In this document: positions 1-64,000 of the stretch, piece after piece
How positions within the stretch are numbered: the stretch's first letter is position 1
Layout: each line of letters starts with the position of its first letter
From: Lachnospirales bacterium
Lineage (GTDB): Bacteria; Bacillota; Clostridia; Lachnospirales; CAMZNU01
Assembly: GCA_047974375.1 (NCBI GenBank)
Contig: JBKECF010000015.1
Span: 50,185 to 114,184 of the forward strand
DNA: 64,000 nt
Direction: 5' to 3'
The notes under the pieces: generated by a model
What the model was told of the DNA's origin: nothing
Seen by the model: the letters and a program-made list of their open reading frames with translations, nothing else
Database searches by the model: none
Position numbers and translations under genes: made by a program

Positions 1-3000
1 GCCGTCTGGTTCATCGCTAAAGCTAAACCCCCCTGGTAAAACTAAAATATGAGAAGTTTTTAATTTTTTAACTAAGTTATCTATAGAATTTTCAAGTAAT
101 TGGTTTGTCATTGAATTAATAATAAAGATTTCTGTTTCTGCACCAGCAAGTCTAAACGCCCTTTCCATATCTATCTCAGAGTTTGTTCCACTAAAACATA
201 AAATTAAGGCTTTAGGCTTACTAATTACAGTTGGATAATATTTTTTATTATTACTTTCTTTTTTGTAAGGCATAGTGTCAACATGACTATTACTAAAAGG
301 ATATACTTTAAATAATCCGTTTAAGTGCTCTTTTTTCTTGTTTAAAATTTCTTCATTAATTGGGGTAGTTGTACCTATTTTATAAAAGCCATTTATATTT
401 AGATCTTCATTTGTTTCTAAAATGAAAGAGCCGTAAAATTTTTTATTTATGTCAAATGTGTTACCTATTGTAAAACCAATATCATTTCCAAAACTCATTT
501 CCCTTAAAGTTTCTTCTATTCCATCTGAAACAGTAGAAATCGCTAATATATTTTTTAGTTTTTTAATCTCCTTAATATTATTTTTTAAGCATAAAAAATT
601 AGGATAATTATTTTCATCCACTTCCAGTGGAATAAAATATAAATTTGAATTTTCTTCTTTAAACTCTCGAGAAATAACTCTATCTGTAGAAACAGTACTA
701 AAGGCAAAGGCTACAATTGTTGAAATAACATCTATATCATTAAAAGAACCAGACATAGAATCTTTGCCACCTACTGCGGCTATAGAAAGTTGTTCCATAG
801 CCTCGAAGGCACCTAGTAATCCGCTAAATACTAATCCCCATTTTTCATCATCTTTTCCTAGTGCTGGGAAATACTCTTGCATAGAAATATACATTTCGTC
901 TAAAGTTGCACCTAAAGCTATTTGCTTGCATACTGCTTCAATGACAGCATAAATACCTGTAAAATAAGGCGATATTTCACTTAATAAAGGTTCAAAACCA
1001 TAAGTTACAACTGATGCTACATTGGTCTTGTTTTCAATAGGAATTAATTGTACACTTCCTAGTTGAGTGGTAATTTGATTTTTTCCGCCTAGAGGACTTA
1101 ATATAGTAGAACACCCAACACTACTGTCAAAAATTTCTATTAAACCTTTTTGAGAATATGAGTTTAATTTTTTATAGTGTTGTCTATCATAGTCTATATA
1201 TTTATTCTCTTTTACATTTATATTTTGACAATATGTTAAACCGTTAGTATCAAGTAAATCTCTATCTATAGAAGCAACTAGTTTATTATTATATGTCATT
1301 ACCATTTTATTAGTATTTGTTACTTTACCAACTACTCTTGCCGACACACCTTCCTCGGTACAAAGTTTTAAAACTTTCTTCATGTCATTTTTATCTATTA
1401 CAACTGCCATTCGCTCTTGACTTTCGGATATAGCTATTTGTGAAACATTTAAATTGTCCGTTTTTAAGTCGATTTTTTCCAAATCAATATGAATTCCATC
1501 TGCTAGTTCACCAATGGCAACGGATACGCCACCAGCACCAAAATCATTACATTTTTTTACACATTTTGAAAATGCATCGTTTTTAAATAATCGTTGTAAT
1601 TTTCTCTCTTCAAGGGGATTGCCTTTTTGTATCTGATCCATCGATGTATCTAATGAATTTTCATCATGTGATAGAGAGGAACCACTTGCTCCACCTATTC
1701 CATCTTTACCTGTTTTTCCTCCTAAAAGGATTATTAAATCAGTATCCTTAGGAGATTTTCTTACAACATTTTCTACTTTAGCATAGCCTACTACTGCACC
1801 TAATTCTAATCTTTTGGCTATATAGCTTGGGTGATATATTTCTTTAACAAAAGTAGTTGCCATACCTATTTGATTACCATAGCTAGAAAAACCATTGGCA
1901 GACTCCCTACAAATTTTTAATTGTGGAAGTTTTTTATCTAATGTATTTTTTATGTCTTCTGTTGGGTCGGCAGCACCAGTTATTCTAATTCCTTGATAAA
2001 CATAACTTCTACCACTTAATGGGTCTCGTATAGCTCCACCTAAACACGTAGACGCTCCACCGAAAGGTTCTATTTCTGTTGGATGATTATGAGTTTCATT
2101 TTTAAACATTAATAAATAATCATCATTATTTACTTTAATAAAAGTTGAACAGGCATTTATTTCTTCACTTACCTCAACTTTAGTTAATAAACCTTTGTTT
2201 TTCAAATAACGTTGGTTAAATGTGGCTAAATCCATTAGAGTTAAAGGTTTATTATGGTTAATCTCTTCTCGGCATCTATTTAATTTAGCATAAGAATTTT
2301 TTATGTATTGTGAGGTTCTTGAGTCATCGAAATTTATATTTTTTAATACAGTGCTGAAAGTGGTATGCCTACAGTGATCAGACCAATAAGTATCAAATAA
2401 ATAAAGTTCTGTTTCATAGCAGTCATAATTTCTATCTTTATAATATTTTTGTATATATAATAAAGTTTCTAGATCTAAGTTAATACCTAGTATTTTTTTA
2501 ACATTTAAAATTTCTTCTTTAGAATAATTTTTAAAATCTAAAACATCAATTAGTTCCTTTTTAGGACTAGATGGTTCTAGCTTAAGTATATCCATGTCTT
2601 TCTCACGGCGTTCGGCAGGATTTATAAGATACTTCTTTATTTTGTTTAATTCATCTAAATTTATTTCATCTTCAAATACAATTAACTCACCACATTCTAT
2701 AGTAAAATCTTTATCTAAATTTGTAATTAATGAGGCACATTGTTTTGTATTGTATGCTCTAATGTCAAATTGTCCCTTTAATAATTCATGAGCGATATAT
2801 TGTTTGCCATTTAAATCTACATTTTCTAATAATTCATCAGTTACTACATCCCATAGAATTTTTTTTGTAATTAAATCTATAGTTTCTTCTTTTTCATTGA
2901 ACAAATCATAAACTAAGTAAAATTTAATTTTTTTTAAGTTTAAATGATAATTTTCATTTAGATCTTCCATTAATTTTTTTGAAATAACGTCATAATCATC

Positions 3001-3033
3001 TTTTTTTGTTATAAAAACCCTTTTAGTACTCAT
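1..3033 (-). CDS. purL: Phosphoribosylformylglycinamidine (FGAM) synthase, single-chain large form. N-terminus complete; C-terminal glutaminase domain runs off the left edge.
   Basis: Missing from the supplied ORF track because the frame is open at base 1. Hand translation of the minus strand from ATG 3033-3031 gives MSTKRVFITKKDDYD... and stayed open in every stretch I translated. Hand-checked motifs: LFDTYWSDHCRHTTF (2400-2341), NETHNHPTEIEPFGGASTCL (2100-2041), and the amidotransferase motif KTSHILVLPGGFSFSDEPDG (60-1). The ATG overlaps the purK stop (ATGA). Confidence 0.85.
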   Translation of the reverse strand, partial: MSTKRVFITKKDDYDVISKKLMEDLNENYHLNLKKIKFYLVYDLFNEKEETIDLITKKILWDVVTDELLENVDLNGKQYIAHELLKGQFDIRAYNTKQCASLITNLDKDFTIECGELIVFEDEINLDELNKIKKYLINPAERREKDMDILKLEPSSPKKELIDVLDFKNYSKEEILNVKKILGINLDLETLLYIQKYYKDRNYDCYETELYLFDTYWSDHCRHTTFSTVLKNINFDDSRTSQYIKNSYAKLNRCREEINHNKPLTLMDLATFNQRYLKNKGLLTKVEVSEEINACSTFIKVNNDDYLLMFKNETHNHPTEIEPFGGASTCLGGAIRDPLSGRSYVYQGIRITGAADPTEDIKNTLDKKLPQLKICRESANGFSSYGNQIGMATTFVKEIYHPSYIAKRLELGAVVGYAKVENVVRKSPKDTDLIILLGGKTGKDGIGGASGSSLSHDENSLDTSMDQIQKGNPLEERKLQRLFKNDAFSKCVKKCNDFGAGGVSVAIGELADGIHIDLEKIDLKTDNLNVSQIAISESQERMAVVIDKNDMKKVLKLCTEEGVSARVVGKVTNTNKMVMTYNNKLVASIDRDLLDTNGLTYCQNINVKENKYIDYDRQHYKKLNSYSQKGLIEIFDSSVGCSTILSPLGGKNQITTQLGSVQLIPIENKTNVASVVTYGFEPLLSEISPYFTGIYAVIEAVCKQIALGATLDEMYISMQEYFPALGKDDEKWGLVFSGLLGAFEAMEQLSIAAVGGKDSMSGSFNDIDVISTIVAFAFSTVSTDRVISREFKEENSNLYFIPLEVDENNYPNFLCLKNNIKEIKKLKNILAISTVSDGIEETLREMSFGNDIGFTIGNTFDINKKFYGSFILETNEDLNINGFYKIGTTTPINEEILNKKKEHLNGLFKVYPFSNSHVDTMPYKKESNNKKYYPTVISKPKALILCFSGTNSEIDMERAFRLAGAETEIFIINSMTNQLLENSIDNLVKKLKTSHILVLPGGFSFSDEPDG

Positions 3034-4106
3034 ATTCCCTCCGACTTAAAATTAGCTAATTGATTATTAACTTTTTCATGTATGTTGTTTATATTTTTAT
3101 ATGTAATGTGGCCTACTTTTCTATTTATTGCATCTGAATTTTTACCATAAATATGATAATTTATGTTTTTAAATTCTTCACTTTGCATCATATACTCACA
3201 TGCCTTTAAATTTTGCCCTAAAATATTGTTCATATAGTAATCATAGTGGCATTCAATATCAGGTATGTTCAATCCTAAAATACAATACAAGTGAAGTTTA
3301 AACTGGGAAATGTTTGTAGCTTCAATGGTTAAATGACCACTATTATGAACCCTAGGAGCAATTTCGTTTACAAAAATATCATTTCCCCTTACGAAATATT
3401 CAACACATAGCACGCCGTTATAGTTAAGTGCGTCAATAATATTTTCTGCCTTATGTTTCATTTGACTTTTAATATTGTCGCCTATATTTTTTGTAAAAGA
3501 CGATTCATATAATATTCCATTTTTATGTATATTTTTAATAGGTGGATAACTTTTAATCTCGCCTTTTAGGTTCCTACCTATAATTAACGAATATTCCTCT
3601 ATACCTTCCATGTATTCTTCTACAATATTATTGTTATTTAATAGATTGTTATTTAAATAACTTTTAGATTCAAAAAAATGCTGGCCTTTACCATCGTAGC
3701 CATTTCGTCGAGTTTTAATAATGCAGGGAAATATATTTATATTTTCACTAGCAAGACAAAACTTTACAGTTTTTACACCTGGTAAGTTATTTATAAATTT
3801 CTTTTCTGTATACCTATCTTGTAATAATTTTAAAGCCTCTACACCTTGTGGGATTTTATTTTTATAATTTTCTAAAAAAGTCGGATCAACATTTTCAAAT
3901 TCATAGGTAAAAACATCGCTTCTATTAAAAAAACTATCTATTTTTAGTTGGTCTGTAAAACTATAGTTGAAAAATTCATTTGCCATGGGTTTAGAACACG
4001 CACTTATGTTTGAGTCATATACATTAAATGTATGCCCCATTTTATAACCTTCAACCATTATCATTTTAGCTAATTGCCCGCCACCAAAAATTCCTATACT
4101 TTTCAT
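3030..4106 (-). CDS. purK: N5-carboxyaminoimidazole ribonucleotide synthase (ATP-grasp)
   Basis: 358-aa ORF with glycine-rich N-terminus MKSIGIFGGGQLAKM and an ATP-grasp-like body. Sits between purE and purL with overlapping or abutting stop and start codons. Confidence 0.85.
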   Translation of the reverse strand: MKSIGIFGGGQLAKMIMVEGYKMGHTFNVYDSNISACSKPMANEFFNYSFTDQLKIDSFFNRSDVFTYEFENVDPTFLENYKNKIPQGVEALKLLQDRYTEKKFINNLPGVKTVKFCLASENINIFPCIIKTRRNGYDGKGQHFFESKSYLNNNLLNNNNIVEEYMEGIEEYSLIIGRNLKGEIKSYPPIKNIHKNGILYESSFTKNIGDNIKSQMKHKAENIIDALNYNGVLCVEYFVRGNDIFVNEIAPRVHNSGHLTIEATNISQFKLHLYCILGLNIPDIECHYDYYMNNILGQNLKACEYMMQSEEFKNINYHIYGKNSDAINRKVGHITYKNINNIHEKVNNQLANFKSEGI

Positions 4107-4108
4107 TA

Positions 4109-4585
4109 TTAATCTCCTAAATTTGTATTTAGCACGTCTTCAGCTATTTTTTTTGTGTAATCATCTAGTTTTTTGAAAATTTCATCATCTTCTATTGCCA
4201 GTATGCGGGTAGCAAAAAGTCCAGCGTTTTTCGCACCTGACTTACCTATTGACATTGTACCTACTGGAACGCCGCCTGGCATCTGTACAATGGATAATAG
4301 TGAGTCAACTCCGTTTAAAACGCTGGACTTAATTGGTACACCTATTACAGGTATATTTGTAAGGGACGCAATCATTCCTGGTAAATGTGCAGCTCCGCCT
4401 GCTCCTGCAATAATTACTTTCGTATTATTTTCTTTTGCACACTTAGCAAACTCATACATATAGTGTGGAGTTCTGTGTGCACTTACTATTTTAATTTCAT
4501 TTTTGATATTAAAGTGGTCTAAAATTTCTTTTGCATATAACATTGTTTCTTTATCGCTTATGGAACCCATTACTATGCTTACCAT
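4109..4585 (-). CDS. purE: N5-carboxyaminoimidazole ribonucleotide mutase
   Basis: 158-aa ORF with PurE signatures (VSIVMGSISD, SAHRTPH, AGAGGAAHLPGM). RBS GAGGAG lies upstream of ATG 4585. Confidence 0.92.
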   Translation of the reverse strand: MVSIVMGSISDKETMLYAKEILDHFNIKNEIKIVSAHRTPHYMYEFAKCAKENNTKVIIAGAGGAAHLPGMIASLTNIPVIGVPIKSSVLNGVDSLLSIVQMPGGVPVGTMSIGKSGAKNAGLFATRILAIEDDEIFKKLDDYTKKIAEDVLNTNLGD

Positions 4586-4623
4586 GATTTCTCCTCTTTG
4601 TTTAATAATATGAGATTTACGAA

Positions 4624-4660
4624 TAAAAAAAGCACAATCACCTGAAAAGGAAAACTGTGC
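4624..4660 (-). terminator. Intrinsic terminator acting as the expression platform of the guanine riboswitch
   Basis: Minus strand reads GCACAGTT..(loop)..GATTGTGC followed by TTTTTTT. It lies between the aptamer and the purE RBS. Confidence 0.6.
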
Positions 4661-4706
4661 ATACTAAAAAAACATGAAATACATGTAAAATTTAGATTAT
4701 TTTGCA

Positions 4707-4775
4707 CTTTATAGTCTAACAATTTACGGCTGTTAGGTAGAAACTTGTTTTCCTTATTAAAACGGTTATATAAAG
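4707..4775 (-). promoter_or_regulatory. Purine riboswitch aptamer, guanine-type (C at the specificity position)
   Basis: Minus strand: CUUUAUAUAACCGUUUUAAUAAGGAAAACAAGUUUCUACCUAACAGCCGUAAAUUGUUAGACUAUAAAG. It aligns helix by helix with the B. subtilis xpt G-box: P1 CUUUAUA/UAUAAAG, J2/3 GUUUCUACC, L3 CCGUAAA, and 3' GACUAU carrying the discriminator C. Confidence 0.9.
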
Positions 4776-4784
4776 TATGCTTGA

Positions 4785-4813
4785 AGTATAAACTAAAATA
4801 AAATTTTACTCAA
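4785..4813 (-). promoter_or_regulatory. Sigma-A-type promoter of the riboswitch-purEKL transcript
   Basis: Minus strand TTGAGT, 17 nt spacer, TATACT. The predicted start falls a few nt before riboswitch P1. Confidence 0.5.
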
Positions 4814-4855
4814 GTATATTTTATAGTTTTTAAAAAAATTATAAGTTTAAATCCC

Positions 4856-4883
4856 TTGACAAACCTACATAATTTGATATAAG
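4856..4883 (+). promoter_or_regulatory. Sigma-A-type promoter of the IMPDH gene
   Basis: TTGACA (4856-4861), 16 nt spacer, TG-n-TATAAG (4875-4883). Lies ~50 nt upstream of ATG 4936. Confidence 0.5.
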
Positions 4884-4935
4884 ATTTCCATTAATATTTA
4901 TTAATACACCTATTTAAATAATAAAGGAGAAGAAA

Positions 4936-6429
4936 ATGGCAAAAATTTATTCAGATATTTCGAGAACACTAGATGAGTTTTTACTTATTCCAGGGTTAAC
5001 AAAAAAAGAACATAATCCTACAAATATTTCTTTAAAAACACCTGTAGTGCGTTTTAAGAAAAATTCTATGCCCGACATATCTATAAACATCCCTTTAGTT
5101 TCAGCTGCTATGCAATCAGTTTCCGGAGAAAAAATGGCTATAGAGTTAGCTAAATCTGGCGGTTTATCTTTTATTTTTTGTTCACAAAGTATTGAATCTC
5201 AAAGTCACATGGTTAAAAAAGTTAAAGAAAATAGAGCGGGTTTTGTTTCTAGCTCAACAAATTTAAAACCATCAGCCACTATACAAGACGCAATTACTCT
5301 TACTAATGAAACTGGGCACTCCACTATTGCTGTAACAGATGATGGAACATCTCGTGGAAAATTACTAGGTTTATTAACAGATAAAGACTATAGAGTTTCA
5401 AAAGTTGATACAAATTCTAAAGTAACAGAATTCATGACACCTTTTGAAGATTTAGCAGTTGGACGAGGGAATATAGATTTAGCACAAGCAAATGATTTAT
5501 TATGGGAAAATAAAGTGAATTGTATACCAATAATAGATTCGGAACAACATTTAACGCACCTAGTGTTTAGAAAGGACTATCACTTTGCACAAGATAGTAA
5601 AGACGCCGTAGTTGATAAAAATAAAAGTTTTTTAGTCGGCGCTGCTGTTAATACACGAGACTATGAAAAAAGAATACCAGCATTAGTAGAAGCTGGGGCG
5701 GATGTTTTATGTATAGACTCTTCTGATGGATATTCAGAATGGCAAAAATCTGTAATCAGTTTTGTACGTGAAAACTACGGAGATAAAGTTAAAATTGGTG
5801 CAGGTAATGTAGTAAGTAAAGAAGGGTTTATGTATCTTGCTGAGGCTGGAGCTGATTTTATAAAAGTAGGAATTGGCGGGGGTTCTATTTGCATTACAAG
5901 AGAAACTAAAGGTATTGGTAGAGGTCAGGCGTCTGCACTAATAGATGTATGTTCAGCAAGAGATGAATTTTTAAGTTCGACAGGAATTTATATTCCAGTA
6001 TGCTCAGATGGTGGAATTGTAAATGACTATCACATAACTTTATCTTTAGCATTAGGTGCTGATTTTGTCATGATGGGTAGATATTTTGCACGTTTTGAAG
6101 AAAGCCCTACAAGGCTTAGAAAAGTTGGAAATAATTTCGTAAAAGAATATTGGGGCGAAGGTTCAAATAGAGCGAGAAACTGGGAAAGGTACGATGTTGG
6201 CGGAAAAAGTAACTTATATTTTGAAGAAGGTGTTGATTCATATATTTCATATGCAGGTAAGTTAAAAGAAAATATAGATAGAACAATATATAAAATAAAA
6301 TCAACATTTTGTAACTGTGGAGCTTCATCTATAGCAGAGCTACAAAAGGATGCCGTATTAACTCTTGTTTCTGAATTAAGTATTAGAGAGGGCAAGGCAC
6401 ATGATGTAGAATTAAAGGATATTGAGTAG
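4936..6429 (+). CDS. guaB: IMP dehydrogenase family protein (catalytic TIM barrel with an inserted CBS pair)
   Basis: 497 aa with catalytic-loop-like [14 protein letters not shown], a CBS-like insert, and an IMPDH-like C-terminal flap ([13 protein letters not shown]). The N-terminus differs from the common Firmicute GuaB, so it could be a paralogous subfamily. Confidence 0.65.
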
Positions 6430-6479
6430 TGTAGGAATGAGTACGTTGGAAAATTGCTGAACTAAAACAACCATATTTA

Positions 6480-6807
6480 TTTATCAGGTATACTTGCAAA
6501 GTAATTGAAATTACGCAAAGAGTGAGTATAATCAAGTATTGCAAAGAGGTTGTCTGGCAATAAAAAATATCACCAAATAATAAGACGATATTTGAAAAAA
6601 ATATATAATAATGTAAAAAGAGCAACATCCAGCGCTATAATTTACAACATAGTAGAAATATCCAAAGCAAACAACTAAATTATAGAAAACCACTTGACTT
6701 ATTTATTCTATACTATAGTTTTAATAGATATTAATGACCAACCTTCTTTTAGTAATCTTATGTCTTGGTCTGAGCTATTACCTGAAGATCCCAAAATAAA
6801 AAGTTGA
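6480..6807 (+). pseudogene. C-terminal remnant of an IS66-family transposase (in-frame stop, decayed upstream part)
   Basis: Hand translation from 6622: ATSSAIIYNIVEISKANN*IIENHLTYLFYTIVLIDINDQPSFSNLMSWSELLPEDPKIKS*. This resembles the IS66 transposase C-terminal pattern (SAIIYS-IETAKANGLNPY-YL-YL ... LLPW). There is no intact upstream ORF. Confidence 0.5.
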
Positions 6808-6992
6808 TACTAAAAATAGTCCTAATCCATAAATTCCTTCTTGAATTATGGTTAGGACCATTTTATTAAATTTTTATGTATTTTTATAGGTACCTAATTT
6901 TTGACACTACCTTGTCTTCAGCTATACGCTTGGCAATATTGACTTATCTTCGGGACTTTAACCCGTTAGAATATACCCGTCGGGCACACATT

Positions 6993-7032
6993 AAAAAAGG
7001 CACTGCGATTTAGATTTAGCAAATGCCCTTTT
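6993..7032 (-). terminator. Terminator hairpin downstream of rnfB
   Basis: Minus strand AAAAGGGCATTTGC...GCAGTGCCTTTTTT, immediately after the rnfB stop at 7040. Confidence 0.55.
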
Positions 7033-7039
7033 ATAATAC

Positions 7040-7831
7040 TTATTTATCAATAATAATTGCCTTTGTAGGGCATTTCACCTCGCACGCCCCACACTCAGTA
7101 CATTTTTCATAATTTATTTTAGCTAAATTATTTTCGAAATAAATGGCATCGTATTCACATGCCTTCACACACAACTTACAGCCAATACAGCCTCTTTGGC
7201 AAGCACTGCGTACAAATTTGCCTGCATCTGTAGACTTACAATTAACTTTAATAGTTTTATTATAAGGAACTATATCAATTAAATCTTTTGGACACGCTTC
7301 CACACACTTACCGCAAGATGTACACTTTTCCTTATTTATAACTGCAATTCCGTCTAAAATTTCTATTGCGCCAAATGCACATTCCTTTTCACAACTACCA
7401 CGACCTAAACAACCGTAGCTACACGCTTTAGAACCATTTCCAGCAATAATGTTACTTGCATTACAATCATACATTCCATAATAAATATATTTTTTAGCAG
7501 AAACACCATTGTTTCCACCACAACGGACAAATGCAACCGTCTTCTCACTAGTTTCTACATCTGAACCCATTATATCTTTTAGAATTTCAACACAAGCTTC
7601 ATCACTCACTGGGCATCCATTTACTGGAGCTTCTCCCTTAGCAACCTGCTTTGCGAACATATCACAACCTGGGTATCCACACCCACCACAGTTTGCCCCT
7701 GGAAGTGCTTCACGTATCTTAGTAACTTTTTCATCTTCTACTACTTTTAATTTTTCACCAGCTATAGCAAGTATTACTCCAAAAACCAAACCAATACCAC
7801 CAATAGCTAATATTGCGAAAATAATTTCCAC
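7040..7831 (-). CDS. rnfB: Rnf electron-transport complex subunit B (polyferredoxin)
   Basis: N-terminal TM helix followed by several CxxCxxCxxxCP 4Fe-4S motifs. Last gene of the rnfCDGEAB cluster. Confidence 0.9.
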   Translation of the reverse strand: MEIIFAILAIGGIGLVFGVILAIAGEKLKVVEDEKVTKIREALPGANCGGCGYPGCDMFAKQVAKGEAPVNGCPVSDEACVEILKDIMGSDVETSEKTVAFVRCGGNNGVSAKKYIYYGMYDCNASNIIAGNGSKACSYGCLGRGSCEKECAFGAIEILDGIAVINKEKCTSCGKCVEACPKDLIDIVPYNKTIKVNCKSTDAGKFVRSACQRGCIGCKLCVKACEYDAIYFENNLAKINYEKCTECGACEVKCPTKAIIIDK

Positions 7832-7850
7832 AACTAACCTCCTATTCTAT

Positions 7851-8426
7851 CTATGTTATTAAGCCTTGAAAACCTAGGAAACCTATAGCCATAAGACCTG
7901 CTGTTATTAACGCTATTGGCGTACCTTTAAAGCATTCCGGTATATCATTTCTTTCTAGTCTTTCACGTATACCAGCAAATAGAACTATTGTTATTGTGAA
8001 ACCAACAGAACCACCAACACCATTTATAATTGACTGTAACAAATTGTAGCCTTTATCCATATTCAACACGGCTGTACCAAGGACCGCACAGTTAGTTGTT
8101 ATAAGCGGTAGGAATATTCCAAGTGCGGAATATAAAACTGGACTACTCTTTTTTATAAACATTTCTACTAATTGCACTAAAGAGGCTATTATAAGTATAA
8201 ACGCTATATTATATAAATATTCTATTTTTAATGGTACTAACACATATGCATAAGCCATATAAGCTGCAGCTGACGCTAAAGTCATTACGAATATAACTGC
8301 TACACCCATACCAATAGCTGTTTCGGTCTTGTTTGACACTCCTAGAAAAGGACAAATTCCTAAAAATTGCGATAAAACTAAATTGTTTACTAGGGCAGCG
8401 CCTATAAATAATAAAAATAATTCCAT
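7851..8426 (-). CDS. rnfA: Rnf complex subunit A
   Basis: 191-aa polytopic membrane protein of the RnfA/NqrE type. Operon context supports the call. Confidence 0.9.
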   Translation of the reverse strand: MELFLLFIGAALVNNLVLSQFLGICPFLGVSNKTETAIGMGVAVIFVMTLASAAAYMAYAYVLVPLKIEYLYNIAFILIIASLVQLVEMFIKKSSPVLYSALGIFLPLITTNCAVLGTAVLNMDKGYNLLQSIINGVGGSVGFTITIVLFAGIRERLERNDIPECFKGTPIALITAGLMAIGFLGFQGLIT

Positions 8427-9028
8427 TACCTAGCCTCCTTTTTTAATTGCCCATGTTTAATAAGAGCTAAAATAAATCCTAAACTTAAGAAAGCTCCAGG
8501 CGGAAGTACAAAGGCTATTGTACGTGGAACAAAATCGGGTAATATACTTAATCCTAGCACTGTACCGCTACCTAAAAGCTCACGTACACTTCCTAAAATT
8601 AATAACCCTAATGTAAAACCAAGTCCCATACCTAAACCATCTAGTGTAGCTAATAATGGATTGTGCTTCGATGCAAATGCTTCAGCTCTTGCTAAAATTA
8701 AACAGTTTACAACTATTAAAGGTATAAATAAACCTAGAGATTCATTTAATTCGTAAAAATACGCCTTTAAAATGAATTGTATAATTGTAACAAATGAAGC
8801 TATAATAACAATAAATGCTGGTATACGTACTTTATCTGGTATCAAATTTTTAAGCAAACTTATAAATAAGTTTGACATAACAAGTACAGTAGTTGTTGCA
8901 AGTCCCATACCCAAAGCATTTTCTGCTGAGGTTGTAACGGCAAGAGTTGGGCACATACCTATTATCTGTACAAGAATAGGATTTTCCTTCCAAATACCGT
9001 TAGTAAGAGTTTCTGTAAATTTATTCAT
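8426..9028 (-). CDS. rnfE: Rnf complex subunit E
   Basis: 200-aa membrane protein of the RnfE/NqrD type (GMCPTLAVTT). Its stop overlaps the rnfA start. Confidence 0.9.
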   Translation of the reverse strand: MNKFTETLTNGIWKENPILVQIIGMCPTLAVTTSAENALGMGLATTTVLVMSNLFISLLKNLIPDKVRIPAFIVIIASFVTIIQFILKAYFYELNESLGLFIPLIVVNCLILARAEAFASKHNPLLATLDGLGMGLGFTLGLLILGSVRELLGSGTVLGLSILPDFVPRTIAFVLPPGAFLSLGFILALIKHGQLKKEAR

Positions 9029-9042
9029 AGAATTCCTTTCCT

Positions 9043-9597
9043 TTAAAATTCATACTCCAATACAAATTCAATTGCATTGTTTACGCCTTGCGTAACAGCA
9101 TTACTTGTAATTGTAGCTCCTGTTATTGCATCTATTTCTTCTGCTGTCTGGCTTCCTGTCTTCACAACGCTGAATAAACCTTTGCTACCTGCATACTGGG
9201 TTTCAAATTCTGGTTCAGTTGAATTAGCTCCTAGACCTGGAGTTTCGGAGTGTGACAATATATCTATTCCTGTTACAATAAAATCTAAATCAAAACCAAC
9301 TAAAATATCTATAGTACCACTATACCCACTAACAAGTGTTTCAGCTATATACCCAATAACATTACCACTATCATCAAAAGCCGTAGTTATTATGGGTATA
9401 TTTTCATCACCCGTTTCTACTGACTTAAAATCTACCGCACCTATTAAAACAGATTGCATTGCCTTTGATGTTGCTAAATTTTTTTGTTCTTCTGCTGCAT
9501 CTTTCGTTAAGTTATAAGCTAACGCCAATATAAAGCCTGCAACGGCAGTAATGATAAAAAGCGTAATTATCGGTTTTCCATATTTTTCCATTAGCAA
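9043..9597 (-). CDS. rnfG: Rnf complex subunit G (FMN-binding)
   Basis: 184 aa with an N-terminal TM helix and the FMN attachment motif DAITGATITS. Confidence 0.88.
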   Translation of the reverse strand: MLMEKYGKPIITLFIITAVAGFILALAYNLTKDAAEEQKNLATSKAMQSVLIGAVDFKSVETGDENIPIITTAFDDSGNVIGYIAETLVSGYSGTIDILVGFDLDFIVTGIDILSHSETPGLGANSTEPEFETQYAGSKGLFSVVKTGSQTAEEIDAITGATITSNAVTQGVNNAIEFVLEYEF

Positions 9598-10547
9598 GCA
9601 CCTCCAACTCCGAAAACTTTAGGTCTTGTGTATCGTTCAATTATAGGCACACACAAATTCATTAATAATATTGAAAAAGATACTCCCTCAGGATATCCTC
9701 CAAAATGACGTATTATAACTGTTAATAAGCCACAACCCAACCCCATAATAATTTTACCTTTAGGTGTAACTGGAGAGCTTGAGTAGTCAGTCGCCATAAA
9801 GAATGCTCCTAACAATACTCCACCCACAAGCAACTCATACAAAGGATACGTTACTGCTATGCTATTCATTGAAAAAAGTTCACTTAATATAAATACCGTT
9901 CCTAAAAAACTTAATGGTACATGCCATGTTATAACTTTACGTATTAATAAATATATACCACCTAACAATAACAATATTGCTGATGTTTCACCTATACAAC
10001 CGGACGTTGTACCAATTAAAGCTTGAATATAATTAATAGCTTCTGGTGCTGTTTCTTGTAATTGAGCCAAAGGTGTTGGAGCCGAGACCGTATCGACTGG
10101 TGCCCATCTTGTCATTTCTATTGGATAAGAAATAAGCAAAAATGCTCTTGCTCCTAGAGCAGGATTTATAAAATTCTGACCTAAACCTCCAAATAGTAGC
10201 TTACAGACCAATATAGCAAATACCCCTCCTACAATTGGTATCCACCAACTTACATAAGCTGATAAATTAAAAGCTAGTAATAAACCTGTAATTATACAAC
10301 TTAAGTCACTAACTGTATTTTTCTTTTTAACTATTTTACAAAATAAATACTCTGTAGCTACGCATGTAACGATACTTAATGTAATTATAAATAAAGCTCT
10401 TATACCAAAAAAAACAACACTTGCAATAGCCGCTGGTGTTAATGCAATTAATACATCTCGCATTACAGTTTCAATGGTTGAATTATCCCTAATATGGGGT
10501 GTAGCTGAAACAACAAATAATTTTTCGTTAGAATTATTCACATTCAT
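9591..10547 (-). CDS. rnfD: Rnf complex subunit D
   Basis: 318-aa polytopic membrane protein of the RnfD/NqrB type (FFMATDYSSSPVTPKG). Confidence 0.9.
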   Translation of the reverse strand: MNVNNSNEKLFVVSATPHIRDNSTIETVMRDVLIALTPAAIASVVFFGIRALFIITLSIVTCVATEYLFCKIVKKKNTVSDLSCIITGLLLAFNLSAYVSWWIPIVGGVFAILVCKLLFGGLGQNFINPALGARAFLLISYPIEMTRWAPVDTVSAPTPLAQLQETAPEAINYIQALIGTTSGCIGETSAILLLLGGIYLLIRKVITWHVPLSFLGTVFILSELFSMNSIAVTYPLYELLVGGVLLGAFFMATDYSSSPVTPKGKIIMGLGCGLLTVIIRHFGGYPEGVSFSILLMNLCVPIIERYTRPKVFGVGGAC

Positions 10548-10556
10548 ACCTCTCTT

Positions 10557-11879
10557 TTATTTTTTTCTTTTTGCTAAACATTTTCTTCTTGCAAACCTTA
10601 TAGACTGGGCTAAATGTCTTTTCGAAGGACATATATACGAACATGAACCACATTCTATACAATCTAGTCCATTATACTTAACGAAGCTATCCATGTCCGT
10701 TTGCTCCACATAATAATTTAAATCAAATGGTAATAACCCCGCTGGACAATGATCTACGCATTTACCACATCTCATGCAATTTCTTTCGTCAGGTATTGTT
10801 ACACTTTTTTCTGACATAAATATATAAGCTGACGATGTTTTTATCAGCGGTATTTCTGTTGTGTAACTTGCCAGTCCCATCATAGGGCCACCGGCTATAA
10901 ACTGATATACCTCTCCCCTATAACCACCTATATCTTCTACTACTTCTTTAAGTGATGTACCTAGCCTTATTTTAAAATTACCAGGCCTGTTTATTGCATC
11001 GCCAGTAAGAGTTACAACCTTTCGCATAAGTGGTCGGCCTCGTTTAAAGGCACGATGTATTGCGATTATAGTGTCTACATTATTTACAATTACACCAATA
11101 TCTGCCGGTAACCCGCCAGACGGAACAACTCGACCTGTACAGGCATAAATTAACTGTTTTTCAGCACCTTGAGGATATTTAGGCTTTAATGCTTTTACTT
11201 CTATGTCGTGCCTATCCCCTATTACTTCATTTAATTTTTCTATAGCATCCAATTTATTCGTTTCTATACCTATAATAGTTTTAGCTTTTGGATGTAGTCT
11301 TTTTACAATATCAATACCCTCGATTATCTTTTCTGTTTCCTCTAGAAGAACCCTATAGTCAGTTGTTAAATATGGTTCACACTCAGCGGCATTTACGATG
11401 AAATAGTCAATAATTCTACCCTTTGGTGGATTTAATTTTACATGAGTGGGAAATCCCGCACCTCCTAAGCCAACTATTCCTGCATCTCTAATCTCATTTA
11501 GTATTTCTCCTTGAGTCATTATGTTTGGATTTTTAGGTTTGTTCAAGCTCTCTAACTCTGTATATTCCCCATCATTTTCTATAACTACAGAAGTTATCCT
11601 ATTACCATTTGGTGCAACACGTGGTTCAATTTTTTTAACTACACCAGATACTGTTGTATGAATAGGAGAAGAAACATATGCCTCAGAATCAGCTATTTTT
11701 TGGCCTAAAAGTACTTCTTCCCCTTCCTTTACAATGGGTTTACATGGAGCTCCAATATGTTGAAGCATAGGATATACTAATTCACTGCCCTTCCTTGGCA
11801 GAATAGTTTCAATTCGCATATCCTTTGTGTGTTTACTATCATCGGGATGTATACCCCTTTTGAAAGTAAAAGTTTTCAT
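10557..11879 (-). CDS. rnfC: Rnf complex subunit C (NADH-binding, two 4Fe-4S clusters)
   Basis: 440 aa with N-terminus MKTFTFKRGIHP, a GLGGAGFPTHVK nucleotide-binding motif, and CMRCGKCVDHCP plus CIECGSCSYICP. Confidence 0.92.
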   Translation of the reverse strand: MKTFTFKRGIHPDDSKHTKDMRIETILPRKGSELVYPMLQHIGAPCKPIVKEGEEVLLGQKIADSEAYVSSPIHTTVSGVVKKIEPRVAPNGNRITSVVIENDGEYTELESLNKPKNPNIMTQGEILNEIRDAGIVGLGGAGFPTHVKLNPPKGRIIDYFIVNAAECEPYLTTDYRVLLEETEKIIEGIDIVKRLHPKAKTIIGIETNKLDAIEKLNEVIGDRHDIEVKALKPKYPQGAEKQLIYACTGRVVPSGGLPADIGVIVNNVDTIIAIHRAFKRGRPLMRKVVTLTGDAINRPGNFKIRLGTSLKEVVEDIGGYRGEVYQFIAGGPMMGLASYTTEIPLIKTSSAYIFMSEKSVTIPDERNCMRCGKCVDHCPAGLLPFDLNYYVEQTDMDSFVKYNGLDCIECGSCSYICPSKRHLAQSIRFARRKCLAKRKK

Positions 11880-12298
11880 TATATCACCTCTATCAAAAAA
11901 TTATTTAAAAATTTCATATAATTCTAAAATTTTTAAATATACAAAATAAAACACCTACATCTTTACATAAAAATCATGTCTAATCAAATGCCATTTCACT
12001 ACTTAAAAAGTGCTGTCATAATCTACACGATTTACGAAAGTTAATATAATTTTAATATATATTTACAGCTTATACAACTATAATAAATTCTATATAACAA
12101 AAAAACTGTTATATTTTGAATTCTTTTCAATTAATTTCATCCATAGCTTTGTCTTTTTTTTATATTATTTTTTGCGTAATATGTGTTCAAGTAAATTCTA
12201 AACATTAATTTTTTAGTTTTTTTTATTTTTTTATTCCAATCTATATTTTATATGTTAAATTATATATATAATTTTGAATTTAATTATTGGAGGTAGAA

Positions 12299-12940
12299 AT
12301 GAACATTTTTGATATTGTAGGTCCAATTATGATTGGACCATCCAGTTCACATACAGCTGGTGTCGTTCGTATTGGGCAGATATGCAATAAAATTTTTGGC
12401 AAAGCAGATAAATATGAAATAATTTTTTACGAATCTTTTGCTAAAACATATAATGGCCACGGTAGTGATAAAGCAATTATAGGTGGTTTATTAAATATGA
12501 ATCCATGGGATGATAACTTACCAAAGGCTCTAGAAATAGCTAAGAAAAAAAACATGAATTACACAATGAGTACTAGTACCGACAAAAGCGAACATCCAAA
12601 TGCTGTTTTAGTTAAAGCCAATAATACTTCTGTTTTAGGATTTTCAGTCGGTGGAGGAAATATACTAATAAAAAAAATAAATGATGTAAATGTAGAAATT
12701 GATGGCAAATACGATACAATTTTTATAAATCATATAGACGAACCTGGAGTAATACATGAAGTGACTGAAGTATTATATAAATATGCAATTAACATTGCTA
12801 ATATGAAGGTCTATCGTTCTGAAAAAGGTGGTAATGCTATTATGATTATTGAAATTGATGGCACAATTAACCCAAATGTTACCCAAGAACTTAATAGTAA
12901 ATGCAAAATAAACAAAAGCACAATAATTCCATCAATATAA
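12299..12940 (+). CDS. sdaAB: L-serine dehydratase, iron-sulfur type, beta subunit
   Basis: MNIFDIVGPIMIGPSSSHTAG with an ACT-like C-terminus. True start is ATG 12299 after GGAGG; the track start at 12287 is a TTG inside the RBS. Confidence 0.88.
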   Translation: MNIFDIVGPIMIGPSSSHTAGVVRIGQICNKIFGKADKYEIIFYESFAKTYNGHGSDKAIIGGLLNMNPWDDNLPKALEIAKKKNMNYTMSTSTDKSEHPNAVLVKANNTSVLGFSVGGGNILIKKINDVNVEIDGKYDTIFINHIDEPGVIHEVTEVLYKYAINIANMKVYRSEKGGNAIMIIEIDGTINPNVTQELNSKCKINKSTIIPSI

Positions 12941-12952
12941 GAAGGTGATAAT

Positions 12953-13816
12953 ATGAATACAATAGCAGAACTAATAAAGTCAGCAGAAGAAAAAAACACA
13001 ACAATATCTCAAATAATACTCAATGAAACAATAGAAAAAGATGAAATTAGCAAAGAAGAAATATTAAAAAGGATGTCAGAAAGTTTTTTAGTAATGGAAG
13101 AATCTATAGAAAAAGGATTAGAAAAAGACATTAAATCCTTAAGTGGTCTTACTGGTGGCAATGCTTATTTAATGAACAACAGCACTTCAAATTTTTCCGG
13201 CAGCTTTACTAAAGACATAATTTCATATGCTTTAGCAGTTACAGAAGTTAATGCATGTATGGGGAAAATTGTTGCTGCGCCAACCGCAGGTAGCTGTGGC
13301 ATTTTACCAGCCTGTCTTTGTGTATTGAAAAAACATAACAATATTCCAAATAAAAAAATTATTATGTCACTTTTAAATGCAAGTGGTATTGGTATGGTTA
13401 TTGCAAAAAATGCCTCTATTTCAGGTGCTGAAGGTGGATGCCAAGCAGAATGCGGCAGTGCAAGTGCCATGGCGGCTAGTGCTATAGTAGAAATACTAGG
13501 AGGTACACCAGAAATGTGTGGCCATGCCATTGCTCAGGCCATAAAAAGCCAAATGGGATTAGTCTGTGACCCTGTAGCGGGTCTTGTAGAAGAACCTTGT
13601 ATAGTAAGAAACGTAAGCAGTAGCATTATAGCCGTAACTTCTGCCGAAATGTCACTAGCTGGAATTAAGTCTATAATACCGGCAGATGAGGTAATATCTG
13701 CCATGGATTCAGTAGGCAAACAAATTCCACCTGCATTGCGTGAAACATCTTGCGGTGGACTCGCCGTAACTAAAACTGGATTAGAAATAAAAAACAGACT
13801 TTACTCACATTCGTAA
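12953..13816 (+). CDS. sdaAA: L-serine dehydratase, iron-sulfur type, alpha subunit
   Basis: 287 aa with cysteine-rich motifs (GSCGILPA, GGCQAECGSASAMAA). Directly follows sdaAB. Confidence 0.88.
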   Translation: MNTIAELIKSAEEKNTTISQIILNETIEKDEISKEEILKRMSESFLVMEESIEKGLEKDIKSLSGLTGGNAYLMNNSTSNFSGSFTKDIISYALAVTEVNACMGKIVAAPTAGSCGILPACLCVLKKHNNIPNKKIIMSLLNASGIGMVIAKNASISGAEGGCQAECGSASAMAASAIVEILGGTPEMCGHAIAQAIKSQMGLVCDPVAGLVEEPCIVRNVSSSIIAVTSAEMSLAGIKSIIPADEVISAMDSVGKQIPPALRETSCGGLAVTKTGLEIKNRLYSHS

Positions 13817-13846
13817 ATATAATTCTAAAACATTTAAATATAGAAT

Positions 13847-13881
13847 GACGAGTAATAATGAATTTTCCATTACTACTCGTC
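13847..13881. terminator. Bidirectional terminator hairpin between convergent sdaAA and the glycoside hydrolase gene
   Basis: GACGAGTAATAATG...CATTACTACTCGTC: a 14-bp stem with one mismatch. Confidence 0.6.
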
Positions 13882-13894
13882 AACCTATTAGCTA

Positions 13895-15136
13895 CTAATT
13901 TCCTATAGGTTGCTTTCCGTCCAACTCATCTATCATATTTAAAACAAGCATATTCCAATTTAAAAAACCACCATTCATAACGGGATTTCCATTAAATGGA
14001 TTATAATATTCATGCAAGGATCCGGATTTTTCTATGTCTTTACCCAAAAGCTCAACTGTTTCATCACAAATTTGTTTAGCCTCTTTTTGGTATCCATAAT
14101 TCATAAGTCCCCTAAAAACTACATAGTTAGCAACAAGCCAAATAGGCCCTAGCCAATTTGACGGATTATTTGTAACAGATAAATTAAACATTTTTTCATC
14201 CTTAGATAAAGTCGTAATACCATATTTTGAAGAGAATGTATTTTCATCGAATATATGCTTAACCATTTCTCTAGCCTGCTCTTCTGTTGCAAAACCAACT
14301 AACATTGGTATAAAACCAGACCATGTTCTTATTTTAATTGGCAAAGTTTTCCAAAAAACACCTAATCCTTCATGAAACCAATCAAACTTTCTAGTTTTTA
14401 TATCTACGTCAACTGAATAAAAAAACTTATCTCTCTTGTCATACATTTCTTTATTTATATTTTCTTTTAATTTAGCAGATTTATTTTTATATACTAAATT
14501 TTCTAAACCATTGTTTGTTAAAATTTTACTCATCGACTCTAATTCTTTTACCATAAAACTATTAAGAAAAATATTAGCAGTAGAAAATTTTGGACGTCCA
14601 AAGGTAGCAGGGTCATTATCCATTCCAATCATAATATCATCTGCCCAGACATACAGCTGGCAATTTTCATTTAAATAATACTCATCATAGCATACAAAAT
14701 ATTTTTCTAGTTGAGGAATATATTTTTTTATCCAGCTATAGTCACTAATATAATCAGAAATTATACATATTTGGTTACACAAAAAAGGTTTATGCATATT
14801 CATAATAATTCCTTCCTTATGCTTTTGATTTAAATAAGGTTCTTCCATATTCTCTAATACAGCTAAAGCCATAGCAATATAACCATCATCCAATTGGTGG
14901 TCTAAAAAATTCAACACATTACCTTTACCATGTTCTATGATTCTATCTTTAATACCACTTTCCTCAGCAATGTTGAGCAAAGAATATAACGACCAATAAG
15001 TGTCCCAATCCCATACATTCCCTTTATACACTGACCCTGGGTCTATAAATGGATATTTAATATAGCCATAGGGATCCTTTAAAGTAGTTTTTATATTTTT
15101 TAATATATATTCCCTAAGTTCTTTTTTATAATTCAT
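13895..15136 (-). CDS. (alpha/alpha)6-barrel glycoside hydrolase, GH63/trehalase-like (MGH1-like)
   Basis: 413 aa, cytoplasmic. Motifs GNVWDWDTYW, DDGYIAM and a C-terminal NPFNG...GFLNWN, typical of GH63/GH37-like barrels. Last gene of a sugar ABC operon. Family assignment is by recollection only. Confidence 0.55.
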   Translation of the reverse strand: MNYKKELREYILKNIKTTLKDPYGYIKYPFIDPGSVYKGNVWDWDTYWSLYSLLNIAEESGIKDRIIEHGKGNVLNFLDHQLDDGYIAMALAVLENMEEPYLNQKHKEGIIMNMHKPFLCNQICIISDYISDYSWIKKYIPQLEKYFVCYDEYYLNENCQLYVWADDIMIGMDNDPATFGRPKFSTANIFLNSFMVKELESMSKILTNNGLENLVYKNKSAKLKENINKEMYDKRDKFFYSVDVDIKTRKFDWFHEGLGVFWKTLPIKIRTWSGFIPMLVGFATEEQAREMVKHIFDENTFSSKYGITTLSKDEKMFNLSVTNNPSNWLGPIWLVANYVVFRGLMNYGYQKEAKQICDETVELLGKDIEKSGSLHEYYNPFNGNPVMNGGFLNWNMLVLNMIDELDGKQPIGN

Positions 15137-15161
15137 ATTAGCACCTCAATTATTTAGTTGA

Positions 15162-15998
15162 CTATCCTTTTATGGCACCTGAAGTCATTCCTTCTATTAC
15201 TGCTTTGTTTAAGAAAAGATACACAATTAAAAGGGGGAAAACACTTAAGGAAATAGAGGCGAAAATCGCACCCCAATTCTTTGAGCCAAATTCATCTTGG
15301 AAATATAATAATCCAGTCATTATCGTTTTAAGTTCCGTACTGCTTATAAATGTCATTGAAAATAATAAATCGTTCCATTTAAAGAAAAATTGAAGTACTA
15401 ACACTGTAACAATTGCATTTTTCATTAAAGGAACAACTACCATAGTCATTAATTTACTAATGCCACACCCGTCAATTACAGCAGCTTCTAATAACTCATT
15501 TGGTAAAGATTTAAAAAATGCTATTGTTAAATATGTGGATAAAGATAATCCGAACGCCACATATGAAATTACTAAACTTGATCGAGTATTGTACAAACCT
15601 ATTGTATTATAAATTTGAAATAAAGGTAAAAGAGCTGTTGTTATGGGAACCATTATCCCTATACCTATTAATCCACGCACGAACTTCCTATATTTCCATT
15701 CCATTTTTGTCAAAGCAAACCCTAGGGTTACAGAAAAAAATACAATAAACACTAATGATATTAAAGTATTAATCAAACTATTTTTGAAGAATGTGGACAT
15801 ATTTCCCCTTGTCCAAGCATCAATATAATTTTGAACATAGAAACCACTATTTAATGCATACGCTGGCTTTGTAACAAATTCAGATGGCTCTTTAAATGAT
15901 GCTGTTAGCATCCAAAAAAGAGGATAAACTGTTATCGCAAGCAATACAACTGTTATTATTGCCGTTAAAACACTAGCAAATTTATTTTTTTTATTCAT
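15162..15998 (-). CDS. Carbohydrate ABC transporter permease (MalG/CUT1 type)
   Basis: 278-aa six-TM protein with an EAA-loop-like ELLEAAVIDGCG. Confidence 0.85.
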   Translation of the reverse strand: MNKKNKFASVLTAIITVVLLAITVYPLFWMLTASFKEPSEFVTKPAYALNSGFYVQNYIDAWTRGNMSTFFKNSLINTLISLVFIVFFSVTLGFALTKMEWKYRKFVRGLIGIGIMVPITTALLPLFQIYNTIGLYNTRSSLVISYVAFGLSLSTYLTIAFFKSLPNELLEAAVIDGCGISKLMTMVVVPLMKNAIVTVLVLQFFFKWNDLLFSMTFISSTELKTIMTGLLYFQDEFGSKNWGAIFASISLSVFPLLIVYLFLNKAVIEGMTSGAIKG

Positions 15999-16012
15999 TT
16001 GTTCACCACTTT

Positions 16013-16894
16013 CTATTCATAATCTACATCAAAAAGATTTATAATACGAGAGCCAACAATACACACAATAAAAACAAATAAAGCAATTACACTGGCATAT
16101 CCTACTTTATTAAATGTAAAAGCAACATTATACATATACATTGAAAGAGATGTTGTTGCTGTGCCAGGACCTCCGCCTGTTAAAGCTAACGATGATTCAA
16201 ACATTTTAACAGTCCCTGTAAAACTAAATATCATACATGTAACTAACATCGGTCTTAAAAGAGGGCCTAGTATGTTTTTAAATAAATTAGGTGCGTTACA
16301 CCCATCAATCTTTGCTGCCTCAATAACCTCTCCTGGTATATCCAATAAGGCACCATAAAAGATAACTGAATAAAATCCCATGGCAACCCAAATATCCATT
16401 ACTGCAAGCGAAGGCAGCGCCGTAGATGATTGCCCAATCCAAGCTTGCACAAATCCATCTAAACCCAATCCATCTAAAAAACTGTTAAGTAATCCATAAT
16501 TTGGTTGAATTTCATATATCTTCGAAAATAGTTGGCCTACAGCCACTGTAGGTATAACTACAGGAAAAAAAATTAAAGTTCGCACAAGATTTTTTCCTTT
16601 TACTAACCAAAACTTAAAAAATAAAGCCAGTAACAGCCCTAGCCCTACTTGTCCAAAAGTTACTGACAATATGTATTTAATATTTACTGTTAAGGCATTA
16701 GTAAAATTTTTATCTTTAAAAATCATTCCGTAATTATTCAAACCCGAAAACTCCCATTTTAGCCCTGGTGACCCTGTGAAAAAAGTGTAATAAAAAGACC
16801 AGAATACAGGTAATATTACAACGGCTAAGTAAAGTAATAATCCTGGTAGCACAAAAAAAGCTATAGCTTTTTTATCACTAAGAACATTCTTCAT
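16013..16894 (-). CDS. Carbohydrate ABC transporter permease (MalF/CUT1 type)
   Basis: EAA loop EVIEAAKIDGCN. Preferred start is ATG 16894 (MKNVLSDKK) preceded by GGAGGT. The track start at 16951 adds 19 residues and runs toward the intergenic repeat. Confidence 0.85.
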   Translation of the reverse strand: MKNVLSDKKAIAFFVLPGLLLYLAVVILPVFWSFYYTFFTGSPGLKWEFSGLNNYGMIFKDKNFTNALTVNIKYILSVTFGQVGLGLLLALFFKFWLVKGKNLVRTLIFFPVVIPTVAVGQLFSKIYEIQPNYGLLNSFLDGLGLDGFVQAWIGQSSTALPSLAVMDIWVAMGFYSVIFYGALLDIPGEVIEAAKIDGCNAPNLFKNILGPLLRPMLVTCMIFSFTGTVKMFESSLALTGGGPGTATTSLSMYMYNVAFTFNKVGYASVIALFVFIVCIVGSRIINLFDVDYE

Positions 16895-16958
16895 ATTTAT
16901 TTTACCTCCATAATTTTTTTTAATATAGTTTAATTTATATTTTTGCTTCATTTTCTAC

Positions 16959-17049
16959 TCTAGTGTTCAGCTTTGCTTTATTGCTTGAGCAACCAACTTC
17001 GCAAAAACTAAGCACTCTGCGTTTATCTGCCGTTCATTGCAATTCTATT
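16959..17049. repeat. Copy A of an intergenic repeat family (core CTTCGCAAAAACTAAGCACTCTGCGTTTATCTGCCGTTCAT)
   Basis: About 50 of 59 core positions are identical to the copy at 19311-19372 (hand count). Related to 18598-18705. Lies between the SBP and permease genes of one operon. Confidence 0.7.
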
Positions 17050-17053
17050 AAGC

Positions 17054-17090
17054 CAAAAAACACTTAGGTGTTTCATATACCTAAGTGTTT
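17054..17090 (-). terminator. Intra-operon hairpin/attenuator just after the SBP gene
   Basis: Perfect 11-bp stem AACACTTAGGT/ACCTAAGTGTT, followed on the minus strand by TTTTTT. Confidence 0.6.
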
Positions 17091-17104
17091 TATATAGTCA
17101 GAAA

Positions 17105-18445
17105 CTAGTTACTCATATTGTATGCATTTTGTATTTGTTCCATATAATCTTCTGGTGTAATTTCTCCATTAATTAATGTTTGAATTTGTTCTTGTGCTAT
17201 TGTTGCCGTTTCACTATTCATTGAAGCTTCAAACCAAGTTGTAGACTTTTCAACCTTCGCTAACTCATCAGCAACTATTTGTGTGTAAGGGCTTAAGTTT
17301 GGTTCAACTGTATATTTGTAGCCAAGAATAGTCCCATAATCTTCCATGCCAGTATTCCCTACATTGTCAACAAAATATTTTAAAAACTCTTTAGATACAT
17401 CATCATATTTACTTTTATCCATAACTAGTATATTGCCGCAGTTCATAGAATATTCATTTTGAGAACTAATGCTATCATCTACAACAGGAACGTTAAAAAA
17501 TCCAACCCCATCCATGCCTGCTGGATTTGTATCTTCATTTAAATCACCAGCAAACCAACTACCATTATATAGCATAGCAGCAGTTCCAGACATTACCATA
17601 TCTCCCGCTGTACCCATATCAACTGTTACTACCCCTTGTCCAAAATAACCTTTGTTCGCCAAATCTTGAATAGCTTTAGCTGATGCAACATATCCTTCGT
17701 CTGTATAAGATGCTTCACCAGTACTAGCTTTTTCCATTGCGTCCACACCCATTGAACGATACGCATAAGCATTAACTAGACGAGTTAAAGGCCATCTATC
17801 AGCCCCTCCTGCTGTAAGCGGTTGTATACCCAAACTATTTAATTCTTCACATACAGCTTCAAATTCCTCCCACGTTGTTGGAACTTCTACACCTGCTGTT
17901 TCAAATAGTTCTTTGTTATACCAAAAGCCCTCTATGTTTAATCCAAGGGGTAAATCATACAAATCTTCTGTTCCAGATAAAGTTTTTAATAAAGATGTAG
18001 CACCATCTTCTAAATTACCATATACTCCTAGATCATTTAATTCAGTTGACATATTTACAAGCTTGTCAGCTTCTATTAAGTCCACTATAGGCCTTCCCGA
18101 TTCGTACGCAAACATGTCAGGCAAATCATTAGAAGCTACTAAAGTCGCAACTTTTTGCTTTAAGCTATCAGAAGAAACTAGTTCGTACTCATAGTTAAAA
18201 TTTTCATTCATATCAGTTTTATAACCTTCCATTAATCCAGTTAATAACTTTCCATAAACTTCATCTTCTGACCAAATTGTAAGCATTTTAAAATTCTTTT
18301 CACCAGAAGTTTCATTTGTACTACTAGTATCATTTTTTGCTGTATCTTCAGTTTTAGCAACCGCATCTTCTTTAGCTCCACAACCTGTAAAAATAGATGT
18401 AGCTATAGTCATTATCGCTAAAGCTGATATAATTTTTCTTTTCAT
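17105..18445 (-). CDS. Sugar ABC transporter substrate-binding lipoprotein
   Basis: Signal peptide with lipobox (IFTGC), family-1 SBP-like. Start is ATG 18445 after GGAGGG; the track start is 4 codons upstream. Confidence 0.85.
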   Translation of the reverse strand: MKRKIISALAIMTIATSIFTGCGAKEDAVAKTEDTAKNDTSSTNETSGEKNFKMLTIWSEDEVYGKLLTGLMEGYKTDMNENFNYEYELVSSDSLKQKVATLVASNDLPDMFAYESGRPIVDLIEADKLVNMSTELNDLGVYGNLEDGATSLLKTLSGTEDLYDLPLGLNIEGFWYNKELFETAGVEVPTTWEEFEAVCEELNSLGIQPLTAGGADRWPLTRLVNAYAYRSMGVDAMEKASTGEASYTDEGYVASAKAIQDLANKGYFGQGVVTVDMGTAGDMVMSGTAAMLYNGSWFAGDLNEDTNPAGMDGVGFFNVPVVDDSISSQNEYSMNCGNILVMDKSKYDDVSKEFLKYFVDNVGNTGMEDYGTILGYKYTVEPNLSPYTQIVADELAKVEKSTTWFEASMNSETATIAQEQIQTLINGEITPEDYMEQIQNAYNMSN

Positions 18446-18597
18446 AAAACCCTCCATTTTTTTAATTATTTAAATATTTTATACTTATAAGATATCATAA
18501 TTTTCTTATTTTTAATGTATACATATGTTGTATTTTGTACAAATTTTACAGATTTTAACATCTAATTACACTTGATATTATAAAAATATTATATTTG

Positions 18598-18705
18598 TCT
18601 GAATTTTTGTTTCGCAAAAACTAAACGCTTTGCGTTTATCTGCTGTTCATTACAGTTCTATTCTGAATTTTTGCTCTGGTCATAAAGCTTTGCTTTATTG
18701 CTCGA
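18598..18705. repeat. Repeat-family units (one complete unit plus the 5' part of a second unit, cut by the IS)
   Basis: TTTCGCAAAAACTAAACGCTTTGCGTTTATCTGCTGTTCATTACAGTTCTATT followed by CTGAATTTTTGCTCTGGTCATAAAGCTTTGCTTTATTGCTCGA. Contains the hairpin AAACGC-TTT-GCGTTT. Confidence 0.7.
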
Positions 18706-19303
18706 CAGACTGTGTCAAAACCTTAAAATATGATATAAAAAAGCGTAAATATCGTTGGAGGTTTTAAAATGAAGTATATACAAAGTGAAAATAGATTTCA
18801 AAAAGTAATGCTACCAGATAGCATTGATGATTATATAAAAGAAGAAAACCCAACTAGAGTAATAGACGCTTTTGTAGAAACATAAATATGGGTGAACTAG
18901 GATTTAAAATAGGAGAGCATGAAAGTGGCAGACCTTCCTATGATCCAAAGGATATGTTAAAACTTTATATATACGGATACTTTAATAAAGTTAGATCAAG
19001 TAGGAAACTAAAAAGAAAAACGAAAATAAACATAGAAGTTATTTGGTTATTAAACAAATTATCCCAAGATCATAAAACGATTTCAAGATTTAGAAAGGAC
19101 AATACAAAGGCTTTAAAGAACACATTTAGAGCCTTTGTTAAAGTATGTCTAAAATTAAATTCGTATAAAAAATAACTAATAGGAAAATTAGGAGTAATAT
19201 AGGAGTCTAATGTTCCCATTAGGTTCTAAAAAATGAAAATTGCTGAGATGTGATTTTGTAAACCTAAAAATTCATATATAAAGTTGAATTTTGACACAGT
19301 CTG
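18706..19303 (+). mobile_element. Internally deleted (MITE-like, ~0.6 kb) IS1182-family element with intact terminal inverted repeats
   Basis: Terminal IRs CAGACTGTGTCAAAA (18706-18720) and TTTTGACACAGTCTG (19289-19303). Flanked by TCGA and TTGA. The uninterrupted repeat copy at 16981-16990 reads TTGCTTGAGC, consistent with a 4-bp target duplication. Confidence 0.75.
18769..19175 (+). pseudogene. IS1182-family transposase, N-terminal part only (frameshift near 18883, truncated at 19175)
   Basis: MKYIQSENRFQKVMLPDSIDDYIKEENPTRVIDAFVET* followed by MGELGFKIGEHESGRPSYDPKDMLKLYIYGYFNKVRSSRKL...HKTISRFRK. This is the typical IS1182/DUF772 N-terminus. The catalytic DDE part is absent. Confidence 0.75.
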
Positions 19304-19438
19304 TTGAGCCTGAAACCAACTTCGCAAACACTAAATGCTTTGCGTTTATCTGCCGTTCATAGCTGTTTTATTCTAAGTTTTTTAACCCATATAAACTAAA
19401 TGCTCTGCATTTAGTTACCATTTCACCAAAGTTCTATA
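19304..19438. repeat. Repeat-family units (3' part of the interrupted unit plus one more unit)
   Basis: TTGAGCCTGAAACCAACTTCGCAAACACTAAATGCTTTGCGTTTATCTGCCGTTCAT... The next unit carries a perfect 10-bp hairpin AACTAAATGC-TCT-GCATTTAGTT. Confidence 0.7.
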
Positions 19439-19445
19439 AAGAATA

Positions 19446-19483
19446 TAAAAAAGGTTATTGAAATTAATCAATAACCTTTTTTA
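19446..19483 (-). terminator. rpsP terminator (bidirectional hairpin)
   Basis: AAAAAAGGTTATTGA...TCAATAACCTTTTTT directly after the rpsP stop at 19489. Confidence 0.75.
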
Positions 19484-19488
19484 TGTTC

Positions 19489-19728
19489 TTATAAAGCACC
19501 GGCTTGTTTAAGCAATGCTCTAACTTTATCAGTCGGTTGAGCACCGTTAGAAATCCATTTTTTAGCTTCGTCTGTATCAATTTTAACAACACTAGGCTCT
19601 TTAGTTGGATCGTAATAACCAATTTCAGCAATAGCTTTACCGTCTCTTTGAGTTTTAGAGTCAGCAACTACTATTCTGTAAAAAGGAGCTTTTTTAGCAC
19701 CCATTCTTTTTAATCTAATCTTTACCAT
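19489..19728 (-). CDS. rpsP: 30S ribosomal protein S16
   Basis: [24 protein letters not shown]...: unmistakable S16 N-terminus, 79 aa. Confidence 0.95.
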
Positions 19729-19754
19729 GTTTTCACCTCCTTTAAATATTTTAT

Positions 19755-21095
19755 CTATCTTAAAAACGGCATATTTCCAAATAGACCTTTTTTTTGTTTG
19801 CCACCAAAGTTGCCAAATTGCTTCATCATTTTTTTCATGTTTTTAAATTGCTTTAACAATTTATTAATATCTTGTATGTCATTACCAGATCCCATGGCAA
19901 TTCTCTTTTTTCTTGAACCATTTATTAAATCTGGATTTTTTCTCTCTTCTTTTGTCATAGACTGAATAATAGCCTCAATGTGAGCCAAAGATTTTTCATC
20001 TACATTTTCTTCTAAATTAATATTTCCAGGCAAACCGGGAATCATACCTAATAAGTCCTTAAGAGGACCCATCTTTTTCATTTGTTGCATTTGACTTAGA
20101 AAATCTTCAAAATCAAACTCTTGATTCTTTAACTTTTCATTTAATTTAGAAGCTTCTTCCTCATCTATATTTTGCTGCACTTTATCTATTAAAGAAAGCA
20201 CATCGCCCATACCAAGTATACGAGATGCCATTCTATCTGGATGAAAAGCTTCTAAATCATCAAGTTTTTCACCTGTTGCAGCAAATTTTATAGGTTTACC
20301 AGTTACAGCTTTAACTGATAATGCAACACCACCACGTGTATCACCATCTAGCTTTGTGACTATCACACCATCAATACCCAGAGCTTCATTAAAAGCCGTA
20401 GCTACATTCACAGAGTCTTGACCAGTCATTGCATCAATAACTAATAAGATTTCTTGCGGGCAAATGGCAGATTTTATATTTTTTAGTTCATCCATTAGAG
20501 TTTCATCTATATGTAATCGTCCTGCTGTATCTAATATTACAATATCATTGCCCTTAGATATAGCCTCATCTATAGCTGACTTTGCTATATCCACAGGGTT
20601 CGCTGTTCCCATTTGGAATATTGGTATGTTTAAAGAATTTCCTAGCACCTCAAGTTGCTTAATTGCTGCTGGTCTATAAATATCACAAGCTGCAAGCAAA
20701 GGTCTACGGCCTTCTTTCTTTAGTTTATTAGCTAACTTTCCAGTAGTAGTTGTTTTACCTGCTCCTTGTAAACCAACCATCATGTAAACAGTTGGTGATT
20801 TTGTAGAAAAGGTAAGTTTACTTTCTACGCCTCCCATCAAAGTAGTTAATTCTTCATTAACTATTTTAACTACATGTTGCCCTGGCGTGAGGCTTTGCAT
20901 TACCTCATCACCTATAGATTTTTCTGTAACTGTTTTAATGAAATCTTTTACTATTTTGAAGTTAACATCTGCATCTAGTAGGGCTATTTTAATTTCTTTC
21001 ATTGCGCTCTTTACATCTTTTTCAGTTAACTTACCTTTACCTTTTAATTGTTTAAAAACATCTTGCAACTTACTTGAGAGTGAATCAAAAGCCAT
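19755..21095 (-). CDS. ffh: Signal recognition particle protein Ffh
   Basis: [40 protein letters not shown], and a methionine-rich M domain. True start is ATG 21095 after AAGGAGGG; the track start at 21128 adds 11 residues. Confidence 0.95.
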
Positions 21096-21106
21096 ACTTA
21101 CCCTCC

Positions 21107-21442
21107 TTAAACTATTCCACCTAAACACCTTTTAATTTTTTTACTATTAGGATTATTCATATCTTCCAATAATTCTATTATTATACTAATTTGCTTCGCA
21201 TTATTTTTATAGTTTTTTAATAAATGTAATTTAACTTCGAAGTCATCTAACTTTTCTTCACAACGCTTAATGCTAGAATGCACACTTTGTCTTTTTATAT
21301 TTTTCATTTCACTAATTTCATTTAGAGAAAGGTCATTTAAATAATATAGTTCAAAAAATTCTTTTTGCTTTTCTGTTAACAATTCACCATAAAAGTCATA
21401 AAGGAAATTGTATCTATTAATCTTTTCATCCGTATACATCAC
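21107..21442 (-). CDS. ylxM: UPF0122 helix-turn-helix protein YlxM (SRP-operon associated)
   Basis: 111 aa with LLTEKQKEFFELYYLNDLSLNEISE, a sigma-70 region-4-like HTH. Conserved position upstream of ffh. Confidence 0.85.
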   Translation of the reverse strand: MMYTDEKINRYNFLYDFYGELLTEKQKEFFELYYLNDLSLNEISEMKNIKRQSVHSSIKRCEEKLDDFEVKLHLLKNYKNNAKQISIIIELLEDMNNPNSKKIKRCLGGIV

Positions 21443-21564
21443 ATCTCCTTGTAAGGTTTTTTCCCCTTACACCAAAAACATTCTACCACACACTTTATTA
21501 ATGTCAATAGTTTTTTTGTTTTTTATGAAATTTATCGCATAAGTAATAAAAATTATAATACACC

Positions 21565-21593
21565 TTGCAAGTAAATTTCTTTCTTGTTATATT
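21565..21593 (+). promoter_or_regulatory. Sigma-A-type promoter of the peptide/nickel ABC operon
   Basis: TTGCAA, 17 nt spacer, TATATT. The -35/spacer sequence TTGCAAGTAAAT is repeated inverted (ATTTACTTGC) ~55 nt downstream in the leader. Confidence 0.45.
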
Positions 21594-21665
21594 AGTTTAA
21601 GTATACCTTTAGTATGCAATAAAGTAACAAGCATTTACTTGCTAACTATTAGAAAGGAAATTTTT

Positions 21666-23183
21666 ATGAAAAAAATTTTACTAATATTATTTGTCATATT
21701 TTCACTTTATGGTTGTGGTAAACCTAATCAAGATTTAAGTACAATTTCCATACCATATCCGGCTGACTTTACCTCTTTAAGTCCTATGGTAGATATATCG
21801 GCCCATACCGAACAAGTTTTAAGAAATATGCATAGGACTTTACTTACATATAATGCCGAAACTAAAGATTTTGAATTGGATATGGCAGAAGAACTGAATT
21901 TTGACAAAAACATTTTGTATATAAAATTAAAGCCAAATATGTTATTTCATAACAACGAAAGAATTAAAGCTAGCGACGTAGCTTATTCATTTAAAAGACT
22001 AGCAGGGCATTACCCAGACTTCACTTCAACAAATGAAATATGGGTACAGCTATTAAATAAAGAAAAAAGTGAAATTACTATACTAGATGAATCAAGTCTA
22101 ACTATCAAGTTTAATGAAGATGCAATATCTTCTAGTATATATTATGCCATTGCTGATTGTTTTATTGTGCCAGAATCAGTTTCCGAAGCAGAACAAAGTA
22201 AAAACCCTATAGGTGCAGGACCCTACAAATTTGATAATTACATACCGGGCTTGCAAATTGAATTTTCAGCTTTTAATGACTATTATGGAACAGCTCCAGA
22301 AATAACTAAAATTATTTTTAAATTATATTCAGACGCAACATCAACTTTACTTGCATTTAAAAATAACGATATTAACTATATTTCTTTAGACTCATCAAGT
22401 AAAGATGAGATTCAAAACATTGAAGGTACAACTATTTATAGCAATTTAATGAATGATATAAATATAATGTATTTAAATTTCAACGTTGAACCATTTAATA
22501 ATATTAAAATAAGAAAAGCCATTAATTATGGTATAAATAAGGAACGTATTATATCTTTATCGACAGCGGATATTGGAAAAACTACGGACACACATTTGTC
22601 CAAATTCATGACAAATGTGTATAATGAAAATTTAAAAAATACTTATGATTACAATCCTGAAAAAGCAAAAGAAATATTAAATGAATATGGATATAACGAA
22701 AATAATCCGTTAATATTAAACTTAAAAACGGTTGCAGAGAACAATATCTCTAATGATATGGCTCTATTGTTAAAAGATGAATTATATAATGTAAACATAG
22801 AGATAAATATTATACCCATACCTTGGGAACAATATTTACCCACTGTATATCTGGAAAAAGACTATGAAGCTACAATACTCCAGCTTTTTGGATATGCAAA
22901 CCCATATGAAGTTATGTCTTCAAATGTAAGTACCGACGTTGGTAACCTTCCAGGATTTAATAATAAACAATATGACGAACTGATGAACCGTGCTTACCAT
23001 GAATTAGATGAAGACAAAAGAAACACTTACTTTAAAGAAGCGCAACAAATTTTAGTAGATAATGCAGTAGCAGTATATTTAGGCGATAGAGGTGAACAAG
23101 TGGCCTTATCTAAGGGCTATGTAGGTTATGAACAATACCCATTCCCTTTTATTGATGTATCTATTATAAAAATAGAGAGATAA
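21666..23183 (+). CDS. ABC transporter substrate-binding lipoprotein, family 5 (peptide/nickel/opine type)
   Basis: MKKILLILFVIFSLYGCG lipobox, ~505 aa, family-5 SBP-like. Start is ATG 21666; the track start at 21639 is a TTG. Confidence 0.8.
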   Translation: MKKILLILFVIFSLYGCGKPNQDLSTISIPYPADFTSLSPMVDISAHTEQVLRNMHRTLLTYNAETKDFELDMAEELNFDKNILYIKLKPNMLFHNNERIKASDVAYSFKRLAGHYPDFTSTNEIWVQLLNKEKSEITILDESSLTIKFNEDAISSSIYYAIADCFIVPESVSEAEQSKNPIGAGPYKFDNYIPGLQIEFSAFNDYYGTAPEITKIIFKLYSDATSTLLAFKNNDINYISLDSSSKDEIQNIEGTTIYSNLMNDINIMYLNFNVEPFNNIKIRKAINYGINKERIISLSTADIGKTTDTHLSKFMTNVYNENLKNTYDYNPEKAKEILNEYGYNENNPLILNLKTVAENNISNDMALLLKDELYNVNIEINIIPIPWEQYLPTVYLEKDYEATILQLFGYANPYEVMSSNVSTDVGNLPGFNNKQYDELMNRAYHELDEDKRNTYFKEAQQILVDNAVAVYLGDRGEQVALSKGYVGYEQYPFPFIDVSIIKIER

Positions 23184-23184
23184 T

Positions 23185-24084
23185 ATGAAAAAAATAAGTA
23201 TAAAGCTAATACAATATATTATAATTTTACTGACAGTTCAAACAATACTCTTTTTTATGTTCCAAGTGTTACCAGGAAATCCTGCCATTCTACGCCTAGG
23301 AATAGAAAATGCAGATAACGAAGCACTGAAAGCAGTTTTAGAAAAAAATTATAATCTCAATGATAATATTGCATTATCATATTATAACTGGATAAAAAAT
23401 TTACTATTTGGTGATTTAGGCAATTCTTTTACTTTCGAAAATTATACAGTAAAGGAATTAATTTTACCTAGGTTGTTGGAAACATTAAAACTTAGTATAC
23501 CAACTATTGTCTTTTCAACAGCTGTCGGTTTTACTATTACAATCCTTCTATTAATTAAGGATAATAAATTTACTGCCATTATTAAAAATCTTGTAGTAGT
23601 CGGTATTTCACTACCTAGCTTTTGGATTGGAATAATTTTATTAAATATATTTGGAATTAACTTGGGTCTATTTAGAAATAACTCACTTATGCTACCCATA
23701 CTTTCTTTAGGTATTCCATCAACATCTTTAATTGTAAAGTATTTTTACCTATCATGCTTAGAGGAGAGTAAAAAAGAGTATATAGAATTCTTAAGAATAA
23801 ACGAAATAAGTTTATTTAATATAACTAGACATATATTTAAGAACTCCATAATATCCTTTTTAGGTGTTTTTCTTTCAATATTTCTTAGCATACTTACTGG
23901 AAGCGTTCTAATTGAGAATATTTTTGCTATTAATGGTATAGGCAAACTTATGGTAAGTTCCATAAAAACTTACGATTATCCTGTAGTGCAAGGAATAGTT
24001 TTATGCTACACCTTAATTATTTTATTATGTTCATGGATAATTGATTTAATTTCAATTATAATTGATAAGCGTTTAAAAATATAA
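23185..24084 (+). CDS. ABC transporter permease (DppB/OppB type)
   Basis: 299-aa polytopic protein following the SBP gene. Confidence 0.8.
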   Translation: MKKISIKLIQYIIILLTVQTILFFMFQVLPGNPAILRLGIENADNEALKAVLEKNYNLNDNIALSYYNWIKNLLFGDLGNSFTFENYTVKELILPRLLETLKLSIPTIVFSTAVGFTITILLLIKDNKFTAIIKNLVVVGISLPSFWIGIILLNIFGINLGLFRNNSLMLPILSLGIPSTSLIVKYFYLSCLEESKKEYIEFLRINEISLFNITRHIFKNSIISFLGVFLSIFLSILTGSVLIENIFAINGIGKLMVSSIKTYDYPVVQGIVLCYTLIILLCSWIIDLISIIIDKRLKI

Positions 24085-24103
24085 ACTAGAAAGAGTAGGA
24101 TAA

Positions 24104-24934
24104 ATGAATACAAATTCTTTTTTAAATAAAAAATTTATTATCGCCATTACAACTATTTTTATATTTATTACTGTAGGTATAATAAGTTTTTTTTGGACAC
24201 CAAATAATCCATATAAAATATACGACAATATATTAGGAAATAAGCTTATTTCATCTCCGTCCTCCATTTTCATCTTGGGAACAGATGAAAATGGAAGATG
24301 TATTTTATCTAGATTAATGATATCTCTTAGACGACTTTTTCTTATTTCTTTTTTTTCAGTAAGTATTGCTATTTTTTTAGGAATTATAATGGGCTTTATT
24401 TCCGGATACTCAAAAGGCAAATTAGGATATTTAACTTATGGAATAATAAATATTATGAATTCAATACCAGATATTATATTTATACTTGTAATAATGTCCT
24501 TGGTTGGTGCTAGCAACATATCTTTAATATTAACAATTGGCTTTGTTTCTTTTGCTTATCCAGCTAGAGTAATTAGGAGTAATGTTCACAATATTAAAAC
24601 TAGCGATTATATCTTTTGGGCAGGGAGTATTGGAGCTTCACATTTTAGGATTATATTTTTTCATATTTTTCCTAACCTATTATCTCTATTTTTTTTATGT
24701 GTAGTTAATCTATTTGCCACATCTATTCTAATTGATTCGGCTATTAGTTTTTTAGGTTTTGTAAGCCCAGATGTAGCCAGCATAGGTAGTATGTTGTCAA
24801 AATCAAGTATTTATTTAACATCATATCCCTTATATTGTATAGTTCCTGGAGTTGTAATTATACTTATAGTACTCTCTTTAAACATAATATCAGAATCATT
24901 AAACTTATATTTAGAAGAAAAAAAGATAATTTAA
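24104..24934 (+). CDS. ABC transporter permease (DppC/OppC type)
   Basis: 276-aa polytopic protein in operon context. Confidence 0.8.
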   Translation: MNTNSFLNKKFIIAITTIFIFITVGIISFFWTPNNPYKIYDNILGNKLISSPSSIFILGTDENGRCILSRLMISLRRLFLISFFSVSIAIFLGIIMGFISGYSKGKLGYLTYGIINIMNSIPDIIFILVIMSLVGASNISLILTIGFVSFAYPARVIRSNVHNIKTSDYIFWAGSIGASHFRIIFFHIFPNLLSLFFLCVVNLFATSILIDSAISFLGFVSPDVASIGSMLSKSSIYLTSYPLYCIVPGVVIILIVLSLNIISESLNLYLEEKKII

Positions 24935-24957
24935 CAGATTCAAAGAAAGGTTAGAAT

Positions 24958-25827
24958 ATGCTATCAGTCGAAAATTTATATGTTAAATCTTTAGATATTG
25001 AGCTTTTATCTAATATTAATTTTAATGTAGCAAAAAGTACTGCTTGCGGAATAATAGGAGAAAGTGGATCAGGTAAAACATTATTAGTAAAAACTATATT
25101 AAACAATAATAATTTAAAAACAAATGGTAATATATGTTATGATAATAAAATAATTAGCAAAAATATCTTCGGATATATTCCCCAAAATCCCGCTTTAGCC
25201 TTAGACCCATTATATACAATCGGACAACAAATATTAGAATTATCAAAAAGCAAAAATAAAGCGGAAATAGTTGATATATGTAAAGAAGTAAACTTAGATA
25301 AGAAATATCTTAACTACTATCCACACCAACTAAGCGGAGGAATTAAACAGAGAGTTCTTATTGCCATGGCACTTATTAATAACCCCAAAATAATAATAGC
25401 TGACGAACCAACGACATCTTTAGATGTTACAGTTCAACTAGATATACTAAATTTAATTAAAAAAATTCAAAAAAAACATGGCTTAATGCTACTATTTATA
25501 TCCCATGATATAAAAGTGATAAAATATATATGTAGCGATGTTATTGTAATGTATGGAGGAAGAATTGTAGAAAAAGGGCAAATTGATGTATTAGAAAAGC
25601 CTTTGCATCCCTATACAAAAGCTTTGGTCGAGTCTGTTCCTAAAGGCAAGTATAATGACTGTGTAGTAAAAGGGTTATTAGGTAATCCAATTAAGTTAAA
25701 AGAAAATATTACTGGATGCAACTTTTATAATAGGTGTGTTTATAAAAAAGATGCTTGTAAAAGTCATAATAAAAATAATAATATAGACGGAAGAATAGTA
25801 AATTGTATTTTATATAATGAGGTGTAA
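24958..25827 (+). CDS. ABC transporter ATP-binding protein (DppD/OppD type)
   Basis: Walker A GESGSGKT, signature LSGGIKQR, Walker B IIIADEPT, and an oligopeptide-type C-terminal extension. It is the only ATPase in this operon. Confidence 0.85.
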   Translation: MLSVENLYVKSLDIELLSNINFNVAKSTACGIIGESGSGKTLLVKTILNNNNLKTNGNICYDNKIISKNIFGYIPQNPALALDPLYTIGQQILELSKSKNKAEIVDICKEVNLDKKYLNYYPHQLSGGIKQRVLIAMALINNPKIIIADEPTTSLDVTVQLDILNLIKKIQKKHGLMLLFISHDIKVIKYICSDVIVMYGGRIVEKGQIDVLEKPLHPYTKALVESVPKGKYNDCVVKGLLGNPIKLKENITGCNFYNRCVYKKDACKSHNKNNNIDGRIVNCILYNEV

Positions 25828-25828
25828 A

Positions 25829-26068
25829 ATGAGATTAGATAAATTTTTAAAAGTTTCTAGAATAATAAAACGTCGTACAGTAGCTAACGATGCTTGTTCA
25901 GCCGGAAGAGTTACAATAAATGGATTAACTGCAAAAGCTGGAGCCAATATTAAAATAGGCGATATTATAGAAATAAAATTTGGTGATAAACAAAACCAAT
26001 ATGAAGTACTAAATATAAAAGAAACTGTAAAAAAAGATGAAGCAAACGACTTATATAAGCAACTGTAG
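25829..26068 (+). CDS. yabO: S4-domain RNA-binding protein YabO/RqcP (Hsp15-like)
   Basis: MRLDKFLKVSRIIKRRTVA... is near-identical in its N-terminal pattern to B. subtilis YabO. Start is ATG 25829 after GAGGTG. Confidence 0.85.
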   Translation: MRLDKFLKVSRIIKRRTVANDACSAGRVTINGLTAKAGANIKIGDIIEIKFGDKQNQYEVLNIKETVKKDEANDLYKQL

Positions 26069-26077
26069 GTGATAATT

Positions 26078-26341
26078 ATGAAGAGAAGTAAAATATTTGT
26101 ATTAGTCTTTACAGCAATATCAATCTTCGGTTGTATATATGTTTTTCGTTCAGTTAATGAGTACAATAAGTTAGTAAAGGTCAATGAAGAATTGGTCAAT
26201 GAATTAGAAAAATCAGATAAAAAAATAGTTGATATAAAAAATGATATAGTTTACCAAGATAGTATCGAATTTGTAAAAAAAGTTGCACGTGACCAACTAG
26301 GGTATGTAAACGGAGATGAATTTATTTTTAAGGTTAAATAA
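26078..26341 (+). CDS. divIC: Septum formation initiator, FtsB/DivIC family
   Basis: Short bitopic protein: TM helix, then a coiled coil, then C-terminal ARDQLGYVNGDEFIF. Conserved position after yabO. Confidence 0.75.
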   Translation: MKRSKIFVLVFTAISIFGCIYVFRSVNEYNKLVKVNEELVNELEKSDKKIVDIKNDIVYQDSIEFVKKVARDQLGYVNGDEFIFKVK

Positions 26342-26356
26342 TTTTTAGGGGGAATT

Positions 26357-27370
26357 ATGAAAGAAAAAGTTATAATGAAGGATATTGCAAAAGACTTAAA
26401 CATTAGCATTGTTTCGGTTTCTAAGGCGTTATCTGGTAAAGATGGCATTAGTGATGAATTAAGGGTTAAAATAATAAATAAAGCTAATGCATTAGGATAT
26501 AGAACATCTTTAACACAAAAAAACAACTTACTCAATAACCCGATAATTGGCATAATTGCCCCTGAATATTTTTTTAAAGGAAATCAATATTATTGTGACT
26601 GTTTTGCAGAAATTGTCCAATTACTTGAAGAAAATCAATATAGTGCAATCCTAAAAATTATAAGCCATGATGAAATTAATAATAAAGATATACCTAGAAT
26701 GATTGAAAATAAATTGGTTGATGGAATTATTTTCTTAGCAGAGATACCTAGCGGGTATATTGAAAATATTTCTAAAATAGCCATCCCTTTTCTGCTATTT
26801 GATTTTTATTGTACTGATATAAATACAACATCTATTGTTGCCAATAATTTTTTAGGCACTTATGAGATAACTAATTTTTTAATTAATAATGGACATAGTA
26901 AAATCGGGTTTGTAGGAACGATTAATGCAACAAAAAGTATAAGTGACCGTTTTTTAGGCTATCAAAAAAGTTTGTTGGAACATAGTATTGGGTTCAACTC
27001 CGATTTAATCATAAAAGATCGAGATGATATAAACACTATTTCCAATAAACTATTTAAATTGCCAGATAATATGCCCACAGCCTTTGTTTGTAACAACGAT
27101 TCATCTGCCTTTACATTTATAACTTTCCTAGAAAAAAATGGTTATAGCGTACCAAAAGACGTTAGTATAATAAGTTTTGACAACACAAAATATAGCAGAA
27201 TAACCTCCCCTAGCATTACAACTTATGATACCAATATTAAAAACATGTCACAAGCTGCTGTTAATAAAATAATTGGATTTATAAAAGGTGAAAATGATAT
27301 TAAAGAACAAATAGTTGTAACTGGCGACATAATTCTTAGAAATAGTCATAGAAGCTTATTGCTAAAATAA
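26357..27370 (+). CDS. LacI-family transcriptional regulator
   Basis: N-terminal HTH IMKDIAKDLNISIVSVSKALSG plus a periplasmic-binding-protein-like sugar-binding core. Confidence 0.85.
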   Translation: MKEKVIMKDIAKDLNISIVSVSKALSGKDGISDELRVKIINKANALGYRTSLTQKNNLLNNPIIGIIAPEYFFKGNQYYCDCFAEIVQLLEENQYSAILKIISHDEINNKDIPRMIENKLVDGIIFLAEIPSGYIENISKIAIPFLLFDFYCTDINTTSIVANNFLGTYEITNFLINNGHSKIGFVGTINATKSISDRFLGYQKSLLEHSIGFNSDLIIKDRDDINTISNKLFKLPDNMPTAFVCNNDSSAFTFITFLEKNGYSVPKDVSIISFDNTKYSRITSPSITTYDTNIKNMSQAAVNKIIGFIKGENDIKEQIVVTGDIILRNSHRSLLLK

Positions 27371-27389
27371 TGGAAACAGGAGGAACTCA

Positions 27390-27911
27390 ATGAATAAAAA
27401 AAATTTGATTAATATTATTTTCTTTATTATTATTTTTGCGTATTTAATTTTTTTGTTTAAATTGCTTTTCTTTAAAAATTTTTCCCCCATAGAAATATTA
27501 GATACTTCAAGAGCAATGTCAAGACGCACTAACCTAAATCCCTTCGAGACAATAACTAATTACTATATATATAGTTCTAAAAATTTTTTTGTATCGGGTA
27601 CAAATTTATTTGGCAATATTATTATATTTATACCTATTGGATTTTTATTAAAATTATTTAATACCAGATTTACATCTATTTTTATATTTTTTATAACTTG
27701 CTTTGTAGAATTAATACAATATATTCTTGCTATTGGTGTTGCTGATATTGATGACATTATTTTGAATTATATTGGTGGTTTAATTGGTATTGCTTTATAT
27801 ATAATTTGCAATCGTTGTTTTAAAGATAACCATAAAATAAAAACCATAGTAGTATATTCTAGTATAGCTATTTTAACATTGTATTTTATTTTTTATTTAC
27901 TTTTTGTGTAA
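27390..27911 (+). CDS. VanZ-family membrane protein
   Basis: 173 aa, 4-5 TM helices, with a VanZ-like GVADIDDIILNYIGGLIG motif. Confidence 0.7.
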   Translation: MNKKNLINIIFFIIIFAYLIFLFKLLFFKNFSPIEILDTSRAMSRRTNLNPFETITNYYIYSSKNFFVSGTNLFGNIIIFIPIGFLLKLFNTRFTSIFIFFITCFVELIQYILAIGVADIDDIILNYIGGLIGIALYIICNRCFKDNHKIKTIVVYSSIAILTLYFIFYLLFV

Positions 27912-28054
27912 TAAAATCAGCTATTTAAAAATAATACTCCTATGGTTATAAAGTTTCATCTTCATTAAATAAATCTAACTGTATGTGTCAGTTTGAGCTG
28001 AGTTTTGCTTTTACAGAGATTTCTGCACACCATACCAAGAGCATAAATACTTCA

Positions 28055-28384
28055 TTATACAAGTATATTAAAATATTTTGTATCCTCCAACGCCATGATG
28101 CCATATAGTGTACTTTCTTCAATAACAAACATCTCCCCAGCATTAAGTGTTATTTCATCTTTCTCTTTAAATGTTATTTTTAATTTTCCTTCTAAGCAAA
28201 AGAATAATGTTTCTTCAGGATATATTTCTTTATCAATGTCTTCCCCTTTTGATGCTGAAAAAAAACGCATTTCTATGTTCTCAGTGTTTAAAATTGCTTT
28301 ACTTGATATTTTATTCTTTGAATGGCTTACATATTCTTTCGAGTCTATAACAGTAAATGGTTCGATATTTTTATATTTTTTCAT
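28055..28384 (-). CDS. Cupin-domain protein
   Basis: 109 aa, small beta-barrel pattern (LFFCLEGKLKITF...GEMFVIE). Abuts the upstream cupin gene. Confidence 0.6.
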   Translation of the reverse strand: MKKYKNIEPFTVIDSKEYVSHSKNKISSKAILNTENIEMRFFSASKGEDIDKEIYPEETLFFCLEGKLKITFKEKDEITLNAGEMFVIEESTLYGIMALEDTKYFNILV

Positions 28385-28723
28385 CTACTTCTCCTTTATA
28401 ACTACCAAAAGCATTGTCATATTTTCTTTTGCTGTTACTTGATGTGAAATATTAGCAGGCATAACAATAACTTGTCCTTGTTTGACTTCTGTTGTTTCCT
28501 CTGCAATTTTAACTGTTGCTATGCCTTTATGAATGTATAATAGCGCATCGCCGGTGGCAGCATGAGGTCCAACACCTTCACCTTTTCCAAAGGATAAAAA
28601 AGTTATAGAAGAACCATTTTTTTGTGCCAAAGACAAACTATCTATTTGTCCATCAGATGGAAAAACTAAATCATCTACACTTATACTCTTACCAATTTCA
28701 ATATTTTTGATAAATTCACTCAT
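28385..28723 (-). CDS. Cupin-domain protein
   Basis: 112 aa with cupin_2-like [16 protein letters not shown]...[12 protein letters not shown]. Confidence 0.65.
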
Positions 28724-28884
28724 AATAATCTCCTTTTTTCTATAAAAAATTCTTTTCGACTTCTGTTATATCTAGTTAACATCATAGCATAACCCCCCTA
28801 TATTTGCATTGCATAAGCAACCATTATATGAAGACATTGAATTTAAAATTATAGATTTAGTTTAGTTTATATCAAAGAATTAGA

Positions 28885-29640
28885 TTACTGCTTATTTGAG
28901 ATGAAACTTATTTTAAGTATTTTTGAAATAATAGTTTCAAATACACCTGATAATATTATTGTGATAATTGCCCATGCAAGAACACCGGCTGTGTTTAAAG
29001 CTACTCGTTCCATTTGAAAGCCGGTTCCCATGGCATATTTAGGCTGGCTAAGTACTTCTGCTGCGATGCACACTTTAAATGTCAATGAAAATCCAGTTGG
29101 TAATATTGCTGCAAGTGATGCAACTATAGATGGTAAATATAAATGAAATAGCTTTTTCATTTTTGTAAATCTGTAAATATTTACCATCTCCAGCAGCTTT
29201 TTATCAATGTTGATTATACCGCTTACAACTGTACTGTAAATAATAGGAAAACATACTAGAAAGCATACAAGTATAGGTGATGATTCTCTTCCTAACCAAA
29301 TAAGAGCCAATAAGATTACTGCCATTGTCGGCATTGATTTTAAAACTAAAATAATAGGTTCTAACAAATCACGAATAAATCCATAAAAACCACTAATCAT
29401 ACCCAATACTATGCCTAAGGTAAATGATAATAAAAAACTAAAAATAACCCTTTTACAAGTAGAAACTAGGTTAAGCAAAAAATTTTTATCTAATACAATA
29501 ACAATCAGCTCTTCAATAACTCTAATTGGTGAAGGTATTTTGATTTCATTACTTATATATGTGGCAAATAAAAACCATATACTAACTAACACTATAATTA
29601 TAAAAATTTTATACTTATTATTCAAAATAAAATCCTTCAT
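28885..29640 (-). CDS. ABC transporter permease, NitT/TauT (SsuC/ThiX-like) family
   Basis: 251-aa polytopic protein in operon with an NMT1-like SBP and a NitT/TauT-type ATPase. Confidence 0.8.
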   Translation of the reverse strand: MKDFILNNKYKIFIIIVLVSIWFLFATYISNEIKIPSPIRVIEELIVIVLDKNFLLNLVSTCKRVIFSFLLSFTLGIVLGMISGFYGFIRDLLEPIILVLKSMPTMAVILLALIWLGRESSPILVCFLVCFPIIYSTVVSGIINIDKKLLEMVNIYRFTKMKKLFHLYLPSIVASLAAILPTGFSLTFKVCIAAEVLSQPKYAMGTGFQMERVALNTAGVLAWAIITIILSGVFETIISKILKISFISNKQ

Positions 29641-30655
29641 CTACCATAACTCCACCTAATAATTTTGGATTAAACTCAAAAAGTATTTTTAAATATTTCT
29701 GAATAGAACTTTTTGCCTCTGTAGCCGTTATAAAATCTAAAGAGCAATTTGGTATAGCAGGTTCAAGTATTTTAGTATTCAGCCCTATGCCTAATTTCTC
29801 GTAGTTGACTCCAGCCACAAGGGGATTATCATTAACCCAACTTACGGATTCATCATAATTATTAATAAATTTAGAAACAAACTCAGGGTTGCTTTCTATT
29901 AGACTTGTATTAACTATTAACGAAGCTTGTGGATAACTCTCAAAGCCTGTTAGCTTTTCCCATTCGTCTTGTAAATTTATTGCTACAAATGCCTCTTTAC
30001 GTTTCATTAACATACTAGTTAAAAGTGGTTCTGGTGCTATAACTGTGTCTATTTCACCAGCAATAAAATTAGATGCAAGTTCTGGAGCACCAGAAAAATA
30101 TTCCAGCGTTAAGTCATCCTCAGTATCAATATTATTGCCATTTAAAATGTATCTAAATAATGCGTCTGGTGTTAAATCTCTACCTATAGCCCCTACTCTT
30201 TTGCCTTTTAAATCTTCTAAGGTTGATATATCTTCTGTTGTAGCAATATATAAAATTCCCCATACACTTGTTCCAACCAATTTATAATTAGTGCCCTTGT
30301 TATATAAAGTGGCGGCTAAATTAGTAGGAACTATTGCAATGTCTGCATCATTATTAATCAATGTAGTACTTAAAACATCTGTAGATTCTACTAACTCATA
30401 TGTTACACTTATCCCTTCTGATATAGTTGGAGTTTCTGTAATCATCTTTACCATACTTAATGCGGGCGTACCATTAGGAATTATAACTTTTACCTCCGCA
30501 TTCTCCATTGTGGTATCTGATTCTTCTTCTGCTAAATTCTCTCTTGTTCTATTTGCTTGTTCAACTGTTTGTGATGAAGTTGCAATATCTCCACCTCCTC
30601 TACTACAACCAACTAGTGCAAAAAAAACTAAAGTTAATGATATTATTTTTTTCAT
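29618..30655 (-). CDS. ABC transporter substrate-binding lipoprotein, NMT1/THI5-like
   Basis: Lipobox LVGCS, 345 aa, NMT1-like pattern. Ligand unknown. Confidence 0.7.
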   Translation of the reverse strand: MKKIISLTLVFFALVGCSRGGGDIATSSQTVEQANRTRENLAEEESDTTMENAEVKVIIPNGTPALSMVKMITETPTISEGISVTYELVESTDVLSTTLINNDADIAIVPTNLAATLYNKGTNYKLVGTSVWGILYIATTEDISTLEDLKGKRVGAIGRDLTPDALFRYILNGNNIDTEDDLTLEYFSGAPELASNFIAGEIDTVIAPEPLLTSMLMKRKEAFVAINLQDEWEKLTGFESYPQASLIVNTSLIESNPEFVSKFINNYDESVSWVNDNPLVAGVNYEKLGIGLNTKILEPAIPNCSLDFITATEAKSSIQKYLKILFEFNPKLLGGVMVDEGFYFE

Positions 30656-30657
30656 AA

Positions 30658-31386
30658 TTAAAATCCCTTCTTAGTTAATAAATTTATAATTTCTTTTCTT
30701 ATTTCATTATGTTCGGCTGTGTTTATATTCCTTATCTCTATAGATGTATTTACAAAAAATTCTTTTAAAATCCTTGTTGGCCTTTTGGATAAAACTACAA
30801 TTTTATTACCAAGTAATAGAGCTTCATCTATATCATGGGTCACAAATATAATGGTATTTTTATTTTTCTTCCATAAATTGGTCAAATAGTTTATAAGACT
30901 AATTTTCAAATCGTAATCTAAAGATTTATAGGGCTCATCCATTAATAAAACCTTTGGATTAAAATAAAACCCTCTAGCTAAAGAACAACGTTGACGTAAT
31001 CCACCGCTTAATTCATGTGGATATTTATCTTTAAATTCATAAAGTTCAAGGTCTTTTAGTATTTCCATTATTTTCTTTTTATTATTGCTTTTTACAATGG
31101 AAACATTGTTATAAACTGTTTCCCACGGCAATAGCCTATCTTCTTGAAAAATATATCCTACATCCATACTATTTATATTAACTTCACCTTTATAATTCTT
31201 ATTTAAGCCAGAAACAACATTAAGTATGCTTGTTTTACCACAGCCTGATGGTCCAATAATACAAGTGATTTCATTTAAACCTATTTCTAATGTAAAATCT
31301 TTATATACTTCAATATCGTTAAAATTCAAATATATATTTTCTATAATCTTTTTTGTTTCTATGACTACACCTCCACAAAAAAACAA
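30658..31386 (-). CDS. ABC transporter ATP-binding protein, NitT/TauT family
   Basis: Walker A GPSGCGKTS, LSGGLRQR, LLMDEP. The start is uncertain: the track start is TTG 31386, but a strong GGAGGTG RBS lies inside the first codons, 7 nt before an in-frame ATA. Confidence 0.8.
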   Translation of the reverse strand: MFFCGGVVIETKKIIENIYLNFNDIEVYKDFTLEIGLNEITCIIGPSGCGKTSILNVVSGLNKNYKGEVNINSMDVGYIFQEDRLLPWETVYNNVSIVKSNNKKKIMEILKDLELYEFKDKYPHELSGGLRQRCSLARGFYFNPKVLLMDEPYKSLDYDLKISLINYLTNLWKKNKNTIIFVTHDIDEALLLGNKIVVLSKRPTRILKEFFVNTSIEIRNINTAEHNEIRKEIINLLTKKGF

Positions 31387-31434
31387 TATTTTTAAATTAA
31401 TAAGTCATTATAAGTTAACAAACTTTGTAAGTGG

Positions 31435-31463
31435 ATTATAACACAATTCTTAAAAAATAAAAC
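31435..31463 (-). promoter_or_regulatory. Extended -10 promoter of the NitT/TauT-type ABC operon, with its -35 position at the IS boundary
   Basis: Minus strand TGTTATAAT (TG-n-TATAAT). 17 nt upstream lies GTTTTA, which abuts the terminal IR of the decayed IS that begins at 31463. Confidence 0.45.
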
Positions 31464-32520
31464 CTGAGTTTTACAGCAAAGCGACTGGTGAAATACCCAA
31501 ATTCTTTATTTCATAAAGGTTTTCGGGTATATAAACATTACAGAAAGGAATAGCTATAAATAGTTGTCCTTAATTTTCGTTTTTAGCTTAATTTTAAATA
31601 TTTTTTGTTTAAATTTATATTAGTTTTTTCTTCAATTTTTTTGACAGTTCACTTTGCTTATTTAAAATATAAATTCCGTCTTCTAATTCTCTACAAGCAA
31701 GAGATAATAGCTATTTTTGTAACCTCTCTACGGAATTGTTCTAAATAATTTTCTAATACTCGTAATGTAACTAATACTATATTACATATTAAAAATATCC
31801 TTTTATATGTCCATCAATCTTTACATATACTGGTCTTCCTTGTAAGTCAGATTTTATTGCTTTAAAGCTTCCTTTCATTTGTCATAATCTCTATATTATT
31901 CAACTATGTCTAAATAGTTTTTTTCTAAATCACTTGTGACTATTCCATCTAAATTTTTATCTTGTTCATATTTTTGTGACAAAAAAACTACAATTTTTTC
32001 ATTTCCGGTTTCACTCTTTACAATACGTACCCTTTTGAAAAACTTAATTTAAAATGTTTTAGACTCATTATAAATGTATCAGTCTTTATTTAATATTTCC
32101 GTTCGAGACGCTTTACTGCTACCTGTAATTTTTTGAGAAACTACATATACGTTGTTATTTTCTACCATATACAGTAAGTTTTAACCGCTATTTAAACCCC
32201 TATCTACCGTTAACTTAATATTGTCAATGTGCAAAGTTTTTTGCATTTTCTAAAAAAGGTTTTACTGATGATATATCAGCTGTATTCCTTTAAATAAATC
32301 ATACGATATAGGAATGCCATTTTTATCTATTAATATAGCCATCTGTACTAGTAGATTTTTCCTATTTTCCTTAGAAATTCTCTTTTTCTTTAGTCCTTCT
32401 TCTTTTTTTGTACATAGTTATTTTTTCCTCCTTCGGTTAAAAATACTTTACACGTATTTTTACTATTTTTTAAGGCATTCTTACTTTGACGTTTACGTTA
32501 TTTCAGATGTAAAACTCAGG
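31463..32520 (-). mobile_element. Decayed, shortened IS4-superfamily (IS1634-like) element with recognisable terminal inverted repeats and a multiply disrupted transposase
   Basis: 13-bp IRs: CCTGAGTTTTACA (31463-31475) and TGTAAAACTCAGG (32508-32520). Hand translation of the minus strand from ATG 32415 gives MYKKRRRTKEKENF*, then ...NRKNLLVQMAILIDKNGIPISYDLFKGNTADISSVKPFLENAKNFAH*, then IDNIKLTVDRGLNSG*. These are IS1634/IS4-like motifs broken by stops and frameshifts. Confidence 0.65.
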
Positions 32521-32660
32521 ATAAATATTAAATATTAAAAAGGGGCATTTGCGAAATGCCATAAATAACAAAAGGAGTAAAAATAAGCAAGGACGCACTA
32601 TACAGATTCACAAAAAATATATTAATAAAAGAAATTTCAGAAGACATACATTACCAGTTT

Positions 32661-32766
32661 ATCGGTAAGAATTAGACCCCCACCTCAATGTATAATAGTT
32701 GCGGAACTGTCTAAGTCGCCGTTCAGTGGGGGTACTAGCCCCCACTGACAGATAGGTCGATTGACT
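32661..32766 (+). repeat. Copy 1 of an unclassified ~100-nt structured dispersed element
   Basis: 87 of 106 positions are identical to 63673-63778 in a gapless hand alignment. Perfect 10-bp hairpin TCAGTGGGGG/CCCCCACTGA (32723-32748). Confidence 0.75.
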
Positions 32767-32769
32767 GAA

Positions 32770-33354
32770 ATATTAAAAGAAGAAAATGATTATATAAATG
32801 AATATGGAATGGAAAAGAAAAGTGCAATAAGCATAAAAGGAATAGAAAAGACATAAAAGAAAATAGCAGAAAATAGAAAAAAACTTTCAAACAAGCAAAT
32901 ACTAGAAATAGACGGAATATATGTGTGTTAAATGATAACAACGCAAAGGAAACTTGAAACAATAATGGAAGTTGAAGGTATAGAGAAAGTAGCAGTAAAA
33001 GGGCAAAGAAAAAGTGAACACCAGAAATTAGCATCAAGATTTCATGCTATAGGAAAAAGATTAGAAGAATACAAGAAAAATTTTGAAATAATGAGAACAG
33101 ATAGAAATAGCTACAGGAAAACGGATACAGATGTAATATTTATGAGGACAAAAGACGATCATATGATGAATGATCAATTGAAGCCGTGTTACAATCTTCA
33201 GTTTGCAGTTGAAAACTATTTTATAATACATACATATATTTCAAATAATAGAACAGACTACAATACACTAACTCCAGTAGTTGAAAAACATAAAGCTATG
33301 GAAGAAATGTGGCATAAATGTATAGGCAAACATAAAACTAAGATAACCCTATAG
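32770..33354 (+). pseudogene. Internal fragment of an IS1182-family transposase
   Basis: ...RTDRNSYRKTDTDVIFMRTKDDHMMNDQLKPCYNLQFAVENYFIIHTYISNNRTDYNTLTPVVEKH matches the conserved IS1182 core ([30 protein letters not shown]). N- and C-terminal parts and IRs are absent. Confidence 0.7.
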
Positions 33355-33461
33355 TTGATAAAAATATACAATCTCAGGGTGGCTTCTCTGTGCTATTTTT
33401 TAAATTAAAAAAACTTAACTCAATATTATAAAATTTACAGAGCCCTTTAAAATCAATTAAT

Positions 33462-33517
33462 AAAAAAAGGCCTTGCGATTTAGCAAAAAACGCTATTTCG
33501 CAAATGACCCTTTTTTT
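33462..33517 (-). terminator. Terminator of the giant surface-protein gene
   Basis: A-run, long imperfect hairpin (GGCCTTGCGATTTAGC...GCTATTTCGCAAATGACC), then a T-run. Lies 18 nt after the stop. Confidence 0.6.
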
Positions 33518-33534
33518 ATATTGCTAAAAATATT

Positions 33535-36500
33535 CTACTCCACTATTTCGTATTCATCACCAAAATTTCCTTCATAATGACCTTTATGACTATTTAATGA
33601 TTCTAATATATGATAATAAGCCCAATGTGCTTGGTTTAAATCATTTGGTATTTCGAATTGTGATAAATACTTTCTATTTGGAATTCTATTTGTCCCATTG
33701 TTTATCATAACTATTACTTCTGCTCTTGTTGCTAGTGCATTAAAGTCATAGTCATTTAAGCTAAATCCGTTATATAAGCCATTTGAATAAGCTTTTATAA
33801 TAAAAGGCGTCGCCCAATTATTCGGATCTAACGGCAATGCATTTACCTCGCTATTATTAACTGTACCAAATACATTTGATAATATTGTAGCCAATTCAGC
33901 TCTAGTAATATTTTTGTCTGGCTTGAATGTTTCATCTTCATAGCCATTTACATATCTCTTTATTGTCATATAATTTACTGCTTCTGCATACCATTTGTCT
34001 TGGTCTATATCCCTTAAAGTTGTGGCAGCGTAAATATTTTTATCAGTTTTTTCATCATATAAAATATTGTATAGCATAACAACAACTTCTGCACGTGTAA
34101 TCTCAAAGTCCGGTTTTACACTTCCATCAGGATATCCATTTACATATTTTTCGTGTTCATATGCTGTTCCAGAATAATCCACTCCTCTAGGAACATCAAC
34201 ATAAACTGTTTTAGTGCGATCAGTATTTACATGTATAACTTCTTTTTCTATTTCTTTTTCTACCTTACTATATTTAAATTCATATGTTGCCTCTACTTCA
34301 GTTCCAATTGTTATTGACTCATTAGTTGGTTTGTAGCCATCTCTATATGGTGCAAAAACAACTTGACCTGGGTAAACATCAACGGAAGTATTACCAATAG
34401 ACGTTCCATTATATGTCATGTTAATAGTAGTAGGTACTGTAGGCTGTACTAATGTTACCGGTTCATAGTAGAAACCTACTTTTGTATCATCATTAACGAC
34501 TTCATTGTAATAAACCTTCTGTGAGTTTTGTCCATTTATAGAAGAACTCATAAAATTATAGTTTTGAACATTTAATGCATATTCAGAAAAATATTCACCT
34601 TTAATAATTCTTCCTTTTACTGGGTTGAATTTTATACCAAGTAAATTTGGACTTAGTAATACTCCAGATTTGTCAAAGTAACTTATTTCAACGTCTTTAT
34701 AATCAGCAGTAAACTCATACGTAATAGTATGGTCCTCGTAAGTATCACCACTACCCATTGTAAAATCTTCACTTCCGGATATCAAACCACTATATATATA
34801 TGGTGGTGATATTAAGCCTTCTAATTCGCCTTTAACTTTATTTGCCTCTGCTGATGTGTATTTTCCGCCAGCGTCAACTGCATCATCTAATTGCGCCAAT
34901 AATGTATATTTTTTTCCATTAATTACTTCTGTACCATCTTTATCTTCTACAACTGCTCTTATTAAAACATTCCCTGTAATGTTTCTGTAGTAATAATTTA
35001 CAGTTTGATTATGCTCTACTTTTATAATCTGCCTTAATTTTTCAGTGTTTTTATTAGTATTTATTACATAATTATTTTCAAAAGGAGCTATTACTGTTGT
35101 AAATTCACCATTCGAAACAGTATATTCTGAATTCAACAAATTTGGTGCTAAACTAGCCTTTTCTGTTTCAGACATAGTACTAAGGAGAGTTGTGTTGTCT
35201 TTATCATAAATTTCTACATTATGATTAATATTCAACTTAGACATAATACGATTGTACAAGAATGTAAATCCGCTATCTATACCATAAGTTAACTTTTTAT
35301 TAAGGTTATAGTTTTCATTAATTTCGTATCCCATTTCCAAAGCTTCACTTGGTTTAATAGGAGAAATGGTAATTACTTCACCAACATTTCCCTTTAGTAC
35401 TTCTGTTTTTACTACAACTTGATATCCATTTACATAGGATATATGTTTAATATTCAGTGTACTTGGTACTGCTATTTTATTAAAGTAAAATATATACTCT
35501 TGAGAATTTGTTACGTTCTCGAATGTTTTATAAGACAATCCATCAACTTCATATTCCGCAATATGAGGGGCATGAACAGTAACAGTTCCACCTTCTATAA
35601 CAGGTATAACAGATTCTTCTGTAAAGTTTAAAACTTCATTAGTAGTTTTATCTTTCGCTACTATAGTTATTGCTAAGTTAGACATTTCGTATAAAAATAC
35701 AACTTCCACATATCCAGAAACAAAAGTTGCCTCTTTATATGGCTCATCTTTTAGCTTATATCCAGTAAATTCGCCAAGCTCTTCTGCTGCACCTATTCTA
35801 ACGGTTTCGCCTATTGTTCCATTTTTAGATTTAAAATCAAGTATTTTATATCCGCCTTTTCCGTCAGATACTTTAGCTATAATATTTACTACTCCATCAG
35901 TCACAATTGTATAATCAACAAGCTGGTATTCAAATACAATATTATACTCTGGCTCAGATACTGTTTCACTATAGGAGCTTTTAGTTGATGTTAAATTGTA
36001 ATAGTCAATATTTACAGCATACTCATTAAACGCTTCACCATATTGCATTGTGTATGTAGATGTTGGAAAAACTTCTACGCCAAACTGGTCTACGTATTTT
36101 ACAGTAATTACAGAATCAACATCTTTATATTTCAATTCTATAATATTTTTACTTAAATCAGAACTTACATTATCAAGAGTTGTAGTACTTGTTAAATCAT
36201 ATAAATAACCTGGGGCTAACGCACTTGATATCTCATTGATTTTATCTTGAGTTACTGTATAAGGGCTATTTGTTGTTGCTTCAACACCTCTTACTAATAA
36301 AGTATTTCCTTTGCTGTCAACTGCATGTAAAAAAACGTTACCTTCTATTGGTATGTATCTATATTCAACTGCTATGTCAGTTGTTCCCACTTCAGTAACT
36401 TTTCTAAAAGTTTCGCTACTCTTTAACTGATAGTCATCTATTAACATAGCGCTAGAAGTAAATTTAGAATTTGTGTTAACATCAACAGTCGATGTAGATT

Positions 36501-39500
36501 CAATAACATCACCACTTGCAGTTTCTTTAATATGGTTTACTGTTAGCTTCACTTTATTTCTTTTAAAAGTAAATACCACTTCTTTGTCATTACCAAATAT
36601 TGCTTCTTGAACACCATCTCCTACAAGAGTCCAATCATCTGGATTATAAATTTCATTTTCATAATTGCTTATAATCACAGATGCTAATTCTTTCCTTTGG
36701 CCAGTTAAAACTTTTGAGCCTATAATATATTTACCATCGTCCGATATACCTTTAATAACTAGATTTTCGTCCATATCAATATTCTCGTAAACAAAAGTAA
36801 ATTCTGTATTAGCCACTATTCCTGTACCCTCAGCGTTATTTTCCGCTACATAAGGCGCTTTTATTTCATATCCTACTACAGGTGGTGCATAAATTAAATA
36901 TTTACCACCTTTATTGTAAGTAAAAACTTTACTTGTTTCACCATCATAAAAACTTAATGGATTCCCATCTAAATCTTCAGCTTTTATAGTTACAGTATAA
37001 GTGTCTCTTTCATACAAGAAAACTATCTCCTTATGTTTATTTCCATAAGGCATTGTTTGTATATTATCGCCACTTAGACTATAGTAACCTATAAAGTTTT
37101 CCGCCGAGAACTCCTCGGAAGCGTTAATTGTTAAAGTGCTTCCTTGATCAGCTGTATAAACTTTGTAATAAAGGATGTCTTGTGTATCTTTATCCTTAGC
37201 CATAACAGTAATTGATCCACCAGCTATTTTGTAATAAAAAGTATGGTTATAGCTACTTTGGCTAGCACCTTCTACATTATATAAAGCAGAGGATTTACTT
37301 GTATCCAAATAATAATCATCTACACTTTTTGCAGATTCACTAATTGCCGTTCCATATGGTACAGTATAAGTTTTTTGTGCAGAAATAGATTCATTTGCAC
37401 TATCCACATAATTAATTGTTACTGTACTTAGCTGCTCTTTGTATATAAAAACTACCACAGAATCTTTTTCTACGAGAGATAAAGTATAAGGTGATTGACT
37501 ACTAGGCTCTAACACATATCTTGGGCTCAACATTGCATTTAAGTCATCAGCCGTTACCTTTACATTTTTATCACCAATTGGATAGTCTGTAGATGAACGT
37601 ACCAGCACTTTACCTGTTGGACTGTCTAGCCTAGCTTCTATAACAACACCCTCTTGTAATTTAATATATGTAAAGGATTGAGTCTTACTACTATCATTAG
37701 CAGTTATTGTCTTCTTATAACTATCTGCATTTTTATCTTTTAATTCGTATCCATCCACAACTTTAGCAGTTATAGTAAGTTTATCATTTAAAGGTACATT
37801 AAATACATCTGTTCCTAATACTAATCCTGTTCCGTCTTCAACATAATTCACTGTTATATCAATCATTTTTCGTGTATATGCAAAAGTTACTTCTTCATCT
37901 ATTCCATAAACTACATCTTTACTTGTTATATCTTTACTTATATCTCCGTCTGCTGTATATAATCCAACTAAAGTCCAGTTTGGAAGGTTCGTCTTTGCAT
38001 TTATCTTTGTTGTTGTTGATTCATTCCCGTTGTGAATTTGTGAATAAACAGTATTGCCTGTTGCTTTACCACTGCTATCTACTTCTATACCCTTTGAAAC
38101 AACTAATTTACCAATAGGCTCATAATAGAAAGTTGCTGTTTCAGCAGACATTACATTAGTGTAATTTATAAAATCATCACTGTTTTGGTCGTCTTTATCA
38201 ATCCCTATAACACTATAGTTTTCAATATGAGGAGCATTTATCATTATACTATCGCCCTCTTTTATTGGAACAATATTATCTGTAATTGGTAAATTCTTAC
38301 CATCCTTATCTTTCGCTACAATTGTTACATTTAAGCTTGTAGGCTCGTACAAAAATTCAATGTTTACAAAACCATTAGTATACACAGCTGACTTTTCTTC
38401 ATTATCCTTTAGTTTATATCCTACAACATCACCAAATATGGCAGTAGCATTAACAATTTGTTGTTCACCTATTGTTCCAGAAATCGATTTAAGAGCTAAA
38501 GTATTGCCATCTGTTCCCTTAGCGATTATATTTATTACACCATCTGTTACAATTTCATAATTAACTCTCTCGTAAGTAAAAGTAATTGTATGTGGCGACT
38601 CACTTACTTTTGATATTTCTTGATGATTAACCGATGTTAAATTATGAAAGTCAACATTAATTGCATATTCTTCAACAGGTTGGTCAAATTGAGCCTTGTA
38701 AGTTTTTGGTGGTATTATATCTATTCCACCTTCATCTACATATTTTACTATTATGTCAGACATTACCTTTGTATAATAAAGATTAACAATATTATCTGCT
38801 GGTGTTGCTGTCACAGTTAAACTTGTTTCACTAGCTTCATCATATTTATAGGCTGCCGAACTGTTTGTCTTTAAGTCTGATGGCATAGCAGTATATGTAT
38901 CTCCAATATTTCCGCTATAATATTTTCCTTCGAGTATCTCTCCTGTTTCCTTATCTTTTGCTACTACTAGAATGTTACCAGATGCAGAAACATAATTTAT
39001 TTCTACAGTTAAATTACTTGTTCCAACTGCAATTACTTCATATGGCTGTTGGTCTGTAGCGTACTCATAGTTATTAATAAATTTAGCATTTACGTTATAG
39101 TTGCTTTTTGTTGGTACTGAAATAATTTCGCTATCTGCAATTTCAGCGCCACTACTATTAACATATTTCACCGTTAAATCAACCATTTTACGTTTAAATT
39201 TAAATTTAACTTCCTTATCTGTACCAAATATTGCTTTTTTACTTGCTACATCAACTAATTCCCATTTATCTAAATCTATATATGCGTAATAATCACTTAC
39301 ATTTATTTGTTTTTCTATTCCTCTATCACCGCTTATTACACCGGTATTTATAATTATCGTTTCATCATCTGATATAGCTTTAATTGATAAATTTACAGTT
39401 CTATCAATTTTTTTGTATTTAAATGTATGTGTAACATTCGCATTAATATTACTTCCACTTAAAAAAGGTGGATCCGATATTACTTCATAACCAGTTACTG

Positions 39501-42500
39501 GAGGAGCATAAATACTATAATTACTTCCTTTTTTATAAGTAAATACCTTACTTGATGCTCCATCGAAAAAATTGATATCTGCATCCTCTTCATCCTTGGC
39601 TGTTAAAGTAACTGTGTATTTAACACTATCATATAAAAACACTAATTCTTGATGATTAATATCAAATGTAACACTAGCAGGTAAAGTTGTATCTGCTTTC
39701 AATGTGTAATTAGTTAAGAAGCTTTCTCTTTCAAAATATGTGTCGGGGCTATCTATTGTTAAACTTTCTCCTGGAACACCATTTTCCACTTTATAGCCTA
39801 ATATAGCTCCTGTTATACTATCTTTTGCTAAAACGGATATAGCTCCATTTGCAGGTTTATAAATAAAGTTAAGTGTCACTGTATCACTATTAGCTACTTG
39901 ATGATAGCTAGCTTCAGTAGCATTACCTGAGGCACTATCAAAAAAGTAATTTTTAATACTCTTTGCATCTTCGCTAATTAAATCACCATAAAAAACTTCG
40001 TATTCTTTTTTAGTAGCTAAAGAGTTGTCCGTTAAGTCAAGATAGTTAACAGTTACCTTCGTTTTCTTCTCTTTAAATACAAAATCGACTACTGTATTCT
40101 CACCTACTTTGGAAACCACCCTTGGTGAAGTTGTATCAAGGATATACCTAGGGCTTAGCATATTTTCTAAATTAGATGCACTTACACTAACATTTATAGC
40201 TCCTAGGTCTGCATCAACTGAATCACCTGCAAGTATTTTACCTATTTCACTTTCTAGCCTTGCATTAATTTTAATAGCGTCTTTTATTGGTTCATAAGTA
40301 AAGGATATTGTATTTAAACTATCCGTAACCATCTCGCTATCTAAGTAAGTACTAACTAATTTATATCCGTCTATATGTTTAGCAACAAAAATTTCCTCTG
40401 TATTTATAGGTAAATTAAATGTATCTGATGTTCCTATTTCAGCACCAACTTTATCAACATATGTTACCTTTACTTCTTTTGTCTTTCTTTTATACGCAAA
40501 AGTTACTTCTTTATCTGTGCCGAATATTATGTCTTTAGAATTTGCTCCTACTGAAACATTCGAAAAAACTCCTTGGTCATCATAATTTACCAAGCCAACT
40601 AATTCCCAATTTTCTAAATCATTTTTGGCACTTATACTTTTAGATTCAGTTTCACCGCCTGGAACTAGTTCGGTGTATACTAAATTTCCTGTTGGTTTGG
40701 TATCACCATCAACTTCGATACCTGTAGTTAGAATATTGCTTTCGCTTAATACATATTCAAACTCAACTACTGTTCTACCAAAATTTTCTAATGTTCCCCC
40801 ATTTGTAGAAGGTAATTTAACAGTTTTAGTTGCCTCTGTTGGATCAACTAAAGCATAATTTTCCATGTGTGGTGCATCAATTACAGCCGTATATTGATCT
40901 GCCTCTGGTGTACCTTCTTTACTTACAAGTAAGTAATTCCCAGTAGATATTTCATCACCTATATATTTTTTAGTACCTGCGCCATCTAGGTAATATGGTT
41001 TTTTAATTACTTCTGTCCATTTTTTCTTGTATTTTGTTACAGTAAAGTTAATTTCTTGAGATTCACTATTTAATGTAATGTCTTTAGAATTTGCATCTTT
41101 AAGTTGGTATCCCATTTCTTCAAGGTCACTTAAAAATTTATCTGCTTTAACAGTTACTTTACTTCCTGCCGCATTACTCTCATCCATATTTTGTAAAACT
41201 GTTTCCCCATTAACATCGTCAATAAAATTAATATATAACCTTGCCATTTGTTGGTAGTTATCTACATAAACAGTTTCTATATATGGCCTATATTCTTCGT
41301 TTACCATATACAAAGTATAGTATCCATTTTTCTTTGGATATGTTTTAAAACTGAAATTAAAAGAACCATCTCCATTTACCGTTGGTAAATCTGCTTTATC
41401 AAAGGAAAAATAAGAACCTGTCTTGCCAGCATATCCATCCCAATCATCTTTTATAGTATCATCGTCTACATAATTACCTAAGTCAGCAAAAAATTCGCTA
41501 TCTCTTGTTTTTGCTGTATTCATATCCTCATCTAGTGTCCATGCAGCATAGACTATATCCGATGTAGAGTAACCTTTGTCTTTTAACTTTATATCAACGT
41601 AGTTTGGTAATGTAGTATCTTTATCATCTACATACACAGCTGTTGATGGATCCAAGCTTGGGCTACTAGAAAAATACTTTTCTAAGTTTGAGTTTTTCGC
41701 CTCCGTACCAAAGTATAAATCTATTAAATGGCCAATTACATTCACTCTACCTTGAGTATACTGCCAATGCCATAAATATTTACCATCATATACACCAATT
41801 GCATTGTTTTGTGTTTCATTATAATTATTATCTTTTATTTGCCACCTATTAGACGGTATTTCAACATTTTTTCCAGTTTTAGTATCGTATCTATATCTAT
41901 TTGCTTCAGCTACACTATACGTATTAACCCATATATTTCTACCATCATAAGTTATATCTTCTTTGTTCCCATCTGCTGGGATCATATCAGTGTAAACTTT
42001 TGTATAACTACCGTCAGATTTTTTAAAACGTGCAAGGTCTGTGTTAGCATATAGTGCTTGTGTACTAATCGCATAGATGTAGTCATTTCCATCATATACT
42101 AATCTGGATACATATCCATCTGTTAATGGATGTGTTGTAGTTGTATTAGTTGAAATGTTATATTTTAAAATCGAATTTTGATTTCGTGCAATCCATATAT
42201 TTTCTCCGTCAAAAATCATGTCATTACCATGAGAAGAACTTCCGTATACTCCATTTGTAAATGTAGTAAGCTCTGTACTATCTACAACATAACCGCCTGT
42301 TATTTCATTTCGAGTAGCTTTATATAAATATCCAGTTGAGCCATAACGACCTAATAAATATAAAGTGTTATGATCAAAGGTTAAAGCACAAATATTGCCA
42401 TATAAACGATTATTGTTTTTATAGCCAGAAATAATACCTTCGTTAACTGTTGTATATGATGTAACAACTTTTCTGGTGCTAGCTTCTACAAAAGCAAGAT

Positions 42501-43275
42501 AACCATAGTTGTCCTTTACAATAATATATCTACCATCAAATACTGCACTAGCACTTATTTCATCAAAATACCTACCAAGTGAACCTGTAAACACAGGGTT
42601 AATATCGATTGATGTATTAAAGTATTCATCAATATCATCCATGCTATAGACTTGAAAACCGCCATAATTTGTAAAAATCCACACTTCATCGTCAGCAATA
42701 ACTAAAGGACCGTTATCCCCACCTGACATATCATCCATTTTATCACTGTATAAAGTTTCCATATTTGTATCATCATTTAAGGGATTCTTAGGAAATAACG
42801 AAAAAGTACCACTACCACTATTGTAAACCCTCTCTCCCTTTAGTTCGTAATTATTGTAAATAGTACTTACATTTCCTGTATCGGAATCTTTTAAAATTAC
42901 CATTACGGATACATACCTATATACATTGTCTAATGAAAAAGTGAATGTGCCTACTTTTTCTTCATGGCCGTATATCCTTTTGCTTTTTGGTGTTGCAGTT
43001 TTATTGTACCCTCTTTCGTAGGTAATACCCGCAACCTCTTTTCCTTTTGTGTTTACTGTTACATCAACTGTCCTTTGAGTTTTTGTTCCTCCAGCAGTAA
43101 AAGTAATGTCATCACTTGCTCCCAATACTCTAATTGAACTGGGTGTACTTATGTTTTCTTTGTAGAAATTGTTTCTTCCTTTATTTGATGCCGACACTTC
43201 CACCATATTTGAATTTAAACCTATAGAGGTAAAAAGCATAATGGTAGCTAATAAAATAGATAAAGCCTTCTTCAT
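33535..43275 (-). CDS. Giant (3246 aa) secreted, SLH-anchored modular surface protein / putative adhesin
   Basis: Uninterrupted 9.7-kb ORF in AT-rich DNA. Sec signal peptide, seven propeller-like repeats, more than 25 beta-sandwich-like modules (MucBP-like xVxYVDxxG alternating with IxVxAKDKxTG), and three C-terminal SLH motifs (YVNGYPDGSVKPDFEITRAE, YVNGYEDETFKPDKNITRAE, ALATRAE). Confidence 0.9.
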   Translation of the reverse strand: MKKALSILLATIMLFTSIGLNSNMVEVSASNKGRNNFYKENISTPSSIRVLGASDDITFTAGGTKTQRTVDVTVNTKGKEVAGITYERGYNKTATPKSKRIYGHEEKVGTFTFSLDNVYRYVSVMVILKDSDTGNVSTIYNNYELKGERVYNSGSGTFSLFPKNPLNDDTNMETLYSDKMDDMSGGDNGPLVIADDEVWIFTNYGGFQVYSMDDIDEYFNTSIDINPVFTGSLGRYFDEISASAVFDGRYIIVKDNYGYLAFVEASTRKVVTSYTTVNEGIISGYKNNNRLYGNICALTFDHNTLYLLGRYGSTGYLYKATRNEITGGYVVDSTELTTFTNGVYGSSSHGNDMIFDGENIWIARNQNSILKYNISTNTTTTHPLTDGYVSRLVYDGNDYIYAISTQALYANTDLARFKKSDGSYTKVYTDMIPADGNKEDITYDGRNIWVNTYSVAEANRYRYDTKTGKNVEIPSNRWQIKDNNYNETQNNAIGVYDGKYLWHWQYTQGRVNVIGHLIDLYFGTEAKNSNLEKYFSSSPSLDPSTAVYVDDKDTTLPNYVDIKLKDKGYSTSDIVYAAWTLDEDMNTAKTRDSEFFADLGNYVDDDTIKDDWDGYAGKTGSYFSFDKADLPTVNGDGSFNFSFKTYPKKNGYYTLYMVNEEYRPYIETVYVDNYQQMARLYINFIDDVNGETVLQNMDESNAAGSKVTVKADKFLSDLEEMGYQLKDANSKDITLNSESQEINFTVTKYKKKWTEVIKKPYYLDGAGTKKYIGDEISTGNYLLVSKEGTPEADQYTAVIDAPHMENYALVDPTEATKTVKLPSTNGGTLENFGRTVVEFEYVLSESNILTTGIEVDGDTKPTGNLVYTELVPGGETESKSISAKNDLENWELVGLVNYDDQGVFSNVSVGANSKDIIFGTDKEVTFAYKRKTKEVKVTYVDKVGAEIGTSDTFNLPINTEEIFVAKHIDGYKLVSTYLDSEMVTDSLNTISFTYEPIKDAIKINARLESEIGKILAGDSVDADLGAINVSVSASNLENMLSPRYILDTTSPRVVSKVGENTVVDFVFKEKKTKVTVNYLDLTDNSLATKKEYEVFYGDLISEDAKSIKNYFFDSASGNATEASYHQVANSDTVTLNFIYKPANGAISVLAKDSITGAILGYKVENGVPGESLTIDSPDTYFERESFLTNYTLKADTTLPASVTFDINHQELVFLYDSVKYTVTLTAKDEEDADINFFDGASSKVFTYKKGSNYSIYAPPVTGYEVISDPPFLSGSNINANVTHTFKYKKIDRTVNLSIKAISDDETIIINTGVISGDRGIEKQINVSDYYAYIDLDKWELVDVASKKAIFGTDKEVKFKFKRKMVDLTVKYVNSSGAEIADSEIISVPTKSNYNVNAKFINNYEYATDQQPYEVIAVGTSNLTVEINYVSASGNILVVAKDKETGEILEGKYYSGNIGDTYTAMPSDLKTNSSAAYKYDEASETSLTVTATPADNIVNLYYTKVMSDIIVKYVDEGGIDIIPPKTYKAQFDQPVEEYAINVDFHNLTSVNHQEISKVSESPHTITFTYERVNYEIVTDGVINIIAKGTDGNTLALKSISGTIGEQQIVNATAIFGDVVGYKLKDNEEKSAVYTNGFVNIEFLYEPTSLNVTIVAKDKDGKNLPITDNIVPIKEGDSIMINAPHIENYSVIGIDKDDQNSDDFINYTNVMSAETATFYYEPIGKLVVSKGIEVDSSGKATGNTVYSQIHNGNESTTTKINAKTNLPNWTLVGLYTADGDISKDITSKDVVYGIDEEVTFAYTRKMIDITVNYVEDGTGLVLGTDVFNVPLNDKLTITAKVVDGYELKDKNADSYKKTITANDSSKTQSFTYIKLQEGVVIEARLDSPTGKVLVRSSTDYPIGDKNVKVTADDLNAMLSPRYVLEPSSQSPYTLSLVEKDSVVVFIYKEQLSTVTINYVDSANESISAQKTYTVPYGTAISESAKSVDDYYLDTSKSSALYNVEGASQSSYNHTFYYKIAGGSITVMAKDKDTQDILYYKVYTADQGSTLTINASEEFSAENFIGYYSLSGDNIQTMPYGNKHKEIVFLYERDTYTVTIKAEDLDGNPLSFYDGETSKVFTYNKGGKYLIYAPPVVGYEIKAPYVAENNAEGTGIVANTEFTFVYENIDMDENLVIKGISDDGKYIIGSKVLTGQRKELASVIISNYENEIYNPDDWTLVGDGVQEAIFGNDKEVVFTFKRNKVKLTVNHIKETASGDVIESTSTVDVNTNSKFTSSAMLIDDYQLKSSETFRKVTEVGTTDIAVEYRYIPIEGNVFLHAVDSKGNTLLVRGVEATTNSPYTVTQDKINEISSALAPGYLYDLTSTTTLDNVSSDLSKNIIELKYKDVDSVITVKYVDQFGVEVFPTSTYTMQYGEAFNEYAVNIDYYNLTSTKSSYSETVSEPEYNIVFEYQLVDYTIVTDGVVNIIAKVSDGKGGYKILDFKSKNGTIGETVRIGAAEELGEFTGYKLKDEPYKEATFVSGYVEVVFLYEMSNLAITIVAKDKTTNEVLNFTEESVIPVIEGGTVTVHAPHIAEYEVDGLSYKTFENVTNSQEYIFYFNKIAVPSTLNIKHISYVNGYQVVVKTEVLKGNVGEVITISPIKPSEALEMGYEINENYNLNKKLTYGIDSGFTFLYNRIMSKLNINHNVEIYDKDNTTLLSTMSETEKASLAPNLLNSEYTVSNGEFTTVIAPFENNYVINTNKNTEKLRQIIKVEHNQTVNYYYRNITGNVLIRAVVEDKDGTEVINGKKYTLLAQLDDAVDAGGKYTSAEANKVKGELEGLISPPYIYSGLISGSEDFTMGSGDTYEDHTITYEFTADYKDVEISYFDKSGVLLSPNLLGIKFNPVKGRIIKGEYFSEYALNVQNYNFMSSSINGQNSQKVYYNEVVNDDTKVGFYYEPVTLVQPTVPTTINMTYNGTSIGNTSVDVYPGQVVFAPYRDGYKPTNESITIGTEVEATYEFKYSKVEKEIEKEVIHVNTDRTKTVYVDVPRGVDYSGTAYEHEKYVNGYPDGSVKPDFEITRAEVVVMLYNILYDEKTDKNIYAATTLRDIDQDKWYAEAVNYMTIKRYVNGYEDETFKPDKNITRAELATILSNVFGTVNNSEVNALPLDPNNWATPFIIKAYSNGLYNGFSLNDYDFNALATRAEVIVMINNGTNRIPNRKYLSQFEIPNDLNQAHWAYYHILESLNSHKGHYEGNFGDEYEIVE
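33538..34161 (-). other. C-terminal SLH (S-layer homology) anchoring region, three SLH motifs (last ~208 aa)
   Basis: Three repeats of the G-Y-x-D-x-x-F/V-K-P-D-x-x-I-T-R-A-E type, plus W-A/Y-containing helices. Confidence 0.75.
35458..38106 (-). repeat. Super-repeat B of the giant protein (aa 1724-2606, 883 aa)
   Basis: Same module order as A: LSPRYILD/LSPRYVLE, YTVTLTAKDEED/YTVTIKAEDLDG, IYAPPVTGYE/IYAPPVVGYE, VKYVDEGG/VKYVDQFG, IVTDGVINIIAKG/IVTDGVVNIIAKV, VTIVAKDKDG/ITIVAKDKTT. Confidence 0.8.
38107..40734 (-). repeat. Super-repeat A of the giant protein (aa 848-1723, 876 aa, ~9-10 modules)
   Basis: Colinear with super-repeat B over its full length. Example: GIEVDGDTKPTGNLVYTE...NWELVGL versus GIEVDSSGKATGNTVYSQ...NWTLVGL, 23 of 44 identical in the stretch I counted. 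Confidence 0.8.
41716..42723 (-). other. Putative seven-bladed beta-propeller region (aa ~185-520)
   Basis: Seven repeats of an aromatic-D-G/D-x-x-hydrophobic-W/Y core at aa 194, 246, 300, 355, 394, 443 and 496: ADDEVWI, FDGRYII, FDHNTLY, FDGENIW, YDGNDYI, YDGRNIW, YDGKYLW. Spacing is 39-55 aa. Confidence 0.55.
43189..43275 (-). other. Signal peptide of the giant protein (aa 1-29, predicted cleavage VSA/SN)
   Basis: MKKALSILLATIMLFTSIGLNSNMVEVSA: n-region KK, hydrophobic core, then an AxA-like site. Confidence 0.7.
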
Positions 43276-43359
43276 TTTTCAAATCCTTTCGCAAATATAA
43301 TTTGTAATACGTAAAAAAATTCAAATGGCATTTGATACAAAGCTTAAGCCACTTTGTTA

Positions 43360-43388
43360 ATTATATAGTAATTATCTTAAGCTTTCAA
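43360..43388 (-). promoter_or_regulatory. Near-consensus sigma-A promoter of the giant gene
   Basis: Minus strand TTGAAA, 17 nt spacer, TATAAT. The leader is ~80 nt to ATG 43275. Confidence 0.55.
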
Positions 43389-43515
43389 CTAAAGTTCTAT
43401 TAACAATAGTAATAAAAGTGGAAAAAAAAAATGATTATGTTAAAATAAAACATCTGCATTAAATTATAAATTTAAAATGCAAGTTTGTGTTCAAATAAGC
43501 TGAAGGGAGGTAAAA

Positions 43516-44541
43516 ATGAGAATAAATGAATTTATAGAAAATGAAATGAGAACTTCACCGATTGCATATTCAATAATCTATTTATATATTTTAAGTGAAT
43601 GGCAAAATAATAAAACTGTTACGGTACAAAGTATTTCAGAAAATATTATAAATCTAACTGAAATAGATATAAGAAATTCATTAAATTTTTGGAGAGATAA
43701 AAATTATTTAGGATTTAATCAAGACAATATTTATCCTTATAAAAGTGTCGAAGCTAATGAAATCGAAATTAGCAAAACTAATGAGATTAATAAAACTCAT
43801 GAACATAAAAATGAAACAACTAAGGTTTCCACAATAGTCGTGGATCATAAACCAACTTATTCAATGGAAGAACTAGAATTATTTAAAAAAGATAATTCAG
43901 ATGTAAATAAAATTTTCCAAATCGCTGAAAGTACTTTCGGCAAATATTTATCGTCTAATGATTTAAACACGATGTTTAGTTTTTATGATTGGTTAAGACT
44001 GCCTGTTGATGTTATAGAAATGTTAGTTGTCCATTGTGCTTCCAACGGACATAATAGCATCCACTATATGGAAAAAGTGGCCGTTGACTGGCACGATAAA
44101 AATTTAAACACAATAGAAAAGGTAAATGACCATCTGAAAATGTATAACAAAGAATTTAGAGAAATTTTAAAATCTCTAGGCGTATACAGCAGGGATCTAA
44201 CTGCTATAGAAATTGAATTTATTGAAAAATGGAGAAATGAATATAATTTTTCCCATGAATTAATTTTAGAGGCCTGCGATAAAACAATATTAACAGCACA
44301 AAAACCATCTCTGGCATACGTTGATGGAATAATAAAAAACTGGCTTAATGCCGGAGTAAAAACAAAAGAGGATGCAGTAGCATATGAAGAAAAACATTAT
44401 GCTACTATAAACAATGTCAAGGAAGAAAAAAAGAAAAAAGTCACAAAAAATAAATTTTCTAATTTCACACAAGAATCAATTGATTTCTCTGAAATAGAAA
44501 AATTAGAAAATGAAAGATTAAAAAGAAAAATAAAGGAGTAA
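43516..44541 (+). CDS. DnaD-domain protein (replication initiation/membrane attachment, DnaB_2-type repeats)
   Basis: 341 aa with two DnaD-like C-terminal-domain repeats (SSNDLNTMFSFYDWLRLPVDVIEMLVVHC; SHELILEACDKTILTAQKPSLAYVDGIIKNW). RBS GGGAGG. Confidence 0.7.
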   Translation: MRINEFIENEMRTSPIAYSIIYLYILSEWQNNKTVTVQSISENIINLTEIDIRNSLNFWRDKNYLGFNQDNIYPYKSVEANEIEISKTNEINKTHEHKNETTKVSTIVVDHKPTYSMEELELFKKDNSDVNKIFQIAESTFGKYLSSNDLNTMFSFYDWLRLPVDVIEMLVVHCASNGHNSIHYMEKVAVDWHDKNLNTIEKVNDHLKMYNKEFREILKSLGVYSRDLTAIEIEFIEKWRNEYNFSHELILEACDKTILTAQKPSLAYVDGIIKNWLNAGVKTKEDAVAYEEKHYATINNVKEEKKKKVTKNKFSNFTQESIDFSEIEKLENERLKRKIKE

Positions 44542-44544
44542 AAA

Positions 44545-45969
44545 ATGATAAGAACAAGGTTTGCACCAAGCCCAACAGGATATATGCACATAGGGAACTT
44601 AAGAACAGCTCTTTATGAATATTTAATTGCTAAACATGATAATGGTAAATTTATACTAAGAATTGAAGACACTGATCAAGGGCGTTTAGTGGAAGGCTCT
44701 GTCGATGTAATATACAACACCCTTAAAATAGCCGGTTTAGAACATGATGAAGGTCCAGATATTGGCGGTGAATACGGTCCCTATACTCAAAGCGAAAGAA
44801 AAAACAATTATTTGAAATTTGCAAAAAAACTAATAGAAACAGGGAATGCGTACTATTGTTTTTGTACTAAAGAACGACTAGAGGAAATAGATAGTAATGC
44901 ACCATATGATAGGCATTGCAAGAGCCTTACCAAAGAAGAAATAAATGAAAAACTTGAAGCGAATACACCTTATGTTATTAGGCAATTTATACCCGAAGGT
45001 AAAACTTCCTTTGATGATTTAGTATATGGTAAAATAGAAGTAGATAATAAAGAACTGGAAGACCAAATTTTAATTAAATCTGATGGTTTACCAACGTATA
45101 ACTTCGCAAATGTAGTTGATGATCACTTAATGAATATAACTCATGTAGTTCGTGGAAGTGAATACCTGTCCTCTACTCCAAAGTATAACTTACTATATGA
45201 TGCATTTGGCTTTGAAAAGCCGATATATGTTCATCTTCCTCTTATTCTTAACGAAAGCGGTGAAAAGCTTTCCAAAAGAAAAGGCGATGCGTCTTTTGAA
45301 GATTTAATAACTCAGGGATTTTTACCAGAGGCTATTATTAATTATATAGCTCTTTTAGGCTGGGCTCCTAGAGATAACCAAGAATTTTTCACCTTGGACG
45401 AATTAGTGAAATCTTTTGACATTAAGGGATTAAGTAAGTCTCCTTCATCTTTCGACACAAATAAATTAAAATGGATGAATGCTGAATACTTTAAAAAAAT
45501 GAGCGATAGTGAATTCTACAACATAAGCAAAGACATACTTAAAAGCAGTATAATAAAAGATGTAGATTTATCTTATATTTCTACATTGGTTAAAAGTAGA
45601 ATAACATTTTTAAACGATATTCCACAATTAGTTGATTTTATTGATAATTTCGATAAATACGATACTGAACTATTTGTACATAAAAAAATGAAAACAACTA
45701 CGGAATTATCGAAAGATAGTTTAAGTGCATTACTACCTCTGTTAGAAGATATCATCGAAAACGATTGGACACTAGATTATTTACACGATAAAATTATGGA
45801 AAAAATAAGTCAACTAGAAATCAAAAATGGTCAAATGCTTTGGCCTTTACGTACTGCCCTTTCAGGTAAACCAACTTCACCTTGTGGAGGTATAGACATT
45901 TTAGTTATTCTAGGTAAGGAAGAAAGTATAAAGAGAATTGAATTTAGCATAGATTTGCTAAATAAATAA
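44545..45969 (+). CDS. gltX: Glutamyl-tRNA synthetase
   Basis: [24 protein letters not shown] (HIGH motif) and KLSKRK (KMSKS-like). 474 aa. Confidence 0.93.
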
Positions 45970-45998
45970 TTCTATTAGTTTAATCATATAATAGACAT

Positions 45999-46048
45999 AA
46001 AGGGCTACAGTTAATAGGTTTTGAAATCACATAACTGTATCCCTTTTA
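45999..46048. terminator. Bidirectional terminator between convergent gltX and capA
   Basis: AAGGGCTACAGTTA...TAACTGTATCCCTTTT. Confidence 0.65.
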
Positions 46049-46057
46049 ATTTTCATA

Positions 46058-47119
46058 TTAATCTTTTGGTCTTACATTTCCATCTTTGTCTATTTCAACA
46101 TCAAAAGATATGTTTTGTAAATATCTATAAAATTTTTCTTTTTTCACATTATTTGTTATTAATGTTGTTTTTGAATTGTAAGCCTTACAAGGTAAAATTT
46201 TTATTTTAGTTTCATTGTTTTCATTTATTACTACTCTTAAAATTGCTGTTTGACTTATTGAATTGTAAAAAATAAGATTTCCTAAACTATATACTATTGG
46301 TTTTCCCTTATAATATTCTATCCCTTGCAAAACATGAGGATGGCTTCCAACAACTAAATCAGCTCCTGCATCAATATACTTCTTTGCCAAATCTCTTTGG
46401 TACCGCTCTGGTCTTTCGGCTTTCTCTACGCCCCAATGTATATACGCAACAACATATTTATTTTTCTTCTTTGCTTTTGTGATTTCAGTAACTAATTTGC
46501 TAGGATCATAAGTTGTAAGCACTCCAGATTTTTTATTTGTTGCATTCCAACCATAAACAGGTATAACTCTTGTTGCTCCCAACATAGCTATATTTTTATT
46601 GTTTATTTTAAAATCCACTGGAGCTTTAGCTTCATCTAAGTTCTTTCCTGCACCAACATATTTAATATCCAAGTTATTTAGTGTTGTAAAAGAATCATCT
46701 AGTGCAATTGGTCCAAAGTCTAAAGTGTGGTTATTAGCTAAAGATACAACGTCAACATTCATCTCATTAAAAATTTTTCCATAAGAAGGATTTACTCTAA
46801 AAGTATACTTTTTATCTGGGGCTTTTTTACCACGTTGACTAAAGGCAAATTCTTGATTTATCATTGTAATATCATCATTTAAAAATAAATTTTGTATATT
46901 TTTATCAAGTATTCCATCGATTCCGTGGGAGTTATATTTATTTAGAACATATTCCGATAGATAAACATCCCCACCGAACAAAATCGTGTATTCTTTTGCA
47001 GAATTATCTCTTTCTATATGTATATGATCTTCAGTTGAGTTAATATCCTCGGCATAAATATTTATATAAAGTAAATTATATAATATCAAGGTTAATATAA
47101 AATATTTAAATACCTTCAT
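46058..47119 (-). CDS. capA: CapA-family (PGA_cap) metallophosphatase-like protein, secreted or membrane-anchored
   Basis: Signal/anchor sequence plus motifs ILFGGDVYL, SLANNHTLDFG, AYIHWGVE, VVGSHPHVLQG. Confidence 0.8.
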   Translation of the reverse strand: MKVFKYFILTLILYNLLYINIYAEDINSTEDHIHIERDNSAKEYTILFGGDVYLSEYVLNKYNSHGIDGILDKNIQNLFLNDDITMINQEFAFSQRGKKAPDKKYTFRVNPSYGKIFNEMNVDVVSLANNHTLDFGPIALDDSFTTLNNLDIKYVGAGKNLDEAKAPVDFKINNKNIAMLGATRVIPVYGWNATNKKSGVLTTYDPSKLVTEITKAKKKNKYVVAYIHWGVEKAERPERYQRDLAKKYIDAGADLVVGSHPHVLQGIEYYKGKPIVYSLGNLIFYNSISQTAILRVVINENNETKIKILPCKAYNSKTTLITNNVKKEKFYRYLQNISFDVEIDKDGNVRPKD

Positions 47120-47145
47120 AATTAGCCCTCTTTTCTATATATTAA

Positions 47146-47781
47146 TTATCGTATTCCATTTTTATATTCATTGGGCGAAATGCCTGTTTCAGTTTTAAAA
47201 GCTTTAGTAAAATATCTATAATTATTATACCCTACTTTATCACATACCTCTGAAATTTTCATACCTTGCAGTAAAAATTTTTTAGCTTTATCTATACGTA
47301 ACTTTTTCAAATACTTTGTGAAATTCTCCCCTACTTCATCTTTAAATAAAGTACTTAAATAAGCGGGATTCACATCATATTTATAAGCATACTCTGCTAG
47401 TCCCATGTCCTTATAAAAATCCAATCTCAAATCCTCTAAAACATTTTGGATAATTATATGTTTTCCTGTGTTATTGAATAAATCTATTGTTCTAAAAATA
47501 TTTTTCAAATACTCTTTTATTTGCAGATTTATCTCTTCACTATTTTTTAATTTCTCTATAATTCTATAGCTTGGAAAGAAATCTAAATTATCAATTAAAT
47601 TGTATTCTTCAATAAAAACCCCGTAAATAAGGCAAGTAAGGTTAAATGCATAGAATTTATATTCATCTATACTTTTACTTATTTTATCATACTTTAAAAG
47701 TATTTGATTTATGCTCATATCAACATAATCAATCTCTTTATTTCTTATTTGATTAATTAATACTTTTATATCATTATTCAA
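47146..47781 (-). CDS. AraC-family transcriptional regulator (short N-terminal domain)
   Basis: C-terminal double HTH (AEYAYKYDVNPAYLSTLFKDEVG...ISEVCDKVGYNNYRYFTKAFKTETGISP). The start is a TTG. The frame is open for 26 more codons upstream without a canonical start. Confidence 0.75.
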   Translation of the reverse strand: MNNDIKVLINQIRNKEIDYVDMSINQILLKYDKISKSIDEYKFYAFNLTCLIYGVFIEEYNLIDNLDFFPSYRIIEKLKNSEEINLQIKEYLKNIFRTIDLFNNTGKHIIIQNVLEDLRLDFYKDMGLAEYAYKYDVNPAYLSTLFKDEVGENFTKYLKKLRIDKAKKFLLQGMKISEVCDKVGYNNYRYFTKAFKTETGISPNEYKNGIR

Positions 47782-47863
47782 AATACTTTGTGTATCTGAA
47801 TAAATATCTATAAAATCACCTTCTTTAATATCATCTATAAAATAATTTTTAAAGTTCTAAAAA

Positions 47864-49843
47864 CTATTTTTTTAAAATAAATACATCACGGGGTAAAATT
47901 TCTACCCTGCCTGTTAAAGTTTCATTTGTTAATAAATTTCTAACTTTGTCTTCACCAAAATCTATCCAGCTTTTTTCATGGTTATGGTTTAATACAAAAT
48001 AAATTATATTCTCATTAATTCTTTTTGTCACTTCTACATTTTCACCTGTATAATATTCAGGAGAAAAAGTAAAATTATAATTAATAAAATCTATTAGAAA
48101 ATCTTCTTTTACATCTGTACCTATATAGTACGCATTGCCATCACCATATTTATTTTTTGTTACGGCTGGTAATCCTTTATAAAAATCATATTCGTATACA
48201 CCTAACGCCATTGCACTATCTAGATTTATTAAATCACATAACATATTGGATTTATAAATTTTATTATTGTATTGTACTCCATTATTTTCATCTGGTAGTA
48301 ATGCATCTGTTTCTTCTACTCTTATTCCTAATAGCTCTTTAAGAGGTCCTGGGTATTCTCCAAATACACATTTATCATTATCATCAACTAATCCCGTCAT
48401 GGTTGTTGCTATGAAATTCCCACCTTTTTTAACATAGTCTATTATTTTTTTATCTATGTCATCTTTAATCATATACATCATTGGGGAGATAATAAGCTCG
48501 TAGGAACTCAAATCCCTATTAAAATGTAAAATATCCACAGGTATATTTAAATCATAAAAAACTTTATAATACTTTGCAACAAATTCTAAATAATTAATAT
48601 CTACACTTGGGCCACTAGATTGTTCAAGTGCCCACCAGTTTTCCCAATCAAAAAGAATACCAACTTTAGCGTCTATGGTACCACCAATAAATGCATCTCC
48701 TATTTTTTCAAGTTCTTTACCTAAGTTTGCACATTCCTTAAAAATTCTGGTATCGTTGCGTCCACTATGAGATATCATTGCACCGTGGAACTTTTCTTGT
48801 CCTCCGGTAGATTGCCTTAGTTGGAAATAAAGACAAGTGTCTGCACCATGAGCCATAGCTTGGTAAGCTAGCATTCTTACTTCTCCTGGTTTTTTTAGCT
48901 TATTATAGGGTTGCCAGTTTTGTTGATTTGGTGATTGCTCTGCTAATATATATGGCTGTCCATCTTTTAATCCTCGCATAATATCATGTTTAAAGGCAAC
49001 TAAACTTTTATCGTGAGTTGGCCACGGGTAGTTATCCCAACCAATTACATCCATATGCTTTGCCATTTCAAATTGATTCAACTTCTTTATATAGCCTGAT
49101 ATATTCGTTTGGACAGGAATATTTGGGGTATATTTTTTTAATATATTATATTCATTATTAAAACATTCAACTGTAGAATCAGTAACAAATTTTAAATAAT
49201 CCAACTGTATTATTGGGTTAAATCTGTAATCATCATTTAGTTCCGTTGGTAAAGTAACTTCATCAAACTCATAAACTTGCCTACCCCAAAAAGTTGTATT
49301 CCATTTTTCATTTAAATTATTTATTGTTTTATATTTATTTTGTAACCATTCTCTGAATAGTTTTTGACAATTTTCGCAATAACAGTATGTACCATATTCA
49401 TTAGCTACATGCCATATAGCAAGAGCAGGATGGCTACTATATCTTTTTGCCATTTCCTCTGCTATAGCGCCAGCCCTTTCCCTATATTTTTCACTATTGT
49501 AACAAAAAAACACACGCATGCCATGAGTTCTTTTTCTGCCACTTATATCCACTGGTAAAACCTCGGGATATTTTGTAGAAAGCCAAGACGGTTGTGCCAC
49601 TGTTGGCGTTGCCAAACAAACAGAAATATTATTCTCACTAAATTTATTCATTAATTTATCTAGCCAATCAAAGTCGTATATCCCCTCTGATGGTTCTAAC
49701 TTAGCCCAAGCAAATACTGGTAACGTAACTAAGTTAACACCTAATTCCTTAAAATATTTCATGTCTATATCGATTGTTTCATCGTCCCATTGGTCTGGGT
49801 TATAGTCTCCACCAAAAAAAATTTTATTTGATATTTTAAACAT
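47864..49843 (-). CDS. GH42 beta-galactosidase
   Basis: FFGGDYNPDQW and WHVANEYG (acid/base Glu region), 659 aa, downstream of a sugar ABC operon. Confidence 0.88.
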   Translation of the reverse strand: MFKISNKIFFGGDYNPDQWDDETIDIDMKYFKELGVNLVTLPVFAWAKLEPSEGIYDFDWLDKLMNKFSENNISVCLATPTVAQPSWLSTKYPEVLPVDISGRKRTHGMRVFFCYNSEKYRERAGAIAEEMAKRYSSHPALAIWHVANEYGTYCYCENCQKLFREWLQNKYKTINNLNEKWNTTFWGRQVYEFDEVTLPTELNDDYRFNPIIQLDYLKFVTDSTVECFNNEYNILKKYTPNIPVQTNISGYIKKLNQFEMAKHMDVIGWDNYPWPTHDKSLVAFKHDIMRGLKDGQPYILAEQSPNQQNWQPYNKLKKPGEVRMLAYQAMAHGADTCLYFQLRQSTGGQEKFHGAMISHSGRNDTRIFKECANLGKELEKIGDAFIGGTIDAKVGILFDWENWWALEQSSGPSVDINYLEFVAKYYKVFYDLNIPVDILHFNRDLSSYELIISPMMYMIKDDIDKKIIDYVKKGGNFIATTMTGLVDDNDKCVFGEYPGPLKELLGIRVEETDALLPDENNGVQYNNKIYKSNMLCDLINLDSAMALGVYEYDFYKGLPAVTKNKYGDGNAYYIGTDVKEDFLIDFINYNFTFSPEYYTGENVEVTKRINENIIYFVLNHNHEKSWIDFGEDKVRNLLTNETLTGRVEILPRDVFILKK

Positions 49844-49860
49844 AAATACTCCTTTTATAA

Positions 49861-50667
49861 TTATTTTGTTGAACCAACCATACCTTCTACAAAAGCTCTT
49901 TGTAAAAGGAAAAATACAATTAAGGTAGGTAGTGTTGAAACAAGAATGCCTACCATTATCATTCCATAATCAGGATTAAAATCTGATGCTAAATTTGAAA
50001 CCACTAGAGGCAAAGTAAACTTATTGCTAGTTTGTAATGCAACCAGTGGCCACATATAATTGTTCCAGCTTGCCATAAATGAAAATATACCAGCAGCTGC
50101 ATATGTAGATTTCATCATAGGCATATATATTCTAAAAAATATTTGTAATTCATTTAATCCATCCACCCTGGCGGCTTGAATTGTTTCTCTTGGAAATGAA
50201 TGTGTGTTTTGCTTAAAAAAGAAAACCAAAAAAGGTGTGCCAACTGCCGGTAAAATGATTGCTAAATAAGAATTTAATAGCCCAATATTCGCAAACATTC
50301 TAAACATAGGAATAATTTTAGATGCAAAGGGAACCATCATGGATGCAATTAAAACTATTAGCACTATTTCTTTTGCCTTGGAACTAAAAATTACAAAAGC
50401 ATATCCCGCCATTGAACAAATAATTAATGAAAGTGAAGTAATAATTATTGCCAACTGTGCCGAATTTATAAAAGCAGACCAAATATCTGAGTGTTCAAAA
50501 GCATTTCGTACATTTTCAAAAAAGTAATTTCCAAAAGAAAGCTTACCAAGAGTAATATCCTTTGAGATGTTTGTAGAACTAACTATCATCCAGTAAAAGG
50601 GAAAAACACAAAGAAATGATGCACTTAACATAAAAATTTGTTTTAAAATATTTTTAACTTTTTCCAT
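49861..50667 (-). CDS. Carbohydrate ABC transporter permease (MalG type)
   Basis: 268 aa with EAA loop ETIQAARVDGLN. Confidence 0.85.
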   Translation of the reverse strand: MEKVKNILKQIFMLSASFLCVFPFYWMIVSSTNISKDITLGKLSFGNYFFENVRNAFEHSDIWSAFINSAQLAIIITSLSLIICSMAGYAFVIFSSKAKEIVLIVLIASMMVPFASKIIPMFRMFANIGLLNSYLAIILPAVGTPFLVFFFKQNTHSFPRETIQAARVDGLNELQIFFRIYMPMMKSTYAAAGIFSFMASWNNYMWPLVALQTSNKFTLPLVVSNLASDFNPDYGMIMVGILVSTLPTLIVFFLLQRAFVEGMVGSTK

Positions 50668-50676
50668 AATATTCTC

Positions 50677-51558
50677 CTACTCCTCTTTCATAAATTTTTT
50701 TTGAACAATTGTTAGCAATATAACGATTACTAAAACTATATAGGATACAGCCGCAGCATATCCATAATTCGGTACATATACAAAAGATAAATTATAAATA
50801 TATTGAGAAATACTCATTGTAGCATTACCAGGTCCGCCATTAGTAAGGTTGACCACTTCATCAAAAATTTGTAATGTAGAATTTAATGCCATTATACTTG
50901 TTAAAAAAATAATTGGTTTCAATAATGGCATTGTTATACTTGTAAATATCCTTGCACTGTTAGCTCCATCGATTTTTCCAGCCTCATAAACTGACTTATC
51001 AATATTCTGTAATGCAGATAAATAAAATATCATATAGTATCCTGTGCTTTTCCAAACTAAAGCAATTATAATAAGTATTTTACCCCAAAATGCATCTAAT
51101 ACAAAGGGAATACCAGTTTCGATTAAGCCAAAGGTAATTAATAGTTTATTTACTAGTCCATCTACAGCGAAAAGATTTTTAAATAAAATGGCATAGGAAA
51201 CAGGGGCTGTAACACAAGGTAAAAAAATACAGGTCCTATATATACCCCTAAATTTTAGAGTATTATCATTTAATATAACCGCAAAAATTAAAGAAAATAA
51301 AAGCATTATTGGTATATGAACTGTATATATAATAGTATTTTTTAAAGTTTCAATAAAAACTGCATCCGTAAATAGTCTTTTGTAATTTTCTATTCCGGCA
51401 TAACTTAAATTAACACCTTTACCAGTTTTAAGAGACAATATAAAAGCTTGAATCATAGGAATATAAGCAAAAATTAAAATCATTAATGTAGCAATTAAAA
51501 TCATTGACCAACCTGAAAATTTATATTTTTTTGACAAAAAATCACAACCTTCTCTCAT
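50677..51558 (-). CDS. Carbohydrate ABC transporter permease (MalF type)
   Basis: EAA loop VYEAGKIDGAN. The track start (GTG 51573) lies inside the upstream hairpin stem. ATG 51558, or TTG 51537 preceded by GAGAAGG, is more plausible. Confidence 0.8.
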   Translation of the reverse strand: MREGCDFLSKKYKFSGWSMILIATLMILIFAYIPMIQAFILSLKTGKGVNLSYAGIENYKRLFTDAVFIETLKNTIIYTVHIPIMLLFSLIFAVILNDNTLKFRGIYRTCIFLPCVTAPVSYAILFKNLFAVDGLVNKLLITFGLIETGIPFVLDAFWGKILIIIALVWKSTGYYMIFYLSALQNIDKSVYEAGKIDGANSARIFTSITMPLLKPIIFLTSIMALNSTLQIFDEVVNLTNGGPGNATMSISQYIYNLSFVYVPNYGYAAAVSYIVLVIVILLTIVQKKFMKEE

Positions 51559-51560
51559 AT

Positions 51561-51600
51561 TTATAAAAGACACTAATTTAATTTTTTTGAAATTAGTGTC
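51561..51600 (-). terminator. Intra-operon hairpin/attenuator after the SBP gene
   Basis: Perfect 11-bp stem GACACTAATTT/AAATTAGTGTC followed on the minus strand by TTTT. Confidence 0.5.
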
Positions 51601-51613
51601 TTTAAATTATTTG

Positions 51614-52927
51614 CTATTGAACCATTTGACTGTATTGAATTGTGGCATCTTCTAGTGCTTTTTGTAAATCTCCATTTTGTAAATACGTTGGCATAACAGC
51701 CTTAAGGGCTTCTTGTGCTTCTGCAGAATATGCCCCTGTATATACGGCAGGAATTTTACTTAACCAATTAGCTAAATCTGCATTTAATTTTTGACCTCCA
51801 TAAAATTCCATTTCAATATTAAAGGCATCTACATCTCCAGCAGGTAAATATGTTCCCATAATATTCTTTTCACCTAACAAAGTATTGTACAGTTCTGTAC
51901 TACTGGCAAAGGTATTGGCAAGAAAATCCAAAGCTACATCTGCATTAGTACTATTTTCTAAAATAAACCAACTAGAACCACCTTGGTTAGAATAATTTGT
52001 TGCCAACTCAACATTTAAAGAAGGAACCGGTGCTACTGACCAAAGACCACTTTGGCTTGGTTCCTGCATAATTGTAGGTGATATCCATGAACCTCTAATT
52101 ACACATGCTACATCACCACTATTTATTGCCCCTGTAAATTCTGTCCAGTCACTAACAAGTTTAACATTGTCAGAATCATTAAAAGTTTTAAATATTTCAA
52201 AACATTGTTTCAATGCCTCGTTATTTTCAAAGTTAGCATTTCCAGCTTCGTCAGTAAACCAAGTTCCAGCAGACTGAAGCATTATTTGAAATTCAGACAC
52301 ATCATTAGGATTATAAGTTTGTAAGTAATGTCCTTTTTCTTTTAATAGCTCGCCTAGGGCTATATACTTATCCCAAGTTAAGTTTTGCATATCCTCCTCT
52401 GTATATCCAACTTCTTCAATATAATCCTTACGATAAAATAATCCAGCCACACCTGTATCAAAAGGAACACCATAACCAACGCCATCAAATGAAAGCATTG
52501 GCTCTTTATAAGCAGCAAAGTCATTATAATTAATTTTTTCATCTACAGCTTTAAAAGAACCTGGATAAGACATTAAATATCCTTGTGCATTTAAATCGCT
52601 TATTGCTACTACCTCTGGTAATTCATCTGTTACACCCGAAGCTAATACTGTATGTAATTTTTGTAAAACATCTGCCTTGCCCATTTCAACAAAATTTATA
52701 TCTGCATCATTATAAATCTTATCAGCTTCTTCCATAGCAAAACCATTAAAAGTTTTATCCCATGCCCAAACAGTAACTTCTTCCTCGCTGCTTTCATCTG
52801 GTGAGTTTTTTGCCTCGTTTTTTGTATCACTTATAGAAGACTCATTTTCTTCATAATTAGAACTACATCCAACTCCAAAAACCGTCGCCATACAAAGTAC
52901 AATTAAAAATTTATTTTTTCTTTTCAT
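51614..52927 (-). CDS. Sugar ABC transporter substrate-binding lipoprotein
   Basis: MKRKNKFLIVLCMATVFGVGCSS lipobox. Start is ATG 52927 after GGAGGT. Confidence 0.85.
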   Translation of the reverse strand: MKRKNKFLIVLCMATVFGVGCSSNYEENESSISDTKNEAKNSPDESSEEEVTVWAWDKTFNGFAMEEADKIYNDADINFVEMGKADVLQKLHTVLASGVTDELPEVVAISDLNAQGYLMSYPGSFKAVDEKINYNDFAAYKEPMLSFDGVGYGVPFDTGVAGLFYRKDYIEEVGYTEEDMQNLTWDKYIALGELLKEKGHYLQTYNPNDVSEFQIMLQSAGTWFTDEAGNANFENNEALKQCFEIFKTFNDSDNVKLVSDWTEFTGAINSGDVACVIRGSWISPTIMQEPSQSGLWSVAPVPSLNVELATNYSNQGGSSWFILENSTNADVALDFLANTFASSTELYNTLLGEKNIMGTYLPAGDVDAFNIEMEFYGGQKLNADLANWLSKIPAVYTGAYSAEAQEALKAVMPTYLQNGDLQKALEDATIQYSQMVQ

Positions 52928-53107
52928 ATAAACCTCCATTTTTTATAAACACTTTAACTTTTGTTTATATATAGGTTATCATATAAATGTGGCTTTATAT
53001 TGTGATGTTTTTTTGTAAAATGTGCACTTTTTTTATAATGGCATCTAAAAATTACTTTTTTATCCTATTATGAATATAACCTTAAGAATAAAAAGAAAGG
53101 AAAAACC

Positions 53108-55210
53108 ATGAATATAAATGAATTATATAGAAATAAATTAAAATCCTTTAATAAAAAAATAATTGTACTTGATGATGACCCTACAGGAACACAAACCGTA
53201 CAAGATATAACCGTTTATACCAAATCTACCTATAAATATATAAAAGAAGGTTTTTTAGAAAATTCCCCTATGTTTTTTATTCTTACAAATTCTAGAAGCT
53301 TTTCTGAAGATGAAACAAAATATTACCATGAAGAAATAGCGCAAAAAATAGAACAAGTATCCATTGAATTATCCATGGATTATATAATAATTTCCAGAAG
53401 TGATTCAACGCTTCGAGGCCACTATCCTATAGAAACTGAAATTATAAATGAAACCTTAGGTGGCTTCCATGGGGAAATAATTTGCCCTTTTTTTTACGAG
53501 GGTAAAAGATTTACTTTTAACAATACTCATTACTTGGAGCAAAATGGAAATTTACTGCAAGTAAGTGAAACAGAATTTGCAAAGGATAAAACATTTGGTT
53601 ATAAAAATTCACACTTAGGCAAATTCATAGAAGAAAAATCCAATGGTAGCTATTTAGAAAAAGACACCATTTATATTGAACTTGATGAAATACGCAAATA
53701 CAATTTATATTCCATTAAAGAAAAACTTTTTTCTGCCGAAAAATTTACGAAGATAGTTGTAAATGCAATGTGCTATGAAGATTTAAAAGTATTTACTATT
53801 GCCCTAATTGATGTAATAAATACAGGGAAATCATTTTTATTTAGAACAGCAGCATCTTTTCCGAAAATAATTGGCGGTGTAATAGACGTGCCTTTACTAA
53901 ATGGTTTTGACTTAACAAAAGATAACAAAGGAGGGATAATAATAATAGGTTCATATGTTCAAAAAACTACAGAACAATTAAATGAGCTTATAAATAATTA
54001 TAATTTAGACTTTCAAGAATTTAATGTTTACAAAATATCAGAAACCAACGGACTACAAAAAGAAACTTCAAGAATTGTGTCTATTTGTAATGCAAATATA
54101 ATAAAAGGCAAAACCACAGTTATTTATACTAGTCGTAAATTAATAAACACAAAAGAAATGAGTAAAGAAGAAGCCCTTAAAATGTCCGTTGATATATCAA
54201 GTTCATTTACAAAAATCATAGGACAACTAGAATCGAGACCCAAATATATACTAGCTAAAGGTGGTATGACAGCAAGCGATGTGGCAACAATAGCCCTAAA
54301 AGTAACAAAGGGCAAAATATTAGGACAAATCGAAAAAGGTATACCCGTATGGTTAACTGATAATAATAGCAAATTCCCATGTATTCCCTATATAATTTTT
54401 CCAGGTAATGTTGGAGAAGTTGAAACATTAAATAATATTGTAAAAGGGTTGGAAGAATACGACTATAAAAGTGTAATTATATCCGTTGCACCTATTAGTA
54501 CTTCAACCCATTTAAATATAAAAACTCTATGTGAAGATGTAAGGAAATGTTCAGAGCTTGGAGCTTCAATTTGTCATCTATCTTCAAAAAATATAATATA
54601 CACAAATAAAGTTCTTCAATACATTTACAACAACGACATTATTATACAAACTTCTCTAGAAAAAGGGTTAACATCACTTACTTATGAAAAAGTTATAAGT
54701 TCTTCAGTAATAGGAGGCTCAATTAACCTTGATGGAGAAGTTTACATAAATTCTACAAATGATATAAAACTTTTTCTAGAAACAATAACAGAGAAAAATA
54801 TAACACCAGAAATAGATATTTATGACATTTCCATGATATACAACATAGTTGATTTACAAAAAGAACTGAATTTTAAAAGACCTATAATCTATAATCTTGT
54901 TTTTGGCCGTGAAGGTGGACTACCAGCTACAATTGAATGTCTTACTACTTTAAAATCTTTTGTACCAGATAACTGCATATGGGGTGTAACTCATTATGAA
55001 CGCAAAGACTGGTCTTTTATTACCACCGCTCTTGGAATGGGAGCAAAACTCATAAGAGTTGGCTTTGAAAATAGCTCCTATCTTTCTAATAATATAAAAG
55101 CAAAATATAATTATGAAATATTAAAAGAACTAGCTCAAATAATTAAGGCAATAGGGCTGAAAACATCTACCGATAATACCACGAAAAAAATAATACAGGC
55201 TAAATTTTAA
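53108..55210 (+). CDS. Fusion protein: four-carbon acid sugar kinase family (DUF1537-type, aa 1-~452) plus a BKACE/DUF849-like TIM-barrel domain (aa ~453-700)
   Basis: N-terminal part: IIVLDDDPTGTQTVQD, SRSDSTLRGHY, ILAKGGMTASDV, PYIIFPGNVG. C-terminal part: VIISVAPIST, ASICHLSS, GREGGLPATIECL, CIWGVTHYER, GAKLIRVGFENS. These are colinear with 3-keto-5-aminohexanoate cleavage enzyme family motifs as I recall them. Confidence 0.6.
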   Translation: MNINELYRNKLKSFNKKIIVLDDDPTGTQTVQDITVYTKSTYKYIKEGFLENSPMFFILTNSRSFSEDETKYYHEEIAQKIEQVSIELSMDYIIISRSDSTLRGHYPIETEIINETLGGFHGEIICPFFYEGKRFTFNNTHYLEQNGNLLQVSETEFAKDKTFGYKNSHLGKFIEEKSNGSYLEKDTIYIELDEIRKYNLYSIKEKLFSAEKFTKIVVNAMCYEDLKVFTIALIDVINTGKSFLFRTAASFPKIIGGVIDVPLLNGFDLTKDNKGGIIIIGSYVQKTTEQLNELINNYNLDFQEFNVYKISETNGLQKETSRIVSICNANIIKGKTTVIYTSRKLINTKEMSKEEALKMSVDISSSFTKIIGQLESRPKYILAKGGMTASDVATIALKVTKGKILGQIEKGIPVWLTDNNSKFPCIPYIIFPGNVGEVETLNNIVKGLEEYDYKSVIISVAPISTSTHLNIKTLCEDVRKCSELGASICHLSSKNIIYTNKVLQYIYNNDIIIQTSLEKGLTSLTYEKVISSSVIGGSINLDGEVYINSTNDIKLFLETITEKNITPEIDIYDISMIYNIVDLQKELNFKRPIIYNLVFGREGGLPATIECLTTLKSFVPDNCIWGVTHYERKDWSFITTALGMGAKLIRVGFENSSYLSNNIKAKYNYEILKELAQIIKAIGLKTSTDNTTKKIIQAKF

Positions 55211-55279
55211 TATATTTTAAAAGGAACAAGTTACATCTATATAATAATAAAATAGTTAATTTGTTCCTTTTATTTAAGT

Positions 55280-55376
55280 AAGTAATAGACCTATCCTCCA
55301 GCGGGAGTTTATACCCCACTGAGCAATAAATTAGACATACCCATAGTGTTAAGAATTAGGGTCTAATTCTAAGGAT
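55280..55376 (-). repeat. Copy 2 (shorter, more diverged) of the structured dispersed element
   Basis: The reverse complement shares three blocks with copies 1 and 3: AGAATTAGACCC, GTCTAA...TCAGTGGGG and GATAGGTCTATTACT. The hairpin is retained with G-U pairs. It starts 5 nt after the stop of the SBP gene on the same strand. Confidence 0.65.
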
Positions 55377-55381
55377 TAAAT

Positions 55382-56959
55382 CTATTTATTTTTTAAATAC
55401 TCTTCTATTTGACGAATTACCTCAGTTTTTATTTTAGGTAGACCCGCAATTTCCGCTTTAGAGTTAAGCTCTATTAAAGTTTCCTCTACATTGTCCACCA
55501 ATCCTAAATCTAATAGTGGTACGTACTGAGTATATACGCTTTGTAAATTTGCTAACTCGTTTTTTACATTTGTATCGTCAAATGAAAATGCATCTGTAGG
55601 TAAACTTAAGGCTTTATCTGTCCAAATTTCACCTAGTGTAACTTGATCGGAAAATGTACCTTCTCGTGTCATATCATACATAGTATTTTTGAACCCCCAA
55701 GAAAACGCATTGCCATAAGGGTATCTTTCCATTTCTTCACTTGGTTTCCATGTTGTTTCATTTACTATTTCGTAGTGTTTTCCTTCAATGCCATGACGAA
55801 CTAACCTATATAAGCTCTCATCAAACTTTAATATATCTAATGCCATAAAAGCACGCTCTTGGTTTTTAGAATTTGCCACAACAGCAATTCCATCTCCTGT
55901 ATAGCTTGATAAAAATCTGTTGGTATTTGGAAATAAGTCATATATTTCTGGTTTCCACTCTGGATGAGCAATCTCTACTTCTGATGCTAAAGCGCCTACA
56001 GTACCTAAATTTTGCACATAGCTTGCACTAGTTCCATTTAAAAATGATTCTTTTGGATCTGTAGCATTAGCTATTGCGCTTTTAGACCAATATCCTTCGT
56101 CTGCCCATTTTTTCATTTGTTTCGCATAATCCATATAATTCTCTGATTTAAATAGCCAAAATACATCATCTTGTGTAAAATCTTCTGAATATTCATAAGT
56201 AAAGTAATTTATTAATGAACCCTCCATAAGAGCCCAATCATTTTTTAGATTAATTAATACTTTTCTTAAATTATCATTGTGCTGTGATGCATTATAAGGA
56301 AATGAAACTCCTGAATCCTTATCCGTTGCTACTTCCTTAAAATATCTTGCTAAATCATCTTCCGATACAAGCCTTTCCATACCATATTTTTCTCTTAGAT
56401 CTCCACGTATTAATACGGCATTTGCATTTACCTTTGCCATATTACATGGAACAAAGTAAACTTTTCCATCTATTTTTGATTGTCCCCAAGATGCTTCTGC
56501 TTGATTTTTTTTATGAAGCGGCATATAGCTATTTAAAACAGTATCTGTTATTTCCGTAAACGCACCTTTGTTAGCCTCGGATTGGTAAAATGCCCAAGTT
56601 GAAGAATAAATTAAATCAAAATCTTCACCCCCAGCTATGGTTAAGGCGTATTTTGTTGAATAATCGCTTAAAGACATACTTTTAAGAGAGAGAGTTGCAT
56701 TTATTTTTTCTTTAAGGGTTTTATTTATTTCATCTAAAACTAAATCCTCGTCTTCTGTTTTATCTCCTATATAGTACATAGCCAGCTCAACAGGTTCTGA
56801 TATATCTTGATCATTGTATACTGCTGCTATTTTTTCGCTATTTGTTTTGGTTTCCTGAATAATTTCAGAACTCTCATTGTTTTTAGCACAACTTACCATA
56901 ATACTAATTATTACCAGTATTGTCAGAAAATGTTTAATAATTTTTACAGTTTTTTTCAT
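55382..56959 (-). CDS. Extracellular solute-binding lipoprotein, LplA-like (large family-1 SBP)
   Basis: 525 aa, lipobox MVSC, in operon with LplB/LplC-type permeases. Confidence 0.8.
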   Translation of the reverse strand: MKKTVKIIKHFLTILVIISIMVSCAKNNESSEIIQETKTNSEKIAAVYNDQDISEPVELAMYYIGDKTEDEDLVLDEINKTLKEKINATLSLKSMSLSDYSTKYALTIAGGEDFDLIYSSTWAFYQSEANKGAFTEITDTVLNSYMPLHKKNQAEASWGQSKIDGKVYFVPCNMAKVNANAVLIRGDLREKYGMERLVSEDDLARYFKEVATDKDSGVSFPYNASQHNDNLRKVLINLKNDWALMEGSLINYFTYEYSEDFTQDDVFWLFKSENYMDYAKQMKKWADEGYWSKSAIANATDPKESFLNGTSASYVQNLGTVGALASEVEIAHPEWKPEIYDLFPNTNRFLSSYTGDGIAVVANSKNQERAFMALDILKFDESLYRLVRHGIEGKHYEIVNETTWKPSEEMERYPYGNAFSWGFKNTMYDMTREGTFSDQVTLGEIWTDKALSLPTDAFSFDDTNVKNELANLQSVYTQYVPLLDLGLVDNVEETLIELNSKAEIAGLPKIKTEVIRQIEEYLKNK

Positions 56960-56973
56960 AAAATCCTCCTATT

Positions 56974-57900
56974 TTATCCTTTTACAGATCCAAGTGTTAG
57001 CCCTTTTACAAAGTATCTTTGTACAAATGGGTACAGAAAAATAATAGGGCCTGTTACCACAACAGTTAATGCCATTTTCATTGATTCAATTGGCACTGTT
57101 TCAACAACTAAGCCTGACTCTGACGCTAGTTCACGTAGAACCTTAGCGTCATTAATTAACTTGTAAAGCTGATATTGTAAGCTATATAAATTGCTTTCAT
57201 TTATAAATAACATGGAATTATACCAATCATTCCAATATGTTAATGCTGTAAAAAGCCCAATAGTAGCAATAACTGGTTTAGAAAGAGGTAATATTAGTTT
57301 TATAAATATTTTAAAGTCACCTGCTCCATCAATTTTAGCCGCCTCTGTCATTTCATAAGGCACACTTGCCATAAATCCTTTTACTAAAAGTATGTTCCAC
57401 ACAGATACAATACCTGGTAAAATCATAGCCCAAACACTATCTTTTAAATTTAAATATTTTACGCACAATATATACCACGGCATTAACCCACCACTAAAAA
57501 GAGTAGTGAAGAAATAAAAAAATGATATTTTGTTCCTCCATTCAAAGTCTTTTCTTTGTAAAACATAACCTGCCATTGTGTTTAAAAATATGCCAAGTGT
57601 CGTGCCAATAGAAGTAACAAATATTGTAACACCATAGGCCCTTAGTATTGTTTTAGGGCTACTAAAAATAGTCATATAGCTCTCTAAAGAAAAATCATAA
57701 GGTATAATACTATATCCATTTCTAATGATATAATTCTCTGAATTAAAGGAAGATCCAATAACAATTAAAAAAGGTATTAAACAAACTAAAGCAAAAGTAA
57801 ATACTATAGGGTATCCTATTAATTTAAAAACGAAAATATCTTTTCCATTATTCATCTTCATATAATTAAAGCCTTTCTTAAAATAATGCATAGTTTTCAT
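56974..57900 (-). CDS. Carbohydrate ABC transporter permease (LplC type)
   Basis: EAA loop MTEAAKIDGAG. Alternative start ATG 57861 (MKMNNGKD) would avoid the overlap with the upstream gene. Confidence 0.82.
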   Translation of the reverse strand: MKTMHYFKKGFNYMKMNNGKDIFVFKLIGYPIVFTFALVCLIPFLIVIGSSFNSENYIIRNGYSIIPYDFSLESYMTIFSSPKTILRAYGVTIFVTSIGTTLGIFLNTMAGYVLQRKDFEWRNKISFFYFFTTLFSGGLMPWYILCVKYLNLKDSVWAMILPGIVSVWNILLVKGFMASVPYEMTEAAKIDGAGDFKIFIKLILPLSKPVIATIGLFTALTYWNDWYNSMLFINESNLYSLQYQLYKLINDAKVLRELASESGLVVETVPIESMKMALTVVVTGPIIFLYPFVQRYFVKGLTLGSVKG

Positions 57901-58801
57901 CTTTTCTTTTAACTATGTAATTTACAATTAATATTGTTATAAAACAAAGTATGGATTGATATAATCCAATAGCAACGGTTTGGCCTATATCTGTTGATGC
58001 AATTGTCATCCTAAATACATATGTATCAATCACATCAGTTTTATCAAACAAAGCTCCATTTTGTCCTACAAGCTGATAAAATAAGTCTAAATTACCCTTA
58101 AATATTTTGCCTATAGCCAAAAGTGTTAATGTAATTATAGTAGGTGTTATACTTGGTAAGGTTATATTTTTTATTCTATGAAAAATATTAGCTCCATCAA
58201 TTTCTGCAGCTTCATACAGTGCTCCATCTACACCTAAAATAGATGCTAAATAAATAACTACACCATATCCAACACCTTTCCATGCTGAAAATGCTACAAT
58301 TATATAGGGCCACCAATTTGGTTCGCCATAGAAATTTATGGGGCTTATTCCTAAAGTTTCCAAAAAATTGTTAATTGTTCCTGTTTCAAAAGAAAATAAA
58401 CTATAACAAATAGCGCCAACTGTTACCCACGAAATAAAATAGGGTAAAAAAATTATGGATTGTGTTCCTTTTTTTAACTTTATTCTTCTCATTTCACTTA
58501 AAATAATAGCTATAAAAATTTCTAAAATTGTATTAACGAATATAAAAATAAAATTATAAAACAAAGTATTTTTTGTAACTAAAAGAGCTTTGCCAGATTG
58601 AAAAAAAAACTTAAAATTATCTAAGCCAACCCAAGGACTCCTAAATAATCCATCTGTGTAATTAAATCTCTTAAAAGCTAATACTAGTCCGCCAATAGGT
58701 AGGTATGCAAAAATAAATAATAAAACTATAGACGGTAACAACATAAGTAGCAAAGTTCTATAGTCGTAAACCTTCTTCAAAAATTTTTTTCCCTTTGTCA
58801 T
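57878..58801 (-). CDS. Carbohydrate ABC transporter permease (LplB type)
   Basis: EAA loop LYEAAEIDGAN, 307 aa. Confidence 0.85.
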   Translation of the reverse strand: MTKGKKFLKKVYDYRTLLLMLLPSIVLLFIFAYLPIGGLVLAFKRFNYTDGLFRSPWVGLDNFKFFFQSGKALLVTKNTLFYNFIFIFVNTILEIFIAIILSEMRRIKLKKGTQSIIFLPYFISWVTVGAICYSLFSFETGTINNFLETLGISPINFYGEPNWWPYIIVAFSAWKGVGYGVVIYLASILGVDGALYEAAEIDGANIFHRIKNITLPSITPTIITLTLLAIGKIFKGNLDLFYQLVGQNGALFDKTDVIDTYVFRMTIASTDIGQTVAIGLYQSILCFITILIVNYIVKRKDENYALF

Positions 58802-58813
58802 AATTACTCCTTT

Positions 58814-60574
58814 CTAGGCTAATATAAATGGTAATTTTACAGTTACACAGGTTCCTTTTCCTAATTGACTTTCATAAATCAGCCCATAACTTTCACCAAA
58901 CATCAATTTAATTCTTTCATTAACATTCTTCACCCCATAACTTCCGTCGCCATTTAAATTAGCTTCATCTTTAAGTATATTCAACAACATATTACTACTC
59001 ATACCAACGCCGTCATCAATTATCTTAATAAAAATGCTATTACTCTCCCTATAACCAATAATACTAATTATTCCTGATTTACTATTTTTTTCACAAATTC
59101 CATGAATGATAGCATTTTCCACCAATGGTTGAAGTATTATTTTAGGAACAACACAGTAGTAAATATTTTCATCAACTTCTTCAATATAGGTAATTTTATT
59201 TTCAAATCTAAGTTTTTGTATTTTGATGTAGCAATTTACATGCATTATTTCTTTTTTTAGTGTTAAATTTTCTTCACCACCATTTAATATAAGCCTATAA
59301 TATTTTGATAGAGCTACAACAGCTATATGTATATCATTTTTTCTATCATTAAAAGTTAACCAATTCAACATATCCAAGGTATTATACAAAAAATGCGGAT
59401 TTATTTGAGATTGTAAGGCTTTTAGCTCAGCACTTTTTAGTTCTATACCTATGTTGTATTTTTCGTCTATTAAATTCTTTGTGTTTCTAATCATTTCATT
59501 ATAATTTTCATATAAAATTCCTAACTCATCCTTTGTGTCGCAGGGTAAATACACGTCTATATCACCATCTTTAACTTGGTTAAAACTTTCATTCAGCAAT
59601 GTTATTTTTCCTACCACCCAAGAAACAATAAGTGCACCTATAATTACTGTTAAAATGCCAAAAAACATTAAAAGTCCCGCTACCTTGTACTGTAAGCCTG
59701 ATATTCCTTGTGTTAAATCGCTTCGCGGAATTATAGTTACCATTTCCCAGTTTGTATTTTTGATTTTATCTCGCAAAAAATAGATTTGCTTTCCAGCTAA
59801 CTTACCTTCCGTAAGTTTTCCAGTAAAATCATATTTTGAATATCCAAATTTATTTAGTGAAATAGGCAGGCTTTCGTAATTTGAGGCTGCTATTATTGTA
59901 TTTTCTTCGTTAACTATAAAGGTAACAGAATTTTCCGTAGGTGTGGCATTGCATAGGATACTAACAATATTCTCTACATCTATATCCATCCTAAGCACAA
60001 AACTTCTCATTTTATAATTATCAATTTTTGTTATATCTCTAACTAAAGCAACGCATCCATCAGTATTTTCTAAATATATATTAGGTGCAAAATATATTTT
60101 TCTATTTCCTTTATTTTTATACCATAGCGAATTAATAGCATCCGATAGATGATAGACATACTTACCATCCTTAAGTAAAGTAAATTTATCATCTACATAA
60201 ATTTTTATGTTAATACCTTGTGCCCCACTTTCCACACTTTGTATATAACTTATTATCTCTTTGTTTAAAAGCATTTGCCTATGTGGATCAGCAGATTTTA
60301 TTAATTCATCTTGTATTATATTTTTCAAATTATTATTTGTTGCAATAACATCTGTCCGCTGAATTAATTCAAATATCTTATAGTTCAAATATTCTTTAGA
60401 TTGTTCATAACCTTGAACTGCTGAATATTGAATTTTCTCTAGCATATGCTTAGAAACCTCAACATAAATAATCATGCTGACAAATATAAGCGGAATAATA
60501 AATAGAGTACTATAAAAAATAGCAAACTTTTGTTTTAATTTAAAATTTCTAAAGCTTTGTTTTAATCTTTTCAT
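58814..60574 (-). CDS. Sensor histidine kinase, YesM-like (two TM helices, HAMP, His_kinase, HATPase)
   Basis: QINPHFLYNTLD H-box of the PF06580 type and a C-terminal ATPase domain (DDGVGM, GLIYESQLGKGT). Confidence 0.85.
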   Translation of the reverse strand: MKRLKQSFRNFKLKQKFAIFYSTLFIIPLIFVSMIIYVEVSKHMLEKIQYSAVQGYEQSKEYLNYKIFELIQRTDVIATNNNLKNIIQDELIKSADPHRQMLLNKEIISYIQSVESGAQGINIKIYVDDKFTLLKDGKYVYHLSDAINSLWYKNKGNRKIYFAPNIYLENTDGCVALVRDITKIDNYKMRSFVLRMDIDVENIVSILCNATPTENSVTFIVNEENTIIAASNYESLPISLNKFGYSKYDFTGKLTEGKLAGKQIYFLRDKIKNTNWEMVTIIPRSDLTQGISGLQYKVAGLLMFFGILTVIIGALIVSWVVGKITLLNESFNQVKDGDIDVYLPCDTKDELGILYENYNEMIRNTKNLIDEKYNIGIELKSAELKALQSQINPHFLYNTLDMLNWLTFNDRKNDIHIAVVALSKYYRLILNGGEENLTLKKEIMHVNCYIKIQKLRFENKITYIEEVDENIYYCVVPKIILQPLVENAIIHGICEKNSKSGIISIIGYRESNSIFIKIIDDGVGMSSNMLLNILKDEANLNGDGSYGVKNVNERIKLMFGESYGLIYESQLGKGTCVTVKLPFILA

Positions 60575-61361
60575 TATTGCATTTCCTTAGATAGTCAGCC
60601 GGAGTTATACCTTCGTGTCTTTTGTATATTTTTATAAAATAGCTACAGTCTGAAAATCCAGATTTAATAGCAACTTTTTTAACTTTCACATATGGATTGC
60701 GTGACATATATTCATTCGCCCATTTTAATCTAGTTTTTGTAATATACCTATTGATGGTTTCTTTTTTTTCTTTTTTAAAAAGCCAACACATATATTGTTT
60801 TGCTAAATTAAATTCCTCAGCTAAAACCGTAAGTGATAAGTCAGCATTAAAAAAATTCTCTTTTATGTAAATTTCTATTCTATCTGCAATTTTCATTGTA
60901 GCTTGCCAGTTATCTTCATCTAGCATTTCTATTCCAACCTTAAAATGTTCTTTATATTCCTTTTCTATTGCTGCTCTTCTATGTTCCTTTTCCAACTGGA
61001 TAATGGATTTTTTTACAGCATTAATTACTTCTAATATTTCAATAGGTTTTTCAATATAATCAACAGCAGAAAGATGAATAGCAGACTTTAAATACGCTTT
61101 GTCACAATAACCACTAATAAATATAAAACGACATTTTTTCCATTTTTTAGAAATTTCAAAAGCCATTGTAATGCCGTCCATTCTTGCCATTCTTACATCT
61201 GTTAATATAATATCTGGTTTAAGTTCCATTGCCATATTTAACCCTTGCTCACCATCTTCAGCTGTATATACTTCTGATACGCCAAGGGTATTCCATGGTA
61301 TATTATTTTTCATTCCTAATCTAGTTAATTCCTCGTCGTCAACTAACAAAACTCTCACCAT
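60549..61361 (-). CDS. Response regulator, YesN-like (CheY receiver plus AraC-type HTH)
   Basis: MVRVLLVDDEE...DIILTDVRM receiver domain and a C-terminal AraC HTH. Start is ATG 61361; the track start adds 11 residues. Confidence 0.85.
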   Translation of the reverse strand: MVRVLLVDDEELTRLGMKNNIPWNTLGVSEVYTAEDGEQGLNMAMELKPDIILTDVRMARMDGITMAFEISKKWKKCRFIFISGYCDKAYLKSAIHLSAVDYIEKPIEILEVINAVKKSIIQLEKEHRRAAIEKEYKEHFKVGIEMLDEDNWQATMKIADRIEIYIKENFFNADLSLTVLAEEFNLAKQYMCWLFKKEKKETINRYITKTRLKWANEYMSRNPYVKVKKVAIKSGFSDCSYFIKIYKRHEGITPADYLRKCNNEKIKTKL

Positions 61362-61655
61362 AACGCCACCACTCCCCATTGTGTACTTGCACAATAAATT
61401 ATATCAGTTAACTATTAGTATATTCATTATATCACTTTAATCATTTGCACAATATAGTATATTATTAATATTACATATTAAATATTTAAGATTTATGCAA
61501 TATTTATACATATTTAACTCAAGTAACATTATGAATTTAATTTACTACCTGAAAAATTTATGTACTTTTCTGAAAAATTTATATATTACATAGAAAAAAA
61601 TTTATATTAAAATACTAATAAGTGTTTTAAAAAATTATAGTTAGGATGGTGAATT

Positions 61656-63599
61656 ATGTTAGTAAATACAAAAAACTCTCCCATGGCAAAAGTAATTCCA
61701 TTGGAGTGGGATAAAGTTAATTGGAACTCTGGGTTATGGAAAGAAGTTCACAATACTTTACGTGATACAACTGTTCCACATTTACAAACCATGTTTGAAA
61801 GCAAAGATATAAGCCATGTTTTAGAAAATTTTCGTATTTGTGCAGGTATTACTGAAGGTGAACATGAGGGTACTGTATTTGGTGATGGAGATTTTTATAA
61901 GTGGATGGAAAGTGCAATTTACATAGCAGGAAAAGAAAATAACAATGCTATGTTAAACAAAATTGATGAATATATTGATTTAATAAGACGAACACAATTG
62001 GAAGATGGTTACATTTCCACAAAACAAATAATAGGAGAAAAAACTGGTAAAAGTAAAAGACTAGGCGATATAAATGAATTTGAAGTTTATAATATGGGAC
62101 ATCTTTTTACTTCTGCTGCCTTGCACTTTAATATTACTGGAAAAAGAAACTTCCTAGACATAGCTGAAAAAGCTGCCATGTATCTTAAAAAAATGTACGA
62201 AGAAGCAAAAAAAGTTGGAGAAGCTCAAACAGCTGTTTGTCCTTCCCACTATATGGGATTAATGGAACTTTATAGAGCTACGGAAAATAAAATTTACCTA
62301 GAGCTTGCAAAACTTGCAATAGAAGTTAGAGATATGGTAAAAAAAGGGTTAGATGATAATCAAGATAAAATCCCTTTAAAAGATCATAGAGAAATTGTAG
62401 GTCACGCTGTTCGTGCTAATTATTTATACGGTGGTCTATCAGACTTATTACTAGAAATCGAAGATGAAGAATATGCTAAAGTAATCGAAAGTGTGTATAA
62501 GGATCTTATATCAAGTAAGATATATATAACAGGTGGATGCGGCGCTTTGTATAATGGAACATCACCCTATGGTAATTTTTTTCATGATGATAAAGTACAT
62601 CAGGCTTACGGGTACCATTATCAATTACCAAATGTTACTGCATACAACGAAACTTGTGCCAACATTGGTCTTGTAATGTGGTGCTATAGAATGTTTCTGA
62701 AAGATCCAAAAAGTCAGTATATGGATTTAATAGAAAAAGTTATGCTTAATGTAAATTTAGCAGCTATAAACTTTGATGGAAATAAATACTTTTATCAAAA
62801 TGCTCTAAGACGTACCAAAGATTTACCCTATGAACTTATATGGCCTCTAACACGAAGTGAATATATTTTGAGTTATTGTTGTCCTCCGAATTTAGCAAGA
62901 AATTTATCTCAATCAAGTGAATACATATACACGAAATCCGAGGATACATTGTATACTGGCTTATATGGAAGTAGTACAGGTGAGATACATCTTGATTCTA
63001 CTTCATTTAATATTGAGCAAGTTACTAATTACCCGTACGATGGTAAAATATTATTTAATATTAATAATATAAGGAGAGATGGTAATTTCTCTATTAAATT
63101 CCGTATACCAAACTGGGTTACTCAAGGTTATATAGAATATGAGAATAAAAAAATAGATATTTCCAACTCCCACGGATATGTTAACATCGACTTTAAAACA
63201 AAAGATGATTTTCAATTAGAGCTTAATTTTAAATTTATGCCTCAAATTATTGTTAGTCATCCCTATGTTGAAGAAACAACTTTTCAAGGTGCAATAGAAT
63301 ACGGTCCGTTAATTTATTGTTTAGAAGGATTAGACTCCAAAATAGAAACAATAGATAAACTTATGATTCCTAATAACCTAAAATTTAAGTCAATTGAAAT
63401 AGAAATTGCTAATAAAAAAATAACAGCATTAGAAGGCGATATGGTAGTGCTTGAAACAGAAAAAAATAATTCACTATATAAACCTCTTGGATTACACAAA
63501 TTGAACACAACTACTGTTAAAATGATTCCATATTTCGCTTGGGATAATCGAGAATTTTCTGAAATGAAAATTTGGTTTCCTATATATTTTAATATTTAA
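61656..63599 (+). CDS. GH127 (DUF1680) beta-L-arabinofuranosidase family protein
   Basis: 647 aa with GHAVRANYLYGG, YNETCANIG and the cysteine motif YCCPPNLARN characteristic of GH127. Confidence 0.8.
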   Translation: MLVNTKNSPMAKVIPLEWDKVNWNSGLWKEVHNTLRDTTVPHLQTMFESKDISHVLENFRICAGITEGEHEGTVFGDGDFYKWMESAIYIAGKENNNAMLNKIDEYIDLIRRTQLEDGYISTKQIIGEKTGKSKRLGDINEFEVYNMGHLFTSAALHFNITGKRNFLDIAEKAAMYLKKMYEEAKKVGEAQTAVCPSHYMGLMELYRATENKIYLELAKLAIEVRDMVKKGLDDNQDKIPLKDHREIVGHAVRANYLYGGLSDLLLEIEDEEYAKVIESVYKDLISSKIYITGGCGALYNGTSPYGNFFHDDKVHQAYGYHYQLPNVTAYNETCANIGLVMWCYRMFLKDPKSQYMDLIEKVMLNVNLAAINFDGNKYFYQNALRRTKDLPYELIWPLTRSEYILSYCCPPNLARNLSQSSEYIYTKSEDTLYTGLYGSSTGEIHLDSTSFNIEQVTNYPYDGKILFNINNIRRDGNFSIKFRIPNWVTQGYIEYENKKIDISNSHGYVNIDFKTKDDFQLELNFKFMPQIIVSHPYVEETTFQGAIEYGPLIYCLEGLDSKIETIDKLMIPNNLKFKSIEIEIANKKITALEGDMVVLETEKNNSLYKPLGLHKLNTTTVKMIPYFAWDNREFSEMKIWFPIYFNI

Positions 63600-63672
63600 A
63601 GCTACAATAAATAGAGCTACGGTAAATGAAAAATTCCATACCTTACCATAGCTCATCATACTTAGCCATTTA

Positions 63673-63778
63673 ATCGGTAAGAGTTAGACACTCGCCTCAA
63701 TGTATAATAGTGACGGGACAGTCTAATTCGCCGTTTAGCTGGGGTACAATCCCACACTAACGGATAGGTCTATCGACT
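63673..63778 (+). repeat. Copy 3 of the structured dispersed element
   Basis: 87/106 identical to copy 1 (gapless). Lies ~70 nt downstream of the GH127 stop on the same strand. Confidence 0.75.
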
Positions 63779-63917
63779 TATTCCTTAATAACACTCTCTA
63801 TTTCTTCTTTGGAATATTTTTTGTATTTTCTTCAACATTATCATCGTCATTCATTTGTTCAAAATACTCTTCTAAACTTATCGTCTATTTTTTTATTCTA
63901 TCTTTTATCTTAATCTA

Positions 63918-63946
63918 TTAATAATTTGATTTTGTTATGTTATAAT
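63918..63946 (+). promoter_or_regulatory. Candidate promoter for the ORF starting at 63976
   Basis: TTAATA, 17 nt spacer, TG-n-TATAAT. Confidence 0.4.
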
Positions 63947-63975
63947 ACCTAAAAAGTTTTGAAAAAGGGGATAAA

Positions 63976-64000
63976 ATGTTATCTATTAAAAGTGAAAAAT
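63976..64000 (+). CDS. Start of an unidentified ORF truncated by the right window edge
   Basis: AAAGGGG RBS followed by ATG (MLSIKSEK...). Only 8 codons are visible. Confidence 0.3.

Follow-up and report, generated by a model that had tools for sequence, protein, structure and literature searches.

What is the small hairpin-forming sequence that recurs in this stretch of bacterial DNA, and does it serve the genes that it follows or chiefly its own spread? The stretch analyzed (64 kb, referred to throughout as the window) is ordinary chromosome of an NCBI MAG labelled Lachnospirales bacterium, and its gene content includes pur genes, an Rnf complex, ffh, rpsP, gltX, sugar and peptide ABC transporters and glycoside hydrolases. 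A preliminary description of the DNA, made from the letters alone, had reported three copies of an unclassified dispersed family with a conserved hairpin. The copies were delimited, folded, placed among their neighboring genes and compared with known element classes and with public sequence collections.

The box pattern TTAGAC..GTCTAA..GATAGGTC matched the 64-kb window at 32672-32758 (+), 63684-63770 (+) and 55288-55366 (-) and matched none of 100 shuffled windows, and a separate pattern composed of the hairpin tip and the tail recovered the same three copies. A covariance model built from the three copies gave them 129, 127 and 100 bits; run without filters, it scored every other match in the 64-kb window below 15 bits and revealed no degenerate extra copies. 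The box pattern and the covariance model thus confirmed the three copies first described. The ungapped identity given at that time for copies 1 and 3 (87 of 106 positions) was exact, and the homology was found to extend beyond the ends then drawn, to 99 identical positions of 127 (32645-32771 versus 63657-63783), with similarity dropping sharply at both ends of this 127-nt unit. Copy 1, as the full unit common with copy 3, lies at 32645-32771 (+) with a covariance-model core at 32658-32772, copy 2 at 55274-55381 (-) and copy 3 at 63657-63783 (+). Copy 2 is the most divergent, with ~63% identity to copy 1 or copy 3, and its 3' half is better conserved than the rest. Copies 2 and 3 were reproduced, with identical scores, in a separate Logan assembly of the same sample. 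Its contigs break off at ~31841 and ~33470, either side of copy 1, so that this copy is attested by the MAG contig alone and the 1.6-kb segment between the breaks is repeated, polymorphic or hard to assemble. The repeat family is real, consisting of three dispersed, non-coding copies of ~110-127 nt, and its earlier characterization as an unclassified dispersed family with hairpin structure is supported; because only three copies are to hand, the ends, copy number and conservation of the family are poorly defined.

On the element strand, every copy is predicted to fold into two adjacent stem-loops, P2 and the G+C-rich P3. In copy 1, P2 spans 32669-32717 (+) and is held by an invariant stem in which TTAGAC (32672-32677) pairs with GTCTAA (32709-32714); this 6-bp core extends to 9 bp, and the distal part of the hairpin varies among copies. 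The predicted equilibrium pair probability of P2 is 0.83-1.0 in all copies and ~1 for TTAGAC/GTCTAA. P3 spans 32719-32751 (+) in copy 1, where it forms a perfect 10 bp (TCAGTGGGGG/CCCCCACTGA) with a conserved GGGGTA at the tip; internal mismatches occur in copies 2 and 3, a C-G pair is replaced by U-A in copy 3, and copy 2 has G-U pairs. The perfect 10 bp, the change to U-A and the G-U pairs had been described correctly. Directly after P3 comes a 3' tail, GATAGGTC(G)AT at 32751-32761 (+) in copy 1 and GATAGGTC(N)AT overall, whose GATAGGTC is invariant in the three copies, unpaired and without a common pairing partner. A closing helix P1 shared by the three copies (UUUA(A)UC with GAUAGGU, including two G-U pairs) is possible on paper and was rejected: it enters the minimum-energy fold of copy 2 only, imposing it raises the energy by 3.7 kcal/mol in copy 1 and by 9.5 kcal/mol in copy 3, and copy 1 prefers another closing helix (CAGUU.AUCG/CGAU.GACUG). 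Since the closing helices differ among copies, only P2, P3 and the tail are common features. The alternative pairing once proposed for TTAGAC, with GGTC(T)A, did not survive folding: it comprises 4-6 bp, is broken by a G in copy 1, has a probability of ~0 and costs ~7-14 kcal/mol to force. A switch by alternative pairing was rejected as thermodynamically negligible.

Fold z-scores versus dinucleotide shuffles were -4.2, -3.4 and -3.5 on the element strand and weaker (-3.3, -1.2 and -1.8) on the opposite strand. The G+C content of copy 1 (46%) and copy 3 (44%) compares with 30% for the window, and these copies rank third and about tenth, respectively, among all 110-nt stretches of the window. 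Standard pairs make up 90.5% of the pair cells in the three-copy alignment. Two P3 pairs change on both sides, one from U-A to C-G and one from C-G to U-A; this number of compensatory pairs was equaled in 186 of 500 shuffles, a comparison that has no statistical power at three sequences. In the consensus structure, G-U pairs stand to C-A mismatches at ~9 to 3, a bias to which the prediction of the structure on the element strand itself contributes. Both hairpins have a high predicted probability in each copy, and covariation among the three sequences is not above shuffles. From the fold models, identity as a small structured RNA is plausible.

No reading frame common to the three copies was found. 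Antisense frames of 28 and 31 codons are open at 32659-32745 (-) and in the matching stretch of copy 3, and their peptides are similar (..TP.(E/K)RR.R..R.YYTLR..SNSYR). Because a stop interrupts the frame in copy 2, it was judged to be due to chance and an antisense peptide was rejected. A promoter in the P2 loop was likewise rejected, the TATAAT found there being absent from copy 2.

The surroundings of the copies are of two kinds. Copy 2 starts immediately behind the TAG stop (55384-55382) of a co-oriented DUF3502 binding-protein gene and is followed on the element strand by a long hairpin with a T-run (~55215-55270), between convergent genes; its position between stop codon and terminator hairpin places it inside the 3' UTR of that operon. 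Copy 3 starts 58 nt after the stop of a co-oriented GH127 gene (61656-63599) and lies upstream of an ecfA promoter-like site at 63918-63946. Position thus suggests that copies 2 and 3 are co-transcribed with the upstream gene. A 12-bp hairpin with one mismatch and without a T-run (GAGCTACGGTAA..TTACCATAGCTC, 63609-63652, +) was also observed between the GH127 stop and copy 3, and it has no counterpart at the other copies.

Copy 1 lies in 2.1 kb of debris between two decayed, 5'-truncated transposase remnants. To its left is a remnant of the IS1634 family (31560-32480, -; profile positions 147-295 of 483), and directly to its right one of the IS1182 family (32761-33354, +; profile positions 209-306 of 488 at ~32986-33297), whose frame start at 32761 is our own reading. 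Copy 1 occupies the position where the N-terminal coding region of either transposase would be expected, and standing in place of that region it is not a natural part of either IS. Because it is found within decayed IS DNA, where it serves no gene, the spread of the family is not tied to gene function. The suggestion of a 3'-UTR element therefore stands for copies 2 and 3, which follow stop codons and are co-oriented with the genes, and fails for copy 1.

The interval 31560-33354 as a whole is an IS graveyard, both remnants being without their N-terminal parts. An inverted 23-nt terminator-like pair, AAAAGGG(G/T)CATTTGCGAAAT.., at 32538-32560 (+) and 33492-33514 (-), brackets copy 1 and the IS1182 remnant, and no shuffle of the window yielded two matches to it; the right-hand member (33492-33514) is part of the terminator of a giant surface-protein gene. 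That gene (33535-43275, -) encodes 3246 residues with MucBP and C-terminal SLH domains and has internal repeats of ~1.3 kb.

Known families were searched directly. With Rfam 15 at the gathering score there was no match on the element, the sole match in the window being a purine riboswitch aptamer at 4692-4793 (-), which scored 77 bits (gathering score 37) and lies upstream of purE and purK. At E<=10 no Rfam match fell on any of the three copies, in agreement with the preliminary description, which had recognized no Rfam family. ARAGORN found no tRNA or tmRNA in the window, and terminator scans found none on the element, where GATAGGTC follows P3 instead of a T-run; the element was accordingly confirmed to be neither tRNA-like nor a simple terminator. 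Hammerhead and other ribozymes were rejected, there being no Rfam match and no conserved core. An integron attC site has R'' (RYYYAAC) 5' and R' (GTTRRRY) 3' of an imperfect palindrome; here the core order is reversed, with (G)TTAGAC 24-31 nt before GTCTAA, and no GTT core stands after P3, so attC was rejected. A variable/template repeat pair of a diversity-generating retroelement was rejected because copies 1 and 3 do not differ specifically at adenines, and the attL/attR pair of an island because the mismatches behind the 80% identity are scattered and the third copy, which is inverted, stands between the other two.

Terminal inverted repeats and target-site duplications are the defining marks of MITEs (PMC3184786). 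The best inverted match of one end of the repeat to the other was 5-7 nt, which was reached by 29 to 243 of 300 shuffles, and the best flanking direct repeat was 7-8 nt, A-rich and reached by 30 to 200 of 300 shuffles; the flanking direct repeat of copy 3 scored 5 when mismatches were penalized. The only IS in the window with intact ends, an IS1182-like element at 18705-19304, has no similarity to the repeat. A MITE by the usual definition was therefore rejected, and with it the earlier MITE-like label; an IS end is improbable as well, the repeat having no likeness to the only intact IS ends in the window, those of the IS1182-like element (18705-18720 and 19289-19304). Among the window proteins scanned there was no intact transposase or recombinase, and no Y1_Tnp or TnpB.

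The IS1182-like element is itself an internal-deletion derivative of ~600 bp, with perfect 16-bp terminal inverted repeats (TTTTGACACAGTCTGT) at the two ends just given and a transposase reduced to its N-terminal DUF772 part, with stops. It is inserted in one unit of a second small dispersed repeat family, found at 16962-17059, 18611-18704 and 19305-19382 (+), whose unit reads approximately GCTTTGCTTTATTGCT..AACTTCGCAAAAACTAAACGCTTTGCGTTTATCTGC.. and has an AAACGC/GCGTTT hairpin; the unit at 16962-17059 is uninterrupted and can be used for comparison. This second family is intergenic, between rpsP and a sugar-binding-protein gene, and is unrelated to the P2/P3 repeat.

Beyond the window, the strict box pattern (22 invariant bases) gave no matches in the GTDB representative genomes, IMG/VR or the JGI metagenomes. 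Looser patterns gave 7 viral matches and 1 metagenome match, all of which the covariance model showed to be chance, and blastn searches against phage and plasmid collections returned no match. By sequence, the repeat family is new to the collections searched. The lineage is isolated, judging from protein identities: the nearest relatives by GltX are 76%, 73% and 71% identical (69-76% across the four relatives sampled), and the best GH127 relative is 68% identical. In these four relatives, ~96 kb of non-redundant sequence around the GltX and GH127 genes, at loci that are not orthologous sites, held no copy; at the density of the window, one copy per 21 kb, four to five copies would be expected in that amount of sequence, and a covariance model made from three sequences could miss a diverged version of the repeat in the relatives. 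The C-terminal SLH part of the 3246-residue surface protein, used as a query for paralogous loci, returned only matches of 43% identity or less, from other taxa. The Logan contigs added almost no sequence beyond the window, ending at its edges or at IS remnants.

The reading that we prefer, with roughly as much doubt as confidence, is that of a small interspersed repeat confined to its lineage, probably a selfish or once-mobile sequence and not a dedicated regulator of the host, and co-transcribed where it lies behind a gene. It is preferred because the copies are dispersed with sharp ends, copy 1 lies in junk DNA, the repeat is absent from the relatives and collections searched, and it resembles bcr1, BOX and SPRITE. 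In principle, a copy that has come to lie behind a co-oriented gene, such as copies 2 and 3, would be included in the 3' UTR of the transcript. The stable hairpins would then affect the mRNA passively, by hindering 3'-to-5' decay or by offering a site for processing, as is thought for the BOX, ERIC, REP and bcr1 repeats. Such an element would spread without terminal inverted repeats or target duplications, and TTAGAC, GTCTAA, GGGGTA and GATAGGTC would be the best candidates for recognition by a trans-acting protein. Against mobility, which is inferred, the window yielded no terminal inverted repeat, target-site duplication, empty site or cognate enzyme. If this reading is true, the repeat is an annotation aid and a marker for this uncultured Lachnospirales lineage, and it cautions against taking every G+C-rich, structured island in AT-rich intergenic DNA for a regulatory RNA.

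Alternatively, a host-selected function could account for the blocks that the divergent copy 2 has kept. Such a function would be that of a cis-acting 3'-UTR RNA, in which the hairpins, together with the GAUAGGUC tail, are bound by a protein or halt exonucleases and so tune the stability or processing of sugar-utilization mRNAs. This account is unlikely. In its favor, copies 2 and 3 each occupy the 3' UTR of a co-oriented gene within one sugar-utilization cluster, folding is asymmetric between strands, G+C content is high for an AT-rich intergenic region, the blocks are invariant even at the ~63% identity of copy 2, and P3 has its two compensatory pairs and the excess of G-U over C-A. Those last two points are offset by the shuffles, which equal the covariation of the three sequences, and by the strand of prediction, which builds in part of the G-U bias. 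Copy 1 behind no gene, in IS debris, and the lack of any copy in the ~96 kb from relatives or in the public collections searched also argue against a function kept by the host.

A bolder reading, to which we give a small chance, is that the element is a new kind of structured unit, a hairpin with a single-stranded GATAGGTC tail that is recognized sequence-specifically and needs neither terminal inverted repeats nor target duplications to spread or act. This could take two forms. One is a mobile element that some enzyme recognizes as a single strand and that may be able to bracket and move gene cassettes, of which the 8.4-kb cluster flanked by copies 2 and 3 would be an example. The other is a 3'-UTR element, conceivably a new protein-binding RNA motif specific to an undescribed Lachnospirales lineage. 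The repeat would matter more if its invariant boxes were the recognition site of a new mobilizing enzyme or RNA-binding protein.

It is very improbable that the copies mark the ends of larger mobile units, for instance of a composite-like 8.4-kb sugar-utilization cluster, or serve such units as recombination sites, or that the repeat is an IS terminus. In favor of this, copies 2 and 3 are inverted around the 8.4-kb cluster with their tails outward, their outer 34 nt are 76% complementary, and copy 1 adjoins two IS remnants. The hairpin and the conserved tail after it may also resemble sites that HUH enzymes cut. Divergent operons that each end in a co-oriented repeat would, however, yield the same geometry. 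Composition is unchanged across the bracketed region, and a neighboring 700-aa gene with SBD_N/NBD_C/BKACE domains, outside the bracket, is functionally linked to GH127, their homologues being fused or adjacent in other genomes. Copy 1, for its part, is at the missing N-terminal regions of the transposases and not at an IS end, the intact IS1182-like ends (18705-18720 and 19289-19304) are unrelated to the repeat, and no recombinase was found in the window. A family of small RNAs with transcription of their own, or a new self-cleaving ribozyme whose fold resembles a three-way junction, is very improbable too. The fold is compact and G+C-rich with conserved unpaired nucleotides and, matching no known family, would be new; but there is no conserved promoter upstream and no terminator after the element, copy 2 starts right at a stop codon, the copies share no closing helix, and the sequence is not conserved in the relatives sampled.

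The preferred reading, a small selfish or formerly mobile repeat, can be placed among known systems. REPs are single palindromes of 20-40 nt with GTAG or CGTC at one end and have been proposed to stabilize mRNA (PMC3733652). The present repeat is like REP sequences, which are mobilized by RAYT transposases, in forming extragenic hairpins 3' of genes; it differs in its unit of 110-127 nt with two hairpins and in having no GTAG or CGTC tag beside either stem, and assignment to REP or REPIN was rejected on these grounds. It shares with the PATEs derived from IS200/IS605 the lack of terminal inverted repeats and of a target duplication, and the presence of subterminal hairpins on one strand. The left and right hairpins of PATEs resemble each other and are bound by one TnpA, whereas P2 and P3 have unrelated sequences and neither a Y1 transposase nor TnpB is encoded nearby; the PATE-like identity suggested earlier is not supported. 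With the MITEs Correia/nemis and RUP it shares size, lack of coding capacity, dispersal and the ability to fold, and it differs from them in having no terminal inverted repeats, target duplications or match to the IS ends intact in the window.

Closer parallels are found among repeats of restricted distribution. The pneumococcal repeats BOX and SPRITE are species-restricted, extensively structured, intergenic and often co-transcribed, are judged parasitic and can affect the expression of flanking genes (PMC3049150); it was the species-restricted pattern that led Croucher et al. to call BOX, RUP and SPRITE parasitic (PMC3049150). The present repeat has a similarly restricted distribution and is likewise structured and intergenic. 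BOX, however, is modular (boxA-B-C) with complementary A and C, in place of two unlike hairpins, and SPRITE is terminator-like, where this repeat has a conserved single-stranded tail and no T-run. The bcr1 repeat of the Bacillus cereus group (~155 bp) is non-coding, transcribed, lineage-specific and intergenic, forms two independent stem-loops, and has 5-bp flanking direct repeats, compensatory changes and many copies (PMC3184786). The repeat described here is, like bcr1, a small non-coding interspersed repeat of a Firmicute, with two independent stem-loops, an intergenic location and a lineage-specific distribution; unlike bcr1, it has no direct repeats, two compensatory pairs that are no better than shuffles at three sequences, three known copies and a host of a different order. 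The two were compared by description, and the likeness is one of kind and not of one family. If the preferred reading is true, the element is in kind a familiar object, and adds one lineage-specific small repeat to the list of BOX, bcr1, ERIC and REP.

What the first reader, a model, noticed from the sequence alone, without database searches (positions are those of the whole stretch)
53108..55210. Fusion of a four-carbon acid sugar kinase with a BKACE/DUF849-like barrel lacking one metal-binding histidine
The first ~452 aa match the DUF1537-type kinase family (OtnK/DtnK relatives, the DDDPTGTQ subtype). The last ~248 aa are colinear with the beta-keto acid cleavage enzyme family. At the position of the canonical H-x-H zinc motif the sequence reads CHLSS, so the second His is Ser, while the later VG-x-E-N/D region is retained. 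I am not aware of this two-domain architecture being described. It could channel a phosphorylated sugar acid into a C-C cleavage or condensation step, or the barrel could be a non-catalytic module. The gene stands alone between two carbohydrate-uptake operons.
Basis: partly seen in the sequence, partly recalled or inferred. Interest (0 to 1): 0.58.

Follow-up and report, generated by a model that had tools for sequence, protein, structure and literature searches.

The report
Sugar-acid kinase fused to decayed barrel
One gene joins an acid-sugar kinase to a zinc-barrel enzyme domain that has lost much of its catalytic machinery; in about 80 related gut Clostridia the two parts are neighbouring genes inside a cluster for digesting a rare pectin side chain, which points to a still undescribed breakdown route for the plant sugar aceric acid.

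Summary
ORF 53108-55210 (+) encodes a 700-aa in-frame fusion of a DUF1537 acid-sugar kinase and a BKACE/DUF849 barrel that reads CHLSS where relatives read CHLHC.

The gene does not stand alone. In 63 of 68 related loci the kinase gene lies directly upstream of a stand-alone BKACE-like gene, or with only a small racemase-like gene between them. The recurrent cassette also has a GH127 hydrolase, which in 7 loci is itself fused to the kinase. It further carries rhamnosidases, an apiosidase-like enzyme, GH42, a histidine kinase/AraC regulator pair and an ABC importer. The window holds most of these parts.

The window's GH127 is most similar to PDB 5MQO, which I recall as BT1003, the aceric-acid hydrolase. 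I infer that the kinase/barrel pair catabolises the acid sugar that GH127 releases, most likely L-aceric acid. I found no published pathway for it.

The missing histidine is peculiar to this protein. Its barrel differs at 36 of 94 subfamily-invariant positions, against 11% for its own kinase half and 9% for its GH127. The differences include a zinc ligand, the catalytic Glu (now Asp), an adjacent Asp and two loops. The barrel still folds and stays in frame, so it is probably a catalytically impaired or repurposed domain.

The parts
53108..55210 (+). Fusion gene, 700 aa: DUF1537 kinase plus BKACE-like barrel
   Evidence: The identical protein is P0001, from an NCBI Lachnospirales MAG, where it is named 'four-carbon acid sugar kinase family protein'. 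It is also encoded on L087.
53159..53860 (+). Kinase sugar-binding domain (Pfam SBD_N, residues 18-251), with the DDDPTGTQ motif
   Evidence: The residues that are invariant across relatives are retained.
53939..54430 (+). Kinase nucleotide-binding domain (Pfam NBD_C, residues 278-441)
   Evidence: The model matches solved DUF1537 folds.
54440..54472 (+). Fusion junction (residues about 445-455, ...KGLEEYDYKSV...)
   Evidence: The junction is in frame, has no long homopolymer, and is identical in two assemblies. Unfused pairs are separated by -14 to about +80 nt. A split form and a fused form coexist within one 90% identity cluster.
54464..55207 (+). BKACE/DUF849-fold barrel (residues 453-700), strongly diverged
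   Evidence: Pfam BKACE, E 1.3e-31. AlphaFold pLDDT 87. Foldseek TM 0.85-0.89 to BKACE structures. The domain differs at 36 of 94 subfamily-invariant columns.
54575..54583 (+). H490-L491-S492, at the position of the HxH zinc motif (Kce His46/His48)
   Evidence: Alignment to Kce 2y7d. The subfamily reads CHLH.
54815..54817 (+). D570, at the position of the catalytic-base Glu (Kce E143, BKACE15 E171)
   Evidence: alignment. The subfamily reads PEIEVFD and the window reads PEIDIYD. E171D in BKACE15 keeps about 5% of activity (PMC11961710).
55055..55072 (+). R650-V-G-F-E654-N655. Arg and the Glu zinc ligand are retained; the adjacent Asp is Asn
55382..58801 (-). ABC importer: lipoprotein-type solute-binding protein (DUF3502) and two permeases
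   Evidence: The permeases belong to clusters c4/c5, which occur in 42-45 related loci.
58814..61394 (-). Histidine kinase (586 aa) and AraC-type response regulator (281 aa)
   Evidence: Clusters c3/c6, found in 45 and 38 related loci, usually directly downstream of the kinase/BKACE pair.
61656..63599 (+). GH127 glycoside hydrolase (647 aa), cytoplasmic
   Evidence: Pfam GH127 catalytic domain, E 3e-82. Best solved relative is 5mqo at 512 bits, against 300 bits for the next. Homologues are adjacent to or fused with the kinase in 47 of 87 loci.
47864..52939 (-). GH42 beta-galactosidase and a second ABC importer (solute-binding protein and two permeases)
   Evidence: GH42 (c11) recurs in 14 related loci.
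13895..18457 (-). Solute-binding protein, two permeases and a GH63-like hydrolase. The same module follows the fusion gene in L002-L006

Best explanation
The gene is a genuine 'Rosetta-stone' fusion of two genes that are normally adjacent and often overlapping in Lachnospiraceae, Blautia and other Clostridia. These are a distinct subfamily of DUF1537 acid-sugar kinases and a tight subfamily of BKACE-fold barrels that keep the zinc-ligand residues.

Together with a single-cysteine member of the Asp/Glu-racemase superfamily, they form the metabolic core of a cassette. The cassette imports fragments of a pectin side chain (rhamnogalacturonan-II chain-B type) through an ABC transporter, or the free acid through a TRAP transporter. 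It then dismantles the fragments in the cytoplasm with a GH127 hydrolase, GH78/GH106 rhamnosidases, an apiosidase-like enzyme, GH42, GH29 and an acetylesterase.

Inferred mechanism:
1. GH127 releases L-aceric acid.
2. The acid is isomerised to its 2-keto form, which is a beta-keto acid and the methyl homologue of 3-oxo-isoapionate.
3. The kinase phosphorylates the new primary hydroxyl.
4. The barrel binds the beta-keto-acid phosphate through its metal and decarboxylates or cleaves it. This would give a 5-deoxy-pentulose phosphate that an aldolase can split into DHAP and acetaldehyde.

In this window's copy the kinase half is intact but the barrel has decayed. One zinc histidine, the neighbouring Asp, an Asn, a His and two active-site loops are lost, and the catalytic Glu is Asp. 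No racemase-like gene is nearby. The barrel is therefore most likely catalytically impaired, and is kept as a folded module attached to the kinase or put to a modified use.

Shown: the architecture, the gene-pair conservation, the cassette content and the asymmetric decay. Inferred: the substrate, the order of steps and the loss of activity.

The overall confidence of 0.55 is for the whole statement. By part it is roughly:
- real fusion of a conserved gene pair: 0.95
- pectin-side-chain cassette: 0.85
- aceric acid as the substrate: 0.45-0.5
- barrel catalytically impaired: 0.55-0.6
For: - Domains and folds.
- Gene pairing: 53 of 68 stand-alone BKACE-like genes have the kinase immediately upstream, and 10 more have only the racemase-like gene in between. 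Intergenic distances are mostly -14 to +80 nt.
- Independent fusions: kinase+BKACE in at least 3 lineages and GH127+kinase in 7 loci. Fused and split forms coexist within one 90% cluster and differ by a frame change at the junction.
- Cassette content in 51 loci of at least 15 kb: kinase 47, racemase-like 38, GH127 28, GH63-like 16, GH78 18, GH106 10, apiosidase-like 10. Of these loci, 45 carry at least one pectin-side-chain-type hydrolase or esterase.
- A separate isomerase, split transketolase and FGGY kinase set sits in the same loci. It matches the composition of the published apiose pathway (PMC13001218), so apiose appears to be handled by other genes.
- TRAP transporter/GntR versions without any hydrolase (L001, L018, L075) indicate that the substrate is a free carboxylate.
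- The window's GH127 scores 512 bits against 5mqo and 300 bits against the next solved GH127, an arabinofuranosidase.
- BT1003 (GH127) is the aceric-acid hydrolase (PMC10850190, PMC13501991).
- B. thetaiotaomicron secretes AceA-Rha-Api during growth on RG-II (bioRxiv 10.64898/2026.03.13.711244).
- Decay: the barrel differs at 36 of 94 invariant columns (38%), against 12 of 113 for the kinase and 22 of 242 for GH127 in the same organism. The median for other members is 0.
- Catalytic positions: H48 to Ser, E143 to Asp, D231 to Asn.
- The frame stays open: 0 of 20,000 shuffles remain open.
- There are no close relatives of the degenerate form among 1.84 billion representatives.
- No racemase-like gene is present in the 64 kb window or just beyond it.
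Against: - Nothing here is biochemical.
- The GH127 specificity rests on similarity to one structure, and I know that structure as BT1003 only from memory. Most characterised GH127 enzymes are beta-L-arabinofuranosidases.
- Only about 55% of the loci carry GH127. The others carry a GH63-like enzyme or an unknown 589-aa protein whose role is not known.
- The canonical barrels keep all six Kce catalytic positions. That fits acetyl-CoA-dependent Claisen chemistry at least as well as simple decarboxylation.
- No conserved aldolase was found in the cassette.
- His490, Glu654 and Arg650 remain in the window's barrel, so some metal or substrate binding may persist.
- There is only one sequence of the degenerate type, so selection on it cannot be measured.
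Confidence: 0.55

Rival explanations
1. The window's barrel is still an enzyme. The changes (His to Ser, Asp to Asn, Glu to Asp, shortened loops) have retuned the site for a different metal, such as Mg or Mn through oxygen ligands, or for a different substrate or reaction. This would be neofunctionalisation rather than decay.
For: - The reading frame is maintained over 248 codons in a 30% GC genome.
- The barrel is confidently predicted.
- His490, Glu654, Arg650 and Ser656 are retained.
- The fold family already contains a non-CoA zinc enzyme, cis-epoxysuccinate hydrolase 5zmu.
Against: - Losses are spread over 36 of 94 invariant positions, including structural ones, rather than confined to a few specificity residues.
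- No clade shares the new residues, so there is no sign of a conserved new function.
- E to D at the catalytic base left about 5% activity in BKACE15.
- The loops next to the deletions have pLDDT below 50 in the full-length model.
Confidence: 0.25
2. The pair carries out canonical BKACE chemistry. The kinase product, or the kinase substrate, is a beta-keto acid that the barrel cleaves with acetyl-CoA to give acetoacetate plus an acyl-CoA. The substrate need not be aceric acid.
For: - Canonical subfamily members keep the HxH, Glu and Arg residues and the catalytic-base Glu.
- They score 215 bits against the Kce model, their closest NCBIfam family.
- A BKACE is proposed in an acid-sugar pathway, the cleavage of ketodeoxyribonate (title and abstract of 10.1101/205583, listed).
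- In L001 the barrel gene is followed by a phosphotransacylase and a microcompartment locus.
Against: - The score is well below the Kce equivalog cut-off of 382 bits.
- The beta-keto acid expected from a branched acid sugar has a fully substituted alpha carbon, unlike known BKACE substrates. This point rests on my own knowledge.
- No CoA-handling genes recur in the cassette.
- In the window's copy the required residues are lost.
Confidence: 0.25
3. The kinase acts on an ordinary four-carbon acid (threonate, erythronate or 3-oxo-tetronate, for example from ascorbate breakdown). Its position among carbohydrate genes is incidental.
For: - The Pfam families and the NCBI product name fit.
- There is a weak match to the D-threonate kinase model.
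Against: - The match is 54 bits against a cut-off of 450.
- None of the usual partner genes (PdxA2-type dehydrogenase, class II aldolase-type decarboxylase, isomerase) recur in 87 loci.
- The kinase is physically fused to a GH127 in 7 loci.
Confidence: 0.1
4. The fusion is an assembly or sequencing frameshift that joins two genes.
For: - In a related lineage the fused and split forms differ only by a frame change at the junction.
- The window comes from a metagenome-assembled genome.
Against: - Two assemblies give identical junction DNA.
- The junction has no long homopolymer, and the barrel has no in-frame start codon of its own.
- Both domains align in one frame with only about 3 linker residues.
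- Fusions also occur in an isolate genome and on dozens of independent contigs.
Confidence: 0.03

Closest known systems
DUF1537 acid-sugar kinases (DtnK, DenK, OtnK; also the 3-oxo-isoapionate kinase of apiose catabolism, Carter et al. 2018, recalled from my own knowledge because the paper is not held)
   Same: - Same two Pfam domains and same fold.
- ATP-dependent phosphorylation of small acid sugars is the known family function (PMC10971088).
- In the known pathways the kinase product is passed on to a decarboxylating step.
   Different: - This is a distinct, longer subfamily (about 450-495 aa).
- A sequence profile finds no solved DUF1537 structure.
- It scores 54 bits against a 450-bit cut-off for DtnK.
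- Its partners are a BKACE-fold barrel, a racemase-like protein and GH127, not PdxA2, a class II aldolase-type decarboxylase or a RuBisCO-like protein.
Beta-keto acid cleavage enzymes (Kce 2y7d; BKACE15 8rio/9hnf)
   Same: - TIM-barrel fold with TM 0.85-0.89.
- The Pfam match is above threshold.
- Canonical subfamily members keep the zinc ligands, the Arg and the catalytic Glu.
   Different: - The window's domain lacks His48, Asp231 and Asn108, has Asp in place of the catalytic Glu, and lacks two loops.
- It scores 108 bits against a 382-bit cut-off for Kce.
- It is covalently fused to a kinase.
- Its context is glycan catabolism, not lysine fermentation or carnitine breakdown.
Bacteroides thetaiotaomicron RG-II degradation apparatus (BT1003 GH127 aceric-acid hydrolase, GH78/GH106 rhamnosidases, GH140 apiosidase, GH138; Ndeh et al. 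2017)
   Same: The same enzyme families recur around the kinase/barrel pair. The window's GH127 is most similar to 5mqo.
   Different: - This is a Gram-positive, cytoplasmic version built on an ABC importer and a two-component regulator.
- It includes candidate catabolic enzymes for the released acid sugar. To my knowledge, none have been described in Bacteroides.
D-apiose transketolase pathway (aplK, aptA, aptB; MetaCyc PWY-8089)
   Same: An isomerase, a split transketolase and an FGGY kinase sit in 9 of the related loci (PMC13001218).
   Different: It is a neighbour in the cassette, not the finding itself, and it is absent from this window. Its presence argues that the DUF1537 kinase serves another sugar.

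Membership tests
DUF1537 four-carbon acid sugar kinase family | N-terminal sugar-binding domain (PF07005) and C-terminal nucleotide-binding domain (PF17042) above Pfam gathering scores | tested here: met
   146.9 bits against a cut-off of 25, and 96.1 bits against 28.3.
DUF1537 four-carbon acid sugar kinase family | Two-domain fold of the solved DUF1537 structures | tested here: met
   The full-length model matches 3dqq, 5dmh and 1yzy with Foldseek E about 1e-16 to 1e-17 and TM up to 0.74 on the target. Sequence-only PDB searches found no DUF1537 structure.
DUF1537 four-carbon acid sugar kinase family | Membership of a characterised orthologue group (for example D-threonate kinase, NF047819) | tested here: not met
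   54.4 bits against a cut-off of 450.
DUF1537 four-carbon acid sugar kinase family | ATP-dependent phosphorylation of an acid sugar | not testable with these tools
   This needs an enzyme assay.
BKACE / DUF849 | Pfam PF05853 match above the gathering score, and the TIM-barrel fold | tested here: met
   110.5 bits against a cut-off of 24.8. TM 0.85-0.89 to 3lot, 8rio and 2y7d.
BKACE / DUF849 | Zinc site of two His (HxH) and one Glu | tested here: not met
   H490-L-S492: the second His is Ser. Glu654 is kept. The identity of the ligands comes from my knowledge of Bellinzoni et al. 2011. One Zn per site is confirmed in PMC11961710.
BKACE / DUF849 | Catalytic-base Glu (E171 of BKACE15, E143 of Kce) | tested here: not met
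   Asp570 occupies the position of the Glu that is at least 95% conserved in the subfamily. E171D keeps about 5% activity.
BKACE / DUF849 | Membership of a characterised orthologue group (Kce, NF052387) | tested here: not met
   107.6 bits against a cut-off of 382. A canonical subfamily member scores 214.9 bits.
BKACE / DUF849 | Acetyl-CoA-dependent cleavage of a beta-keto acid | not testable with these tools
   This needs an enzyme assay.
Kinase/BKACE-like/racemase-like cassette of Clostridia (defined here) | Kinase and BKACE-like coding regions adjacent or fused | tested here: met
   They are fused in the window, and adjacent in 63 of 68 related loci.
Kinase/BKACE-like/racemase-like cassette of Clostridia (defined here) | Asp/Glu-racemase-family gene within the locus (38 of 51 long loci) | tested here: not met
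   tblastn finds nothing in the 64 kb window or directly downstream of GH127 in L087.
Kinase/BKACE-like/racemase-like cassette of Clostridia (defined here) | GH127, histidine kinase/AraC regulator and ABC importer in the locus | tested here: met
   Window 55382-63599.
GH127 aceric-acid hydrolase (BT1003-like), for the neighbouring gene | Closer to BT1003 than to the beta-L-arabinofuranosidases | tested here: inconclusive
   512 bits to 5mqo against 300 bits or less to other solved GH127 enzymes. That 5mqo is BT1003 is from my memory, because the source paper is not held. Activity was not tested.

The most novel reading that the evidence does not exclude
The conserved trio of DUF1537 kinase, BKACE-fold barrel and single-cysteine racemase-like protein is the missing catabolic pathway for L-aceric acid, the branched acid sugar of rhamnogalacturonan-II. 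Gut Lachnospiraceae and Blautia would use it to feed on chain-B fragments such as AceA-Rha-Api that Bacteroides releases. In that pathway a BKACE-fold enzyme would act on a phosphorylated sugar-derived beta-keto acid, a reaction type not yet known for the family.
Probability: 0.4. Interest if true: 0.8.

Novelty: new variant of a known kind. Interest (0 to 1): 0.64.

Why it matters
Rhamnogalacturonan-II is described as the most complex plant glycan. Its depolymerisation by gut Bacteroides is well mapped, but I found no description of how its rare acid sugar, aceric acid, is metabolised.

The fusion is a pointer to a candidate answer. It physically links a kinase and a barrel enzyme, and elsewhere the kinase is fused to a GH127 that resembles the aceric-acid hydrolase. 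That yields a short, testable list of candidate enzymes, which are present in cultured strains of Blautia, Murimonas, Robinsoniella and Anaerocolumna. It would also extend both DUF1537 and BKACE chemistry, and it suggests a route for cross-feeding between Bacteroides and Firmicutes on pectin.

The window's own copy adds a case of one half of a fused enzyme decaying while the other half stays intact.

Tried and rejected
- **Sequencing frameshift at the junction:** rejected.
- **The missing His is a feature of the architecture:** rejected, because the other fusions keep HLH and GFED.
- **AT-rich drift explains the barrel's divergence:** rejected as the sole cause. Both halves have about the same composition (GC about 0.29, FYMINK about 0.40), yet the barrel lost 38% of invariant positions and the kinase 11%.
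- **A conserved clade shares the degenerate barrel:** none was found among 1.84 billion representatives.
- **Racemase-like gene in or just beyond the window:** none found. An exact look-up of the GH127 product found no record.
- **Apiose-derived acid as the substrate:** considered less likely. The loci carry a separate transketolase-type apiose pathway and none of the oxidative-pathway genes.
- **Connecting the kinase half to solved structures by sequence:** failed, both with one sequence and with a profile. It succeeded only by fold.
- **Key papers not held:** Ndeh 2017, Carter 2018 and Zhang 2016. A full-text search for '5MQO' found nothing.
- **Counting fusions with a junction-spanning query:** uninformative, because the tool did not return even the source protein.
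- **Promoter and terminator scans around the gene:** not informative in this AT-rich sequence.
- **The 589-aa protein c19:** no Pfam, NCBIfam or PDB match.
Full report
**1. The observation**

The ORF at 53108-55210 (+) is a single 700-codon frame. Pfam places SBD_N at residues 18-251, NBD_C at 278-441 and BKACE at 472-696, all far above threshold. NCBIfam shows that neither half belongs to a characterised orthologue group. The kinase half scores 54 bits against a 450-bit cut-off for D-threonate kinase, and the barrel scores 108 bits against 382 for Kce.

A full-length AlphaFold model (pLDDT 80.5) finds solved DUF1537 structures for the N-terminal two-thirds and BKACE structures for the rest. 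The C-terminal domain modelled alone is a confident barrel (pLDDT 87, pTM 0.87) with TM 0.85-0.89 to DUF849/BKACE structures.

**2. The fusion is real and rare**

The identical protein is annotated in an NCBI Lachnospirales MAG, and it is also encoded on a separately assembled Logan contig with identical junction DNA. The junction (…KGLEEYDYKSVIIS…) has no long homopolymer, and the barrel has no in-frame start codon of its own.

Only three other fusion clusters surfaced among the best hits in 5.8 billion proteins. A fourth is the 747-aa protein of the isolate Murimonas intestini DSM 26524. GenBank and UniRef hold it as 'uncharacterized protein (DUF849 family)', while RefSeq calls only its last 264 aa.

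Within one 90% identity cluster, fused 751-aa forms coexist with split 479 + 280-aa forms. In the split forms the barrel ORF starts upstream in another frame, so a single indel in an overlapping gene pair is enough to create the fusion. Neighbour-joining trees place the fusions in at least three separate positions among unfused relatives.

**3. What the fusion reflects**

The barrel belongs to a tight subfamily of about 265-280-aa proteins, with 66.5% mean identity among 74 members. I collected 80 species-level genome loci around this subfamily, together with contigs for the fusions. I then called ORFs, clustered them and annotated the recurrent clusters.

Of 68 stand-alone barrel genes, 53 have the DUF1537 kinase immediately upstream, and 10 more have only a small Asp/Glu-racemase-family gene between them. 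Spacing is typically -14 to +80 nt.

The recurrent arrangement is: racemase-like, GH127, kinase, barrel, GH78 rhamnosidase, histidine kinase, AraC-type response regulator, solute-binding protein and two permeases. In seven loci, one of them from an isolate, the GH127 and the kinase are a single protein of about 1,120 aa.

Other recurrent neighbours:
- GH106 rhamnosidase
- an apiosidase-like protein
- GH42
- GH29
- a SASA acetylesterase
- a protein that matches NCBIfam's alpha-D-galacturonidase model (978 bits against a cut-off of 1300), which I take to be GH138-like
- a GH63-like hydrolase
- an isomerase, split transketolase and FGGY kinase set, which has the composition of the published D-apiose pathway (PMC13001218)

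Three loci replace all the hydrolases with a TRAP transporter and a GntR regulator. In one of these (L001) the pair sits just upstream of a bacterial microcompartment locus with aldolases, an aldehyde dehydrogenase and a phosphotransacylase.

**4. The window carries the same cassette, rearranged**

On the strand opposite the fusion gene lie the response regulator, the histidine kinase, two permeases and a solute-binding protein (55382-61394). Beyond them is a GH127 (61656-63599, Pfam E 3e-82). GH42 with a second importer lies upstream (47864-52939), and the importer/GH63-like module lies at 13895-18457. The gene therefore does not stand alone. What the window lacks is the racemase-like gene.

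**5. Which substrate**

DUF1537 enzymes phosphorylate small acid sugars (PMC10971088), and TRAP transporters take up carboxylates (my own knowledge). The hydrolase set matches the sugars of rhamnogalacturonan-II chain B: 2-O-methyl-fucose, galactose, aceric acid, rhamnose and apiose, with acetyl groups (bioRxiv 10.64898/2026.03.13.711244). GH127 includes BT1003, the aceric-acid hydrolase (PMC10850190, PMC13501991).

The window's GH127 aligns over its full length with PDB 5mqo at 512 bits, against 300 bits or less for the arabinofuranosidases, and the family's Glu/Cys motifs are conserved. I know 5mqo as BT1003 from memory and could not verify this here.

The same preprint reports that wild-type B. 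thetaiotaomicron secretes the trisaccharide AceA-Rha-Api. That is exactly what a cassette of ABC importer, GH127, rhamnosidase and apiose pathway could consume. Apiose seems to be handled by its own genes, which leaves aceric acid as the acid sugar in need of a kinase. I found no paper on aceric-acid catabolism, and none that links DUF1537 with BKACE.

**6. Proposed chemistry (inference)**

Aceric acid is 3-C-carboxy-5-deoxy-L-xylose and has no primary hydroxyl. Aldose-ketose isomerisation would create one. It would also produce a beta-keto acid that is the methyl homologue of 3-oxo-isoapionate, the substrate of a known DUF1537 kinase (Carter et al. 2018, my own knowledge).

Phosphorylation followed by decarboxylation would give a 5-deoxy-pentulose 1-phosphate, which can be cleaved to DHAP and acetaldehyde. 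This fits the microcompartment and aldolase genes of L001.

The barrel, whose family binds beta-keto acids on zinc, would be the decarboxylase or the cleavage enzyme. The racemase-like protein keeps only the first catalytic Cys (C77); the second position is Ser. It is a candidate single-base isomerase.

Because canonical barrels keep every Kce catalytic position, an acetyl-CoA-dependent reaction cannot be excluded. The fold family also includes a CoA-independent zinc hydrolase (5zmu).

Three loci have a transaldolase/FSA-like gene in place of the kinase, which hints at a non-phosphorylating variant.

**7. What is peculiar to this protein**

Among 74 other subfamily members, 94 alignment columns are at least 95% identical. 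The window's barrel differs at 36 of them, while the median for the others is 0 and the maximum is 11.

| Domain (window organism) | Invariant columns changed | Mean identity, window vs others | Mean identity, others vs others |
|---|---|---|---|
| Barrel | 36 of 94 (38%) | 39.5% | 66.5% |
| Kinase half | 12 of 113 (11%) | 47.8% | 53.6% |
| GH127 | 22 of 242 (9%) | 54.2% | 65.7% |

(All values in the table are.)

I mapped the Kce positions using the alignment with a six-residue construct offset. The offset is self-consistent for His46/48, Arg226 and Glu230, and it agrees with E171/R254 of BKACE15.

| Kce position | Window residue | State |
|---|---|---|
| His46 | His490 | kept |
| His48 | Ser492 | lost |
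| Asn108 | Ile535 | lost |
| Glu143 (catalytic base; E171D in BKACE15 keeps about 5% activity) | Asp570 | conservative change |
| Arg226 | Arg650 | kept |
| Glu230 | Glu654 | kept |
| Asp231 | Asn655 | lost |

In addition, the subfamily's 'DGxLTPD' and 'TGGVSxM' loops are deleted, and FGHK reads FGRE.

The two halves have the same base composition, so AT pressure alone does not explain the asymmetry. The frame is clearly under selection to stay open (0 of 20,000 shuffles remain open), and the fold is retained. An exhaustive search of 1.84 billion representatives found no other protein with this degenerate form; the next hit is 38-40% identical.

The most economical reading is a catalytically impaired barrel that is kept as a structural or binding module of an intact kinase. 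A retuned active site remains possible.

**8. Verdict**

The families are known. The architecture, the gene pair, the GH127-kinase fusion and the implied pathway are not described in the literature I could search. I file the finding as a new variant of known kinds. Its real interest lies in the candidate aceric-acid pathway that it exposes.

Noticed in passing
L016, L025, L028, L041, L053, L068, L085 (ORFs ending just before position 10000 of each locus): In seven loci the GH127 glycoside hydrolase and the DUF1537 kinase form a single protein of about 1,105-1,174 aa. One locus is from the isolate 'Bacterium 1xD8-48'. A hydrolase fused to a kinase for its likely product is an unusual architecture.
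   Followed up: partly
L060:10875-12638 and homologues in L026, L058, L069, L077, L036, L048, L049: A conserved protein of about 589 aa with no Pfam, NCBIfam or PDB match lies directly downstream of the BKACE-like gene. It occurs only in loci that lack GH127, so it may be a non-homologous replacement for that hydrolase.
   Followed up: partly
L036:8147-12629 (also L048, L049): These loci have a transaldolase/FSA-like gene, the racemase-like gene, the BKACE-like gene and the unknown 589-aa gene, but no DUF1537 kinase. This may be a non-phosphorylating variant of the pathway.
   Followed up: no
L001:2033-16872: The kinase/BKACE-like pair, with a TRAP transporter, a GntR regulator and the racemase-like gene, sits directly upstream of a bacterial microcompartment locus (PduL-type phosphotransacylase, EutN, aldehyde dehydrogenase, PduS-like protein, shell proteins, DeoC and a class II aldolase).
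   Followed up: partly
L075:4211-4888 and 52 homologues: The racemase-like partner conserves only the first catalytic cysteine of the Asp/Glu/hydantoin racemase superfamily (C77, in NLCSSVGE). The second catalytic position reads QGSMA, with a Ser, so it is unlikely to be a two-base racemase.
   Followed up: partly
window 33535-43275 (-): A 3,246-aa highly repetitive secreted protein with long internal repeats and what look like C-terminal S-layer-homology-type repeats. It is probably a cell-surface protein.
   Followed up: no
P0004 cluster (P0487, P0488 against P0004): Within one 90% identity cluster, fused 751-aa proteins and split 479 + 280-aa pairs coexist. They differ by a frame change at the junction.
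   Followed up: yes
L066:8561-10804 (Murimonas intestini DSM 26524): GenBank and UniRef hold the 747-aa fusion as 'uncharacterized protein (DUF849 family)'. RefSeq annotates only a 264-aa 'BKACE family enzyme' at that place, so the fused architecture is under-represented in RefSeq annotation.
   Followed up: partly
(tool behaviour): A homologue search with residues 388-745 of P0002 did not return P0002 or any other fusion among its best 120 hits. Counts of fusions from that tool are therefore lower bounds.
   Followed up: no
window 47146-47781 (-): A short (211-aa) ORF next to GH42 whose C-terminal half looks like an AraC-type helix-turn-helix (judged by eye; no profile search was run). It uses a TTG start and has no recognisable sensor domain.
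   Followed up: no
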